Below, piece by piece: positions 1 through 64,000 of a DNA stretch of 64,000 bases; position 1 is the stretch's first letter; every line of letters begins with the position of its first letter. The notes beneath the pieces are model-generated. The model had not been told where the DNA came from and ran no database searches. It saw nothing but the letters and a program-made list of their open reading frames with translations. Position numbers and translations under genes: made by a program. The DNA is from Macrostomum lignano (Eukaryota), in NCBI GenBank assembly GCA_002269645.1, contig NIVC01000530.1, positions 1 through 64,000 of the forward strand. The letters are read 5' to 3'.

Positions 1-3000
1 CCAGAGCCTCAAACAGACAGAGAAATCTGTTCGAGTGTGTCTGTGAAATTAGGTGGACCACCCTCTGAGAGCAAAAAGCCAAACGACTGAGAGAGTTGCT
101 TCAGTTGTGTTTGTAGGTTATGTGGACCACCTAAGAGCCAGGCCTCAAACAGACAGAGAAATTGTTCGAGTTGTGTCTGTAGTTAGTGGATCAGCTACTC
201 CACAGCACTTCTAGGCGATAATCTGAGCCAGGAGTCTCCGAGAGCCTCTCGTTACATCCAGATGTTCTGCCTTGATGCTGGACTAGCTCACTTTCTAGGA
301 ATCTGTTCTGATTGCATTCTAACAAACTGAAGCATTTTCTGCACTAACTTTCTCGCGGCTCTGAGAGCCAGAGCCCCAAACAGACAGAGAAATCTGTTCG
401 AGTTGTGTCTGTAGGTTAGGTGGACCAGCTACTCCACAGCACTTCTAGGCGATAATCTGAGCAGGAGTCTCCGAGAGCCTCTCGTTACACATCCAGATGT
501 TCTGCTTGATGCTGGACTAGCTCACTTTCTAGAATCTGTTCTGATTGCATTCTAACAAACTGAAGCATTTTCTGCACTAAACTTTCTCGGCGGCTCTGAG
601 AGCCAGAGCCTCAAACAGACAGAAAATCTGTTCGAGTTGTGTCTGTAGGTTAGGTGGACCAGCTACTCCACAGCACTTCTAGGCGATAATCTGAGCAGGA
701 AATCTCCGAGAGCCTCTCGTTACACATCCAGATGTTCTGCCTTGATGCTGGACTAGCTCACTTTCTAGGAATCTGTTCTGATTGCATTCTAACAACTGAG
801 CATTTTCTGCCTAAACTTTCTCGGCGGCTCTGAGAGCCAGAGTAAACAGACAGAGAAATCTGTTCGAGTTGTGTCTGTAGGTTAGGTGGACCAGCTACTC
901 CACAGCACTTCTAGGCGATAATCTGAGCCAGGAGTCTCGAGAGCCTCTCGTTACACATCCAGATGTTCTGCCTTGATGCTGGACTAGCTCACTTTCTAGG
1001 AATCTGTTCTGATTGCATTCTAACAAACTGAAGCATTTTCTGCACTAAACTTTCTCGGCGGCTCTGAGAGCCAGAGCCTCAAACAGACAGAGAAATCTGT
1101 TCGAGTTGTGTCTGTAGGTTAGGTGGACCAGCTACTCCACAGCACTTCTAGGCGATAATCTGAGCCAGGAATCTCCGAGAGCCTCTCGTTACACATCCAG
1201 ATGTTCTGCCTTGATGCTGGACTAGCTCACTTTCTAGGAATCTGTTCTGATTGCATTCTAACAAACTGAAGCATTTTCTGCACTAAACTTTCTCGGCGGC
1301 TCTGAGAGCCAGAGCCTCAAACAGACAGAGAAATCTGTTCGAGTTGTGTCTGTAGGTTAGGTGGACCAGCTACTCCACAGCACTTCTAGGCGATAATCTG
1401 AGCCAGGAGTCTCGAGAGCCTCTCGTTACACATCCAGATGTTCTGCCTTGATGTTGGACTAGCTCACTTTCTAGGAATCTGTTCTGATTGCATTCTAACA
1501 AACTGAAGCATTTTCTGCACTAAACTTTCTCGGCGGCTCTGAGAGCCAGAGCCTCAAACAGACAGAGAAATCTGTTCGAGTTGTGTCTGTAGGTTAGGTG
1601 GACCAGCTACTCCACAGCACTTCTAGGCGATAATCTGAGCCAGGAATCTCCGAGAGCTCTCGTTACACATCCAGATGTTCTGCCTTGATGCTGGACTAGC
1701 TCACTTTCTAGGAATCTGTTCTGATTGCATTCTAACAAACTGAAGCATTTTCTGCACTAAACTTTCTCGGCGGCTCTGAGAGCCAGAGTCTAAACAGACA
1801 GAGAAATCTGTTCGAGTTGTGTCTGTAGGTTAGGTGGACCAGCTACTCCACAGCACTTCTAGGCGATAATCTGAGCCAGGAGTCTCCGAGAGCTCTCGTT
1901 ACACATCCAGATGTTCTGCCTTGATGCTGGACTAGCTCACTTTCTAGGAATCTGTTCTGATTGCATTCTAACAAACTGAAGCATTTTCTGCACTAAACTT
2001 TCTCGGCGGCTCTGAGAGCCAGAGCCTAAACAGACAGAGAAATCTGTTCGAGTTGTGTCTGTAGGTTAGGTGGACCAGCTACTCCACAGCACTTCTAGGC
2101 GATAATCTGAGCCAGGGTCTCCGAGAGCCTCTCGTTACACATCCAGATGTTCTGCCTTGATGCTGGACTAGCTCACTTTCTAGGAATCTGTTCTGATTGC
2201 ATTCTAACAAACTGAAGCATTTTCTGCACTAAACTTTCTCGGCGGCTCTGAGAGCCAGAGCCCAAACAGACAGAGAAATCTGTTCGAGTTGTGTCTGTAG
2301 GTTAGGTGGACCAGCTACTCCACAGCACTTCTAGGCGATAATCTGAGCAGGAATCTCCGAGAGCCTCTCGTTACACATCCAGATGTTCTGCCTTGATGCT
2401 GGACTAGCTCACTTTCTAGGAATCTGTTCTGATTGCATTCTAACAAACTGAAGCATTTTCTGCACTAAACTTTCTCGGCGGCTCTGAGAGCCAGAGCCTC
2501 AAACAGACAGAGAAATCTGTTCGAGTTGTGTCTGTAGGTTAGGTGGATCAGCTACTCCACAGCACTTCTAGGCGATAATCTGAGCCAGGAGTCTCCGAGA
2601 GCCTCTCGTTACACATCCAGATGTTCTGCCTTGATGTGGACTAGCTCACTTTCTAGGAATCTGTTCTGATTGCATTCTAACAAACTGAAGCATTTTCTGC
2701 ACTAAACTTTCTCGGCGGCTCTGAGAGCCAGAGCCTCAAACAGACAGAGAAATCTGTTCGAGTTGTGTCTGTAGGTTAGGTGGACCAGCTACTCCACAGC
2801 ACTTCTAGGCGATAATCTGAGCCAGGAATCTCCGAGAGCCTCTCGTTACACATCCAGATGTTCTGCCTTGATGCTGGACTAGCTCACTTTCTAGGAATCT
2901 GTTCTGATTGCATTCTAACAAACTGAAGCATTTTCTGCACTAAACTTTCTCGGCTCTGAGAGCCAGAGCCTAAACAGACAGAGAAATCTGTTCGAGTTGT

Positions 3001-6000
3001 GTCTGTAGGTTAGGTGGACCAGCTACTCCACAGCACTTCTAGGCGATAATCTGAGCCAGGAGTCTCCGAGAGCCTCTCGTTACACATCCAGATGTTCTGC
3101 CTTGATGCTGACTAGCTCACTTTCTAGGAATCTGTTCTGATTGCATTCTAACAAACTGAAGCATTTTCTGCACTAAACTTTCTCGGCGGCTCTGAGAGCC
3201 AGAGCCCAAACAGACAGAGAAATCTGTTCGAGTTGTGTCTGTAGGTTAGGTGGACCAGCTACTCCACAGAACTTCTAGGCGATAATCTGAGCCAGGAGTC
3301 TCCGAGAGCCTCTCGTTACACATCCAGATGTTCTGCCTTGATGCTGGACTAGCTCACTTTCTAGGAATCTGTTCTGATTGCATTCTAACAAACTGAAGCA
3401 TTTTCTGCACTAAACTTTCTCGGCGGCTCTGAGAGCCAGAGCCTCAAACAGACAGAGAAATCTGTTCGAGTTGTGTCTGTAGGTTAGGTGGACCAGCTAC
3501 TCCACAGCACTTCTAGGCGATAATCTGAGCCAGGAATCTCCGAGAGCCTCTCGTTACACATCCAGATGTTCTGCCTTGATGCTGGACTAGCTCACTTTCT
3601 AGGAATCTGTTCTGATTGCATTCTAACAAACTGAAGCATTTTCTGCACTAAACTTTCTCGGCGGCTCTGAGAGCCAGAGCCTCAAACAGACAGAGAAATC
3701 TGTTCGAGTTGTGTCTGTAGGTTAGGTGGACCAGCTACTCCACAGCACTTCTAGGCGATAATCTGAGCCAGGAATCTCCGAGAGCCTCTCGTTACACATC
3801 CAGATGTTCTGCCTTGATGCTGGACTAGCTCACTTTCTAGGAATCTGTTCTGATTGCATTCTAACAAACTGAAGCATTTTCTGCACTAAACTTTCTCGGC
3901 GGCTCTGAGAGCCAGAGCCCAAACAGACACAGAAATCTGTTCGAGTTGTGTCTGTAGGTTAGGTGGACCAGCTACTCCACAGCACTTCTAGGCGATAATC
4001 TGAGCCAGGAATCTCCGAGAGCCTCTCGTTACACATCCAGATGTTCTGCCTTGATGCTGGACTAGCTCACTTTCTAGGAATCTGTTCTGATTGCATTCTA
4101 ACAAACTGAAGCATTTTCTGCACTAAACTTTCTCGGCGGCTCTGAGAGCCAGAGCCCCAAACAGACAGAGAAATCTGTTCGAGTTGTGTCTGTAGGTTAG
4201 GTGGACCAGCTACTCCACAGCACTTCTAGGCGATAATCTGAGCCAGGAGTCTCGAGAGCCTCTCGTTACACATCCAGATGTTCTGCCTTGATGCTGGACT
4301 AGCTCACTTTCTAGGAATCTGTTCTGATTGCATTCTAACAAACTGAAGCATTTTCTGCACTAAACTTTCTCGGCGGCTCTGAGAGCCAGAGCCTAAACAG
4401 ACAGAGAAATCTGTTCGAGTTGTGTCTGTAGGTTAGGTGGATCAGCTACTTCACAGCACTTCTATGCGATAATCTGAGCCAGGAGTCTCCGAGAGCCTCT
4501 CGTTACACATCCAGATGTTCTGCCTTGATGCTGGACTAGCTCACTTTCTAGGAATCTGTTCTGATTGCATTCTAACAAACTGAAGCATTTTCTGCACTAA
4601 ACTTTCTCGGCGGCTCTGAGAGCCAGAGCCTCAAACAGACAGAGAAATCTGTTCGAGTTGTGTCTGTAGGTTAGGTGGACCAGCTACTCCACAGCACTTC
4701 TAGGCGATAATCTGAGCCAGGAGTCTCGAGAGCCTCTCGTTACACATCCAGATGTTCTGCCTTGATGCTGGACTAGCTCACTTTCTAGGAATCTGTTCTG
4801 ATTGCATTCTAACAAACTGAAGCATTTTCTGCACTAAACTTTCTCGGCGGCTCTGAGAGCCAGAGCCTCAAACAGACAGAGAAATCTGTTCGAGTTGTGT
4901 CTGTAGGTTAGGTGGACCAGCTACTCCACAGCACTTCTAGGCGATAATCTGAGCCAGGAGTCTCCGAGAGCCTCTCGTTACACATCCAGATGTTCTGCCT
5001 TGATGCTGGACTAGCTCACTTTCTAGGAATCTGTTCTGATTGCATCTAACAAACTGAAGCATTTTCTGCACTAAACTTTCTCGGCGGCTCTGAGAGCCAG
5101 AGCCTCAAACAGACAGAGAAATCTGTTCGAGTTGTGTCTGTAGGTTAGGTGGACCAGCTACTCCACAGCACTTCTAGGCGATAATCTGAGCCAGGAGTCT
5201 CCGAGAGCCTCTCGTTACACATCCAGATGTTCTGCCTTGATGCTGGACTAGCTCACTTTCTAGGAATCTGTTCTGATTGCATTCTAACAAACTGAAGCAT
5301 TTTCTGCACTAAACTTTCTCGGCGGCTCTGAGAGCCAGAGCCTAAACAGACAGAGAAATCTGTTCGAGTTGTGTCTGTAGGTTAGGTGGACCAGCTACTC
5401 CACAGCACTTCTAGGCGATAATCTGAGCCAGGAATCTCCGAGAGCCTCTCGTTACACATCCAGATGTTCTGCCTTGATGCTGGACTAGCTCACTTTCTAG
5501 GAATCTGTTCTGATTGCATTCTAACAAACTGAAGCATTTTCTGCACTAAACTTTCTCGGCGGCTCTGAGAGCCAGAGCCCAAACAGACAGAGAAATCTGT
5601 TCGAGTTGTGTCTGTAGGTTAGGTGGACCAGCTACTCCACAGCACTTCTAGGCGATAATCTGAGCCAGGAATCTCCGAGAGCCTCTCGTTACACATCCAG
5701 ATGTTCTGCCTTGATGCTGGACTAGCTCACTTTCTAGGAATCTGTTCTGATTGCATTCTAACAAACTGAAGCATTTTCTGCACTAAACTTTCTCGGCGGC
5801 TCTGAGAGCCAGAGCCCAAACAGACAGAGAAATCTGTTCGAGTTGTGTCTGTAGGTTAGGTGGACCAGCTACTCCACAGCACTTCTAGGCGATAATCTGA
5901 GCCAGGAGTCTCCGAGAGCCTCTCGTTACACATCCAGATGTTCTGCCTTGATGCTGGACTAGCTCACTTTCTAGAAATCTGTTCTGATTGCATTCTAACA

Positions 6001-7530
6001 AACTGAAGCATTTTCTGCACTAAACTTTCTCGGCGGCTCTGAGAGCCAGAGCCTAAACAGACAGAGAAATCTGTTCGAGTTGTGTCTGTAGGTTAGGTGG
6101 ATCAGCTACTTCACAGCACTTCTATGCGATAATCTGAGCCAGGAGTCTCCGAGAGCCTCTCGTTACACATCCAGATGTTCTGCCTTGATGCTGGACTAGC
6201 TCACTTTCTAGGAATCTGTTCTGATTGCATTCTAACAAACTGAAGCATTTTCTGCACTAAACTTTCTCGGCGGCTCTGAGAGCCAGAGCCCAAACAGACA
6301 GAGAAATCTGTTCGAGTTGTGTCTGTAGGTTAGGTGGACCAGCTACTCCACAGCACTTCTAGGCGATAATCTGAGCCAGGAGTCTCCGAGAGCCTCTCGT
6401 TACACATCCAGATGTTCTGCCTTGATGCTGGACTAGCTCACTTTCTAGGAATCTGTTCTGATTGCATTCTAACAAACTGAAGCATTTTCTGCACTAAACT
6501 TTCTCGGCGGCTCTGAGAGCCAGAGCCCCAAACAGACAGAGAAATCTGTTCGAGTTGTGTCTGTAGGTTAGGTGGACCAGCTACTCCACAGCACTTCTAG
6601 GCGATAATCTGAGCCAGGAGTCTCCGAGAGCCTCTCGTTACACATCCAGATGTTCTGCCTTGATGCTGGACTAGCTCACTTTCTAGGAATCTGTTCTGAT
6701 TGCATTCTAACAAACTGAAGCATTTTCTGCACTAAACTTTCTCGGCGGCTCTGAGAGCCAGAGCCTAAACAGACAGAGAAATCTGTTCGAGTTGTGTCTG
6801 TAGGTTAGGTGGATCAGCTACTTCACAGCACTTCTATGCGATAATCTGAGCCAGGAGTCTCCGAGAGCCTCTCGTTACACATCCAGATGTTCTGCCTTGA
6901 TGTTGGACTAGCTCACTTTCTAGGAATCTGTTCTGATTGCATTCTAACAAACTGAAGCATTTCTGCACTAAACTTTCTCGGCGGCTCTGAGAGCCAGAGT
7001 CTAAACAGACAGAGAAATCTGTTCGAGTTGTGTCTGTAGGTTAGGTGGACCAGCTACTCCACAGCACTTCTAGGCGATAATCTGAGCCAGGAGTCTCCGA
7101 GAGCCTCTCGTTACACATCCAGATGTTCTGCCTTGATGCTGGACTAGCTCACTTTCTAGGAATCTGTTCTGATTGCATTCTAACAAACTGAAGCATTTTC
7201 TGCACTAAACTTTCTCGGCGGCTCTGAGAGCCAGAGTCTAAACAGACAGAGAAATCTGTTCGAGTTGTGTCTGTAGGTTAGGTGGATCAGCTACTCCACA
7301 GCACTTCTAGGCGATAATCTGAGCCAGGAGTCTCCGAGAGCCTCTCGTTACACATCCAGATGTTCTGCCTTGATGTTGGACTAGCTCACTTTCTAGGAAT
7401 CTGTTCTGATTGCATTCTAACAAACTGAAGCATTTTCTGCACTAAACTTTCTCGGCGGCTCTGAGAGCCAGAGCCTAAACAGACAGAGAAATCTGTTCGA
7501 GTTGTGTCTGTAGGTTAGGTGGACCAGCTT
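1..7530. repeat. Satellite array, 238-bp monomer, about 31 copies (runs off the left edge)
   Basis: CCAGAGCCTCAAACAGACAG recurs with a 238-bp period (e.g. 1071 and 1309). Monomers are near-identical; the first ~350 bp are indel-degraded. Confidence 0.98.
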
Positions 7531-7590
7531 CTCTACAGCAATTGAGTTGCAGGCCTTGCAGCTAGCTACTTTGAGATCATCAAACGAAAC

Positions 7591-7740
7591 TCACTTTTTT
7601 GGTCTCGGTGTCGACGGATTTGCGAGCAGACTGATGATTTTCACCAGGCGATGCGGCTTCTTCGATTTCGCAGTAGCTTTTTGCGACGTTGTTTTTTTAG
7701 TTTTTATCGTAGGCTTGGCGTCCTTTTTGCGGGTCATCAT
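7591..7740 (-). CDS. Possible short Lys-rich ORF or first exon (MMTRKKDAKPTIKTKKTTSQKATAKSKKPHRLVKIISLLANPSTPRPKK)
   Basis: ATG at 7740, TATATAAA about 37 nt upstream (7777-7784), and a GTGAGT donor-like site overlapping the stop. No recognisable domain. Confidence 0.25.
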   Translation of the reverse strand: MMTRKKDAKPTIKTKKTTSQKATAKSKKPHRLVKIISLLANPSTPRPKK

Positions 7741-9189
7741 ATCTTGTTTATAGATTACAGTTTTAGGCACAATAAATTTATATATGGATGAAACTTGGAG
7801 TAAGGATTAACATTAGACCTAATAAGTATAAATAAAATCAGTTCTAATTTATACAATTGCAATCCTTTAGAGTTGTTTAGTATGGATTATAAGTACTTTC
7901 TTTTAAACTGTCTGTGTCTGGTCTCACTACGCCATGGTTTACGTGGACCACCCGCTTAGACATTATATATCCCTCTCTCCACTGTCTTACCTTCAGAACG
8001 CTTGCGGGTTTCCTATTGGCTGCGGTCGTCCCATTGTTGGGGTGGATCTATCCTTTTAAGTGTTAACCAGCCAATTATAGAAAGGGAGGTCTGTCTGTCT
8101 GTCTGTTCCAACCCTATACTCCTGCACATGTGTTTACGTGGACCAAACAGACAGTGAGTATTAGGCTGACTGTTAATGCGTTCTTAGTTTTACTGGGACC
8201 GCAATCAAGTCGACCTTTTGCTAGAGAGTCAGAGACCCGATCACTAGCTAAAAGGCCCTTCTTAATTGCGTCCTCTTGATCAAATTTTTTGCATGTACAT
8301 GTATGAATGGTCCTTTTCAATTAGGTAAATTGCATCTTCGACTTTGCACTTGAAAGGCTGCAGCTTAGGATCTTCTTCTTCCAACATTGGAGGAGGATAG
8401 AACAGGATATCCCATAGTGTTTAGGATAGAATTGGCAAGCACTTAATTCATGAAGTTGCTATTTTCTTCTTGTGTAATGGTAGAGCCTCAGAAATTCGCA
8501 TTTGCACAGTGTGGCTATCAAGGACTCCTTGGCTATCAAGGAGCGAATTGGATTTCTTTACGTTGGTGTCTTACTCTGTGAGTCTGTGCTCAGAGTACGA
8601 TACCGGAATTGCTGGAATTGAGCTAATTAAATGGAGTTTAAAGTTTACTGTATCAAATTCATTTCGCATACGAGGTTTCAGAATTTTAAATTAACCTGCG
8701 TACCTACTTGAATGTCAAAGAACTGAACGCATATTGTTTTAAAGCCAGTAGCGGTCATAATATGATGCTAACATAGCCCTTTGTTCGTAAGGTAATGATC
8801 TGTAAAAAAATTCAGTTTTGCATTGAATCTATGCTTAATAACTGCTATACACAAACAGACACAAACAGACACAAACAGACACAAACAGACGATTTTCGAA
8901 AAATTTTCTAAAATTTTTCGGTTTACGTGGACCAGACTCGCTCGGTTTAGGTAGACCAGGCTGGAGGTCCAGCTAAACTGAAATGCAAATAACTTTGGAA
9001 AAAACCATGCTAGAAATTCCAAAATTGCTTAAGCCTTTCTTGACCCGCCTGACATTAATGTGAGATCCTCATCAACGTCTTAACCCCACCAGAGACAAAA
9101 TTATTTGGTGGTCCACTTAAGTGGTCTACCTACACCGGGTGGTCCAGCTAACGAGGCTACTGAACTTCCAAAAAGTCCACGTAAACACA

Positions 9190-11255
<2,066 letters not shown>

Positions 11256-11501
11256 AAGTAGTATCTGTTTCAAAATAGCTGTATTTATCTCCACAAAAAT
11301 ACGAGTACATTTATCACGAACGAAACATGACTGAACCAAATGCCTAACCAATGGTGGCATTCACTGGAATTCACGGGGGATCTGTCTCATGGAATCTTTC
11401 TAGATTATAGAGAAAATGATGGTCTAAAATGTGTTGAAATCTCTTTATCTCTTTAAATCTCCAATTAAATTTCTCTTAATTGGAGTTTTATGCAAGTCAA
11501 T

Positions 11502-17665
<6,164 letters not shown>

Positions 17666-18429
17666 CTGAAATTAACGCCATTAATAAAAATGAAGTGTTT
17701 TATTACTTAATGTCTTTTGAAGTGTTTAAAATTGAAGCGTTTAAAAAAACTAAAAGCAAAACACAAGGCAATTGTCAAATATTTTTAAGTTAATAAATGC
17801 TCACTTTTGTGCTTTTTAATGGAGCAGTCTAAGTCAAAAGACTGCGTTGCGATTCCCAGATTTAGAATAATTAGCACTGGCTGGAGTACCTGGCAGAGCT
17901 GCATTTGCCTTCAGTATGCCAGTAGCTGTGGGCAAGGATTAGCGAATTCGATATTTTTCTATTCAGCCAGAATTGTTCACGACAAAGATTTTAAACATGC
18001 ATGTGGAACTTTGTAAGTAAATAGTTTTTTTTCATAAATATTAACCCCGAAGTTTGAAAAATTCTGTACTTCGTTGCGCGCTATAGATTTACCATTTCCA
18101 GTCTTCGCCGTCGAACAGTTAAATTTATGAACTGCACTAGTCAACAGGTACGTTTGGTTTGCTTATTAAAAACCTCTTTACCTGCTTCATCATTTACATG
18201 TAGCTTCTGTAAGTTATTTCGAAATTTGCAGCATTATTTTTATTATATTTAATTGCTAATTTTGATGCGACCTTCTTTTTTAACGAAATGCCTGCAAGAA
18301 GTTTGCAGTTATTTTTGGCTCACGAGATGTTCGATCAGAGGCGTCGCAAGCGGGGGAAAGCTGTGGGGGACATGCAAATCCCCCCCTCCACCCCACCTTG
18401 TGACCCGATATGGAAAGCAATAAGTTTGC

Positions 18430-18850
18430 TTTAGGGTGCCAAAATATAGCGCCTGCGGCGCCAAAATGAGTTCCAGCGGCGCCAAGATGAGTGTCCGTCT
18501 GCGGCGCCTAAATGAGTGTCCGTCTGGAGCGCCTAAATGAGTGTCTGTCTGGGGCGCCTAAATGAGTGCCAGCGGCGCCAAAATGAGTGTCCGTCTGGGG
18601 CGCCTAAATGAGTGTCTGTCTGGGGCGCCTAAATGAGAGCCAGCCGCGCCAAAATGCGTGTCTGTCTGGAGCGCCTAAATGAGAGCCAGCCGCGCCAAAA
18701 TGCGTGTCTGTCTGGGGCGCCTAAATGAGTGTCTGTCTGGGGCGCCTAAATGAGTCCCAGCGGCGCCAAGATGAGTGTCCGTTTGCGGCGCCAAAATGAG
18801 TGCCAGCGGCGCCAAAATGAGTGTCTGTCTAAGGCGCCAAAATAAGTGTC
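18430..18850. repeat. 25-bp minisatellite, left part (target of the LTR insertion)
   Basis: AAAATGAGTGTCCGTCTGCGGCGCC-type units, continuing at 35607. Confidence 0.95.
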
Positions 18851-20029
18851 TGTGATAAATAGGCAATTAGAGAATAGCATGCACGGTGAGCAATTATTTA
18901 GGCCCTAGACAAACCTACTTGGAGCGTTCGGAGATTTTAAAGCTATTAATCCTAATCGCCTATCGCCGGTCGGCGAGTTCTACCAGTCTTCTCCAATAGC
19001 CGCAGATACAGTACAAGAAAATAAAGAACACGAGGAAACACAAACCGAAAGATTTAGAGAGTGATAATCCTATTTCAAGAATAACTAACTTGATTGACGG
19101 TTTAATTTGATTAGCTGAGTTACAAGATTCAAGCAAACGGCGCAGATAACTAGAGTTGACAAAACGACAACAACGGTTAATAAATAATGATTATATACGC
19201 ACTGACAAGCGGATCTCAGCTGAAGAAGAAGAAGGCACCGAACACAGGACCACGGAGAAGACTCCTACCCCTGGCCTAAACCAGAACCTACTCTCAAACG
19301 AGAGCCCTGCCGAACCGACCGTTCAACGGAGTACCGACTAAGTTCTATCGGCACTGCCCTTCAGTGTAACACTGGGGCCCTCGGGGTCGAGGCCGCGTAC
19401 TTGATCAGATCCGACAGTCTCTATCTAACCGCGCTTGATAGCGACGACTTCAGACAGGAATTTGCCGTAGACGTTACGCCACAAGACTACTGCGGTTGGG
19501 CGGGAACAAAGATATGGACCGGGGGTGATGAAATCAAAACGCCTCAAAGCGCGAACCAACAAGGGGAGGAAAAGTCGGGCCACCGGCCGGGAACTGGACA
19601 AGACAAAACCGGGGAAAGGGAGCAATCGAGATCCGATTGCCAAAACACACTTTCATATATAGTCAGAGTCAAACCCTCACAAAACCCCCTCAAGCCGGGT
19701 GGTGGTCGTCTGGCCGGCCGCCTGCTTAAGCCGATTTGCACTGTGCCCGCGGCGCCGGGTAGAACTGAAACTTGCCGCGTGCCAGGGTCCAGGCCGGTTC
19801 TGATTGGCTGGCCGCGCAAAGCTGGGGTTCGCAGACAAAACTCAACCCTCCGCTGAGTCACAGATGGCGTCTGATTTCTAACCTGTTTACGCAAAATTGA
19901 TTCTAACTAACAAGAAAAAGTACACAAAAAACGCATGACTAAACTAAAGCAAAATAACAATTCAATAACAATATAGAAACTAATGCAGTCAATTTACAAC
20001 AAAATAAACGCAAAGATGCTCACACTACA
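18851..20029 (-). repeat. 3' LTR
   Basis: TGTGAT...ACTACA, matching 34428-35606. By eye only two 1-bp homopolymer indels were seen. Confidence 0.97.
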
Positions 20030-20045
20030 CTCCCCCCTCCTAAAA
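20030..20045 (-). other. Polypurine tract abutting the 3' LTR
   Basis: Minus strand TTTTAGGAGGGGGGAG lies directly before the LTR. Confidence 0.9.
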
Positions 20046-20798
20046 GAAATAGAGTACAAAAGAAGAAAAAACTTTTACAACAAATGAAAATTTGCGTCAT
20101 ATTCACGACATACTACTCCTAGTAAGCAAGTTGGTACAGTACAGCACGGAACGCATTCGCGGAAAGCAAAATTCAAAATTCAAGAACAAGAGCACTATAA
20201 CAAGGGTATAACTATAGCAACTGGGAAAAAAACGCAAATGGGAACACAACGTAATTCACTATGCGAAACATGACACGACAATGAAACGCAAACAAGAACA
20301 CAAATACAATTCTATGACACGGCAAAACGCAATCAAATACATAAGCAAAGTTACTATTCAATACGCGGCACGACAAAACACAAGCAAATCAATAAATAAA
20401 TCGAAACAAATCGCGACGGAACGCAACGTTTACGCAAACTATGGCACGACTTTCTACAATCGAAAACTTAAAGCAAAACGCATGCTACCCATCACCAAGA
20501 ACAAATAACGCGTTGACGCATTTTACAAAATTTTACGGAAGTCAATTAAATTACACATTTTCGACATGCAATTTTAACTTTAGCCGGCAAAATTTTTATT
20601 ACTCGCTGATTTAATTACCTGCACCTCCCCCCTCCTAAAAAGGTAGGGTGGGCGCTCCGACCCTCACTGTCTCCACAGCGGAATTCTTATCGCAATATAC
20701 CACGACGCTTATCTCTATCGGGTGCCTCGACGATAATAAAGTTCCACCCACGCTCCCGTGGCGGACTAACACTCAGCGCGCGAAAACTATCGCCCATT

Positions 20799-21180
20799 GG
20801 CTGCAGTTTACGGTCTTGCCCAGGACCAATCCCCGTGGCGAAATTCACCGCCCAATGGCTGCAGTTTTCTGTCGTGCCCAGGACAAGGGCTCCTTTCCTT
20901 CGCACTTCAGGCGTCTTGTGATTGCAGTTTAACGTCATGCCCATGACGTCGCTTTTCTATCTTCCTCTGACTTCTTTCGTCTCGTGGTTGCAGTTTAACG
21001 TCGTGCCAGGACGTCTTTTTTGTCGATTTCTGTCCTAGCGGTTGCAGTTTAACGTCTTGCCCAGGACGCATCATTAGTTAGTTTCTCTCCTAGCGGTTGC
21101 AGTTTAACGTCGTGCCCAGGACGCTTGCTCTAGTGAACTTCCTTTCCAGCGGCTGCAGTTTAACGTCGTGCCCAGGACGC
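20799..21180 (-). ncRNA. Array of seven 30-nt structured RNA motifs in the 3' UTR (coremin/xrRNA-like hairpins)
   Basis: Repeats start at 20799, 20857, 20920, 20986, 21040, 21095 and 21151, with 25-36-nt spacers. The stem shows covarying pairs. Function is inferred. Confidence 0.6.
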
Positions 21181-21770
21181 TTCAGACATTTCTAGCTGCA
21201 ACATGTGACATGTCGATCAGCTGTAAGTTAGACTTATTTTTGCGTCAAGCAGTGTTCTGACTCAAGCAATTTGAATAATATTTTTGTGTTTTTTTGAAGT
21301 TTTCAATTTTTTATGTTTTTATCGAATATTCACGCATGTCAGTTCTACTGCAAGACTGTTTTTAATAATTTTAATAATAATATTTATTCCTTAATAATTT
21401 TATCGCATAATAATAATTCCGAATATACTGGCTGATGGAACCACAGACGACTTCAATCTGGGCCCCTTTCGATTTCAATTTCTACTAGCAACTTTCAATT
21501 GTTTATACCTTCTATGGTCGTCTATGGTATTTCTCTTTCATTAGCGTCCTGGAATCTACCAGGTGTGGCAGCTCGAGCAGTTAGTCTTCAACTTCTGCAA
21601 CTGCAGTGTCAGCATCAGCACTTCCAAATCTTTATTGTAATTTCTATTGACTAATTTTCTCCGGTTCCATTTTCGTTCAACAAATTTCTCGCGTATGTCT
21701 CGACAAGTTACTATTAGTAATACAATTGAAATTTTCGTCTCGACAGTACTTTCGTTTCTATAGACTCCAT

Positions 21771-24700
21771 TCAATGATAACCGTATCGTTCCGGGGGTCT
21801 AATCGCCGCGCGGTTCCGCAGCCGCGGTATCCAGCTAACATTATTCATGCCTGCCCGCTGCGGGGGCGTACTGTGCACTGGGCTCAGATGCATTAAATTC
21901 GGTGGAGTGCGCACAGGAATCTGCCTGGCCTGAGACCCCGCAGGACTCGCCTGCGCCTGTTGGTTTGCATTGGCCGCTGTCTGAGTATTTTCCACTGTTC
22001 TATCTATATTACGTCCAGTAGCTTCGTGAGCTCTCTCACGTTGCAAAAATCTAATTCTCTCTGGCCTCTGAATCTCCACTTGGACTCTTTCTGACTCCTC
22101 CGAGCCGTCATCACTAGCACTTCCAGCTTCCTCTTCTCGATATTGACGCAACTTTTCTTCTGACAAGTAGCAGGGCTTTGTTCTGTCTACTGTCACTACG
22201 TCATGAATTCTGACGGGTTGCTCTATTCGGTCAACCTTTGGACCGGGTTCAATTTTTAAATTTTTTCCATTATTTCTTACTTCAAGCACTCGATACGGAC
22301 CTACCCATTTCCTATTCGTATCATAACAATTCTGCGTATTCGCTATCCAGACCAGGTCACCTGGCTGATAATACTGCTGGAATACTTTCGTGTCATAATT
22401 AGATTTCTGCCGCCTGACTGATATTTGCTGCTTTTCTCTGGCGATTCTATACGATTCCATGCACTTCTTATACAGATCATGTAAATGTTTATCACGGGTC
22501 TTGCGCTCCGGTGCAGGCAATCCGAGCTCAGCATCAACCGGTAGCCGCATCTTTCGACCATAGACTAATTCGAACGGGCTAAACTTATTACTTTCACTGA
22601 TTGTGCTTCGCTGAACCATCAAAGCGTGCGGAAGCACCTCATCCCATGCCAAACTGAGTTCACTCTGGGCTAATCTGATTCCATCTTTCACTACTCTGAC
22701 CATGCGCTCGCAGCGACCGTTTGCCTGCGGATGGTAGCTAGTAGTATGGCGCAAATCTATTCGGAAATTTTCGGTTAACGATTTCACTAATTCTGCAGTA
22801 AATGATGTACCTCTGTCTGATATGAATGCTTCAGGGGCACCATGCCGAGTGATCCACTCTGTGTACAGGGCCCAAGCTGTACTCTCAGCTGTACAATCTC
22901 TAAGCGCTTTCACCTCTAGCCAGCCCGTAAAGTGATCAACCATCAGCAGGAGGTACTTGTTCCCCCGTGCTGTGGCGTTGAACGGACCGGCGAAATCTAT
23001 ATGTACTTTCTCGCCCATGTAACTGCTGACTTCTGGTTCTAAAGGCGCTCGTGGCTTCGGCCCGTATTTCTTTCTTGTCTGGCACTCAGTACAAGTCTTA
23101 ATATATCTATCTAAGTTCGTTGAATAGTTTGGCCACCAAAATCTCTGTCGAATAAAATCTTTTGTCTTCGAAATACCGCCGTGAGCCATTTGATCGTGGT
23201 AAGCTCGAAACAACTGCTGCTCCAGGGCTTGATTTTCCGGCAGTACAATCTGCTCAAATTTTCGGCCTTCGGAATCTACCCAATTCCTGTAAATTATGTC
23301 ATTTTTCACTAATAGCTGCTCATAATCGCTAAATAAAGACTTATAACTGCGGCTCATTCCAACCCATTCATTTTTGGGCGGACAGGGCTCTCCCTGTCTG
23401 AGCTTTTGCTTGAGCAGCAGCAACTCTGGCTGGCTCTCCTGCAGTTCTACAATTCCCGCTGGCGTATCGATATTAATTGCACCGCAGTGGACTGTTGCTG
23501 TCTTCGTCGCACTGCAAGTGGGGCATTCCTCATGGTAGCGTTTCGGGGGACCATCCCGCTGAGGTCTGCGACTCAGGGCGTCTGCGTTACCATGGGCGAT
23601 CCCTTGGCGGTACTGAATTGCAAAGTCATATTCTTCCATTCTCGAGATTACTTCAAATTGATCAAACTGCTCAAGAATCATATTCCATCTGCCTAGCATG
23701 CCTTTTGCACCGTGGCACTTGCGTAGCCATTGGAGGGCCGCGTGGTCTGTCCTGACCTTGAAACGACGGCCGACCAGATAAGGCCGGTAATGTTCTAAGA
23801 AATATATCAGCGCAAACATTTCCTTCATCGTAGTGCAGTAATTCAACTGATGCTCATTCAACGGATGCGAAGCATAGGCTATCACTTTTTCTTCCCCATC
23901 TTGCTCTTGTAATAAATTTCCACCTATAGCTACGTCACAGGCGTCGACATCGAGGATGAACGGTCCCGCGTCGCTATCGAACCTGGGGTAGCTCAGTACA
24001 GGTGCGCTTACTAGCTTCTGCTTTAATAGATCGAATGCCTTCTGGCAACTGTCATCCCACTTATACTTGACTTCTTTTCTAGTTAAATTATTCAAGGGCT
24101 CACTTATTCGCGCAAAGTCTTTAATAAATCTGCGATAGTAGCCGGCTAAGCCTAAGAATCCGCGCAGCTCAGAGATATTCTCTGGCCGGGGCCATGTTTG
24201 GACTTTTTCTATCTTATCTTTGCTGGTATAGATACCGTGTTGACAGACGGTGTGCCCTAGGAGGGTGACTTCTTTCCGAAACAGAAAGGTCTTCTCTGGC
24301 TTGATTTTCATTCCAGCATCTGCTAATCGAGAGAAAATTAATTCTAAATTACTGAGCATTTCTTCGAAATTCTTGCCTGTGCAAATAACATCATCTAGGT
24401 AGAGTAAGGCAAACTTATAAGCGTAATCGCCTAAGATCTTCTGCATTATACGCTGAAAACAAGCGGGTCCGTTCGTGACTCCGAAAGGCAAAACTTTCCA
24501 CTGGAACAGGCCATCATGGGTTCGAAACGCTAATTTCTCGCGGTCAGTCTCTCTGACCTTCACTGACCAATAAGCGCCGACCATGTCTAGGGTGCTAAAG
24601 TACATGTTGCCTGCCAGGGATTCCAGCGATTCTTGAATTAGCGGTAACGGAAAACTGTCCTTCTTAGTCTTATTATTTAACTGTCTGAAATCACAGCAAA

Positions 24701-26552
24701 ATCTGAATTCTCCGGACTTCTTCCGGGCGAGAACAATAGGGCAACTCCACTCAGATTCTGAGGGCTCAATCAAATCGTGCTCTAATAGCTGCTGCACATG
24801 CCCGCTAACAAATTCTCGTTGCTCAGGGCTTTGCTTGCGCAGGGGAATTCTGACTGGAATTTCGTCGGTAGTCTCGATCTTGAATTCGCCCATCTGGGTC
24901 TTGCCGATGTCCCACTGATCCTTCGAAACTATATTTTGATAACGATGTAATAATTCAATTACTTTTCTCTTCTGAGCCTCACTTAAATCGGTCTCGTTTA
25001 AGCGGAATTGCTCCCTAAGTCTATCAGCTTCTTGCACCGTAATTGCTGCCTTCGATTGCTTCTGCGCACCTACTTCTAAATCAGTTTCTGACATTGCGAA
25101 AAGTTCTACTTCTTCCTTCAGCGGTTGATACTGCGCCACTACTTCATCCTTATGAATTGTCTGTGCCTCTTCTGTCAGGTTCATTAATCTAACGTAAGTT
25201 TCGCCGAATTCGTCCAATCTAGTAATAGCTTTGGCTACTAATGGCTCATCTTTCTCGCTAATTTGACTGCGGCCTGAAATGAAGCCGAGTTCTGCAGTTT
25301 CTGGAGTATCTTTACATTTAGCCTTGACATAAATTTCGCTCATCGGTGCTATAGATACTTTCTTGACTACTTGCAGTAGGACGCAACGCGTTTCATCACT
25401 CGTTGTTACAAGCGGAATTCTGCGATCACTAAATTCTAAGGATTTTCCTGCTATATCTAATTTAATTTTATGCCTAGTTAACAAGTCGATGCCTATTATT
25501 GATGATGTTAGTAAGCCTTCAGCAACATAGAATGGGTGCGTAATCTCGCAGTCCCCAAATCTGACGCGCAATGCTACTTGGCCTAATAAATTTGAAGTCT
25601 GGCCATTGGCGGATCGCATATTCACTGAGCATGGCTTCAGACTATGATTGGCTGGATAGAGGCGTTGATATAATTTATTATCAATTAGGCAATTTGAGGC
25701 GCCGGTATCAACTAATATTTTTTCGCTTAGTCCGTTAATCTGGCTATCGAGGAATAATCCTGAATTCACTAATTGGCTAGATATGTCTGCTTCTACGGTC
25801 TTCTCTCGCTTCTCTGTTGCTTTCTTTTCAGCTGCCACATCTCGCTGGATGGCTGTCTCTAACTTCCTTAATTCTTGCTTCATTTCCCTAAGTTCAGCTC
25901 TAAGTTCTGCTGTCGTGGCACTCTTGTCAGGTTCTTCTTTCGTTGATTCTTCTTGGACTTTCTCTACCAAGCATTGGCGCAAGTCCTTCAATTCGGTTCT
26001 TAGATCTGATAATTCTTTTACTACTTTCGGTTCGTCTGATGAAGCTTTCTTTCCTTCTACTTCACTAAGTCGCAAGTCTATGCTGTTTAATGCACTTCTC
26101 TGAGCTGCTGCAGCTTCGCTTCGTTTCTCTAATTCTTCTGTCAACGCCTCTGACTGTCTAGCTAAGCTCGCTGACTTCTGTTTGTCAATTTCTGCTAATC
26201 TGCGTTCCTCGTTTGAGCAAATTTTAACATTGACCGCTCTCTGTTTCCTACTATGAGTAGTATCGTTAGTGCGAATAAATTTTACTGTCGCCCTCTGGCG
26301 CAGAAAATGCATAATTTCGTAATCAGTTGCTATATTAGTATTAGTCACATGAAAGAAAATATCTCTATTATTGCTATCTCGCAGGAATCCGTAGCCTCTG
26401 TAATAATTATACCAAACTAAATTGCCATATTCTACATTGACTGAGCTGTCTTGCTGGTCCTCTACTGCTGCAGCTCTTCTATTGGGAGTGAATCGGTTTA
26501 GTGGCTGGGGGCGGTTGGCCCTCCCTTGGTGCCGCCCCGTCGGTAGTTTAAA
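21771..26552 (-). CDS. pol: Pol frame: cold-shock domain, coiled coil, aspartic protease, RT, RNase H, integrase with GPY/F-like tail
   Basis: The frame is stop-free from the slippery site at 26552. Motifs: LVDTGAS, YLDD, DHAALQWL, HDQMAHGG..CTEC (HHCC), HIDF..SDRG..CER (DDE), WVGPYRV. The CSD lies upstream of the ORF-track start at 26348. Confidence 0.95.
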   Translation of the reverse strand, partial: FKLPTGRHQGRANRPQPLNRFTPNRRAAAVEDQQDSSVNVEYGNLVWYNYYRGYGFLRDSNNRDIFFHVTNTNIATDYEIMHFLRQRATVKFIRTNDTTHSRKQRAVNVKICSNEERRLAEIDKQKSASLARQSEALTEELEKRSEAAAAQRSALNSIDLRLSEVEGKKASSDEPKVVKELSDLRTELKDLRQCLVEKVQEESTKEEPDKSATTAELRAELREMKQELRKLETAIQRDVAAEKKATEKREKTVEADISSQLVNSGLFLDSQINGLSEKILVDTGASNCLIDNKLYQRLYPANHSLKPCSVNMRSANGQTSNLLGQVALRVRFGDCEITHPFYVAEGLLTSSIIGIDLLTRHKIKLDIAGKSLEFSDRRIPLVTTSDETRCVLLQVVKKVSIAPMSEIYVKAKCKDTPETAELGFISGRSQISEKDEPLVAKAITRLDEFGETYVRLMNLTEEAQTIHKDEVVAQYQPLKEEVELFAMSETDLEVGAQKQSKAAITVQEADRLREQFRLNETDLSEAQKRKVIELLHRYQNIVSKDQWDIGKTQMGEFKIETTDEIPVRIPLRKQSPEQREFVSGHVQQLLEHDLIEPSESEWSCPIVLARKKSGEFRFCCDFRQLNNKTKKDSFPLPLIQESLESLAGNMYFSTLDMVGAYWSVKVRETDREKLAFRTHDGLFQWKVLPFGVTNGPACFQRIMQKILGDYAYKFALLYLDDVICTGKNFEEMLSNLELIFSRLADAGMKIKPEKTFLFRKEVTLLGHTVCQHGIYTSKDKIEKVQTWPRPENISELRGFLGLAGYYRRFIKDFARISEPLNNLTRKEVKYKWDDSCQKAFDLLKQKLVSAPVLSYPRFDSDAGPFILDVDACDVAIGGNLLQEQDGEEKVIAYASHPLNEHQLNYCTTMKEMFALIYFLEHYRPYLVGRRFKVRTDHAALQWLRKCHGAKGMLGRWNMILEQFDQFEVISRMEEYDFAIQYRQGIAHGNADALSRRPQRDGPPKRYHEECPTCSATKTATVHCGAINIDTPAGIVELQESQPELLLLKQKLRQGEPCPPKNEWVGMSRSYKSLFSDYEQLLVKNDIIYRNWVDSEGRKFEQIVLPENQALEQQLFRAYHDQMAHGGISKTKDFIRQRFWWPNYSTNLDRYIKTCTECQTRKKYGPKPRAPLEPEVSSYMGEKVHIDFAGPFNATARGNKYLLLMVDHFTGWLEVKALRDCTAESTAWALYTEWITRHGAPEAFISDRGTSFTAELVKSLTENFRIDLRHTTSYHPQANGRCERMVRVVKDGIRLAQSELSLAWDEVLPHALMVQRSTISESNKFSPFELVYGRKMRLPVDAELGLPAPERKTRDKHLHDLYKKCMESYRIAREKQQISVRRQKSNYDTKVFQQYYQPGDLVWIANTQNCYDTNRKWVGPYRVLEVRNNGKNLKIEPGPKVDRIEQPVRIHDVVTVDRTKPCYLSEEKLRQYREEEAGSASDDGSEESERVQVEIQRPERIRFLQRERAHEATGRNIDRTVENTQTAANANQQAQASPAGSQARQIPVRTPPNLMHLSPVHSTPPQRAGMNNVSWIPRLRNRAAIRPPERYGYH
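26226..26426 (-). CDS. Cold-shock domain (OB fold, 67 aa) at the N-terminus of the Pol frame
   Basis: GNLVWYNYYRGYGFLRDSNNRDIFFHVTNTNIATDYEIMHFLRQRATVKFIRTNDTTHSRKQRAVNV. It matches the CSD hallmarks G..W(F/Y)N, RNP1 (K/R)G(F/Y)GF, RNP2 D(V/I)F.H and terminal A.NV. Confidence 0.88.
26484..26552 (-). promoter_or_regulatory. -1 programmed ribosomal frameshift signal (gag to pol)
   Basis: U UUA AAC in the gag frame (26546-26552), a 7-nt spacer, then stem GGGGCGG/CCGCCCC. Loop GGGAG is complementary to downstream CUCCC. The pol frame is exactly -1 and opens just before the heptamer. Confidence 0.85.
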
Positions 26553-27996
26553 GAATTTCTTCTAGTTGGACAGTCTCTAGCCAGGTGAGTTTCTTCGCCG
26601 CACTCATAACAGGCCTTTCTCGCATTTGGCGCGTTCGCCCCCGAAGGTTTGAACCTGTCATTGGCCCCTCCGGCCTCGTAACCAAAGCGTGACGGGCGTG
26701 TCATGGCGGGCCTGACAAATGGCGAAGACTGCCTATTATAGGGTCTCGAGTAACTGCTCATGTGATGCTGTGGCCGAAAGCTATTCTGAGGCTGCACTGG
26801 TGCCTGTGGCCTATAGCTTGGGTTCATTTGTCTATGGGCAAACCTAGGTTGCCATTGTCGGCTGATTTTCCATGCAAGAATGGCATTCTTGCACTCTTTT
26901 GCGTGCAGGAATGGATGTCTATGGTAAAATCTCACTGAAAAAGCATTAGGCGCAGAAATGCATTCCTGCACGGTTTTGTGCATTCCTGCACGATGAATCA
27001 TCCGACAATGGAATTCCTTCACGTTCACTCGTGCGTGAAGGACATCGTGCACTCGTGCGCTAGCGCGCACTCGTGCAGATGTCATTCCCGCACTCGTGAC
27101 CGTGCAGGAATATATCATTGCCTGTAGTCGAACTGAGGCTGATGATTCTGGTACGATTGGTACTGCGAAGGATAGTTGCTCGGGGAAGCAAACTGAGGTC
27201 CAAATGACTGGTGGCCTTGCCCCGTGCTGGGTGCTGCTACAGGCGTCTCTTCCTTCCCTACTTGAGCCGTTAACGTATTTGAGCCCTCTTGCTTCCTTCT
27301 ATTCTTTTGGCTACCTGGGTTTGCGAGTTCTTCGAGGATCTCCTCATTCTTAGCTGCAGTCAATAAATCTTGAGTCTGATACTTCGATTCATGGGTTCTA
27401 CGATAGGCAATAACTGCGCGCCTGACTTTATAATTTGCTATGCCGGCTTCAAATCGTTCAGAAACTCGCTCTCGAGCCTGATTCTCTAGTCCTGCTTTCC
27501 TAACTAATTCAACTAGTGCGTCGTAAAATTCTTCTAATGATTCGTCTTCCTTCTGCTTGCGGTTCATCAGCTCTAGCTTCGCTTCTTCCTTCTGTCCTAC
27601 GGGCTTAAATTTGTCCTTTAAAGTCTTTTCGATGCTTTCGAAAGATTCGGTGCTCGCTAGGCCTAAGTTAATGTAAACCTTGTAGGCGTCTTCGTCTAGG
27701 AGCGACAATAGTTGATACACTTTAGCCGATTCGTCTATACTGTTGCCTTGACAGTAGTTGTTGAAGATTCTTAGAAACAATTCGAAATCTGAGCCAAGTC
27801 GGTATGGCTTGGGCTTTGCTACGCTGTTATGCGACTTCAAAATCACTCTAGGTTCGGGATTTTCGGTTTCCATTCTTCTTATGCGATCCTGCAGTTCTCT
27901 CACTACTGTTCTCAAATGTTCGGCCTCATCTATTTCGCCTTCGTTCCTAATCTCAGCTGACTCCGATTCTTGACTATTTTCTCCGTCCTGCGCCAT
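26498..27996 (-). CDS. gag: Gag (capsid-like region plus CCHC knuckle), interrupted by a 258-bp insertion
   Basis: Retrotransposon gag-like region (KQKEDESLEEFY) in 27115-27996 and CYECGEETHLARDC in 26498-27118. Removing the insert and one CAATG copy restores the in-frame reading DYRQWQPRF. Confidence 0.88.
26858..27115. mobile_element. 258-bp palindrome-rich insertion (MITE-like) with a 5-bp TSD
   Basis: CATTG at 26853-26857 and 27116-27120, with multiple internal inverted repeats. Confidence 0.7.
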
Positions 27997-28013
27997 TGCT
28001 AAGTTTCAACCAA

Positions 28014-31000
28014 TCCCATATACTAAAAATGAAAATCTTGCTTGCTTGTAATCGATTAGAGAAAAAATGGCTTAACCGATTTTCATGAGACTTGCACTGT
28101 TCGATCAGAAATTTTCCCGTGACGGTACATGCATCTTGGCTAAGAAATTGCTCCATGTTAAAGCGATTAAATATTCGAAAAACATGCTTTTTTGCAAAGG
28201 TCAAGCAAACTTTTCGACTTGAAATGCATTGTAAGAATGCTAGAGAAAAAACTGACTGGTTGAATTCTGATTCTGAAATAGATTACATCATAACTGAATT
28301 GTAACTCCGACTTGAATTGCGTCACAGTATTGAAAATGCAGTGTGGAAGCGTAGCACCAGACTTTATTTAGATTGCGCAACAATATTGTTAACTGATACT
28401 GACTGACTGAGAAATTGATTATGTAATAACTGCCTCGTGTGATTTACTCTATGCTTGGAGTTTTGAAACTTATAATTATAAGTGCTGAATTCATGTTATC
28501 AAAACGATGAGAGCTAGCCTAGAGGTAAACAGACTGAACTGCTAAATGCAGAAACGATGGTTCGAATTTTTAGAGAGTAGAGTTTTTTTAATTAAAGCTT
28601 TTTAACGCCAGGAAAACTAAAAAAATCATAAAAGCGTCATGTAAAAAATCATAGAAGCGTCATGTAAAAAGCATAGAAGTGTCATGTAAAAAATCGTGGA
28701 AGCATCATGTAAAAAGCATAGAAGCGTCATGTAAAAAATCATAGAAGCGTCATGTAAACAATCATAGAAGCGTCATGTAAACAATCATAGAAGCGTCATG
28801 TAAACAATCATAGAAGCGTCATGTAAAAAATCGTAGAAGCGTCATGAAAAAATCATTAAAGCGTCATGTAAAAATCATAGAAGAGTCATGTAAAAAATCA
28901 TAGAAGCATCGTGTAAACAATCATAGAAGCGTCATGTAAAAAATCGTAAGAGCGTAATATAAAAATCATAGAAGCGTCATTTAAAAAATCATAGAGGCGT
29001 CATATAAAAATCAAAAAAACGTCATTTAAAAAATCATAGAAGCGTCATGTAAACAATCATAGAAGCGTCATGTAAACAATCATAGAAGCGTCATGTAAAA
29101 AATCATAGAAGCGTCATGTAAACAATCATGGAAGCGTCATGTAAACAATCATAGAAGCGTAATGTAAAAATCATAGTAGCGTCATGTAAAAAATCATAGA
29201 AGCGTCATGTAAAAAGCATAGAAGCGTCATGTAAAAAATCATAGAAGCGTCATGTAAACAATCATAGAAGCGTCATGTAAAAATCATAGAGGTGTCATGT
29301 AAAAATCATTGAAGCGTCCTGCAGAAATCGTAGAAGCGTCATGAAATAATCATAGAAGCGTCATGTAAAAAATCAAAGAAGCGTCATGTAAAAAATCATA
29401 GAAGCGTCATGTAAAAAATCATAGAAGCATCGTGTAAACAATCATAGAAGCGTCATGTAAAAAATCATAGAAGCGTCATGTAAAAAATCGTAGAAGCGTC
29501 ATTTAAAAAATCATAGAAGCGTCATGTAAACAATCATAGAAGCGTCATGTAAAAAATCATAGAAGCGTCATGTAAAAAATCATAGAAGCGTCATGTAAAA
29601 AATCATAAAAGCGTCATGTAAAAAATCATAGAAGCATCGTGTAAACAATCATAGAAGCGTCATGTAAAAAATCATAGAAGCGTCATGTAAAAAATCATAG
29701 AAGCGTCATCTAAAACATCATAAAAGCGTCATGTAAAAAATCGTAGAAGCGTCATTTAAAAAATCATAGAAGCGTCATATAAACAATCATAGAAGCGTCA
29801 TGTAAACAATCATAGAAGCGCCATGTAAACAATCATAGAAGCGCCATGTAAACAATCATAGAAGCTTCATGTAAACAATCATAGAAGCGTCATGTAAACA
29901 ATCATAGAAGAGTCATGTAAAAAATCATAGAAGCGTCATGTAAAAAATAATAGAAGCGTCGTGTAAACAATCATAGAAGCGTCATGTAAACAATCAGAGA
30001 AGCGTCATGTAAAAAATCATAAAAGAGTCATGTAAAAAATCGTAGAAGCGTCATATAAAAATCATAGAAGCGTCATTTAAAAAATCATAGAAGCGTCATG
30101 TAAACAATCATAGAAGCGTCATGTAAACAATCATAGAAGCGTCATGTAAACAATCATGGAAGCGTCATGTAAGAAATCATAGAAGCGTCATGTAAAAAAT
30201 CGTAGAAGTGTCATGTAAAAAATCGTGGAAGCATCATGTAAAAAGCATAGAAGTGTCATGTAAAAAATCATAGAAGCGTCATGTAAACAATCATAGAAGC
30301 GTCATGTAAACAATCATAGAAGCGTCATGTAAACAATCATAGAAGCTTCATGTAAAAAATCGTAGAAGCGTCATGAAAAAATCATTAAAGCGTCATGTAA
30401 AAATCATAGAAGCGTCATGTAAAAAATCATAGAAGCATCGTGTAAACAATCATAGAAGCGTCATGTAAAAAATCGTAAGAGCGTAATATAAAAATCATAG
30501 AAGCGTCATTTAAAAAATCATAGAGGCGTCATATAAAAATCAAAAAAACGTCATTTAAAAAATCATAGAAGCGTCATGTAAACAATCATAGAAGCGTCAT
30601 GTAAACAATCATAGAAGCGTCATGTAAAAAATCATAGAAGCGTCATGTAAACAATCATGGAAGCGTCATGTAAACAATCATAGAAGAGTCATGTAAAAAA
30701 TCATAGAAGCGTCATGTAAAAAGCATAGAAGCGTCATATAAACAATCATAGAAGCGTCATATAAAAAATCATAGAAGCGTCATGTAAAAATCATAGAAGC
30801 GTCATGTAAAAAATCATAGAAGCGTCATGTAAAAAATCATAGAAGCGTCATGTAAAAATCATAAAAGCATCGTGTAAACAATCATAGAAGCGTCATGTAA
30901 AAAATCATAGAAGCGTCATGTAAAAAATCATAGAAGCGTCATATAAACAATCATAGAAGCGTCATGTAAACAATTATAGAAGCGTCATGTAAAAATCATA

Positions 31001-33916
31001 GAAGCGTCATGTAAAAAATCATAGAAGCGTCGTGTAAACAATCATAGAAGCGTCATGTAAAAAATCATAGAAGCGTCATGTAAAAAATCATAGAAGCGTC
31101 ATCTAAAACATCATAAAAGCGTCATGTAAAAAATCGTAGAAGCGTCATTTAAAAAATCATAGAAGCGTCATATAAACAATCATAGAAGCGTCATGTAAAC
31201 AATCATAGAAGCGCCATGTAAACAATCATAGAAGCGTCATGTAAACAATCATAGAAGCGTCATATAAAAATCATAGAAGCGTCATTTAAAAAATCATAGA
31301 AGCGTCATGTAAACAATCATAGAAGCGTCATGTAAACAATCATAGAAGCGTCATGTAAAAAATCAAAGAAGCGTCATGTAAACAATCATGGAAGCGTCAT
31401 GTAAAAATTATAGAAGCGTCATGCAAACAATCATAGAAGCGTCATGTAAACAATCATAGAAGCTTCATGTAAAAAATCATAGAAGCGTCATGTAAAAAAT
31501 CATAGAAGCGTCATCTAAAACATCATAAAAGCGTCATGTAAAAAATCGTAGAAGCGTCATTTAAAAAATCATAGAAGCGTCATATAAACAATCATAGAAG
31601 CGTCATGTAAACAATCATAGAAGCGCCATGTAAACAATCATAGAAGCGTCATGTAAAAAGCATAGAAGCGTCATGTAAACAATCATAGAAGCGTCATGTA
31701 AACAATCATAGAAGCGTCATGTAAAAATCATAGAGGTGTCATGTAAAAATCATTGAAGCGTCCTGCAGAAATCGTAGAAGCGTCATGAAATAATCATAGA
31801 AGCGTCATGTAAACAATCATGGAAGCGTCATGTAAAAATCATAGAAGAGTCATGTAAAAAATCATAGAAGCATCGTGTAAACAATCATAGAAGCGTCATG
31901 TAAAAAATCGTAAGAGCGTAATATAAAAATCATAGAAGCGTCATTTAAAAAATCATAGAGGCGTCATATAAAAATCAAAAAACGTCATTTAAAAAATCAT
32001 AGAAGCGTCATGTAAACAATCATAGAAGCGTCATGTAAACAATCATAGAAGCGTCATGTAAACAATCATAGAAGCGTCATGTAAACAATCATAGAAGCGT
32101 CATGTAAAAAATCATAGAAGCGTCATGTAAAAATCATAGAAGCGTCATGTAAAAATCATAGAAGCGTCATGTAAAAAATCATAGAAGCGTCATGTAAAAA
32201 ATCATAGAAGCATCGTGTAAACAATCATAGAAGCGTCATGTAAAAAATCATAGAAGCGTCATGTAAAAAATCATAGAAGCGTCATCTAAAACATCATAAA
32301 AGCGTCATGTAAAAAATCGTAGAAGCGTCATTTAAAAAATCATAGAAGCGTCATATAAACAATCATAGAAGCGCCATGTAAACAATCATAGAAGCGCCAT
32401 GTAAAAATCATAGAAGCATCGTGTAAACAATCATAGAAGCGTCATGTAAAAAATCGTAAGAGCGTAATATAAAAATCATAGAAGCGTCATTTAAAAAATC
32501 ATAGAAGCGTCATGTAAACAATCATAGAAGCGTCATGTAAACAATCATAGAAGCGTCATGTTAAAAATCATAGAAGCGTCATGTAAAAAATAATAGAAGC
32601 GTCATGTAAACAATCATAGAAGCGTCATTTTAAAAATCATAGAAGCGTCATGTTAAAAATCATATAAGCGTCATGTAAACAATCATCGAAGCGTCATCTA
32701 AAAATCATAGAAGCGTCATGTAAAAAATCATAGAATCGTCATGAAAAAATCATAGAAGCGTCATTTAAAAACTAATGAAAGTGTCATTTAAAAAATTAAG
32801 AAGCATCATAGTAGAATAAAAGAAGCGTCATGTCAGACATGAAAGGTGTCATGGAAAAATTAAATGCAGCTATAATGCTGTGCTGGGGAGAAAAACTGAG
32901 ACGTCAAGGCTCTCAGAGAATAACTGAGATTACGGGGGGGGGGGTTTCTGAGATGTCAAAGCAAAAGTCAGAAGCTAATTCAAAGTTCATGTACTTTACT
33001 CAATTTTTTTTATTGCATTCTTTGTTGGCTCGCCACGGGAGGCGCTGATAGAAGAAGAGTCATGTAAAAAATAAAAGTAGCACTATGTATACATAAAAGA
33101 AAAGTCATGTCGAAGTTAAAAGATTCATTTGGGAATTGCTACGATGTCAAAGCTTGGTGGAAATCGTTATAGTGCTGTGATTCTTAAAGAAGGAATCACT
33201 AAAATGTCAAGGCTTAGGGGAGAAGAATTGCTGAGATTTCAAGGCTTTATGTTGGGTTAAAGTTAGGTTTAGGTCAGGTGTGGGTTGAGGGTTATATTTT
33301 ATCGAGTTTCAAGGTTAGCAGGGGATTTTTCAGATTTCAAGGTTTATGGGCGCCATCGCTGACATGTTAAGGCTTGCGGGGGAATAGCTGAGATGTCAAG
33401 GCTCACGGGGGTATAAATGAGATTTCAAGGCTAAAGTCAGAAGCTACATGTAGTTTATTGAAAACTTTTTATTACATTATTTGATGCCTCCTCAGGGGAG
33501 GGATCGCTGATTAAAAAAGCGTAATGTAAAAAATAAAAGAAGCTTCATGTCGAAGTTAAGATATTCATTTGGGAATCCCTACGATGTCGAGGCTTGCAGG
33601 GAATCGCTATAATGCTGTAGTAGTGCTATAATGACTCTTAAAGAGAATTACTGAAATTTCAATGCTTTAGGGTTAGGTTAGGGTTAGGGTTAGAAGGTTG
33701 ACAGATATTTTTAGATTTCCAAGGCTTATTGGGGGCATGGCTGAGATGTCAAGGGGGGAAGTTGATATGTTAAAGCTTGTGGGGGGGAATTACTGACATG
33801 TCAAGGCTTACAAGGTTTGATAGGAGATTTTTTAAGATTTCAAGGATACATGTAGCTTATTAAAAAAACGTGTATTGCATTTCTTTGGCTCCCCAACGGG
33901 GGGCGTAGATTGCTAG
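28014..33916 (+). mobile_element. Non-autonomous Helitron (5.9 kb) nested in the retrotransposon leader
   Basis: 5' A|TC (TCCCATATACTAAAAATGAAAATCTTGCTTGCTTG...CCGATTTT, similar to Lep1-type ends). 3' hairpin GCTCCCC-AAC-GGGGGGC, then CTAG|T. No TSD. Confidence 0.8.
28615..32830. repeat. 22-23-bp minisatellite (AAAMAATCATAGAAGCGTCATGT)n, about 4.2 kb, inside the Helitron
   Basis: Direct reading. Confidence 0.98.
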
Positions 33917-34407
33917 TCGGAATTTCTATTACTGCAACTTCAGAAAGTACAACTTGTAAAGCTATAACAATTTCAATAATCTAGCTTCTATTTTATCTAA
34001 TGAGCGGAATCGGTCGCCTCGCTCGCACTGGCAATAACTGATAAGAAAAAACTGAATGTACACTGAGACAAATTCAACCAATGTACTCTCTAGTGCGCGC
34101 ACTCGCAGACTATGCTGATAAACACTAATAAAATTTTCAACTGTAAACAAAATCTACTTTCACACGCAAGTTTCTATTAAAGTGCTAATTTTAGTTTTAG
34201 AAAGTCAATTTTTATTTTTCCCACTCCTAAATCCTATTCAGTATTTTGGGGTAACTGGCCAACCGCAAAACCACACCTAATGCGGAGTTGCTGCACACTG
34301 CGTGGTTGACGAAATAGCCGCTACGAGCCTGGAACAGACTCGTTGAATTTTAGTCTAAGCTTGCTCACTTAGAGCGCCTACCAATAAACTGCCGCCTGCT
34401 AACTATT

Positions 34408-34425
34408 GGATTCCCAGGGGCTCCA
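34408..34425 (-). other. Putative primer-binding site TGGAGCCCCTGGGAATCC
   Basis: Starts with TGG 2 nt inside the 5' LTR. The cognate tRNA was not identified. Confidence 0.55.
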
Positions 34426-34427
34426 CT

Positions 34428-35606
34428 TGTGATAAATAGGCAATTAGAGAATAGCATGCACGGTGAGCAATTATTTAGGCCCTAGACAAACCTACTTGGA
34501 GCGTTCGGAGATTTTAAAGCTATTAATCCTAATCGCCTATCGCCGGTCGGCGAGTTCTACCAGTCTTCTCCAATAGCCGCAGATACAGTACAAGAAAATA
34601 AAGAACACGAGGAAACACAAACCGAAAGATTTAGAGAGTGATAATCCTATTTCAAGAATAACTAACTTGATTGACGGTTTAATTTGATTAGCTGAGTTAC
34701 AAGATTCAAGCAAACGGCGCAGATAACTAGAGTTGACAAAACGACAACAACGGTTAATAAATAATGATTATATACGCACTGACAAGCGGATCTCAGCTGA
34801 AGAAGAAGAAGGCACCGAACACAGGACCACGGAGAAGACTCCTACCCCTGGCCTAAACCAGAACCTACTCTCAAACGAGAGCCCTGCCGAACCGACCGTT
34901 CAACGGAGTACCGACTAAGTTCTATCGGCACTGCCCTTCAGTGTAACACTGGGGCCCTCGGGTCGAGGCCGCGTACTTGATCAGATCCGACAGTCTCTAT
35001 CTAACCGCGCTTGATAGCGACGACTTCAGACAGGAATTTGCCGTAGACGTTACGCCACAAGACTACTGCGGTTGGGCGGGAACAAAGATATGGACCGGGG
35101 GTGATGAAATCAAAACGCCTCAAAGCGCGAACCAACAAGGGGAGGAAAAGTCGGGCCACCGGCCGGGAACTGGACAAGACAAAACCGGGGAAAGGGAGCA
35201 ATCGAGATCCGATTGCCAAAACACACTTTCATATATAGTCAGAGTCAAACCCTCACAAAACCCCCCTCAAGCCGGGTGGTGGTCGTCTGGCCGGCCGCCT
35301 GCTTAAGCCGATTTGCACTGTGCCCGCGGCGCCGGGTAGAACTGAAACTTGCCGCGTGCCAGGGTCCAGGCCGGTTCTGATTGGCTGGCCGCGCAAAGCT
35401 GGGGTTCGCAGACAAAACTCAACCCTCCGCTGAGTCACAGATGGCGTCTGATTTCTAACCTGTTTACGCAAAATTGATTCTAACTAACAAGAAAAAGTAC
35501 ACAAAAAACGCATGACTAAACTAAAGCAAAATAACAATTCAATAACAATATAGAAACTAATGCAGTCAATTTACAACAAAATAAACGCAAAGATGCTCAC
35601 ACTACA
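34428..35606 (-). repeat. 5' LTR
   Basis: Near-identical to 18851-20029. Confidence 0.97.
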
Positions 35607-36632
35607 TGTCCGTCTGCGGCGCCAAAATGAGTGCCAGCGGCGCCAAAATGAGTGTCTGTCTGAGGCGCCTAAATGAGTTCCAGTGGCGCCAAAATGAGTG
35701 TCCGTCTGCGGCGCCTAAATGAGTGTCCGTCTGCGGCGCCAAAATGATTGTCCGTCTGCGGCGCCAAAATAAGTGTCCGTCTGCGGCGCCAAAATAAGTG
35801 TCTGTCTGAGGCGCCTAAATGAGTTCCAGTGGCGCCAAAATGAGTGTCCGTCTGCGGCGCCAAAATGATTGTCCGTCTGCGGCGCTAAAATAAGTGTCCG
35901 TCTGCGGCGCGAAAATGATTGTCCGTCTGCGGCGCCAAAATAAGTGTCCGTCTGCGGCGCCAAAATGAGTGCCAGCGGCGCCAAAATGAGTGTCTGTCTA
36001 AGGCGCCTAAATGAGTTCCAGTGGCGCCAAAATGAGTGTCCGTCTGCGGCGCCAAAATGATTGTCCGTCTGCGGCGCTAAAATAAGTGTCCGTCTGCGGC
36101 GCCAAAATAAGTGTCCGTCTGCGGCGCCAAAATGATTGTCCGTCTGCGGCGCCAAAATGATTGTCCGTCTGCGGCGCCAAAATGATTGTCCGTCTGCGGC
36201 GCCAAAATGAGTGTCCGTCTGCGGCGCCAAAATAAGTGTCCGTCTGCGGCGCCAAAATAAGTGTCCGTCTGCGGCGCCAAAATGATTGTCCGTCTGCGGC
36301 GCCAAAATGATTGTCCGTCTGCGGCGCCAAAATGATTGTCCGTCTGCGGCGCCAAAATGATTGTCCGTCTGCGGCGCCAAAATAAGTGTCCGTCTGCGGC
36401 GCCAAAATAAGTGTCCGTCTGCGGCGCCAAAATAAGTGTCCATCTGCGGCGCCAAAATAAGTGTCCGTCTGCGGCGCCAAAATAAGTGTCCGTCTGCGGC
36501 GCCAAAATAAGTCTGCGGCGCCAAAATAAGTGTCCGTCTGCGGCGCCAAAATAAGTGTCCGTCTGCGGCGCCAAAATAAGTATCCGTCTGCGGCGCCAAA
36601 ATAAGTATCCGTCTGCGGCGCCAAAATGAGTG
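35607..36632. repeat. 25-bp minisatellite, right part
   Basis: Same unit as 18430-18850. It explains the APQTDTYFGAADG ORFs. Confidence 0.97.
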
Positions 36633-36989
36633 CTAAATCTCAAAGCCTGGTTCTCGAAATAATGTAAGAATCTATACTCATGTAGTTCGTAGAATTCTGA
36701 CTTTCCCCCCCCCCTCACTATAAAATCCATGGCGACACGGCCCCTGTGGTTGATAAAAAATTATCATTGCAAAAAAATTGCAGGGGCAGCTGTAAAAAAT
36801 TAAGGGCATCGATCCGTTTCACTTGACGGTTGAATAGAGTTGAATGGTTGCATGGGTGCTAGGGGGGCAACCCATTTCTAAAAATATACCGGTAGTTGAC
36901 ATTTGAAAGAAGTAATTAATCATTCGAAAAGATAAGTGAGGTCCATATATTTCTATACGATCGCCAACCAATGTTTGAAGTTAGATAAC

Positions 36990-38800
36990 TCTGGTTAGTG
37001 AGAGAGCCAAGCACAGCCAAGAAGGAGACAAGTCGGCCGCATTTTCAAACCAGATTCGGGTCGCCACCTTCAATGCCCGCACTCTCAGTCAGACATGGAG
37101 ACTGCAGGAGCTGGCAAGACTGGCGGCCGACCTCAACATCTCCATCCTGGCAGTTCAAGGACATCGGCGGCAGACTGTGGATCTGGGCCTAATCTGGCAA
37201 TTCAAGGCTGCCCCAGCCACTCCCCAGGGAATTGGAGGCATCGGCTTCCTGCTGTCGCCCGTCGCATCCTGAGCGCTGCTGGACATCAGGTTCCCACCCG
37301 AGCGCCTGGGACACGCCTCCTTTGCCGGAAAAGACAGGCGGCTTCACGTCATCTGCGTCTATTCTCCAACGGCCCCCCCCCCGGACCAGCGAAGATCCGT
37401 CGGAGACAGAAGCCCTTTACGACACTTCGGGCTGCATGCTTGATTCCATCCCTGCTCGTGACTGTCATTGTTGCTGGGTGACTTCTGGTGACTTCATGAG
37501 CTGTGGCATCCCCAATGCCAAATCACCTTTTCTGTCTAGTTTTATCCAGGCCAGAGAGCTGATGACTGTCAATGGCACCATGCGACAGGGCTTCAGCAAG
37601 TTTCAAAATTTCTCTGGCCCCAACGGACGAACCACTCGGCTGGACTGGATTCTCTGCCCAACTGCCCTGAGGTCCAGGGTGCGCAGAGTCCTCAACATCC
37701 GCCCCGACTGCGTTCAATCTGATGACCATCTGGTGGCATGCGACTTCGATCAGCACTGGCAAAAGCTACGGCCTGCGCCACCTCACCCGCTCTGGGCAAC
37801 CCGGACACGCGGCTGGCCTTCCTACGCAAGTTGCTTGCCGCTACTCCTGCTCCAGCCGAGTACTTCGAGTCTTTTCATCACGCCGTCGAGGATGCTGCAG
37901 CGCTTCTCCCACGGAGACAGGCAAACCATCCAAAGGCCCTGTGGGACCGCGATCTCATCATCTCCCAGGCAAGGCGGCATGTGCAGAGCACTGCTGCACT
38001 CCACGGTCATGACAGCGACCAGGCCAGTGCTGCCAGGGACGAGCTGCAGCGCATCTACGCCCAGCGGACTGAAACCTTCATCGAAGAGGCTGTGAGCGAA
38101 ATCCAACTCGCCACTGACAACTGCCGCCATAGTGCTGCCTGGAGGGCCATCAACCAGCTGACTGGCAGGAAGCCCAGGCCCAACACCATCGTCGGCACTG
38201 ATTCCACCGAGCACCGCAAGGCCCTGCTGGCCACCCACTAACGCGAGGTGTTCAACGCGCCTGCTCCAACTGCGCCTCTCCAACTGACCATACGAGCTGA
38301 TGCCGCCGCTGGGGTGGACGCCATCCCTACCAGGGGTCCTCAAGCTGCCCGAGCTCACCCCAATCATTACCAGCCTGCTGAAAAAGCACTGCAGCCTTGG
38401 AGGCAACGAGGCTCCTCAGCAATGGCACACCTCCAAGATTGTCTCCATCTCCACCGATCGCTGCTGAGATACGCGCTGGGCGTGCATTATCCGGAGCGCC
38501 TGTCGACTAACGCTCTGATGGCCCGCGCTGGAACTCCGCCCCCCTGAGCGATATCCTGCGCTGACGCCGTCAGATGCTGCTGGGCCACTGCCTACGGACC
38601 CTGGGTCGCTGTGCGCCCGTCCCTGGCCCTGGCCATGCTGCACGGGCCGACCGAGCAAAATTGCGCCGCGGCCAGGCCCGCACTGCCAAATCTATAAGAG
38701 CTATAACGGACTGCTCATCGCGCTGACCTGCAGGCGCTTGCGCTGACCCCTCAGGCTGCTGCTGCCTGCCCCTCCAGCCTGTTCTCTCTCCTCTGCGTCT
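36990..38800 (+). mobile_element. Degenerate RTE-like non-LTR retrotransposon: APE endonuclease present, RT core deleted
   Basis: IRVATFNARTL..ILAVQ, RLDWIL and SDDHLV (APE); AAWRAINQLTGRK linker; PQQWHTSKIVSI (RT start) joined directly to LLRYALGVHYPERLSTNALMARAG (post-RT). Frameshifts and stops are present. Confidence 0.8.
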
Positions 38801-39849
38801 TAAAAAAAATATATATATACGCGCGTGAGGCCTGAGGATTTTTAATTGTGAAGCCTAAAACGCCCCGAATAGGGTGTAGCAATTGAATTATTCTTAGATC
38901 GTTGAGATTTGAAATGGCTGTTAATAAATATCATTATGCATCACATGTACATGTACTTTCCTGATGATCGAGAAAGCCGCTGTAAATGACTAGAAATTTG
39001 GTGAGGGAGCCTGTGCAACATTCCGACGTCCGTCGTCAACTTACCCGACGTCGATGGATGTCTCTAGCAAATATCTCTTTTTACATTGCGTCGACGGATA
39101 AACGACGTTATAGGTCGGCCAAACGTCGTAAATTGAAAATCATTTTAAAGTACCTTTTTAGCAGCGAAGTCATATGTTGGACGTCAAATTAATAAGTCGG
39201 CCGGCGTCATCGACGTTGGATTGCTCTACGGGGGTAGATGTGGGGGGGGGTTCAGAACCAACAGGAGGGAGAAGGTGGGCGCGCTTGGTTTGGTAAAAAA
39301 ACTCGCTTGGTCTTGGCCTGTACAATCTTTCGGGGTCTCAATTCAAGGGCGGTCTCGATCCGGTTGTTGTGCCTCTGGCTATCACATCTACAATGTAGTT
39401 AGTAAAATTTCTGTAAAATAGATATAAACTCTTTATAAATACAGTTCAACGGAGGAAAATTTACAGTTATAGTTATTAAAAAGCTTACTGTCATAGTCTG
39501 TTCAAAAATCGTTATTAATATTTTTTTTTCCGTGGATGGTTGCAAATTATAAAATTCGATTTGCCGTTTTTCCGAGAAATAGATTTGTCTTGATTTGTGT
39601 TTTATTGTTATGTGCAGTTAACTTGTATCCAATCTCTGTCTGATTGTTAGTATCTGATTGTTAGTTTAAAATATAAAAGCAACCCTATAACTCTTAGTTA
39701 TATGTAATTATTTCTCTTGCAGCTTATGTGAATGCCGAATATAATGCGCTTTGGTACAGTTTAGGTTTAATATGAATTATACAATTGCAAATTCAGATTT
39801 TGGTTGTTAAATATTTTTTGCCTAATTGAAAGAGTAAAAAGCATCATCA

Positions 39850-40720
39850 ATGCAACATTATAATCTAAATCATTTTATTTATTCACATTCCCTATTTCTT
39901 TGTTACTTAGAACACTTTGAACTGATGTTAATAATAAAATAATGGAAGATATATAAGAACAAGATTTTATAATATGTAGACTTTCAAAAATAGGATTACT
40001 TTGTCTTTGTCCTTTGTTTTATATTGTTGGAATTGCTTTTTTATTATTCTTTATCTATTTCACATCAATTTCTACTCATATCTTGTATATATCAAATAAT
40101 TATTTTTTAAGTTTATCTTAAAATTTTTATACACTAATTTGAAAGATCTGGTTATATACTATGATATCTTGACTTGGACAAGAAGAAAATATTTAGAAGC
40201 AATATTGCTTTATTGCATTCACAAATTCTTTATATTTTCAGTTTATACAGTTTTATTTATAATGATTTAGTACCCACTGTTTATATTATAGAAATAGAAA
40301 AAGTTAAGAAGATAAATAAATTTTGGTTAATAGTAAAACTAAACTAAAACTAGTAAAACCAAATTTTATTTAGAGGTTATATAGGAATTGTACCTCTGAT
40401 TTTATCATTTGTTTTTCTTATATGTATAATCAAAAAACAAATGATAAAAATAATACAAATGATAAAATATATATTCAACAAAAACGATATATAACAACTG
40501 TCATTGTTGTTTTTGTATATTTAATTTAATAATTTAATAAGAGTTTCTGCCCCAACAATTTAAAGTGTATAAACATTGTTTATCAATTTAATTTGGTACA
40601 TATGTTTATACTACTAATTTGCAATTGTTTTACCAATATATTTATTAATATTAGTCTTGAATTTTTTTAAATAATGTGTAAAACATATGGATTTAGATTG
40701 AATACCTTGCATTAACATAT
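39850..40720 (+). pseudogene. Possible decayed rhodopsin-like GPCR in very AT-rich DNA
   Basis: Hydrophobic segments FYLFTFPISLLL, ICRLSKIGLLCLCPLFYIVGIAF, GIVPLILSFVFLICII and LLILVLNFF..C..YGFR, with many stops and frameshifts. Confidence 0.35.
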
Positions 40721-41169
40721 ACAAGTTATAAATATGATAGCCAAGCTTGCTTAAGGCATATCATAGAAAAAATATTTATATATAAATATATATATATTAT
40801 ATATATATATATATAAGTTAGGCAGTAGTCCATTCCTATTTTCAGCACATTTTTGTTGCTATTAGTAGAATGATATAATCATCTTACCTTTAGAGGTATT
40901 AGACCTTTGACCATTGTCAGTAAAATTAAAACTAAGCCATATTAAAAGATAACAATTATCAGAAAACTTTATCAGTATCTCATCACTCAAAATATTAACC
41001 GCCAGCCTCAAGGCATTTTCCCCACCACCACACAAGTCTGTCAATGCCGGCACTGATGCCACTCTTTGTTGTGGCTGCCATTCCTTCGCGATAAGCCCCA
41101 TTGACTTCCTCCTTGCTGCTAAAACGTCGGCCTCACATCGTCTCCTTGTGAGGCCGTCATCACATGATC

Positions 41170-41700
41170 CTTGATGCCCTTGCGATCAAAGAAAGTCACA
41201 TGCATGATTTTCAGCTGAGCAATGCTCCCCGCAGCCTTCACTGGCCTTGGAGAGCCGGGCCGGCACCAAGATGCGCTCTGCTGCTTCAGTTCAGCCTCCC
41301 ACAAGTGAGCCCAAGTCTCATCACAAGCCACGATTCTCTGAAGAAACTGAAGTCCCTCGCGCCTGCAGATGAGCTGCGCTGAGAGTTGTGCGGCAGACCT
41401 TCTGCTCCTCTGACAGGATGTGAGGCACCCACTTCGCGCAAATCTTCCTGACTCCAAGATCTTTAGTCAGCACCTCATGGATTATCATGAGACACGCCAG
41501 TAGACTCAGCCAGCTGACGACTGAACAGGGCCTTCCACTTCGAGGTTCGTCATGAACTTCCTCCTTGCCGTCAAGAACACCTGCCATCCAGCGACGAGCA
41601 GTGTCATGACGGGCAAGAGTCTCATGCCATGGCTCGATGCATGATGGCGTGTGTCTCTGTTGGAGACAGCCCAAGCAAGGCGTGAAACTTGATACTGGTT
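41170..41700 (-). mobile_element. Mariner transposase remnant
   Basis: DEPRSGRP, KICAKWVPHILSEEQK, FLQRIVACDETW and FFDRKG, split across frames and truncated. Confidence 0.88.
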
Positions 41701-42027
41701 CGTTTGTCTTCTTTAGAGAAGCTTTTTTGCAAAACGGAGGTGTTCCTAATAAGACTTGTAAATTTTCTGCTGTAAAGCTAGGTTTCTAGATTTCAAGCCA
41801 AGTTTTTTGTAACAGGCACTTTATATACCAGGCAGTGGCCTGGGTTTAGCCGCATTTCGTTACGTAACTTACAAATATATATATTGGTCAATAAGCAAAA
41901 CTTTTCTGACAGCCCTCTCTCATATTCATAAAAGTGCCTCAAAAATCGATGACTGATTAAAATGAGTTCAACAGTTTTCACATTTTGCAAATATGTTTTA
42001 GCAAACTGATTGAATTTCAGCTAAGCA

Positions 42028-44538
42028 ATGGCATCTGCAGTGGTACGCTGTGTTGGAAAGCTCAACTCCAATCGCACAGCCCTGTTTTTGTGCGACATGC
42101 AAGAGAAATTTCGAAAAACAATCACTCACTTTCCTGCCATTGTTGACACTTCTTCTCGGATGCTGCGAGCCTGTCAGATAATGAAGATGCCAGTCTTTGT
42201 CACTGAGCAGTATCCAAAAGGTGATTGTGGCATTGATTCACATTTCTGACATTGAAGTTATCTATATGCAGTCTTACTCCCTTCTCGATGACTCAGCAGG
42301 CATCTCTACCCCCTACTCACCTACTCAATGACTCAGCAGGCGTCTCTACCCCCTACTTACCTACTCAATGACTCAGCAGGTATCTCTACCCCCCAACTCA
42401 CCTACTCAATGACTCAGCAGGCAGCTCTACCCCCCAACTCACCTACTCAATGACTCAGCAGGCATCTCTACCCCCTACTTACCTACTCAATGACTCAGCA
42501 GGCATCTCTACCCCCTACTCACCTACTCAATGACTCAGCAGGCATCTCTACCCCCCAACTCACCTACTCAATGACTCAGCAGGCATCTCTACCCCCTTAC
42601 TAACGACTCAATGACTCAGCAGGCATCTCTACCCCCTTACTAACGACTCAATGACTCAGCAGGCATCTCTACCCCCCAACTCACCTACTCAATGACTCAG
42701 CAGGCATCTCTACCCCCTACTCACCTACTCAATGACTCAGCAGGCATCTCTACCCCCTACTTACCTACTCAATGACTCAGCAGGCATCTCTACCCCCCAA
42801 CTCGCCTACTCAATGACTCAGCAGGCATCTCTACCTCCCAACTCACCTACTCAATGACTCAGCAGGCATCTCTACCTCCCAACTCACCTACTCAATGACT
42901 CAGCAGGCATCTCTACCCCCTACTCACCTACTCAATGACTCAGCAGGCGTCTCTACCCCCTACTCACCTACTCAATGACTCAGCAGGCATCTCTACCCTG
43001 ATGGCATTCCAGGTCTCGGTCATACAGTTCCTGAACTTGGCGACCTCTCAGGAGTCACCGTTATAGACAAGACCCAGTTTTCAATGTGTGTTAATGCCGT
43101 CATGTCTGCCCTACCGTCCGAAATTGACTCGGTTCTGCTGTGCGGCATCGAAGCTCACGCCTGCGTTCAGCAAACAAGTCTGGACCTGCTCGAGAAGAAT
43201 TTTCAGGTGCACGTGATTGTTGATGCTGTTAGTTCCAGGAATCCGGTGGACAGGTGAGGACAGAGCCTTGTCAGTAGTTTTTAAATAAATATTTTAAATT
43301 GTTGCTATGTTTAAATTTAAGTTTGGTCAGTTTAAAAATCTACATCCCAGAGTTTCAGGCTGAACTTTCTCAAGAATTTTCATGTTGAGTCACTGCCAGA
43401 TTCTCATGTTGAGTCACTGTCAGATCCTCATGTTGAGTCACTGCCAGATTCTCATGTTGAGTCACTGTCAGATCCTCATGTTGAGTCACTGCCAGATTCT
43501 CATGTTGAGTCACTGTCAGATTCTCATGTTGAGTCACTGTCAGATCCTCATGTTGAGTCACTGCCAGATTCTCATGTTGAGTCACTGCCAGATTCTCATG
43601 TTGAGTCACTGTCAGATTCTCATGTTGAGTCACTGTCAGATCCTCATGTTGAGTCACTGTCAGATTCTCATGTTGAGTCACTGTCAGATTCTCATGTTGA
43701 GTCACTGTCAGATCCTCATGTTAGATCACACTGCCAGATCCTCATGTTAGATCACACTGCCAGATTCTCATGTTAGATCACACTGCCAGATACTCATGTT
43801 AGATCACACTGCCAGATTCTCATGTTAGATCACACTGCCAGATACTCATGTTAGATCACACTGCCAGATCCTCGTGTTAGATCACACTGCCAGATCCTCA
43901 TGTTAGATCACACTGCCAGATCCTCATGTTAGATCACACTGCCAGATCTTCATGTTAGATCACACTGCCAGATTCTCATGTTAGATCACACTGCCAGATT
44001 CTCATGTTAGATCACACTGCCAGATCCTCATGTTAGATCACACTGCCAGATCCTCATGTTAGATCACACTGCCAGATCCTCATGTTAGATCACACTGCCA
44101 GATTCTCATGTTAGATCACACTGCCAGATCCTCATGTTAGATCACACTGCCAGATCCTCATGTTAGATCACACTGCCAGATTCTCATGTTAGATCACACT
44201 GCCAGATTCTCATGTTGAGTCACTGTCAGTCTCCCAGATCCTTAGGTTGATTCAACCCCCCCTTTTGAGTACCTCAACCAGAAGTAATCGTGAGGTAAAT
44301 CAATAACGTGGCTCTCATGCATACTTTTGTCATTAATCCCCGATTCAGAATGTACGCCCTGGACCGGATGAAGTCGGCAGGGTGCTGGCTGACCACATCG
44401 GAGTCGGCAGTCTTGGCTCTGCTTCGCGACGCCTCGCACCCGCACTTCAAAGAGGTGCAGAAAATTATCTGGGAGCCGTCGCTTGACTCCGGCCTGCTGC
44501 AGCCCGGCGGGCGCGAACCAAGCGGTGGGAAACTCTGA
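42028..44538 (+). CDS. ISOC2: Isochorismatase domain-containing protein (ISOC2-like), 3 exons, 207 aa
   Basis: Exons 42028-42220, 43013-43253 and 44349-44538 with compatible phases. Motifs: [56 protein letters not shown]. Confidence 0.92.
42285..43000. repeat. 40-41-bp minisatellite in ISOC intron 1
   Basis: ACTCAATGACTCAGCAGGCATCTCTACCCCCTACTCACCT units. Confidence 0.97.
43372..44230. repeat. 24-bp minisatellite in ISOC intron 2 (two sub-domains: GAGTCAC then AGATCAC variants)
   Basis: Direct reading. Confidence 0.97.
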
Positions 44539-44734
44539 GCAATTCTGAGCAATTAGCAGATCAGATCAGCCTTGATTGCTGACTTTGACCAGCACCAAGA
44601 CCCGTCTGTAGTCGAAGGATAAAAAGTTACTGTAGTTTTATAGAAATTAAACTTTATTTGAAGTGTTAATTTTGCCGCGAAATTCATAAGCAAGATAAGG
44701 ATTTTTCACTAATTTGATTGTTGGTTCAGTTTAG

Positions 44735-45045
44735 TTACTACAGATAAGATAAGATTTAAGATAAGATTAGATAAGATATGATTTTCACACCTGCCCTAAT
44801 TGGGCCAGATGTGCAACCGACAGCTCAGCCGCAGCTATTGCGCGGCGCATCTGAAGGCTGCGTACGGCTGTTCAGTCCAAGGACTGGGGGGTCGCCACAC
44901 ACACCCTCAATTACCCCAGTTAGTGCTGGCACCCATTTTACAGCTGGGTGAGCTGTAGCAATGCAGAGTTAAGTGTCTTGCTCAAGGACACAAATTGTTC
45001 CGAGTGGGTCGAGAATCGAACCCCCGACCTACAACCCTAGGTGAG
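44735..45045 (-). mobile_element. CORE (MIR-like) SINE, 5'-truncated, with a (TCTTA)n tail
   Basis: CCCATTTTACAG...GTTAAGTGTCTTGCTCAAGGACACA...GAATCGAACCC resembles the MIR/CORE consensus. B box GGTTCGATTC is on the minus strand. Confidence 0.75.
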
Positions 45046-45584
45046 AAAAACAAACAAAAGTAAAAATTTCTTATAACTATCGAAATTTCATTAGTTTGGA
45101 AATTGTTTAAAGAAACCCGAAAAATTTCTAACTTGCAAATGCATTTATAGAGCGAAATTCGGACTTCAAATAAACATTAAGTATGATTTACAAAGCAAAT
45201 AGTCGCTGACAAGCCAAGCCCATCAATTCTTTTGGATTTGGTTTCTGTTTTGATTTTTTATTATGTATTAAAGTTTTCTATGCAAAAAAATCTACTTTGT
45301 CACTTGTGTTTTAGTAGCCCCTAATTATTTTAACAAACCATTTAGCGATAGTATTTAAAATCTATAGAGTTTAATAAACGATGAGATAAATTAACTGTCA
45401 AATTTTATTTACTGATTTGTTTAATTAAGCAAAAACAATAATTGTTCTCGAGTTTTGAATCTTGATAACTGTAGCAAGTGTTGAGAATATCATGTATTTA
45501 ATGTATTAAAATGTTAAATTCTCATAGGCTGCGGTTTGCGATAGGCTAGCACTTGAGCAAACCGGCTTTTGTGCCCAAGCACGC

Positions 45585-46095
45585 TCCTTCTGTGCGCCCC
45601 CCCTGCCGCGTGTGTACGTTCTGTATCGTGTCGGTTAGGTGGGCGCCCCCCCCGCCGCGTGTGTACGTTCTGTATCGTGTCGGTTAGGTGGGCGCCCCCC
45701 CCCCGCCGCGTGTGTACGTTCTGTATCGTGTCGGTTAGGTGGGCGCCCCCCCGCCGCGTGTGTACGTTCTGTATCGTGTCGGTTAGGTGGGCGCCCCCCC
45801 GCCGCGTGTGTACGTTCTGTATCGTGTCGGTTAGGTGGGCGCCCCCCCCGCCGCGTGTGTACGTTCTGTATCGTGTCGGTTAGGTGGGCGCCCCCCCGCC
45901 GCGTGTGTACGTTCTGTATCGTGTCGGTTAGGTGGGCGCCCCCCCCTGCCGCGTGTGTACGTTCTGTATCGTGTCGGTTAGGTGGGCGCCCCCCCCTGCC
46001 GCGTGTGTACGTTCTGTATCGTGTCGGTTAGGTGGGCGCCCCCCCCGCCGCGTGTGTACGTTCTGTATCGTGTCGGTTAGGTGGGCGCCCCCTCC
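45585..46095. repeat. 48-51-bp minisatellite, about 10 copies, with a variable poly-C
   Basis: GCGTGTGTACGTTCTGTATCGTGTCGGTTAGGTGGGCGC(C)n units. Confidence 0.97.
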
Positions 46096-46354
46096 CCCTC
46101 CGCCGGCGGGGTTTCTTTATAAATAATGTATTTTAAAGTACAAAAAAAGGGATTTTGAGTTTGCAAAACGTTTGATCTTGAAACACACTCTGGCTGGGGA
46201 GTTCAGATCAAATGTAAAAACTATAAGGTTTTCAGTCGCAAAATCGTGTCCATTATAAAAGAATTTTGTTGTACTTTTCTCTAGCAAATAGGGCCTCAGA
46301 AAGAATACATTTGAAACAGCACTCTAGTTATTTTGATCGCAAATATCATATTCA

Positions 46355-47125
46355 TTAGTCGAATGGCGACACGCACTCGCAAAAGGCTCTGTAGTTGCTT
46401 TCTGACTCGAATAAATCGGCTAGGCCAGTTTTGCCGTAGTATCTGCCAACAACATTGTCCTTTTCGTCGTTATTGTCGGGCTCATTAGCGGCCCACAGAG
46501 AGCGGTCCACAGTGAGGTTGCAGCCGACCCAGTACCAGCCACCGTCCCGCTCAGGACTGCCGGCCGGCTGATAGCCTCCAAGCCAGATCGAATCGCTTAC
46601 AACTTGAGCTTGCCACAGAGATTCCACGCGCTGCATCTCAGTGGCGTCCGTGACGTCGGCCATGATCACCAGCCCGAGCTCCGCCTCGCACTTCTGTCTG
46701 CTCAGCCACCAGCTTCCAGCCTCAGCCAGCAGCTTGTACTTCACTCCGCACAGGTCGTCTCCGTAGCCAGCCGGACACAGAGCGCCCGGCCGCAGTCCCG
46801 GCTGCTGCTTCACAAACACGCGGCCTCTTCTGGAGCAGCCGCACTTCTTCACCGACTTGCTGCACCTGTCGAACACGAACAGCTGGCACGGAGAGTCGGC
46901 TGTGCTGAATGCCTGGCAGCGCTGGTTGACGCTGCACAGGGCGGCGCACTCGATCTTGCTGGCAGCTCGCGGGTGAGACTGCACGAACTCGGGCCTGATG
47001 CACAGGCTGCCCTCGATGCTTTGGTAGTTGGACAGTCCTTGGCTACCAGCTGCGGCACCAAGAATAGCCAGGACAAGCAGTGCAGCAGCAGTGGCCACAA
47101 TGATAGCTTGATTGCTGATAGCCAT
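46355..47125 (-). CDS. Secreted PAN/apple + C-type lectin domain protein, copy A (256 aa, intronless)
   Basis: Signal peptide, PAN-like ECAALCSVNQRCQAF, CTLD SWWLSRQKC..IWLGG..WYW..WAANEPD..FCEC. Confidence 0.85.
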   Translation of the reverse strand: MAISNQAIIVATAAALLVLAILGAAAGSQGLSNYQSIEGSLCIRPEFVQSHPRAASKIECAALCSVNQRCQAFSTADSPCQLFVFDRCSKSVKKCGCSRRGRVFVKQQPGLRPGALCPAGYGDDLCGVKYKLLAEAGSWWLSRQKCEAELGLVIMADVTDATEMQRVESLWQAQVVSDSIWLGGYQPAGSPERDGGWYWVGCNLTVDRSLWAANEPDNNDEKDNVVGRYYGKTGLADLFESESNYRAFCECVSPFD

Positions 47126-48051
47126 AGTTTTTGTAGAGTTTGACGCTTTAGTGTGACGATCAATGCGGGTGAAGCAGGGAGCAGAGCGATGCGGATCCTA
47201 CAGCTTTTATCCTTATTTCATCCATGTGAAGCACGGAAGCGGTGCTATCCTGCCTTTGCAAAAATAGCGGACGAAGAGAATCATCTCCTGCAGAAAAGCT
47301 AGCGGGCCAGAACTGGATTTGGTTCCGAGTAGGTAGCCAGCCGAATCTTTCTCGGCACTCCAGGAACTTCTCTCGCGTTTAGGAAAACTTTTGATAACCA
47401 TCAGGACTTTGCCGTCGATCTAAGCTGCAATAAATTCCTGTCCTCATCGTCTTTACTATTTCTTTGTTGGAAGTTTTCACGCCTATACATTGTACTCATG
47501 TACTCGCAAGAGGAAGTGCTAGCTACATCCGCTCAGAAGCGTAAAGTCAAAGAAACTTGAAGGCTGCCTTTACAACGGAACCTCGAAATGTTTTCCGCGG
47601 GTTGAAAGCTTTTAAGGGCTGCATAGAAAATGCTTCCGTCACTCCCATGGATAGTCCTGTATTCTGCTGCCAGGCTTTATATCAAGTTTAGAAGCAACAG
47701 AAATCTGAGAGTAAAAAGTTAATTCAGACGTAATTTGCTTTCTTTGAGTTGCAACTCGCATGCGGTGTTAAGTCAATTTTCAGACAGGCGGCCCCGCGGA
47801 ACCCAACTGACAGCCGAGAAGTAGACAAGTAGAGCTACTGATCTAGCAGCTCAAAAACGGTGGCTCAGACGCACAGAACCGAGATTTCTAATGTAATTTA
47901 GATTATATAATATATAAACAGTGACCTTGTGTTCCCCGGGGAGTTAACGAGTTGTTACTCGATCAGAATGAAACTGTCCCCACCAATAAGTTCCCAAATA
48001 TATGCTTTCCTTGAATCTAATGTAGATGGCTCAGTTGAATTTGATTTGAGC

Positions 48052-48362
48052 ACGCGAGGTTTCCCGCAGCGAGTTTCCCGCAGCGAGGTTTTCCCTCAGC
48101 GAGGTTTTCCCTCAGCGAGGTTTTCCCTCAGCGAGGTTTTCCCTCAGTGAGGTTTCCCGCAGAGAGGTTTTCCCGCAGCGAGGTTTTCCCACAGCGAGGT
48201 TTCCCGCAGCGAGGTTTTCCCTCAGCGAGGTTTTCCCTCAGCGAGGTTTTCCCGCAGCGAGGTTTCCCGCAGCGAGGTTTTCCCTCAGCGAGGTTTCCCG
48301 CAGCGAGGTTTTCCCTCAGCGAGGTTTCCCGCAGAGAGGTTTCCCTCAGCGAGGTTTCCCGC
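48052..48362. repeat. 15-16-bp minisatellite (GAGGTTTTCCCTCAGC)n
   Basis: Direct reading. Confidence 0.95.
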
Positions 48363-49428
48363 CTCCTGCTGGGATCATAAAAAGAGAATACGATGTACAC
48401 ATGCATGCCTTACATGCTAGTCAAGGCAATGTGCAATGTGCAGTGTAAAGTGTAGTATATGCGTGGGTAAAACTGTTTCCTACATGCACCTACTTATAGT
48501 AAGTCCTAGGCGTTCTAATCCCTGGTTTGCAAACTGATAAATATATTGGAAGCAAAGCAAAGACTGGCGGGAGAGAATCTGTGCTGGAGAGGTTCCTGTG
48601 AGAAAACCTCCTGCAGGAAAAGTTCGCCGCAAGAAAACTTTATGTTTGCGTCCCCGTGAAAACACTGAAGAATGTGAGGGTGCGTTAGTAAAAAAGCTTT
48701 GAGTGTTTGATTTTCCCTGTTTCATAACTGAAATCTGGAAATTATAGTAGGTGCCGATGATATAAGACATTTTCTCAATCTAAAAAGCTGATGTTTTTTT
48801 CATGCAAAGCAATGCATTTAACCACACTGACTTAGCATAGCTTGTACAGAGAAGTCCCATGAGGTGTTCAATTGTCTCAACAGCGCATGCTTACTGAGCA
48901 ACGCGTGGCTCTATGATTTCAGTTTAGCTTGCAGCTATACTTTTTATTTACGAGAAACTGCTCCTAGATTTAGTATTTTCACCGATGCCAATATCCAGTT
49001 TATTTTATTTAGTGGAATCAATTCACTGCTGCTCACCTAAGTTGCAATTTTCATCGGTAGAACAATTTAATTCCAATTTTTAAATAGAAATTTTGATTTC
49101 ATCTACGAAGAAGTGGGAACTAATTTAATATTGAAATACATTTGAATGCGCCAGAAAATTATGGAAAAATAATTCGTTACAACATTCTGCCAATAGATAT
49201 AAAAATACAGATATAATTACAGTCAATTCAATGAAACAGAAGTCCACACCTAGTTCTGCGGTTGAATCGGTATACACTATAGAGAGAAAATGGTGTCGTC
49301 ACATTACATGTACGTAACAAAGAAGAAACAGTTTTTGGGCTACAAAGTTTCAAAAAGTTTCGAAAAGTTTCTCGCATGCGGAATAACTATAATCGCCTTC
49401 CAGAGATTTTCATGTGGAATTTGGTAGC

Positions 49429-50199
49429 TCACTCAAATGGTGATAGGCACTCGCATAGACTTTTGAAACTGTCGGCCTCTTTTAAGTCGGCAAGGCGGCT
49501 CCTAGATTGGTAAAAGCCAACAGCAGCTTCAGCATTCGCATAATTATTAGGCTCCAGACTGTTCCACAGAGTTCCATCCAGGGTGATGTTGCAGCCGACC
49601 CAGTACCAGCCACCGCCCGGCTCAGTGCTGTTGGTAGTTTGGAAGCCTCCTAGAAAAATGGAATGACCAAACAAACTGCTTTTGTTCCTTATAAGCTCGA
49701 TTTTATTCATCTCAGTGGCGTCCGTGACGTCGGCCATGATCACCAGCCCGAGCTCCGCCTCGCACTTCTGTCTGCTCAGCCACCAGCTTCCAGCCTCAGC
49801 CAGCAGCTTGTACTTCACTCCGCACAGGTCGTCTCCGTAGCCAGCCGGACACAGAGCGCCCGGCCGCAGTCCCGGCTGCTGCTTCACAAACACGCGGCCT
49901 CTTCTGGAGCAGCCGCACTTCTTCACCGACTTGCTGCACCTGTCGAACACGAACAGCTGGCACGGAGAGTCGGCTGTGCTGAATGCCTGGCAGCGCTGGT
50001 TGACGCTGCACAGGGCGGCGCACTCGATCTTGCTGGCAGCTCGCGGGTGAGACTGCACGAACTCGGGCCTGATGCACAGGCTGCCCTCGATGCTTTGGTA
50101 GTTGGACAGTCCTTGGCTACCAGCTGCGGCACCAAGAATAGCCAGGACAAGCAGTGCAGCAGCAGTGGCCACAATGATAGCTTGATTGCTGATAGCCAT
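49429..50199 (-). CDS. Secreted PAN/apple + C-type lectin domain protein, copy B (256 aa)
   Basis: The ATG at 50199 is equivalent to 47125 (offset 3074). The CTLD carries an EPN motif. The upstream extension in the ORF track is probably not coding. Confidence 0.85.
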   Translation of the reverse strand: MAISNQAIIVATAAALLVLAILGAAAGSQGLSNYQSIEGSLCIRPEFVQSHPRAASKIECAALCSVNQRCQAFSTADSPCQLFVFDRCSKSVKKCGCSRRGRVFVKQQPGLRPGALCPAGYGDDLCGVKYKLLAEAGSWWLSRQKCEAELGLVIMADVTDATEMNKIELIRNKSSLFGHSIFLGGFQTTNSTEPGGGWYWVGCNITLDGTLWNSLEPNNYANAEAAVGFYQSRSRLADLKEADSFKSLCECLSPFE

Positions 50200-53100
50200 A
50201 GTTTTTGTAGAGTTTGACGCTTTTAGTGTGACGATCAAGGTGTCATGGTGAAACATGCAGAGAGCAGGGCTTTGATAGAGCTGTGATATCACAGCTTTTA
50301 TCCATGGTTTCAAGGCAGGTAACATGCAGGGAAGCTGCAAATTCCTCCCATAGCAACGCAAACAAAGAAGACGAACAGAAACTAGCATCGTATGACAGCG
50401 GTTGGAGCGCTCCAAGACACCCGTCATTAATTCCCTGCACGCGGACAGTTACAAACGTTCTCCATCCTCGCTTCCATTCCTTAGTTTCCCACCCCTGCAT
50501 GGCTGTCGGGAAAATAATGACGAACAGATAAGGACAAATTCAAAACTAGCAATCACGTTGAGACCTTGTTAACGTCTTTCAGTCAACATACGAGTTTACA
50601 CAGCATATTCTTAGAAACGTTTAGGCCTGTGAAAGCAAGCGCGGAAGTGCTACACCCGCTCAGATGCGTTAAGATATAGAAAACTACGGCTTGCCTTTAC
50701 AACAAATGGAGAAGACTGCATGGTTTAAAGCCTGCTGCTTGCTGAAAGCTTAAAGAAAATTCTAAAAATACTGAGCCCGTATTGACAGTTTTTCTCTTCA
50801 CTTCTCGCTTTAAAGCTCAATGCATCACTTTTCTAGCGAGGCGCCTACCAAGACGCCAAAAATTGGCTCCCCTACAATTTAAATTTCTGCCGTACGCCAC
50901 CAAAATTGTTTTATCAGGTCTCCAGCTATGCTACAAGCTACGCTGTGATAGCTAGAGCACTCTGTTAATGCGGCAGATGCGGTAGCAAAGCTGTGATCAA
51001 TTATTAGCATCAAAACAGTATGTTTAATTTATTGTACATGCACAAATAATTGGAATCTAGGGTCAGGGGCGCTCCGAGTGGTCGCGCCCCCTGTTGGTGA
51101 TGACGTGCATTTTCGCCAAAATTTAATAGAGCCATCACATCTCCGCCCTATAGGGGTTTATCCTCCAAAATCCGCGCCCCTCCACAAAATCTACAAATTC
51201 ACAAATGAATCGGATATGGTCTGCCAGTGCATATACAAGGGTCCTGGAGTTTATACTTACAGTTCTATGCCTGCCATGCAAGATTTGAAGAAAATTTAGT
51301 CGTCATCGCTAAACGAGCACAGCAGCTAGTTCCAGAAAATCAATAAGCAAAGGCCATGCGATTTCGTGCCCTATAGACGAAAGAAATCTCCTCAAGCCAA
51401 GGTACAAAAGACCTGCAAAAGGTGGATTTTAGATGAAAAAGGTGGGCAATGTAGGGGCCTGTATAGAGGCCTGTAGCAGGGCCTTCGACCGCGACTACAC
51501 ATATCAGAGCAAAAAACCTGAAGCCGGCACGTCATCACAGTAGTGCATGCACCCGGTGCGTAACGTTACAAGATTTCGAATGTATGCCAATACATTTACA
51601 AAAAGTTTTTTCTGCTTATCCTTTATGTAGATCATATTATTGCCGTTATTTGCAGCTGACATTTTGCAATTAAAATCTATCTTTCAAAGCTTAAATCATA
51701 CTCTGAGTGACTCCTTAGTAAATACTACCAGAAGAAAAAACTTAGACGTCTTATTAGTTTAACAACATTTCTTTTCTAGTAAGCTTAATATATGCCTTAA
51801 TTTGTGCCCAAGAAATGGTCCTTCTCGGCAAACTTTGTTAAAGTGCTATTACCATTTTGAATTGTTTGAACCCGACCCGATAAATATGCGAGGGCCCCCA
51901 TCATACATACATACATACAAAGGCGGTTGGGCCGCGCCACTCGCGCGCGCGTGCGCGCAGCAGCCTTAGAGACACAGAGTGGTCTTCTGGGCGGATTCCG
52001 GCCACCAGACAGATGATTTTGCCCACAAAAAGTTTTCACTATTAGCTGTTTCGGTCACAATAGTGTTTATTTCAAATGCAGATAGTCGAGATAGATTTAT
52101 TCTATGTAGGCCTAAGGCCTACTGTATTGTATTAAGCTATACAATACATGTATTTAGCTTGCTTCTTTCAATGCAGTGTTTTATTTCAAATTTAAATTGA
52201 AGTAAATACTTTATATCAGTTGCTTGTAATTTGATGCCTTGCATCTTGAAACCGACCTTGTGCCTTGCATAGGTCAGCATCAAAAAGGAAGTATACTACT
52301 TGTTAAAGTGAAGTGTTTCTAAGAAAAAACACTTATATTTTAGCTTTTACATTTTTTTTCATGCAAAAAGAGCAAATGCAAGAAGGGTAAAAACATGCAA
52401 TTAACTTTTATACCTTCTTATTTCATCAAAAATAGAACTTGTCAAAAGCAAAAATTATTGATTGCAATTCCATTGATGCTTATTATTGCTATGCTATTAA
52501 TATTCTCAGTTGTAGTCAGTATATTCACTGTTGCATAATAAAATTTTGAAAGAAATTGTACTATTTCTATTAGGCCTAATATTAATTAAATAACAATAGG
52601 CTATAAGGCCTAGTATTAGTATTTGACAAAAAGGATTTTAATAAAAAGGTTTTTGACAAAATAGGCCCCCCTATCTTGTCACCTTTCAATTCTTTTTGCA
52701 CAAGCTTGTGCATATATAGGCCTTTGCTTTTGTTTCAAAAGGCAAAGCCATTAGCTATAGGGGCCTAAGGGCTACAACTAGCTGGTCCAATTGCAACCAT
52801 TGGTGATTGCTAGCTATTGCATAGCCTTAAGCCACATATGGCATAAATGGGCCTACCACACTTTGATGGCCAAAAGCAAGTTGAGGGTTTATTTCTTTGC
52901 TTTATAAGAAAGTATGCTGATCCACTTGATGAAATGCTCACTGTTAGCATTTATGAAAGATATAGCAAGTAGTATGACTAAGCACCATTAGATATAAGAA
53001 GACATTGACAATATTGCAATAGGCCTAAGGCCTATAGCTAGCCTAATAAAGCAAAAATAATAGATACATAAATAGTATAACAAAAAGAAGCAATAGCATA

Positions 53101-54002
53101 AGCAATCAAATATAGTATAATTGTAGCTACAATGATGTTCATTAACACTGTAGATATTCGTAGGCCTAATAAGATTATATTTGTATGATAGTGTCAACTT
53201 TGAAATTTTGTTTTCTATAAGCCTATTTCTTAGATATTTGCATTCATACATGCGTAACAGTTGGCTAAGTTGACCCATCCAGTTGACCAATTTGGTGGCC
53301 AACCAAGGTAAGTCATAAAAATGCCTAGGGCCTACCCAAATAAATATTTAGCCTTAATAAGACTGTCATAGTTAGGCCCTCTTGCTGTTTATCTAAAGCA
53401 ACATTATTTTTGCTCTAGGGTTTCTTATCTTTTATATTTGGCCAAAAACTAGTTGCATTTATTGTAAAAAATAAGTTGCATAGCCAACCAAATTTTAGAG
53501 GTTGCGCATATATGTTTGCGTTTAAACTATAGGCCTACTTCAATTTATATTTTATCTATTTTATTTAACCTTTTTAGGGCCTAATACTTAAAGTTACTCT
53601 TCTTATTTCTATTAAATTAAATTAGGCCTATGCACACATCTTTTTAGACTATTTGATAAACTGACCAAAGGACTATATGTAATAAGAGTATAATTTCAAA
53701 AAGTAAAATACTGTGTCTATGCATAAAGCTAAGATATCATACATGTACAACCTTGAGAATCACTCAGCTATTTCTATTGGCAACACATACACATGTAAGT
53801 CCCTATTGGCCAAGAGCAGTCATAAGATGACTATTCTATTCAATAGTGACTTACATGTGTGTGTGTTGCCATTAGAAATGGCCAAAAAGTTTGAATATCA
53901 ATGTTGGAATAAACTAGAGCATGCCTGCTATATTTTGGTTAGTTTCTTATCATCATAGGTCTAATTTAAATGTGTATGAATAACAAATATGACTAGGCCT
54001 AC

Positions 54003-54737
54003 TAGTGATGGATTGATATTATTTTTCAAATCAAAATTGAGATCGAAATTTTTGGTTCCTTAAAATTGAAATCAAAATTGAAATCGAAATTGAAATTGAA
54101 ATTTTTTGAGCTTAACAAATTTTTACTTTTTCGCTAATCATGCAAAAAGGTTAACACCTTGCCTCTACATGTATAAGCTTACATGTTTTATAAAAAGTAT
54201 CTTTGATATGTTTAAACCAGAATACTTAAGATTTAACTTACTTTAAAAATACAAAATAGAAAATGCTAGTGTATTATGTGTTATACACTCGTACATAGAA
54301 ATATAGTAGAAGTTGTATTATACTTCACCACTGTTTAAGCTGAAGATCTAGATACAAGTAGCCTATATCAATTTCATTAAGGCTTTAAGCCAATTAAAAT
54401 CCACGCCAATGAGTTCAGCCAGTGGGCTTGTGGAGGTTGAGGTGGTTGCAGCACAAGGTCTAGAACAGTGTGTGCCCCACACAATCTTTTCTTGTAGAAA
54501 AGGCAATTCTCACCTCCCCACTGAGTCTTTGAACTGCACTTCCTTTCACTTCCTATAGATTTTCTTACTCGTGTAGCATGATCACAATGTCTAAATTGTT
54601 AAAATATTAACCAAAATTTCAAAATGATTTTCGATGAATAGTGTCAAAATTCAAAATAGAAATCGAAATTATTCAATGCAAAATTAGTTTCAAAATTCAG
54701 AATATCGAAATCAAAATCGAATTTCGATCCATCACTA
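54003..54737. mobile_element. Non-autonomous hAT element (735 bp)
   Basis: TIR TAGTGATGGAT, a perfect 8-bp TSD AGGCCTAC (53995-54002 and 54738-54745), and subterminal AAATCGAAAT-like repeats. Confidence 0.88.
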
Positions 54738-55528
54738 AGGCCTACTATCTATTTATTTACAGAATCTAGATATTAAGCTAGGCCTATAATAGCACTAAAG
54801 TTACTTTTTTGGGTTATCTTTAAAATGCTATTGCTAAACTATTATTGACTATATATAAGATATATGGAAGTTTTTATCTGTTTTCTGTTTTATTTTTTAT
54901 TTGCTTGATTACAAGAAGCATTAATGCTACAGATAATACATTAGGATTTCTTGCTATTGGTTATTGCAGTTGCAAGAATGCAGTTATAGATAAATAGTTA
55001 ACACTTTAGCCCCCACCATCTGAACCACTATGTGCATGTGGCATCAAAACTCTGTTGCTTGAGTCCCCAAACCCAGGGATTTAAAAGCTCCCCTCACAAA
55101 AGCTTAAAAATGGGCAACATTAATTTATTCCTTTAAAGTTTTTCTACTGCTTTAACTTAGCCCGAATAAAAAATGGCTCCAGTGGTCTTTTAGGTCTCAA
55201 GTCTCCTAAGTTACTCAGTGACCTAGATGTGCGAACTAGGTGTGGGATTGTTATTATTTCTATCTAAAAACCTCCATATCTACAACTTCTCATTGCTGTA
55301 TCCATCTCTACTTTTTTTCTAAGCTGGATAGCATTTTTTCTAGTTCTATCATTTCTGCTATATAAACTTAATATTCATTGTTAAATTTAAGTAAACTGTA
55401 GTCATGGAGTCTGCAGACTTTAACATATTTGTATTAGTGACTCTTAAAAATCTGACATTAATATTCTACTTTGAGCACATTTCAACACTTCTCAACAACT
55501 ATGTCTGACTGCTTTCATTCATGCATAG

Positions 55529-57610
55529 AAAAGTCCTGCAACCCACGCAGCAGCTGCATCAAAAGCAGCAGCAGCAGATCCAGTCACCATCATCGCCATC
55601 CTTGGTGACACCAGAGGGCACTCCAGCTGACATCGAGACGGTCATCCGAGACTCTCTTCAACGTGATGGCGCCGAGCAGCTGAAACGGCGTTTTCACGCC
55701 GCCGCCTCCTCCCGGGATTCTTCATCATCGGTCTCAGAGGCTGCGGGGCGGAAAGCCGCCATGGAGGAGTTGCTGTCGTGCGCCAGAGACACCGTTCTGC
55801 CTGCTCACGCCGCAGCGCGCGCTGCTTTGGCGCGCGGCCACGCTAGATTGCGCGCTAAACGCGACAATTTGCAGCGCAGAGCTGACGAGGTCCATAAACA
55901 GTTGGACGCGATGAGGCAAGAGGGAAAACTCGTTCAGTTGGTGAGTGGGATTATAGATGCGCTTTTTGCGATCTCACAGTTTAGAATCGGGATCTCACAG
56001 TTAAGATTTGGGATCTCACAGTTTAGATTTGGGATCTCACAGTCTAGAATCGGGATCTCACAGTTTAGATTTGGGATCTCACAGTTTAGAATCGGGATCT
56101 CACAGTTAAGATTTGGGATCTCACAGTTTAGAATCGGGATCTCACAGTTTAGATTTGGGATCTCACAGTTTAGATTTGGGATCTCACAGTTCAGAATCGG
56201 GATCTCACAGTTTAGAATCGCGATCTCACAGTTAAGAATCGGGATCTCACAGTTTAGAATCGGGATCTCACAGTTTAGAATCGGGATCTCACAGTTTAGA
56301 ATCGGGATCTCACAGTTTAGAATCGCGATCTCACAGTTAAGAATCGGGATCTCACAGTTTAGAATCGGGATCTCACAGTTTAGAATCGGGATCTCACAGT
56401 TTAGAATCGGGATCTCACAGTTTAGAATCGGGATCTCACAGTTTAGATTTGGGATCTCACAGTTTAGATTTGGGATCTCACAGTTAAGAATCGGGATCTC
56501 ACAGTTTAGAATCGCGATCTCACAGTTAAGAATCGGGATCTCACAGTTTAGAATCGGGATCTCACAGTTTAGAATCGGGATCTCACAGTTTAGAATCGGG
56601 ATCTCACAGTTTACAGTCGGGATCTCACAGTTTAGAATCGGGATCTCACAGTTTAGAATCGGGATCCCACAGTTAAGAATCGGGATCTCACAGTTTAGAA
56701 TCGGGATCCCACAGTTAAGAATCGGGATCTCACAGTTTAGAATCGGGATCCCACAGTTAAGAATCGGGATCTCACAGTTTAGAATCGGGATCTCACAGTT
56801 TACAGTCGGGATCTCACAGTTAAGAATCGGGATCTCACAGTTTAGAATCGGGATCTCACAGTTTAGAATCGGGATCTCACAGTTTAGAATCGGGATCTCA
56901 CAGTTTACAGTCGGGATCTCACAGTTTAGAATCGGGATCTCACAGTTTAGAATCGGGATCTCACAGTTTAGAATCGGGATCTCACAGTTTAGAATCGGGA
57001 TCTCACAGTTTACAGTCGGGATCTCACAGTTTAGAATCGGGATCTCACAGTTAAGAATCGGGATCTCACAGTTTAGAATCGGGATCTCACAGTTTAGAAT
57101 CGGGATCTCACAGTTTAGAATCGGGATCTCACAGTTTACAGTCGTGATCTCACAGTTCAGAATCGAGAATCCCCATGCTGAACGCAGGCGGACCGCCTGG
57201 ATGCAATATCCAGCACAGCGGAGTCGCATGCTGCCCGTCTGTCAGCCGTGTCGCGCCGGCTTGGCGAGCGCCAGCTGTGCCTGACGCGGGAGGAGCAGGC
57301 CGCCCTGGCTGAGCTGCAGTCGCTGAAGTCCAACCGGCTGGCTTCGCTGTCAACTTCTATGGCCTCGGCTCAACGAAAGTGCCAAGCACTGGCTGCGTTG
57401 GCCGCTGAAGCAGAGGCTTCTTCTAGCAGACAGCAGCAGAAGCAGCTGTCTTCCACTGCTCAGGCTGGTTCGTCTCCATCATCATCGTCCAGCAGCTGCG
57501 TGCTGTCGCCGAAGCAATACAACGGATTGACTGGCGCCTTGAAAGACGAGGCAGGTCGAATTGAAGGCCTGGTGCAGAGGGCCAAAACTCTGCAGGAGTG
57601 TCTGGACTGA
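55529..57610 (+). CDS. NUP88: Nup88-like C-terminal coiled-coil region, 2 exons (55529-55940, 57188-57610); upstream exons not found
   Basis: IETVIRDSLQR, LADRLDA..LCLTREEQAALAELQSL and LSPKQYNGLTGALKDEAGRIEGLV align by eye to the Nup88 C-terminus. A phase-0 GT-AG intron joins the exons. Confidence 0.7.
55965..57165. repeat. 21-bp minisatellite (GATCTCACAGTTTAGAATCGG)n, intronic
   Basis: Direct reading. It explains the ISQFRIG and NCEIPIL ORFs. Confidence 0.98.
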
Positions 57611-58244
57611 TTTTACTTTTTAATTTGATTATCAATAGCATTTATTCCCCGCAAAATGAGGTAGATTTCATTAGGTTCACTGCAGTGTCAGAATGTCAGA
57701 ATCCAACGAAATTGGGTAGATTCCAGTGTCAGAATTATAGACTATAAAACCTGGTATTCAGATTGAGCCACTAAGGAGGTTGCTAACAGTAGTATGAATA
57801 GTGTATCGTAATTCATCAATAGTCACTATTTAAAAGTATTTTCATATCCCGTCAACTAACTAATTATAGTATAAATGTAAGCAATTGAATGTTAAGTAAA
57901 TTAAAGTATATATGAAGAAGTACTTTGTTGGGAGGTATGCAATTCCCTATTCCACTCTAACATACTATTTAATACTTGTAATGATTTTTATTGCTAGACG
58001 TGCCTAGTAATTTTAATAAATAGTTCCATATATATTAAGTTAATTTGCAGTTGTATTAATTCTCGTTATAATGCCCATTGTTCTAATAAAGTTTTTGCAC
58101 TTGTTTCAACTATTTGTACTTTTGCTTATTCGGAATGCTTTTTCGGTTTCATGTAAAATGAGGTTTGTTGTTGAATCTGCCGTGTGAGCCTTTGAAAGTC
58201 GTTATCAGTCTTCAAAATCTTTTTTGTTTTAAATAAAAACCCTG

Positions 58245-58860
58245 TGAGATTATCAGGGTCTCATTCCCAGATAAGATTATCGAGCTCTCTATTCCCAGGT
58301 GAGATTATCGGGGTCTCCTATTCCCAGATAAGATTATCGGGCTCTTTATTCTCAGGTAAGATTAACGGGCTCTTTATTCTCAGGTGAGATTATCGGGGTT
58401 TCCTATTCTCAGATAAGATTATCGGGCTCTCTATTCCCAGGTGAGATTATCGGGGTCTCCTATTCCCAGATGAGACAATTGGAGTCTACTCCCATGTGAG
58501 ATTATCGGTGTCTTCTCTCCTATTCCCAGATAAGATTATCGGGCTCTTTATTCTCAGGTGAGATTATAGGGGTTTCCTATTCTCAGATAAGATTATCGGG
58601 CTCTCTATTCCCAGGTGAGATTATCGGGGTCTCCTATTCCCAGATAAGATTATCGGGCTCTTTATTCTCAGGTGAGATTATCGGGGTTTCCTATTCTCAG
58701 ATAAGATTATCGGGCTCTCTATTCCCAGGTGAGATTATCGGGGTCTCCTATTCCCAGATGAGACAATTGGAGTCTACTCCCAGGTGAGATTATCGGGGTC
58801 TCCTATTCCCAGATAAGATTATCGGGCTCTCTATTCCCAGATAAGATTATCAAGGTCTCC
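58245..58860. repeat. 28-30-bp minisatellite (AGATTATCGGGCTCTCTATTCCCAGGTG-like)
   Basis: Direct reading. Confidence 0.93.
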
Positions 58861-58951
58861 TTGATTAGACTATTGGGCTGTATTCACAGGTGAGAAGTTT
58901 TTTAAATGTAAATATCCAATAATTCGCAGATATTTTAATTTCATCCTTCAG

Positions 58952-59587
58952 CCAGCCAGACGACCCAATAAGCCAATCAATGCGAGGCCGCCAAAGCGAC
59001 CTCAGCCGTTGGGTTCCTCATCCGCTGCCGCTTCTTCCGCTGCCGCTTCCTCCGAGGAACCGCAGCTGGTAGGCGATGAGCAGCAGCAGCAATCGGCAGA
59101 CGAGTACAATTACGAATTGGAGTTGTCCTGGTGCCTCGAACGGTTGAGACTCACGGCCGCTAATCGGATGGAGAAGCAGAGAAGCTCGGGCGCCAGTGGC
59201 GGTGGCACGCCGAGACGTCAGCTGGAGTCTGAGCTGGCGGCAATTCGCGTGCTCAGCAGCGCCGGTGCCAGCAAGCTGCAGAAGCGGCAGGCAATGCGCC
59301 AGCATCTGGGCGACTACCGAGCCAAGATGCGAGCAGAGTTGGCCCGTCAGCAGCACGCGTCCGCAGTCAGTCGGCCAGGCACACCTGCTGGACACGCGGT
59401 TCGAACCTGCGTCCTCTCTGAGGCGTCTAATTCAACTGACGAGCGGCAGAACGACCAGATTGCCGCCGAGTCAGCTGTTGAGAAACCCGCTAAGCGATTG
59501 TTTGATTTCCGATTTAACTTCGACGTGCCGGATAGTGCTGATGGAACAAGTGCGGAAAGTACTGCTGCGGCTAATGGGGACAAGTAA
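58952..59587 (+). CDS. C8orf33: UPF0488 / C8orf33-like protein, terminal exon
   Basis: ELELSWCLERL, AIRVLSS, KRQAMRQHLGDYRAKMRAE and FRFNF. Acceptor TTTCATCCTTCAG ends at 58951. The start exon is unresolved. Confidence 0.8.
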   Translation, partial: PARRPNKPINARPPKRPQPLGSSSAAASSAAASSEEPQLVGDEQQQQSADEYNYELELSWCLERLRLTAANRMEKQRSSGASGGGTPRRQLESELAAIRVLSSAGASKLQKRQAMRQHLGDYRAKMRAELARQQHASAVSRPGTPAGHAVRTCVLSEASNSTDERQNDQIAAESAVEKPAKRLFDFRFNFDVPDSADGTSAESTAAANGDK

Positions 59588-60490
59588 TCTGATTGGGTCT
59601 TTTCGGTGTTTTTTTAATCCCTTCCAGTGCATTCTTATTGCTAGCTGAATTTTATTGATCTTTTTGTGTCAATATAGTGCTAGCTAGCCGACTTTTTGAA
59701 GTATAAATATATATTTATGTATCTGTCAAACGTTTATTATCTCCAGGCTAATTTATGATTCATAAATAATGACTACTTCTTCAGTGTTTCACTTTTCTAC
59801 GATTCACAACCCTTGTTCAGCCTTGTCGCGGTTTTAACTGCAACATCTTGATCCTCTACTCCTACATGTTGGTTAACATCGCAACTTTATCCTTTGTTTC
59901 TTTCCAAGTCTGCAGAAAAGTTACTTGAAATTGAGTCTAAGCCAGATTGGGACTTTCCTTTCTCCGAGAGCTCTCTTGAGCTCAAGCGTCTGATTTTTTT
60001 GTTCCTGTTAAAGTACAGGATAAAAAGCTGTCGACGGTTAATCCCTAAGATTGTATAAATTCTGACAGTTACGAGGGATGCCTGATGCGTGCGGGAAAGA
60101 TATAATTTATTGCTATACCACGTACAAGTTCTCATCATACACTGTACTTACCATGGAAGCATAAATAAATCGAGAGGGCTGAGCGCTCTTCTCCCTACAG
60201 CTCAAATTCATGTGTACAATTGCAATATAGCTGCTACGCTCTCTGCATGTTCACTTGCTATTGAAGCACTGGCTGTCCGTGAGTGGCTCTCATTGGCCGG
60301 GCTTATGATCCCCTGCAGTTAGCTAGAGCTTTTTTATTCCATTCATCTCCTCTCTCTACGCGCGACCAGGCTGTTAAGAGCTGGGCACATCACGCCCCGT
60401 GTTGTTGCTTTCTTAGCCTTATTGGTGTTCAGCTAATGAGCCTAGCCAAAGCACTCTACTTTCAGCGCCTAAGTAATACTCAAACCTAGA

Positions 60491-61147
60491 ATGAAGACGC
60501 CCGCTAGCAGTAGTTGTGAAGCCGCGTCGCCAAGCACCAGAGAATTCGTCCACCAGTCCTTGCGCAGCTGCCTGTTGAATACGACACTTCGCGGACCGCG
60601 TCGGATTGTCACGTCGGAGTACCGCTACTTGAGCTACTTCTGGACGGTTGTTTGCGGCGGCTCCCTGTTGCTGCTCACTGTGCACTTTTACCAGCTGGTG
60701 CAGACTTACCTGGCCTACCAGACCTACATGCTGCAGACGGATATGGCGCAGACTAATGCAGCCAAGTTCTCTACTGCCTTTCCCGACATTGTGATCTGTC
60801 CGCACCAGATGTTCTCCACAGTTGCGCTACAGTTGTGGACCAACAATTCCGTGCACTCGCCGTGGAAAGTGATTCGCGACTATAAGACCCGAACCAATCG
60901 GCACACTGATAAACTGCTCAACTTTTCAGAGACGGACCTCAGAGTTCTGCTGGACTCGTTCAACTATCCGGCAACGTTGGGCTATTATTTGAACAGTCTC
61001 ACGGATCAGGAGGTGCTGAGGCTGGGTCGCGGCAGCGACATGCTGGTCGTCTGTTCGGTGGCTACTAACGGTCGCAGGCGGACTCGACACAACTGTCCGA
61101 TCAAGCTGAGCAAAGTTATCTTTAGGAAGTATCTGGTGTGCCTGCAG
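60491..61147 (+). CDS. DEG/ENaC (ASC family) channel, first coding exon
   Basis: NTTLRGPRRIV pre-TM1, TM1 YFWTVVCGGSLLLLTVHFYQLVQTY, FPDIVIC, donor CAG|GTGAGC. Later exons were not identified. Confidence 0.82.
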
Positions 61148-61789
61148 GTGAGCAGTCAGCAAGGACTGTCAAGGACTGTACTCAAGTTGGATGGGAAACC
61201 TCGTTTTATTGGAAAATTTTAGGAAGCAGGTTTTTCCGAAAACATACACTACTGAGATAGGAAGTTTTCATTTTTTCAGCACAAAAAATTGTTATTGTTA
61301 CCCCTCCTCTGTGGGCAGAAATGGGAGGCTCAGAGGGCACCGTAGGTGTTGACCGTTAGGTGCTCTTGGAGCCTCTTGACTTAGCTGTTAGGTGCCCATT
61401 TCGCTAACCCCTGGCGACCACGGGCAGCTAGTGCTGCGGTGTCGCGCAGGGAGTTCCGGTAGTGCCGGTGTCCGCAGCGCGGTCCCCCTCCGGAGAGTCC
61501 ACGAGGTGGATTGTCGCTCACTCGGTAGCCCTTAGGTAGCGAACGAGCTGGCAGAGATTCTCGGGCCTGAAAACATCGGAGAGGTCCGGTGTTACACTTT
61601 ATACTATCTGGGGTTTTTTGTCTGGCCCGGATATCCAAACGCACTTACAATATCCGCCCGGATACTGCCAAGCAAAAAACCTGCTTTGTTTTCTCCTTCC
61701 CGGATATCTTGAGCTGCTTTGCATTGTCCGGGCACTTTGAGATGTCTCTCCCGGACATCCTACGGCACTGACTCTGCTATCCGGCCCGG

Positions 61790-62170
61790 AGATCACACGG
61801 ATCCACCTTAGGGACACCTTGTTAGAGGCGGCGCCCAAGCGGTTGAGCTGCCCGATGCAGTCAAGGACTGTACGCGAGCAGGTGGTGGTGCGCTCAAGGG
61901 CGTGGATAGCCGCTTGACTGTCCGAGTGGAGGGTAATCTCCTTCCCCCAGACGCGCTGATTATACAGCTCCATGGCGCAGGAGCTGATGGCGAGAACTTC
62001 GTTCTAGAAGACGGTGGGGCTGGTTCCGGAGTGCTGGGAGTAGGTCGCCACAGTTCTCCCTCCAGACGCGATGCAGTAGCCGTAGCCAGAGGCGGAGTTG
62101 ATTTGGGACCCGTCAGTGAAGCAGTGGATTTCATGGGGTTTTCAGTTGTCTCTTGCTTCATGAGACGTGG
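61790..62170 (-). mobile_element. Non-LTR retrotransposon RNase H fragment (intronic)
   Basis: FTDGSQ, TVF*NEVLAI, SDSQAAIHAL and VSLRWI. Confidence 0.8.
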
Positions 62171-62189
62171 GTGAAATGCTACTAATGAG

Positions 62190-62892
62190 ATAGGTTTACA
62201 TTTTTTCAGCACAAAAATTGTTGTTGTTACCCCTCCTTTGCGGGCAGAAATGGGAGGGGGTAACAATATACAATTGGTTTCGATAAGAAGCAGACCCTAT
62301 ATTCTTCTTTTTATATGTCTTGCCTTCCTTATAGCTCTATCGATATTCATCAAAAAGCTTTTCGTTTAGAAAATTAGGGTTCTATGTTACTTTTTTATTC
62401 TACGTACAACTGCCCTGTGCCTAATAACCATCAAAATGGCACCAGCTCGGCTCAAATTAGTTTGATTAGTCTATTTTATCAGTCTAGCTGATTGTGTACG
62501 TGTAACAGAGATGATAAAATAGATTTATAAAGCCCAGTGGCGTAACTAGGATTTTGAAAGGGGGGGATAACTTTTGGGGTCAAAATTATAGACTAATAAA
62601 ATAGTTTTTTGCTTAAAAAATGCATTTAAAAAGTATCAAAATCATTTTTTAGGCTAAAAAAGCTTTACTTTGTTAAAACAGAATAAAGCCGGCAGACGTC
62701 TGTCTTGACTAGAGCATTTTAGGAACTAGGAATGAAATGTACGTAGAATAGAAAATTACCATAGAACCCTAATTTTCTAAACGAAAAGCTTTATGAATAT
62801 CAATGGAGCTATAAGAAAGGCACAACATATCAAAAGATGAGCATTGGGTCTGCCTCCTATCGAAAGCAATTACAATTTTTGTGCTGAAAGAA
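62190..62892. mobile_element. MITE / foldback element with about 140-bp imperfect inverted arms
   Basis: 62270-62408 is the inverted counterpart of 62737-62875. Termini read TTTCAGCACAAAAATTG. A second left-end copy lies at about 61265-61330. Confidence 0.65.
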
Positions 62893-64000
62893 ACGGTTTC
62901 TCGTCCTACAAAGCTGTCAGTTGATGGTACATTGCGCAACATATATACAAATAGTTAATGAACTCTATAAATTAACTAGCTGATCTAAGAGACGAGTGAT
63001 TCTAACATGTAAAAACGTGTCTAATCACTCAGAGGAAGACGATTATTGACTGGCACTACAAGGGACTATGACCCCAGCAAGTACGATCTTTAGGATCGTT
63101 AATATGGTCTGTGCAGTGCAAGCGGGAACTAAATTGTGTAAATTCAAACACGGGGAAACGCATTGACGGTTATAATTTTTAAGTATGTACGTGTACATAA
63201 AAATCGAACCCCGCGGAATTGCCAAGGGAAGTCCTTGGCATTAAGGACCAGCTATAATACTGCATGTGAACGAATGGGAAGCGATGGAATTCATTTTGAT
63301 AATTTGCACGGCTGGCACAGTTCAAGGGCTTTGAGGTTGGGGCTTCCCACTGAGGTGAGGTTGTTGTTGTTATACCAGCTAGGCTAAAAATCATTCATCA
63401 GAATGGACTTATAACAGTCTGTCACACTGCTCCCTATACTGAAAATATTTGCACTTCAATGATTCCTGTTCGCACGTATTCATCGAGAGAGAGAGACCTT
63501 TCCCCTGCACGTCTACCGGTATAAGGACTGCGATTCCAGCCACTATTTATACCTGTAGGATGCCATTTAGTTTACTGAGGTGAGGTACTTTGCCTGGGTT
63601 CAAAATTCTCTGTGAAGACGAATCAGCATGGTGTTCTGTTGCCCATCAATGAGCTCGAATGTTATTCGAGACGAGATGAGACAGCAGTACAGATAATAAT
63701 TTATGCTAGATGTCTCGACTAGAGAGTTGAGCAAATGCTGCCCACTGCATCATGGTCTCTCATCTCCTCTGCAGCAATTGGGGAAGGGAATTAGTTGAAA
63801 CAAATCGATTTTTATTCGATTTAGTCTACTTGGATACAGCCAGACTGACTGCATTAGGGTGGGTAGGACGGCAAAGAATGCGTTAGGGATAAAAGTACAC
63901 AGAAAGTTTTGCATCATTATGAGAACCGTCTCCACTTTTTGGCCAGTTCAAAACTGAGCTGAGTTCAACGCTTCGTGAATTATTAACTTTGACTCCGGGG

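What the first reader, a model, noticed from the sequence alone, without database searches (positions are those of the whole stretch)
20799..21180. Seven spaced, covarying 30-nt RNA hairpin motifs in the 3' UTR, resembling the coremin Xrn1-resistant element
Seen on the sense (minus) strand: consensus NNGUC-CUGGGCAH-GACNN-WAAACUGCARCC, seven times, with 25-36-nt variable spacers (CRISPR-like layout). The stem covaries. Pair 2 is C-G in five copies, U-A in one and G-C in one. The outer pair is G.U (3), A-U (2) or U.G (2), and the wobble pairs only work on the sense strand, which implies an RNA structure. The loop UGGGCA could pair with downstream UGC(AR)CCR as a pseudoknot. Recalled from the literature and to be verified: the beny/cucumovirus coremin motif GUCCGAAGACGUUAAACUAC stalls Xrn1/4. 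The copy at 21040 reads GUCC-UGGGC-AAGACGUUAAACU-GC, a 13-nt identical run. Inference: tandem xrRNA-like blocks that produce nested decay-resistant RNAs, or multivalent protein-binding sites.
Basis: partly seen in the sequence, partly recalled or inferred. Interest (0 to 1): 0.9.

Follow-up and report, generated by a model that had tools for sequence, protein, structure and literature searches.

The report
Coremin-like RNA pseudoknot array in retrotransposon
Seven spaced copies of a 31-base RNA pseudoknot closely resembling a plant-virus nuclease-blocking motif sit in the untranslated tail of a young flatworm retrotransposon, and the same module occurs unannotated in phages, bacteria, RNA viruses and protists.

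Summary
Seven copies of a ~31-nt module lie at 20798-21180 on the minus strand only (0 expected by chance). Modules are 83% alike; spacers are 50% alike, which equals random.

The window comes from Macrostomum lignano. The array lies between pol and the polypurine tract of a 16.8-kb Ty3/gypsy-type LTR retrotransposon whose LTRs are 99.8% identical.

The coremin resemblance is real. Copy 3 carries 19 of the 20 published coremin bases in order, with four extra loop bases. The same positions vary or stay fixed as in coremin mutagenesis.

The module also has over 100 exact-pattern hits each in viral contigs and prokaryote genomes, and 60 for the flatworm-type tail in metagenomes. It occurs in phage intergenic regions, between the replicase and coat genes of tombus-like viruses, in protist contigs and upstream of bacterial Rrf2 genes. 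Divergent phage copies show compensatory changes that establish an H-type pseudoknot. No Rfam family or paper found describes it.

It is not a canonical coremin. The loop misses the published consensus, an essential A is G in all copies, and the second hairpin is weak or absent. Nuclease resistance is inferred, not shown.

Verdict: a new variant of a known kind, of high interest.

The parts
21150..21180 (-). Module copy 1: hairpin GCGUC/GACGU with loop CUGGGCAC, then U-AAAC-UGCAGCCG
   Evidence: model R1 E=3.2e-9
21094..21124 (-). Module copy 2
   Evidence: R1 E=3.9e-9
21039..21069 (-). Module copy 3. Closest to coremin: 13-nt identical run, 19 of 20 positions in order.
   Evidence: R1 E=2.7e-9
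20985..21014 (-). Module copy 4. One loop G is missing and no second hairpin of 2 bp or more follows. Probably the most decayed copy.
   Evidence: R1 E=2.6e-6
20919..20949 (-). Module copy 5. The loop-closing C..N positions are A-U here, giving a 7-bp stem and a UGGGCA hexaloop. The tail is UGCAAUCA.
   Evidence: R1 E=1.1e-7
20856..20886 (-). Module copy 6. Pair 4 is U-A. Retained in the sister element.
   Evidence: R1 E=8e-8
20798..20828 (-). Module copy 7. Pair 4 is G-C. Retained in the sister element, where the outer U.G is U-A.
   Evidence: R1 E=2e-8
20837..20852 (-). Extra 4-bp hairpin (GGCG..CGCC) in the spacer after copy 6. Identical in the sister element.
   Evidence: read; alignment
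20780..20793 (-). Extra 3-bp hairpin (GCG..CGC) after copy 7
   Evidence: read; repeat family D1
21771..26348 (-). pol ORF (protease, reverse transcriptase, RNase H, integrase). Uninterrupted, 1525 codons.
   Evidence: 98% identical to Macrostomum lignano BOX15_Mlig028235g4
26498..27996 (-). gag region (Retrotrans_gag, zf-CCHC). Read in two frames, so one frame interruption.
20030..20045 (-). Polypurine tract directly upstream of the 3' LTR
18851..20029 (-). 3' LTR with TG..CA ends
34428..35606 (-). 5' LTR, 99.83% identical to the 3' LTR over 1180 bp. The primer-binding site follows at about 34408-34427.
28620..32860 (-). 23-bp-period tandem array inside the element's 5' untranslated region. 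Absent from the sister copy.

Best explanation
The seven repeats are tandemly amplified copies of a self-folding ~31-nt RNA module in the sense transcript of a young Ty3/gypsy-type LTR retrotransposon of Macrostomum lignano. They lie between pol and the polypurine tract.

Each module has three parts:
- A short hairpin with an invariant GUC/GAC core, extended by covarying pairs.
- Pairing of the last loop bases, G-C-A, with the U-G-C that follows an invariant AAAC.
- Together these form a compact H-type pseudoknot with the coremin architecture.

My committed mechanism is that each module acts as a protein-independent, directional roadblock to enzymes moving 5' to 3' along the RNA. An XRN1-type exonuclease is the prime candidate; scanning ribosomes or helicases are also possible. 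Decay from the 5' end would then stop at successive modules. This would leave a nested set of stable 3' RNAs carrying the rest of the untranslated region, the polypurine tract and U3-R. Several copies would give redundancy.

Shown here: the repeats, sense-strand stem covariation, stronger conservation of modules than spacers, the pseudoknot (by covariation in relatives), and membership of a cross-domain motif family close to coremin.

Inferred: nuclease resistance and any consequence for the element.
For: 1. Array and selection. There are seven copies against 0 expected. Modules are 83% identical and spacers 50%, the same as shuffled spacers.

2. Stem. Pair 4 is C-G, U-A or G-C. The outer pair is G.U, A-U or U.G, and the sister copy turns U.G into U-A.

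3. Coremin match. 19 of 20 published bases occur in order. Positions 12-14 vary among the seven copies while AAACUGCA is invariant. This matches mutagenesis, in which U13U14 are tolerant and A15-C21 essential.

4. Register. The published Watson-Crick coremin variants pair the loop with the spacer in the same register. Relative to coremin, the loop A-to-C and spacer A20-to-G changes together create a C-G pair.

5. Family.
- The pattern has over 120 hits in viral contigs, and the unspecified GUC arm is invariant in them.
- Pair 4 shows six pair types.
- Unconstrained variants show loop and tail changing together. On alignment A1, 94% of cells are paired against at most 46% when slid, and 4 of 6 pseudoknot pairs have double changes.

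6. Occurrence in RNA viruses, 16-17 nt after the replicase stop, rules out a DNA-level role for the family.

7. One phage contig carries, twice, the module followed 11 nt later by a hexaloop coremin of the published type.

8. Tandem 2-3-copy arrays of the flatworm-type variant occur in eukaryote-like metagenome contigs.

9. Coremin itself stalls Xrn1 and scanning ribosomes, and also occurs in tandem.
Against: - The loop CUGGGCAH breaks the YGAD/YGNNAD rule. As an octaloop its second base is U, not G. As the hexaloop UGGGCA its fifth base is C, not A.
- A20, essential in BNYVV, is G in all copies. Only A20U and A20C have been tested.
- The second hairpin, required for Xrn1 resistance, is 3 bp in copies 6-7, 2 bp in copies 1-3 and 5, and absent in copy 4. 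It also competes for the CC that would extend the pseudoknot.
- Phage-type modules show no downstream hairpin at all.
- In the window the pseudoknot beyond 3 bp needs a 2-nt bulge.
- The whole array has no thermodynamic signal (z=0.04).
- The sister element has only two modules.
- Bacterial contexts suggest that a translation-linked role is possible for the family. There the module overlaps the stop of a small ORF upstream of Rrf2 genes.
- No expression or RNA-end data were available.
Confidence: 0.4

Rival explanations
1. The same pseudoknot fold, but a different job. The module would be a general cis-regulatory RNA acting on translation or termination, or binding a universal factor or small ligand. 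Its similarity to coremin would reflect a shared fold, not shared nuclease resistance. In the retrotransposon it would modulate what happens to ribosomes, or to the RNA, downstream of the coding region.
For: - In bacterial genomes the module overlaps the stop codon of a conserved ~25-codon ORF. It lies 10-45 nt upstream of Rrf2-family regulators in 9 of 10 cases tested.
- In phages it starts a median of 10 nt after the upstream stop codon and 11-48 nt before the next start.
- Phage-type copies lack the second hairpin that coremin needs for Xrn1 stalling.
- Coremin itself also stalls scanning ribosomes and promotes frameshifting.
Against: - In the window the first module is 590 nt from the pol stop, and no ORF follows.
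- Genes downstream of the module in phages are unrelated to each other. Short distances may only reflect compact genomes.
- A ligand or factor common to phages, RNA viruses, protists and a flatworm element is hard to name.
Confidence: 0.3
2. A neutral by-product. One or two functional or captured modules (copies 6-7) were amplified by the tandem duplication that is rampant in this genome. The extra copies would have no function of their own.
For: - The window is full of tandem arrays.
- The element's own 5' region holds a 4-kb satellite that its sister lacks.
- The sister has only copies 6-7, with an ORF where copies 1-5 lie.
- Copies 1-3 still share spacer similarity.
- Copy 4 has lost a loop base.
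Against: - Spacers have diverged to random-level identity while modules stay at 83%.
- For the most recent pairs, modules are 94-97% identical against 60-67% for spacers.
- Stem changes are compensatory.
- Arrays of 2-3 modules recur independently in unrelated eukaryote-like contigs.
Confidence: 0.12
3. A multivalent binding platform for a protein of the element or the host. Examples are Gag zinc-knuckle binding to the G-rich loops for packaging, or an export or stability factor.
For: The sites are repeated, evenly spaced hairpins with exposed G-rich loops in a retroelement RNA. The element encodes a CCHC zinc knuckle.
Against: The identical module occurs in phages, bacteria, tombus-like viruses and protist contigs that lack such proteins. 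The loop bases are engaged in a covariation-supported pseudoknot rather than exposed.
Confidence: 0.1
4. A DNA-level array of binding sites, acting as enhancer or insulator in the manner of the binding-site array in Drosophila gypsy.
For: Spaced repeats of a short conserved motif with variable spacers inside a gypsy-type element resemble such arrays (own knowledge).
Against: - Stem positions change identity while keeping complementarity.
- Five of the seven outer pairs are G.U or U.G and are valid only on the sense strand.
- The family occurs in RNA viruses, which have no DNA stage.
- Pseudoknot covariation in relatives points to RNA.
Confidence: 0.03

Closest known systems
Coremin motif (xrRNA-C) of beny- and cucumoviruses and other RNA viruses (PMC6546385, PMC10520033)
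   Same: - GUC/GAC hairpin of 3-5 bp whose pairs can be swapped.
- The spacer G/N-U-U-A-A-A-C-U-x-C at the same distance from the hairpin.
- The tolerant positions (12-14) and the fixed positions (15-21) coincide.
- An A follows position 21, and then a small hairpin can form.
- Location in a 3' untranslated or intergenic region.
- Occurs in tandem copies.
- Octaloops are known to work in coremin.
   Different: - The loop is C-UGGGCA-N rather than Y-G-(N)n-A-D.
- Position 20 is G, not A.
- The loop can pair canonically with positions 19-21 and beyond.
- The second hairpin is marginal.
- The host is a metazoan LTR retrotransposon rather than an RNA virus.
- There are seven copies rather than one to three.
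- Nuclease resistance is untested.
Watson-Crick coremin variants (xrRNA-WCC: laboratory hits and Sanxia picorna-like virus 5; PMC10321173)
   Same: [quoted passage not shown] The AAA stretch upstream is conserved.
   Different: Those variants have a tetraloop starting with an essential G and a 3-bp second stem at positions 18-20. Here the loop is 8 nt and starts with C, and the second stem starts at position 19. That stem runs up to 6 bp in phage copies, and is 3 bp plus a bulged extension in the flatworm copies.
Luteovirus-type H-type frameshifting pseudoknots (compared with coremin in PMC10321173)
   Same: Compact two-stem pseudoknot with a one-base first loop and an A-rich third loop of about 7 nt.
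   Different: Those lie inside coding regions after a slippery site, and the paper reports that they do not stall Xrn1. No slippery site or overlapping frame exists here.
Tandem xrRNAs of flavivirus 3' UTRs (for example PMC13556198)
   Same: Several structured roadblocks in series in a 3' untranslated region would give nested RNAs.
   Different: The flavivirus elements have an unrelated, larger three-way-junction ring fold, and they occur as two copies, not seven.
Tandem repeats in untranslated regions of Ty3/gypsy elements (hypervariable 3' regions of plant elements; the binding-site array of Drosophila gypsy). Own knowledge.
   Same: Repeat arrays arise readily in the non-coding parts of such elements, and their copy number differs between sister copies.
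   Different: Those arrays are DNA satellites or DNA binding sites without a covarying RNA fold. Here a 31-nt structured module is conserved against random spacers and is shared with viruses and cells.

Membership tests
Coremin-type xrRNA (xrRNA-C) | 5' hairpin of 3-5 bp in which pairing matters more than sequence, closed by C-G | tested here: met
   GUC/GAC core with a C-G closing pair in all 7 copies. The outer pairs covary. Pair 4 shows six pair types in relatives.
Coremin-type xrRNA (xrRNA-C) | Loop consensus YGAD, or YGNNAD for hexaloops. G at loop position 2 and A before the last base are required. | tested here: not met
   The loop is CUGGGCAH, so position 2 is U. Read as the hexaloop UGGGCA (copy 5), position 5 is C. 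The last base is C in 4 copies, and C fails in coremin.
Coremin-type xrRNA (xrRNA-C) | 10-nt spacer with A15-C21 (AAACUAC) essential and positions 12-14 tolerant | tested here: inconclusive
   The length and AAACU-C are identical in all 7 copies, and positions 12-14 vary (GUU, AGA, CGU). But position 20 is G in all copies. A20G has never been assayed. It is coupled to a loop change that creates a C-G pair.
Coremin-type xrRNA (xrRNA-C) | Second hairpin directly after the spacer. At least 2 G-C pairs suffice, preferably with a stable tetraloop. | tested here: inconclusive
   Read:
- GCC-AUUG/AAUG-GGC in copies 6-7.
- CC-GCUA-GG in copies 2-3.
- CC-GCU-GG in copy 1.
- UC-ACAA-GA in copy 5, which is one double change.
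- None in copy 4.
This hairpin competes with the bulged pseudoknot extension. Hairpin enrichment is weak in eukaryote-type relatives (p=0.03) and absent in phage-type relatives.
Coremin-type xrRNA (xrRNA-C) | Stalls Xrn1/XRN4 just 5' of the first hairpin without protein | not testable with these tools
   No RNA-end, expression or biochemical data were accessible.
Coremin-type xrRNA (xrRNA-C) | Lies in the sense strand of a 3' untranslated or intergenic region of a replicating RNA | tested here: met
   It lies between the pol stop and the polypurine tract on the element's sense strand.
Watson-Crick coremin (xrRNA-WCC) | [quoted passage not shown] | tested here: met
   G-C-A pairs with U-G-C in all 7 copies. 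The pairing covaries in relatives: GUA/UAC, and the six-pair helix in A1.
Watson-Crick coremin (xrRNA-WCC) | Tetraloop whose first base is an essential G | tested here: not met
   The loop is 8 nt and starts with C.
UGGGCA-loop pseudoknot family defined here (viral, prokaryote and metagenome contigs) | nGUC-C-UGGGCA-N-GACn'-NN-AAAC-UGC, with hairpin plus loop-tail pseudoknot | tested here: met
   A model built only from viral-contig copies scores the 7 window copies at E=3e-9 to 3e-6, with the next hit at E=0.2. Caveat: those copies were fetched with a pattern taken from the window. The window copies belong to the tail subtype UGC-AN-CC, shared with 60 metagenome loci.
DNA binding-site array of the gypsy insulator type | Sequence-specific duplex DNA sites, with no need for intramolecular complementarity or strand asymmetry | tested here: not met
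   There are compensatory stem changes and sense-only wobble pairs. The family is present in RNA viruses.
Small self-cleaving ribozymes (hammerhead, twister, HDV-like, pistol, hatchet) | Match to the curated covariance models, and a conserved catalytic core beyond a 30-nt hairpin | tested here: not met
   There are no Rfam hits on the window region at E up to 10. There are also none on 45 related loci: 29 scanned at the gathering score and 16 at E up to 1. No conserved column lies outside the 30-nt block within 80 nt either side.

The most novel reading that the evidence does not exclude
The flatworm array is one outpost of a previously undescribed, cross-domain class of ~30-nt coremin-like pseudoknots. 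The class is present in DNA phages, bacterial and archaeal genomes, tombus-like RNA viruses, protist genomes and a metazoan retrotransposon. It acts as a universal, protein-independent roadblock to 5'-to-3' RNA-translocating enzymes: Xrn1 in eukaryotes and RNase J-type enzymes in prokaryotes. On this reading the retrotransposon would use a seven-module array to make nested decay-resistant RNAs analogous to the subgenomic RNAs of flaviviruses. That would be the first xrRNA-type device in a transposable element.
Probability: 0.3. Interest if true: 0.95.

Novelty: new variant of a known kind. Interest (0 to 1): 0.85.

Why it matters
Exoribonuclease-resistant RNAs are so far a hallmark of RNA viruses. 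In the papers read here, coremin was sought only among RNA viruses. If the module in this retrotransposon works like coremin, three things would follow:
- Transposable elements, and by the distribution found here also DNA phages and cellular genes, would use the same minimal fold.
- 'xrRNA' would change from a viral speciality into a general RNA-stability device.
- Existing flatworm RNA data would directly test how a retroelement transcript escapes or exploits 5'-to-3' decay.

Independently of function, the natural variants found here provide covariation evidence for the loop-spacer pseudoknot. That pairing has been proposed for coremin, but no coremin structure has been solved.

Tried and rejected
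- Rfam 15 was scanned on the window region (E up to 10) and on 45 related loci: 29 at the gathering score and 16 at E up to 1. No family covers the module.
- MFE folding of the whole array gave z=0.04, which is uninformative for small pseudoknots.
- Full-text search for the motif strings returned only chance primer and miRNA matches.
- Searches for xrRNA or coremin in phages or retrotransposons found nothing relevant.
- The class-3 plant xrRNA paper (PMC12397905) describes a different fold and does not mention coremin.
- I looked for more sister elements:
  - pol has only one close database relative.
  - The sister's extra ORF has no Pfam family and no homologue.
  - Three distant pol relatives carry no module, but their contigs have almost no 3' region.
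- A ribozyme reading and a phage-promoter reading were rejected. Nothing is conserved outside 30 nt, the pseudoknot covaries, and RNA viruses carry the module.
- A coding reading of the window copies was rejected, because upstream open frames through the modules are at most ~18 codons (median).
- A second-hairpin requirement could not be settled.
- MAFFT misplaced the one-base gap of copy 4, so I counted stem pairs for the seven copies directly from the sequences.
- Early notebook entry 1 lists raw ORF bounds from the ORF listing. I wrote it before I had seen that gag is interrupted.

Full report
WHAT IS THERE

On the minus strand, 21180 to 20798, seven copies of a ~31-nt module are separated by 24-35-nt spacers. 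A 25-nt pattern allowing two mismatches finds six of them, against 0.00 expected from shuffles. The seventh, copy 4, lacks one loop G. Nothing similar occurs elsewhere in the window or on the other strand.

TRF reports a 55-nt period over copies 1-4. Neighbouring copies still share 60-67% of their spacers, so the array grew by tandem duplication. Overall, modules are 83% identical pairwise. Spacers are 50% identical, which is the value for shuffled spacers (0.48).

Next to an invariant GUC/GAC core, the pair is C-G in five copies, U-A in one and G-C in one. The next pair out is G.U in three, A-U in two and U.G in two. Copy 5 turns the loop-closing mismatch into A-U.

CONTEXT

The array lies inside a Ty3/gypsy-type LTR retrotransposon on the minus strand.
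- gag (Retrotrans_gag, zf-CCHC) and a 1525-codon pol (protease, RT, RNase H, integrase) are present.
- The LTRs are 18851-20029 and 34428-35606, 99.83% identical over 1180 bp.
- The LTR ends are TG..CA. A polypurine tract abuts the 3' LTR, a primer-binding site follows the 5' LTR, and the flanking duplication is GACA.
- pol is uninterrupted. gag is read in two frames, which counts as one interruption.
- pol is 98% identical to a Macrostomum lignano protein, so the host is that flatworm.

The array therefore lies in the untranslated internal region of the genomic RNA. It starts 590 nt after the pol stop and ends about 770 nt before the 3' LTR.

A SISTER COPY

The M. lignano contig NIVC01000738 (L001) has pol and the 3' region 97% identical to the window. 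It carries only modules 6 and 7.
- Where the window has modules 1-5, the sister has an 857-bp GC-rich segment with an intact 240-codon ORF. That ORF has no Pfam family and no homologue.
- The 100 nt spanning modules 6-7 differ at one base. The change turns the outer U.G of module 7 into U-A.
- Module number is therefore variable between copies of the family.

THE COREMIN COMPARISON, FROM THE PAPERS

PMC10520033 prints the 20-nt coremin motif. Window copy 3 contains 19 of those 20 bases in order. It has four extra loop bases and a 13-nt identical run (0 expected).

Published requirements:
- A first hairpin of 3-5 bp, in which structure counts more than sequence.
- A loop of YGAD or YGNNAD. Hepta- and octaloops can work.
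- A 10-nt spacer in which U13U14 tolerate change but A15-C21 do not.
- A second hairpin directly downstream, needing at least two G-C pairs.

The seven window copies vary at exactly positions 12-14 (GUU, AGA, CGU) and are invariant over AAACUGCA.

They deviate from coremin in three ways:
- In the loop. As an octaloop, position 2 is U. As the hexaloop UGGGCA, position 5 is C.
- At position 20, which is G instead of A.
- In the second hairpin, which is weak.

PMC10321173 shows that coremin variants with canonical loop-spacer pairing resist Xrn1. In the window modules the loop's G-C-A can pair with U19-G20-C21. Relative to coremin, the loop change and the A20G change together create a C-G pair.

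THE MODULE IS NOT PRIVATE TO THE FLATWORM

A pattern specifying only the loop, GAC and AAACUGC gave over 120 loci in IMG/VR.

In the 105 unique IMG/VR instances:
- The unspecified GUC arm is invariant, and nothing else within 80 nt is conserved.
- The pair flanking the core is canonical or wobble in 79 of 105, with six pair types.
- The tail is mostly UGCC(C)(A), the complement of the loop.
- The sites are intergenic and co-oriented with neighbouring genes. They start a median of 10 nt after the upstream stop and 11-48 nt before the next start, or 5-10 nt before tRNA genes. The downstream genes are unrelated to each other.

Other settings:
- Three viral contigs are tombus-like RNA viruses, one with a viral RdRp and all three with a tombus-type coat protein. 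The module lies 16-17 nt after the stop of the upstream replicase-position ORF.
- A metagenome scan for the flatworm-type tail (UGC-A-N-Y-C) gave 60 loci. Several hold 2-3 modules at a 35-nt period followed by a plain hairpin. They lie among intron-free eukaryotic genes such as HECT ligase, E1 enzyme, DEAD-box helicase, PP2C and a Tc1-like transposase.
- A scan of species-representative prokaryote genomes gave over 119 loci in many phyla. In many of these the module overlaps the stop of a conserved ~25-codon ORF. It precedes an Rrf2-family regulator in 9 of 10 cases tested.
- The canonical coremin patterns also have over 100 hits each in IMG/VR, many on 20-60-kb contigs.
- One such contig carries, twice, the UGGGCA-type module followed 11 nt later by a hexaloop coremin of the published type.

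Rfam 15 has no family for any of these. The paper library holds nothing on coremin-like motifs outside RNA viruses.

THE FOLD

A search constraining only GUC, GAC and AAAC recovered divergent phage copies in which the loop and the tail change together. Examples are UGAGUA/UGCUCA, UAAGCA/UGCUUA, UGGCUA/UGGCCA, UGGACA/UGUCCA and UAAACA/UGUUUG.

On a 78-sequence alignment:
- 94% of cells pair, against at most 46% when the partners are slid.
- Four of the six pseudoknot pairs show double changes.
- No shuffle reaches the observed covariation score.

This establishes an H-type pseudoknot:
- First stem of 3-4 bp.
- First loop of one base.
- Second stem of up to 6 bp.
- One base.
- Third loop of 7 nt ending in AAAC.

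Eukaryote-type relatives show the three pairs next to AAAC covarying, as GUA/UAC.

In the window those three pairs are invariant. Further pairing needs a 2-nt bulge, and it competes with the mini second hairpin. This cannot be resolved from seven related copies.

A covariance model built only from viral copies scores the seven window copies at E=3e-9 to 3e-6, with the next hit at E=0.2. The viral copies were fetched with a window-derived pattern. The model therefore tests consistency, not independence.

INTERPRETATION

A DNA-level role is excluded for the family, because RNA viruses carry it. A role tied to one protein is unlikely given the host range.

The only experimentally characterised relative is coremin. 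It blocks Xrn1, blocks scanning ribosomes and promotes frameshifting without protein. I therefore commit to a directional roadblock, with exonuclease resistance as its likeliest use in the retrotransposon, at 0.4 confidence.

Weaknesses:
- The loop and position-20 rules are broken.
- The second hairpin is marginal here and absent in phage copies.
- The array as a whole shows no folding-energy signal.
- The bacterial contexts hint at a translation-linked role.
- No expression data could be consulted.

The main rival, at 0.3, keeps the fold but assigns another function. Neutral amplification (0.12), a protein-binding platform (0.1) and DNA sites (0.03) follow.

NOVELTY

The array is a new variant of a known kind. 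It has the coremin architecture with a canonical loop-spacer helix, in a metazoan LTR retrotransposon, in seven copies. The wider family appears to be undescribed.

Noticed in passing
L001 14691-15413 (sister element, M. lignano NIVC01000738.1): Where the window has modules 1-5, the sister copy has an 857-bp GC-rich segment with an intact 240-codon ORF. The ORF has no Pfam family and no database homologue. The window keeps only the first few codons of it.
   Followed up: partly
IMG/VR loci L002-L121: The same 30-nt module has over 120 exact-pattern hits in viral contigs, mostly phage-like DNA contigs. It is intergenic and co-oriented with genes. It starts about 10 nt after a stop codon and 11-48 nt before the next start, or just before tRNA genes. 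Some phage loci hold many copies with covarying loop and tail, for example L029 with at least 8. It is not in Rfam.
   Followed up: yes
IMG/VR loci L185-L400: The canonical coremin patterns (tetraloop and hexaloop, as printed in PMC10520033) each have over 100 hits in viral contigs, many on 20-60-kb contigs that look like DNA phages. The papers read here searched only RNA viruses.
   Followed up: partly
L034 (minus strand, offsets 690/726 and 1758/1794): A phage contig carries, twice, a UGGGCA-type module followed 11 nt later by a hexaloop (CGAAAU) coremin-type motif. The two types occur side by side.
   Followed up: partly
L050, L061, L066: Three tombus-like RNA virus contigs (RdRP_3 and/or Viral_coat) carry the module 16-17 nt after the stop of the replicase-position ORF, upstream of the coat gene.
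   Followed up: partly
L126, L130, L134, L136, L148, L177, L178 and others among L122-L181: Eukaryote-like metagenome contigs carry 2-3 modules of the flatworm tail type at a 35-nt period, followed by a plain hairpin (GUCCCCGGAAAGGAC). Neighbouring genes include HECT ligase, E1 enzyme, DEAD-box helicase, PP2C and a Tc1-like transposase. The source organisms were not identified.
   Followed up: partly
L409-L527 (bacterial and archaeal genomes): Over 119 species genomes in many phyla carry the module; no Gammaproteobacteria appear in the rows shown. In many it overlaps the stop of a conserved ~25-codon ORF (..RPVAHC-x-E/D-GC..SWA or SWARR). It lies 10-45 nt upstream of an Rrf2-family regulator in 9 of 10 cases tested. 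A GYAGU complementary to ACUGC sits 10 nt upstream in 25 of 121.
   Followed up: partly
window 28620-32860: A 4.2-kb tandem array of 23-bp period lies inside the element's 5' untranslated region. It is absent from the sister copy, whose 5' region joins gag directly.
   Followed up: partly
window 18435-18853 and 35607-36633: The element is flanked on both sides by the same 25-bp satellite, so it inserted into a satellite array. The apparent target duplication is GACA.
   Followed up: partly
window 20625-20640: A second copy of the polypurine-tract sequence lies about 600 nt upstream of the real one. It is conserved in the sister copy together with nearby hairpins (for example CCACGGGAGCGUGG at about 20745-20760).
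   Followed up: no
window 134-7540, 9185-11256, 12636-14144, 16723-17410, 42275-44216, 55970-57165: The window is dominated by tandem arrays. They include a 237-bp unit repeated 31 times, (ACAG)n over 2 kb, and units of 20, 39, 40, 26 and 21 bp. Tandem duplication is evidently very active in this genome.
   Followed up: no
window 46493-47187 and 49564-50270: A direct repeat pair of about 700 bp at 91% identity may be the LTRs of another, older element.
   Followed up: no
L294 525-623: A skipping-rope RNA (Rfam RF02924, 53.9 bits) lies about 135 nt upstream of a hexaloop coremin-type motif in a phage contig.
   Followed up: no
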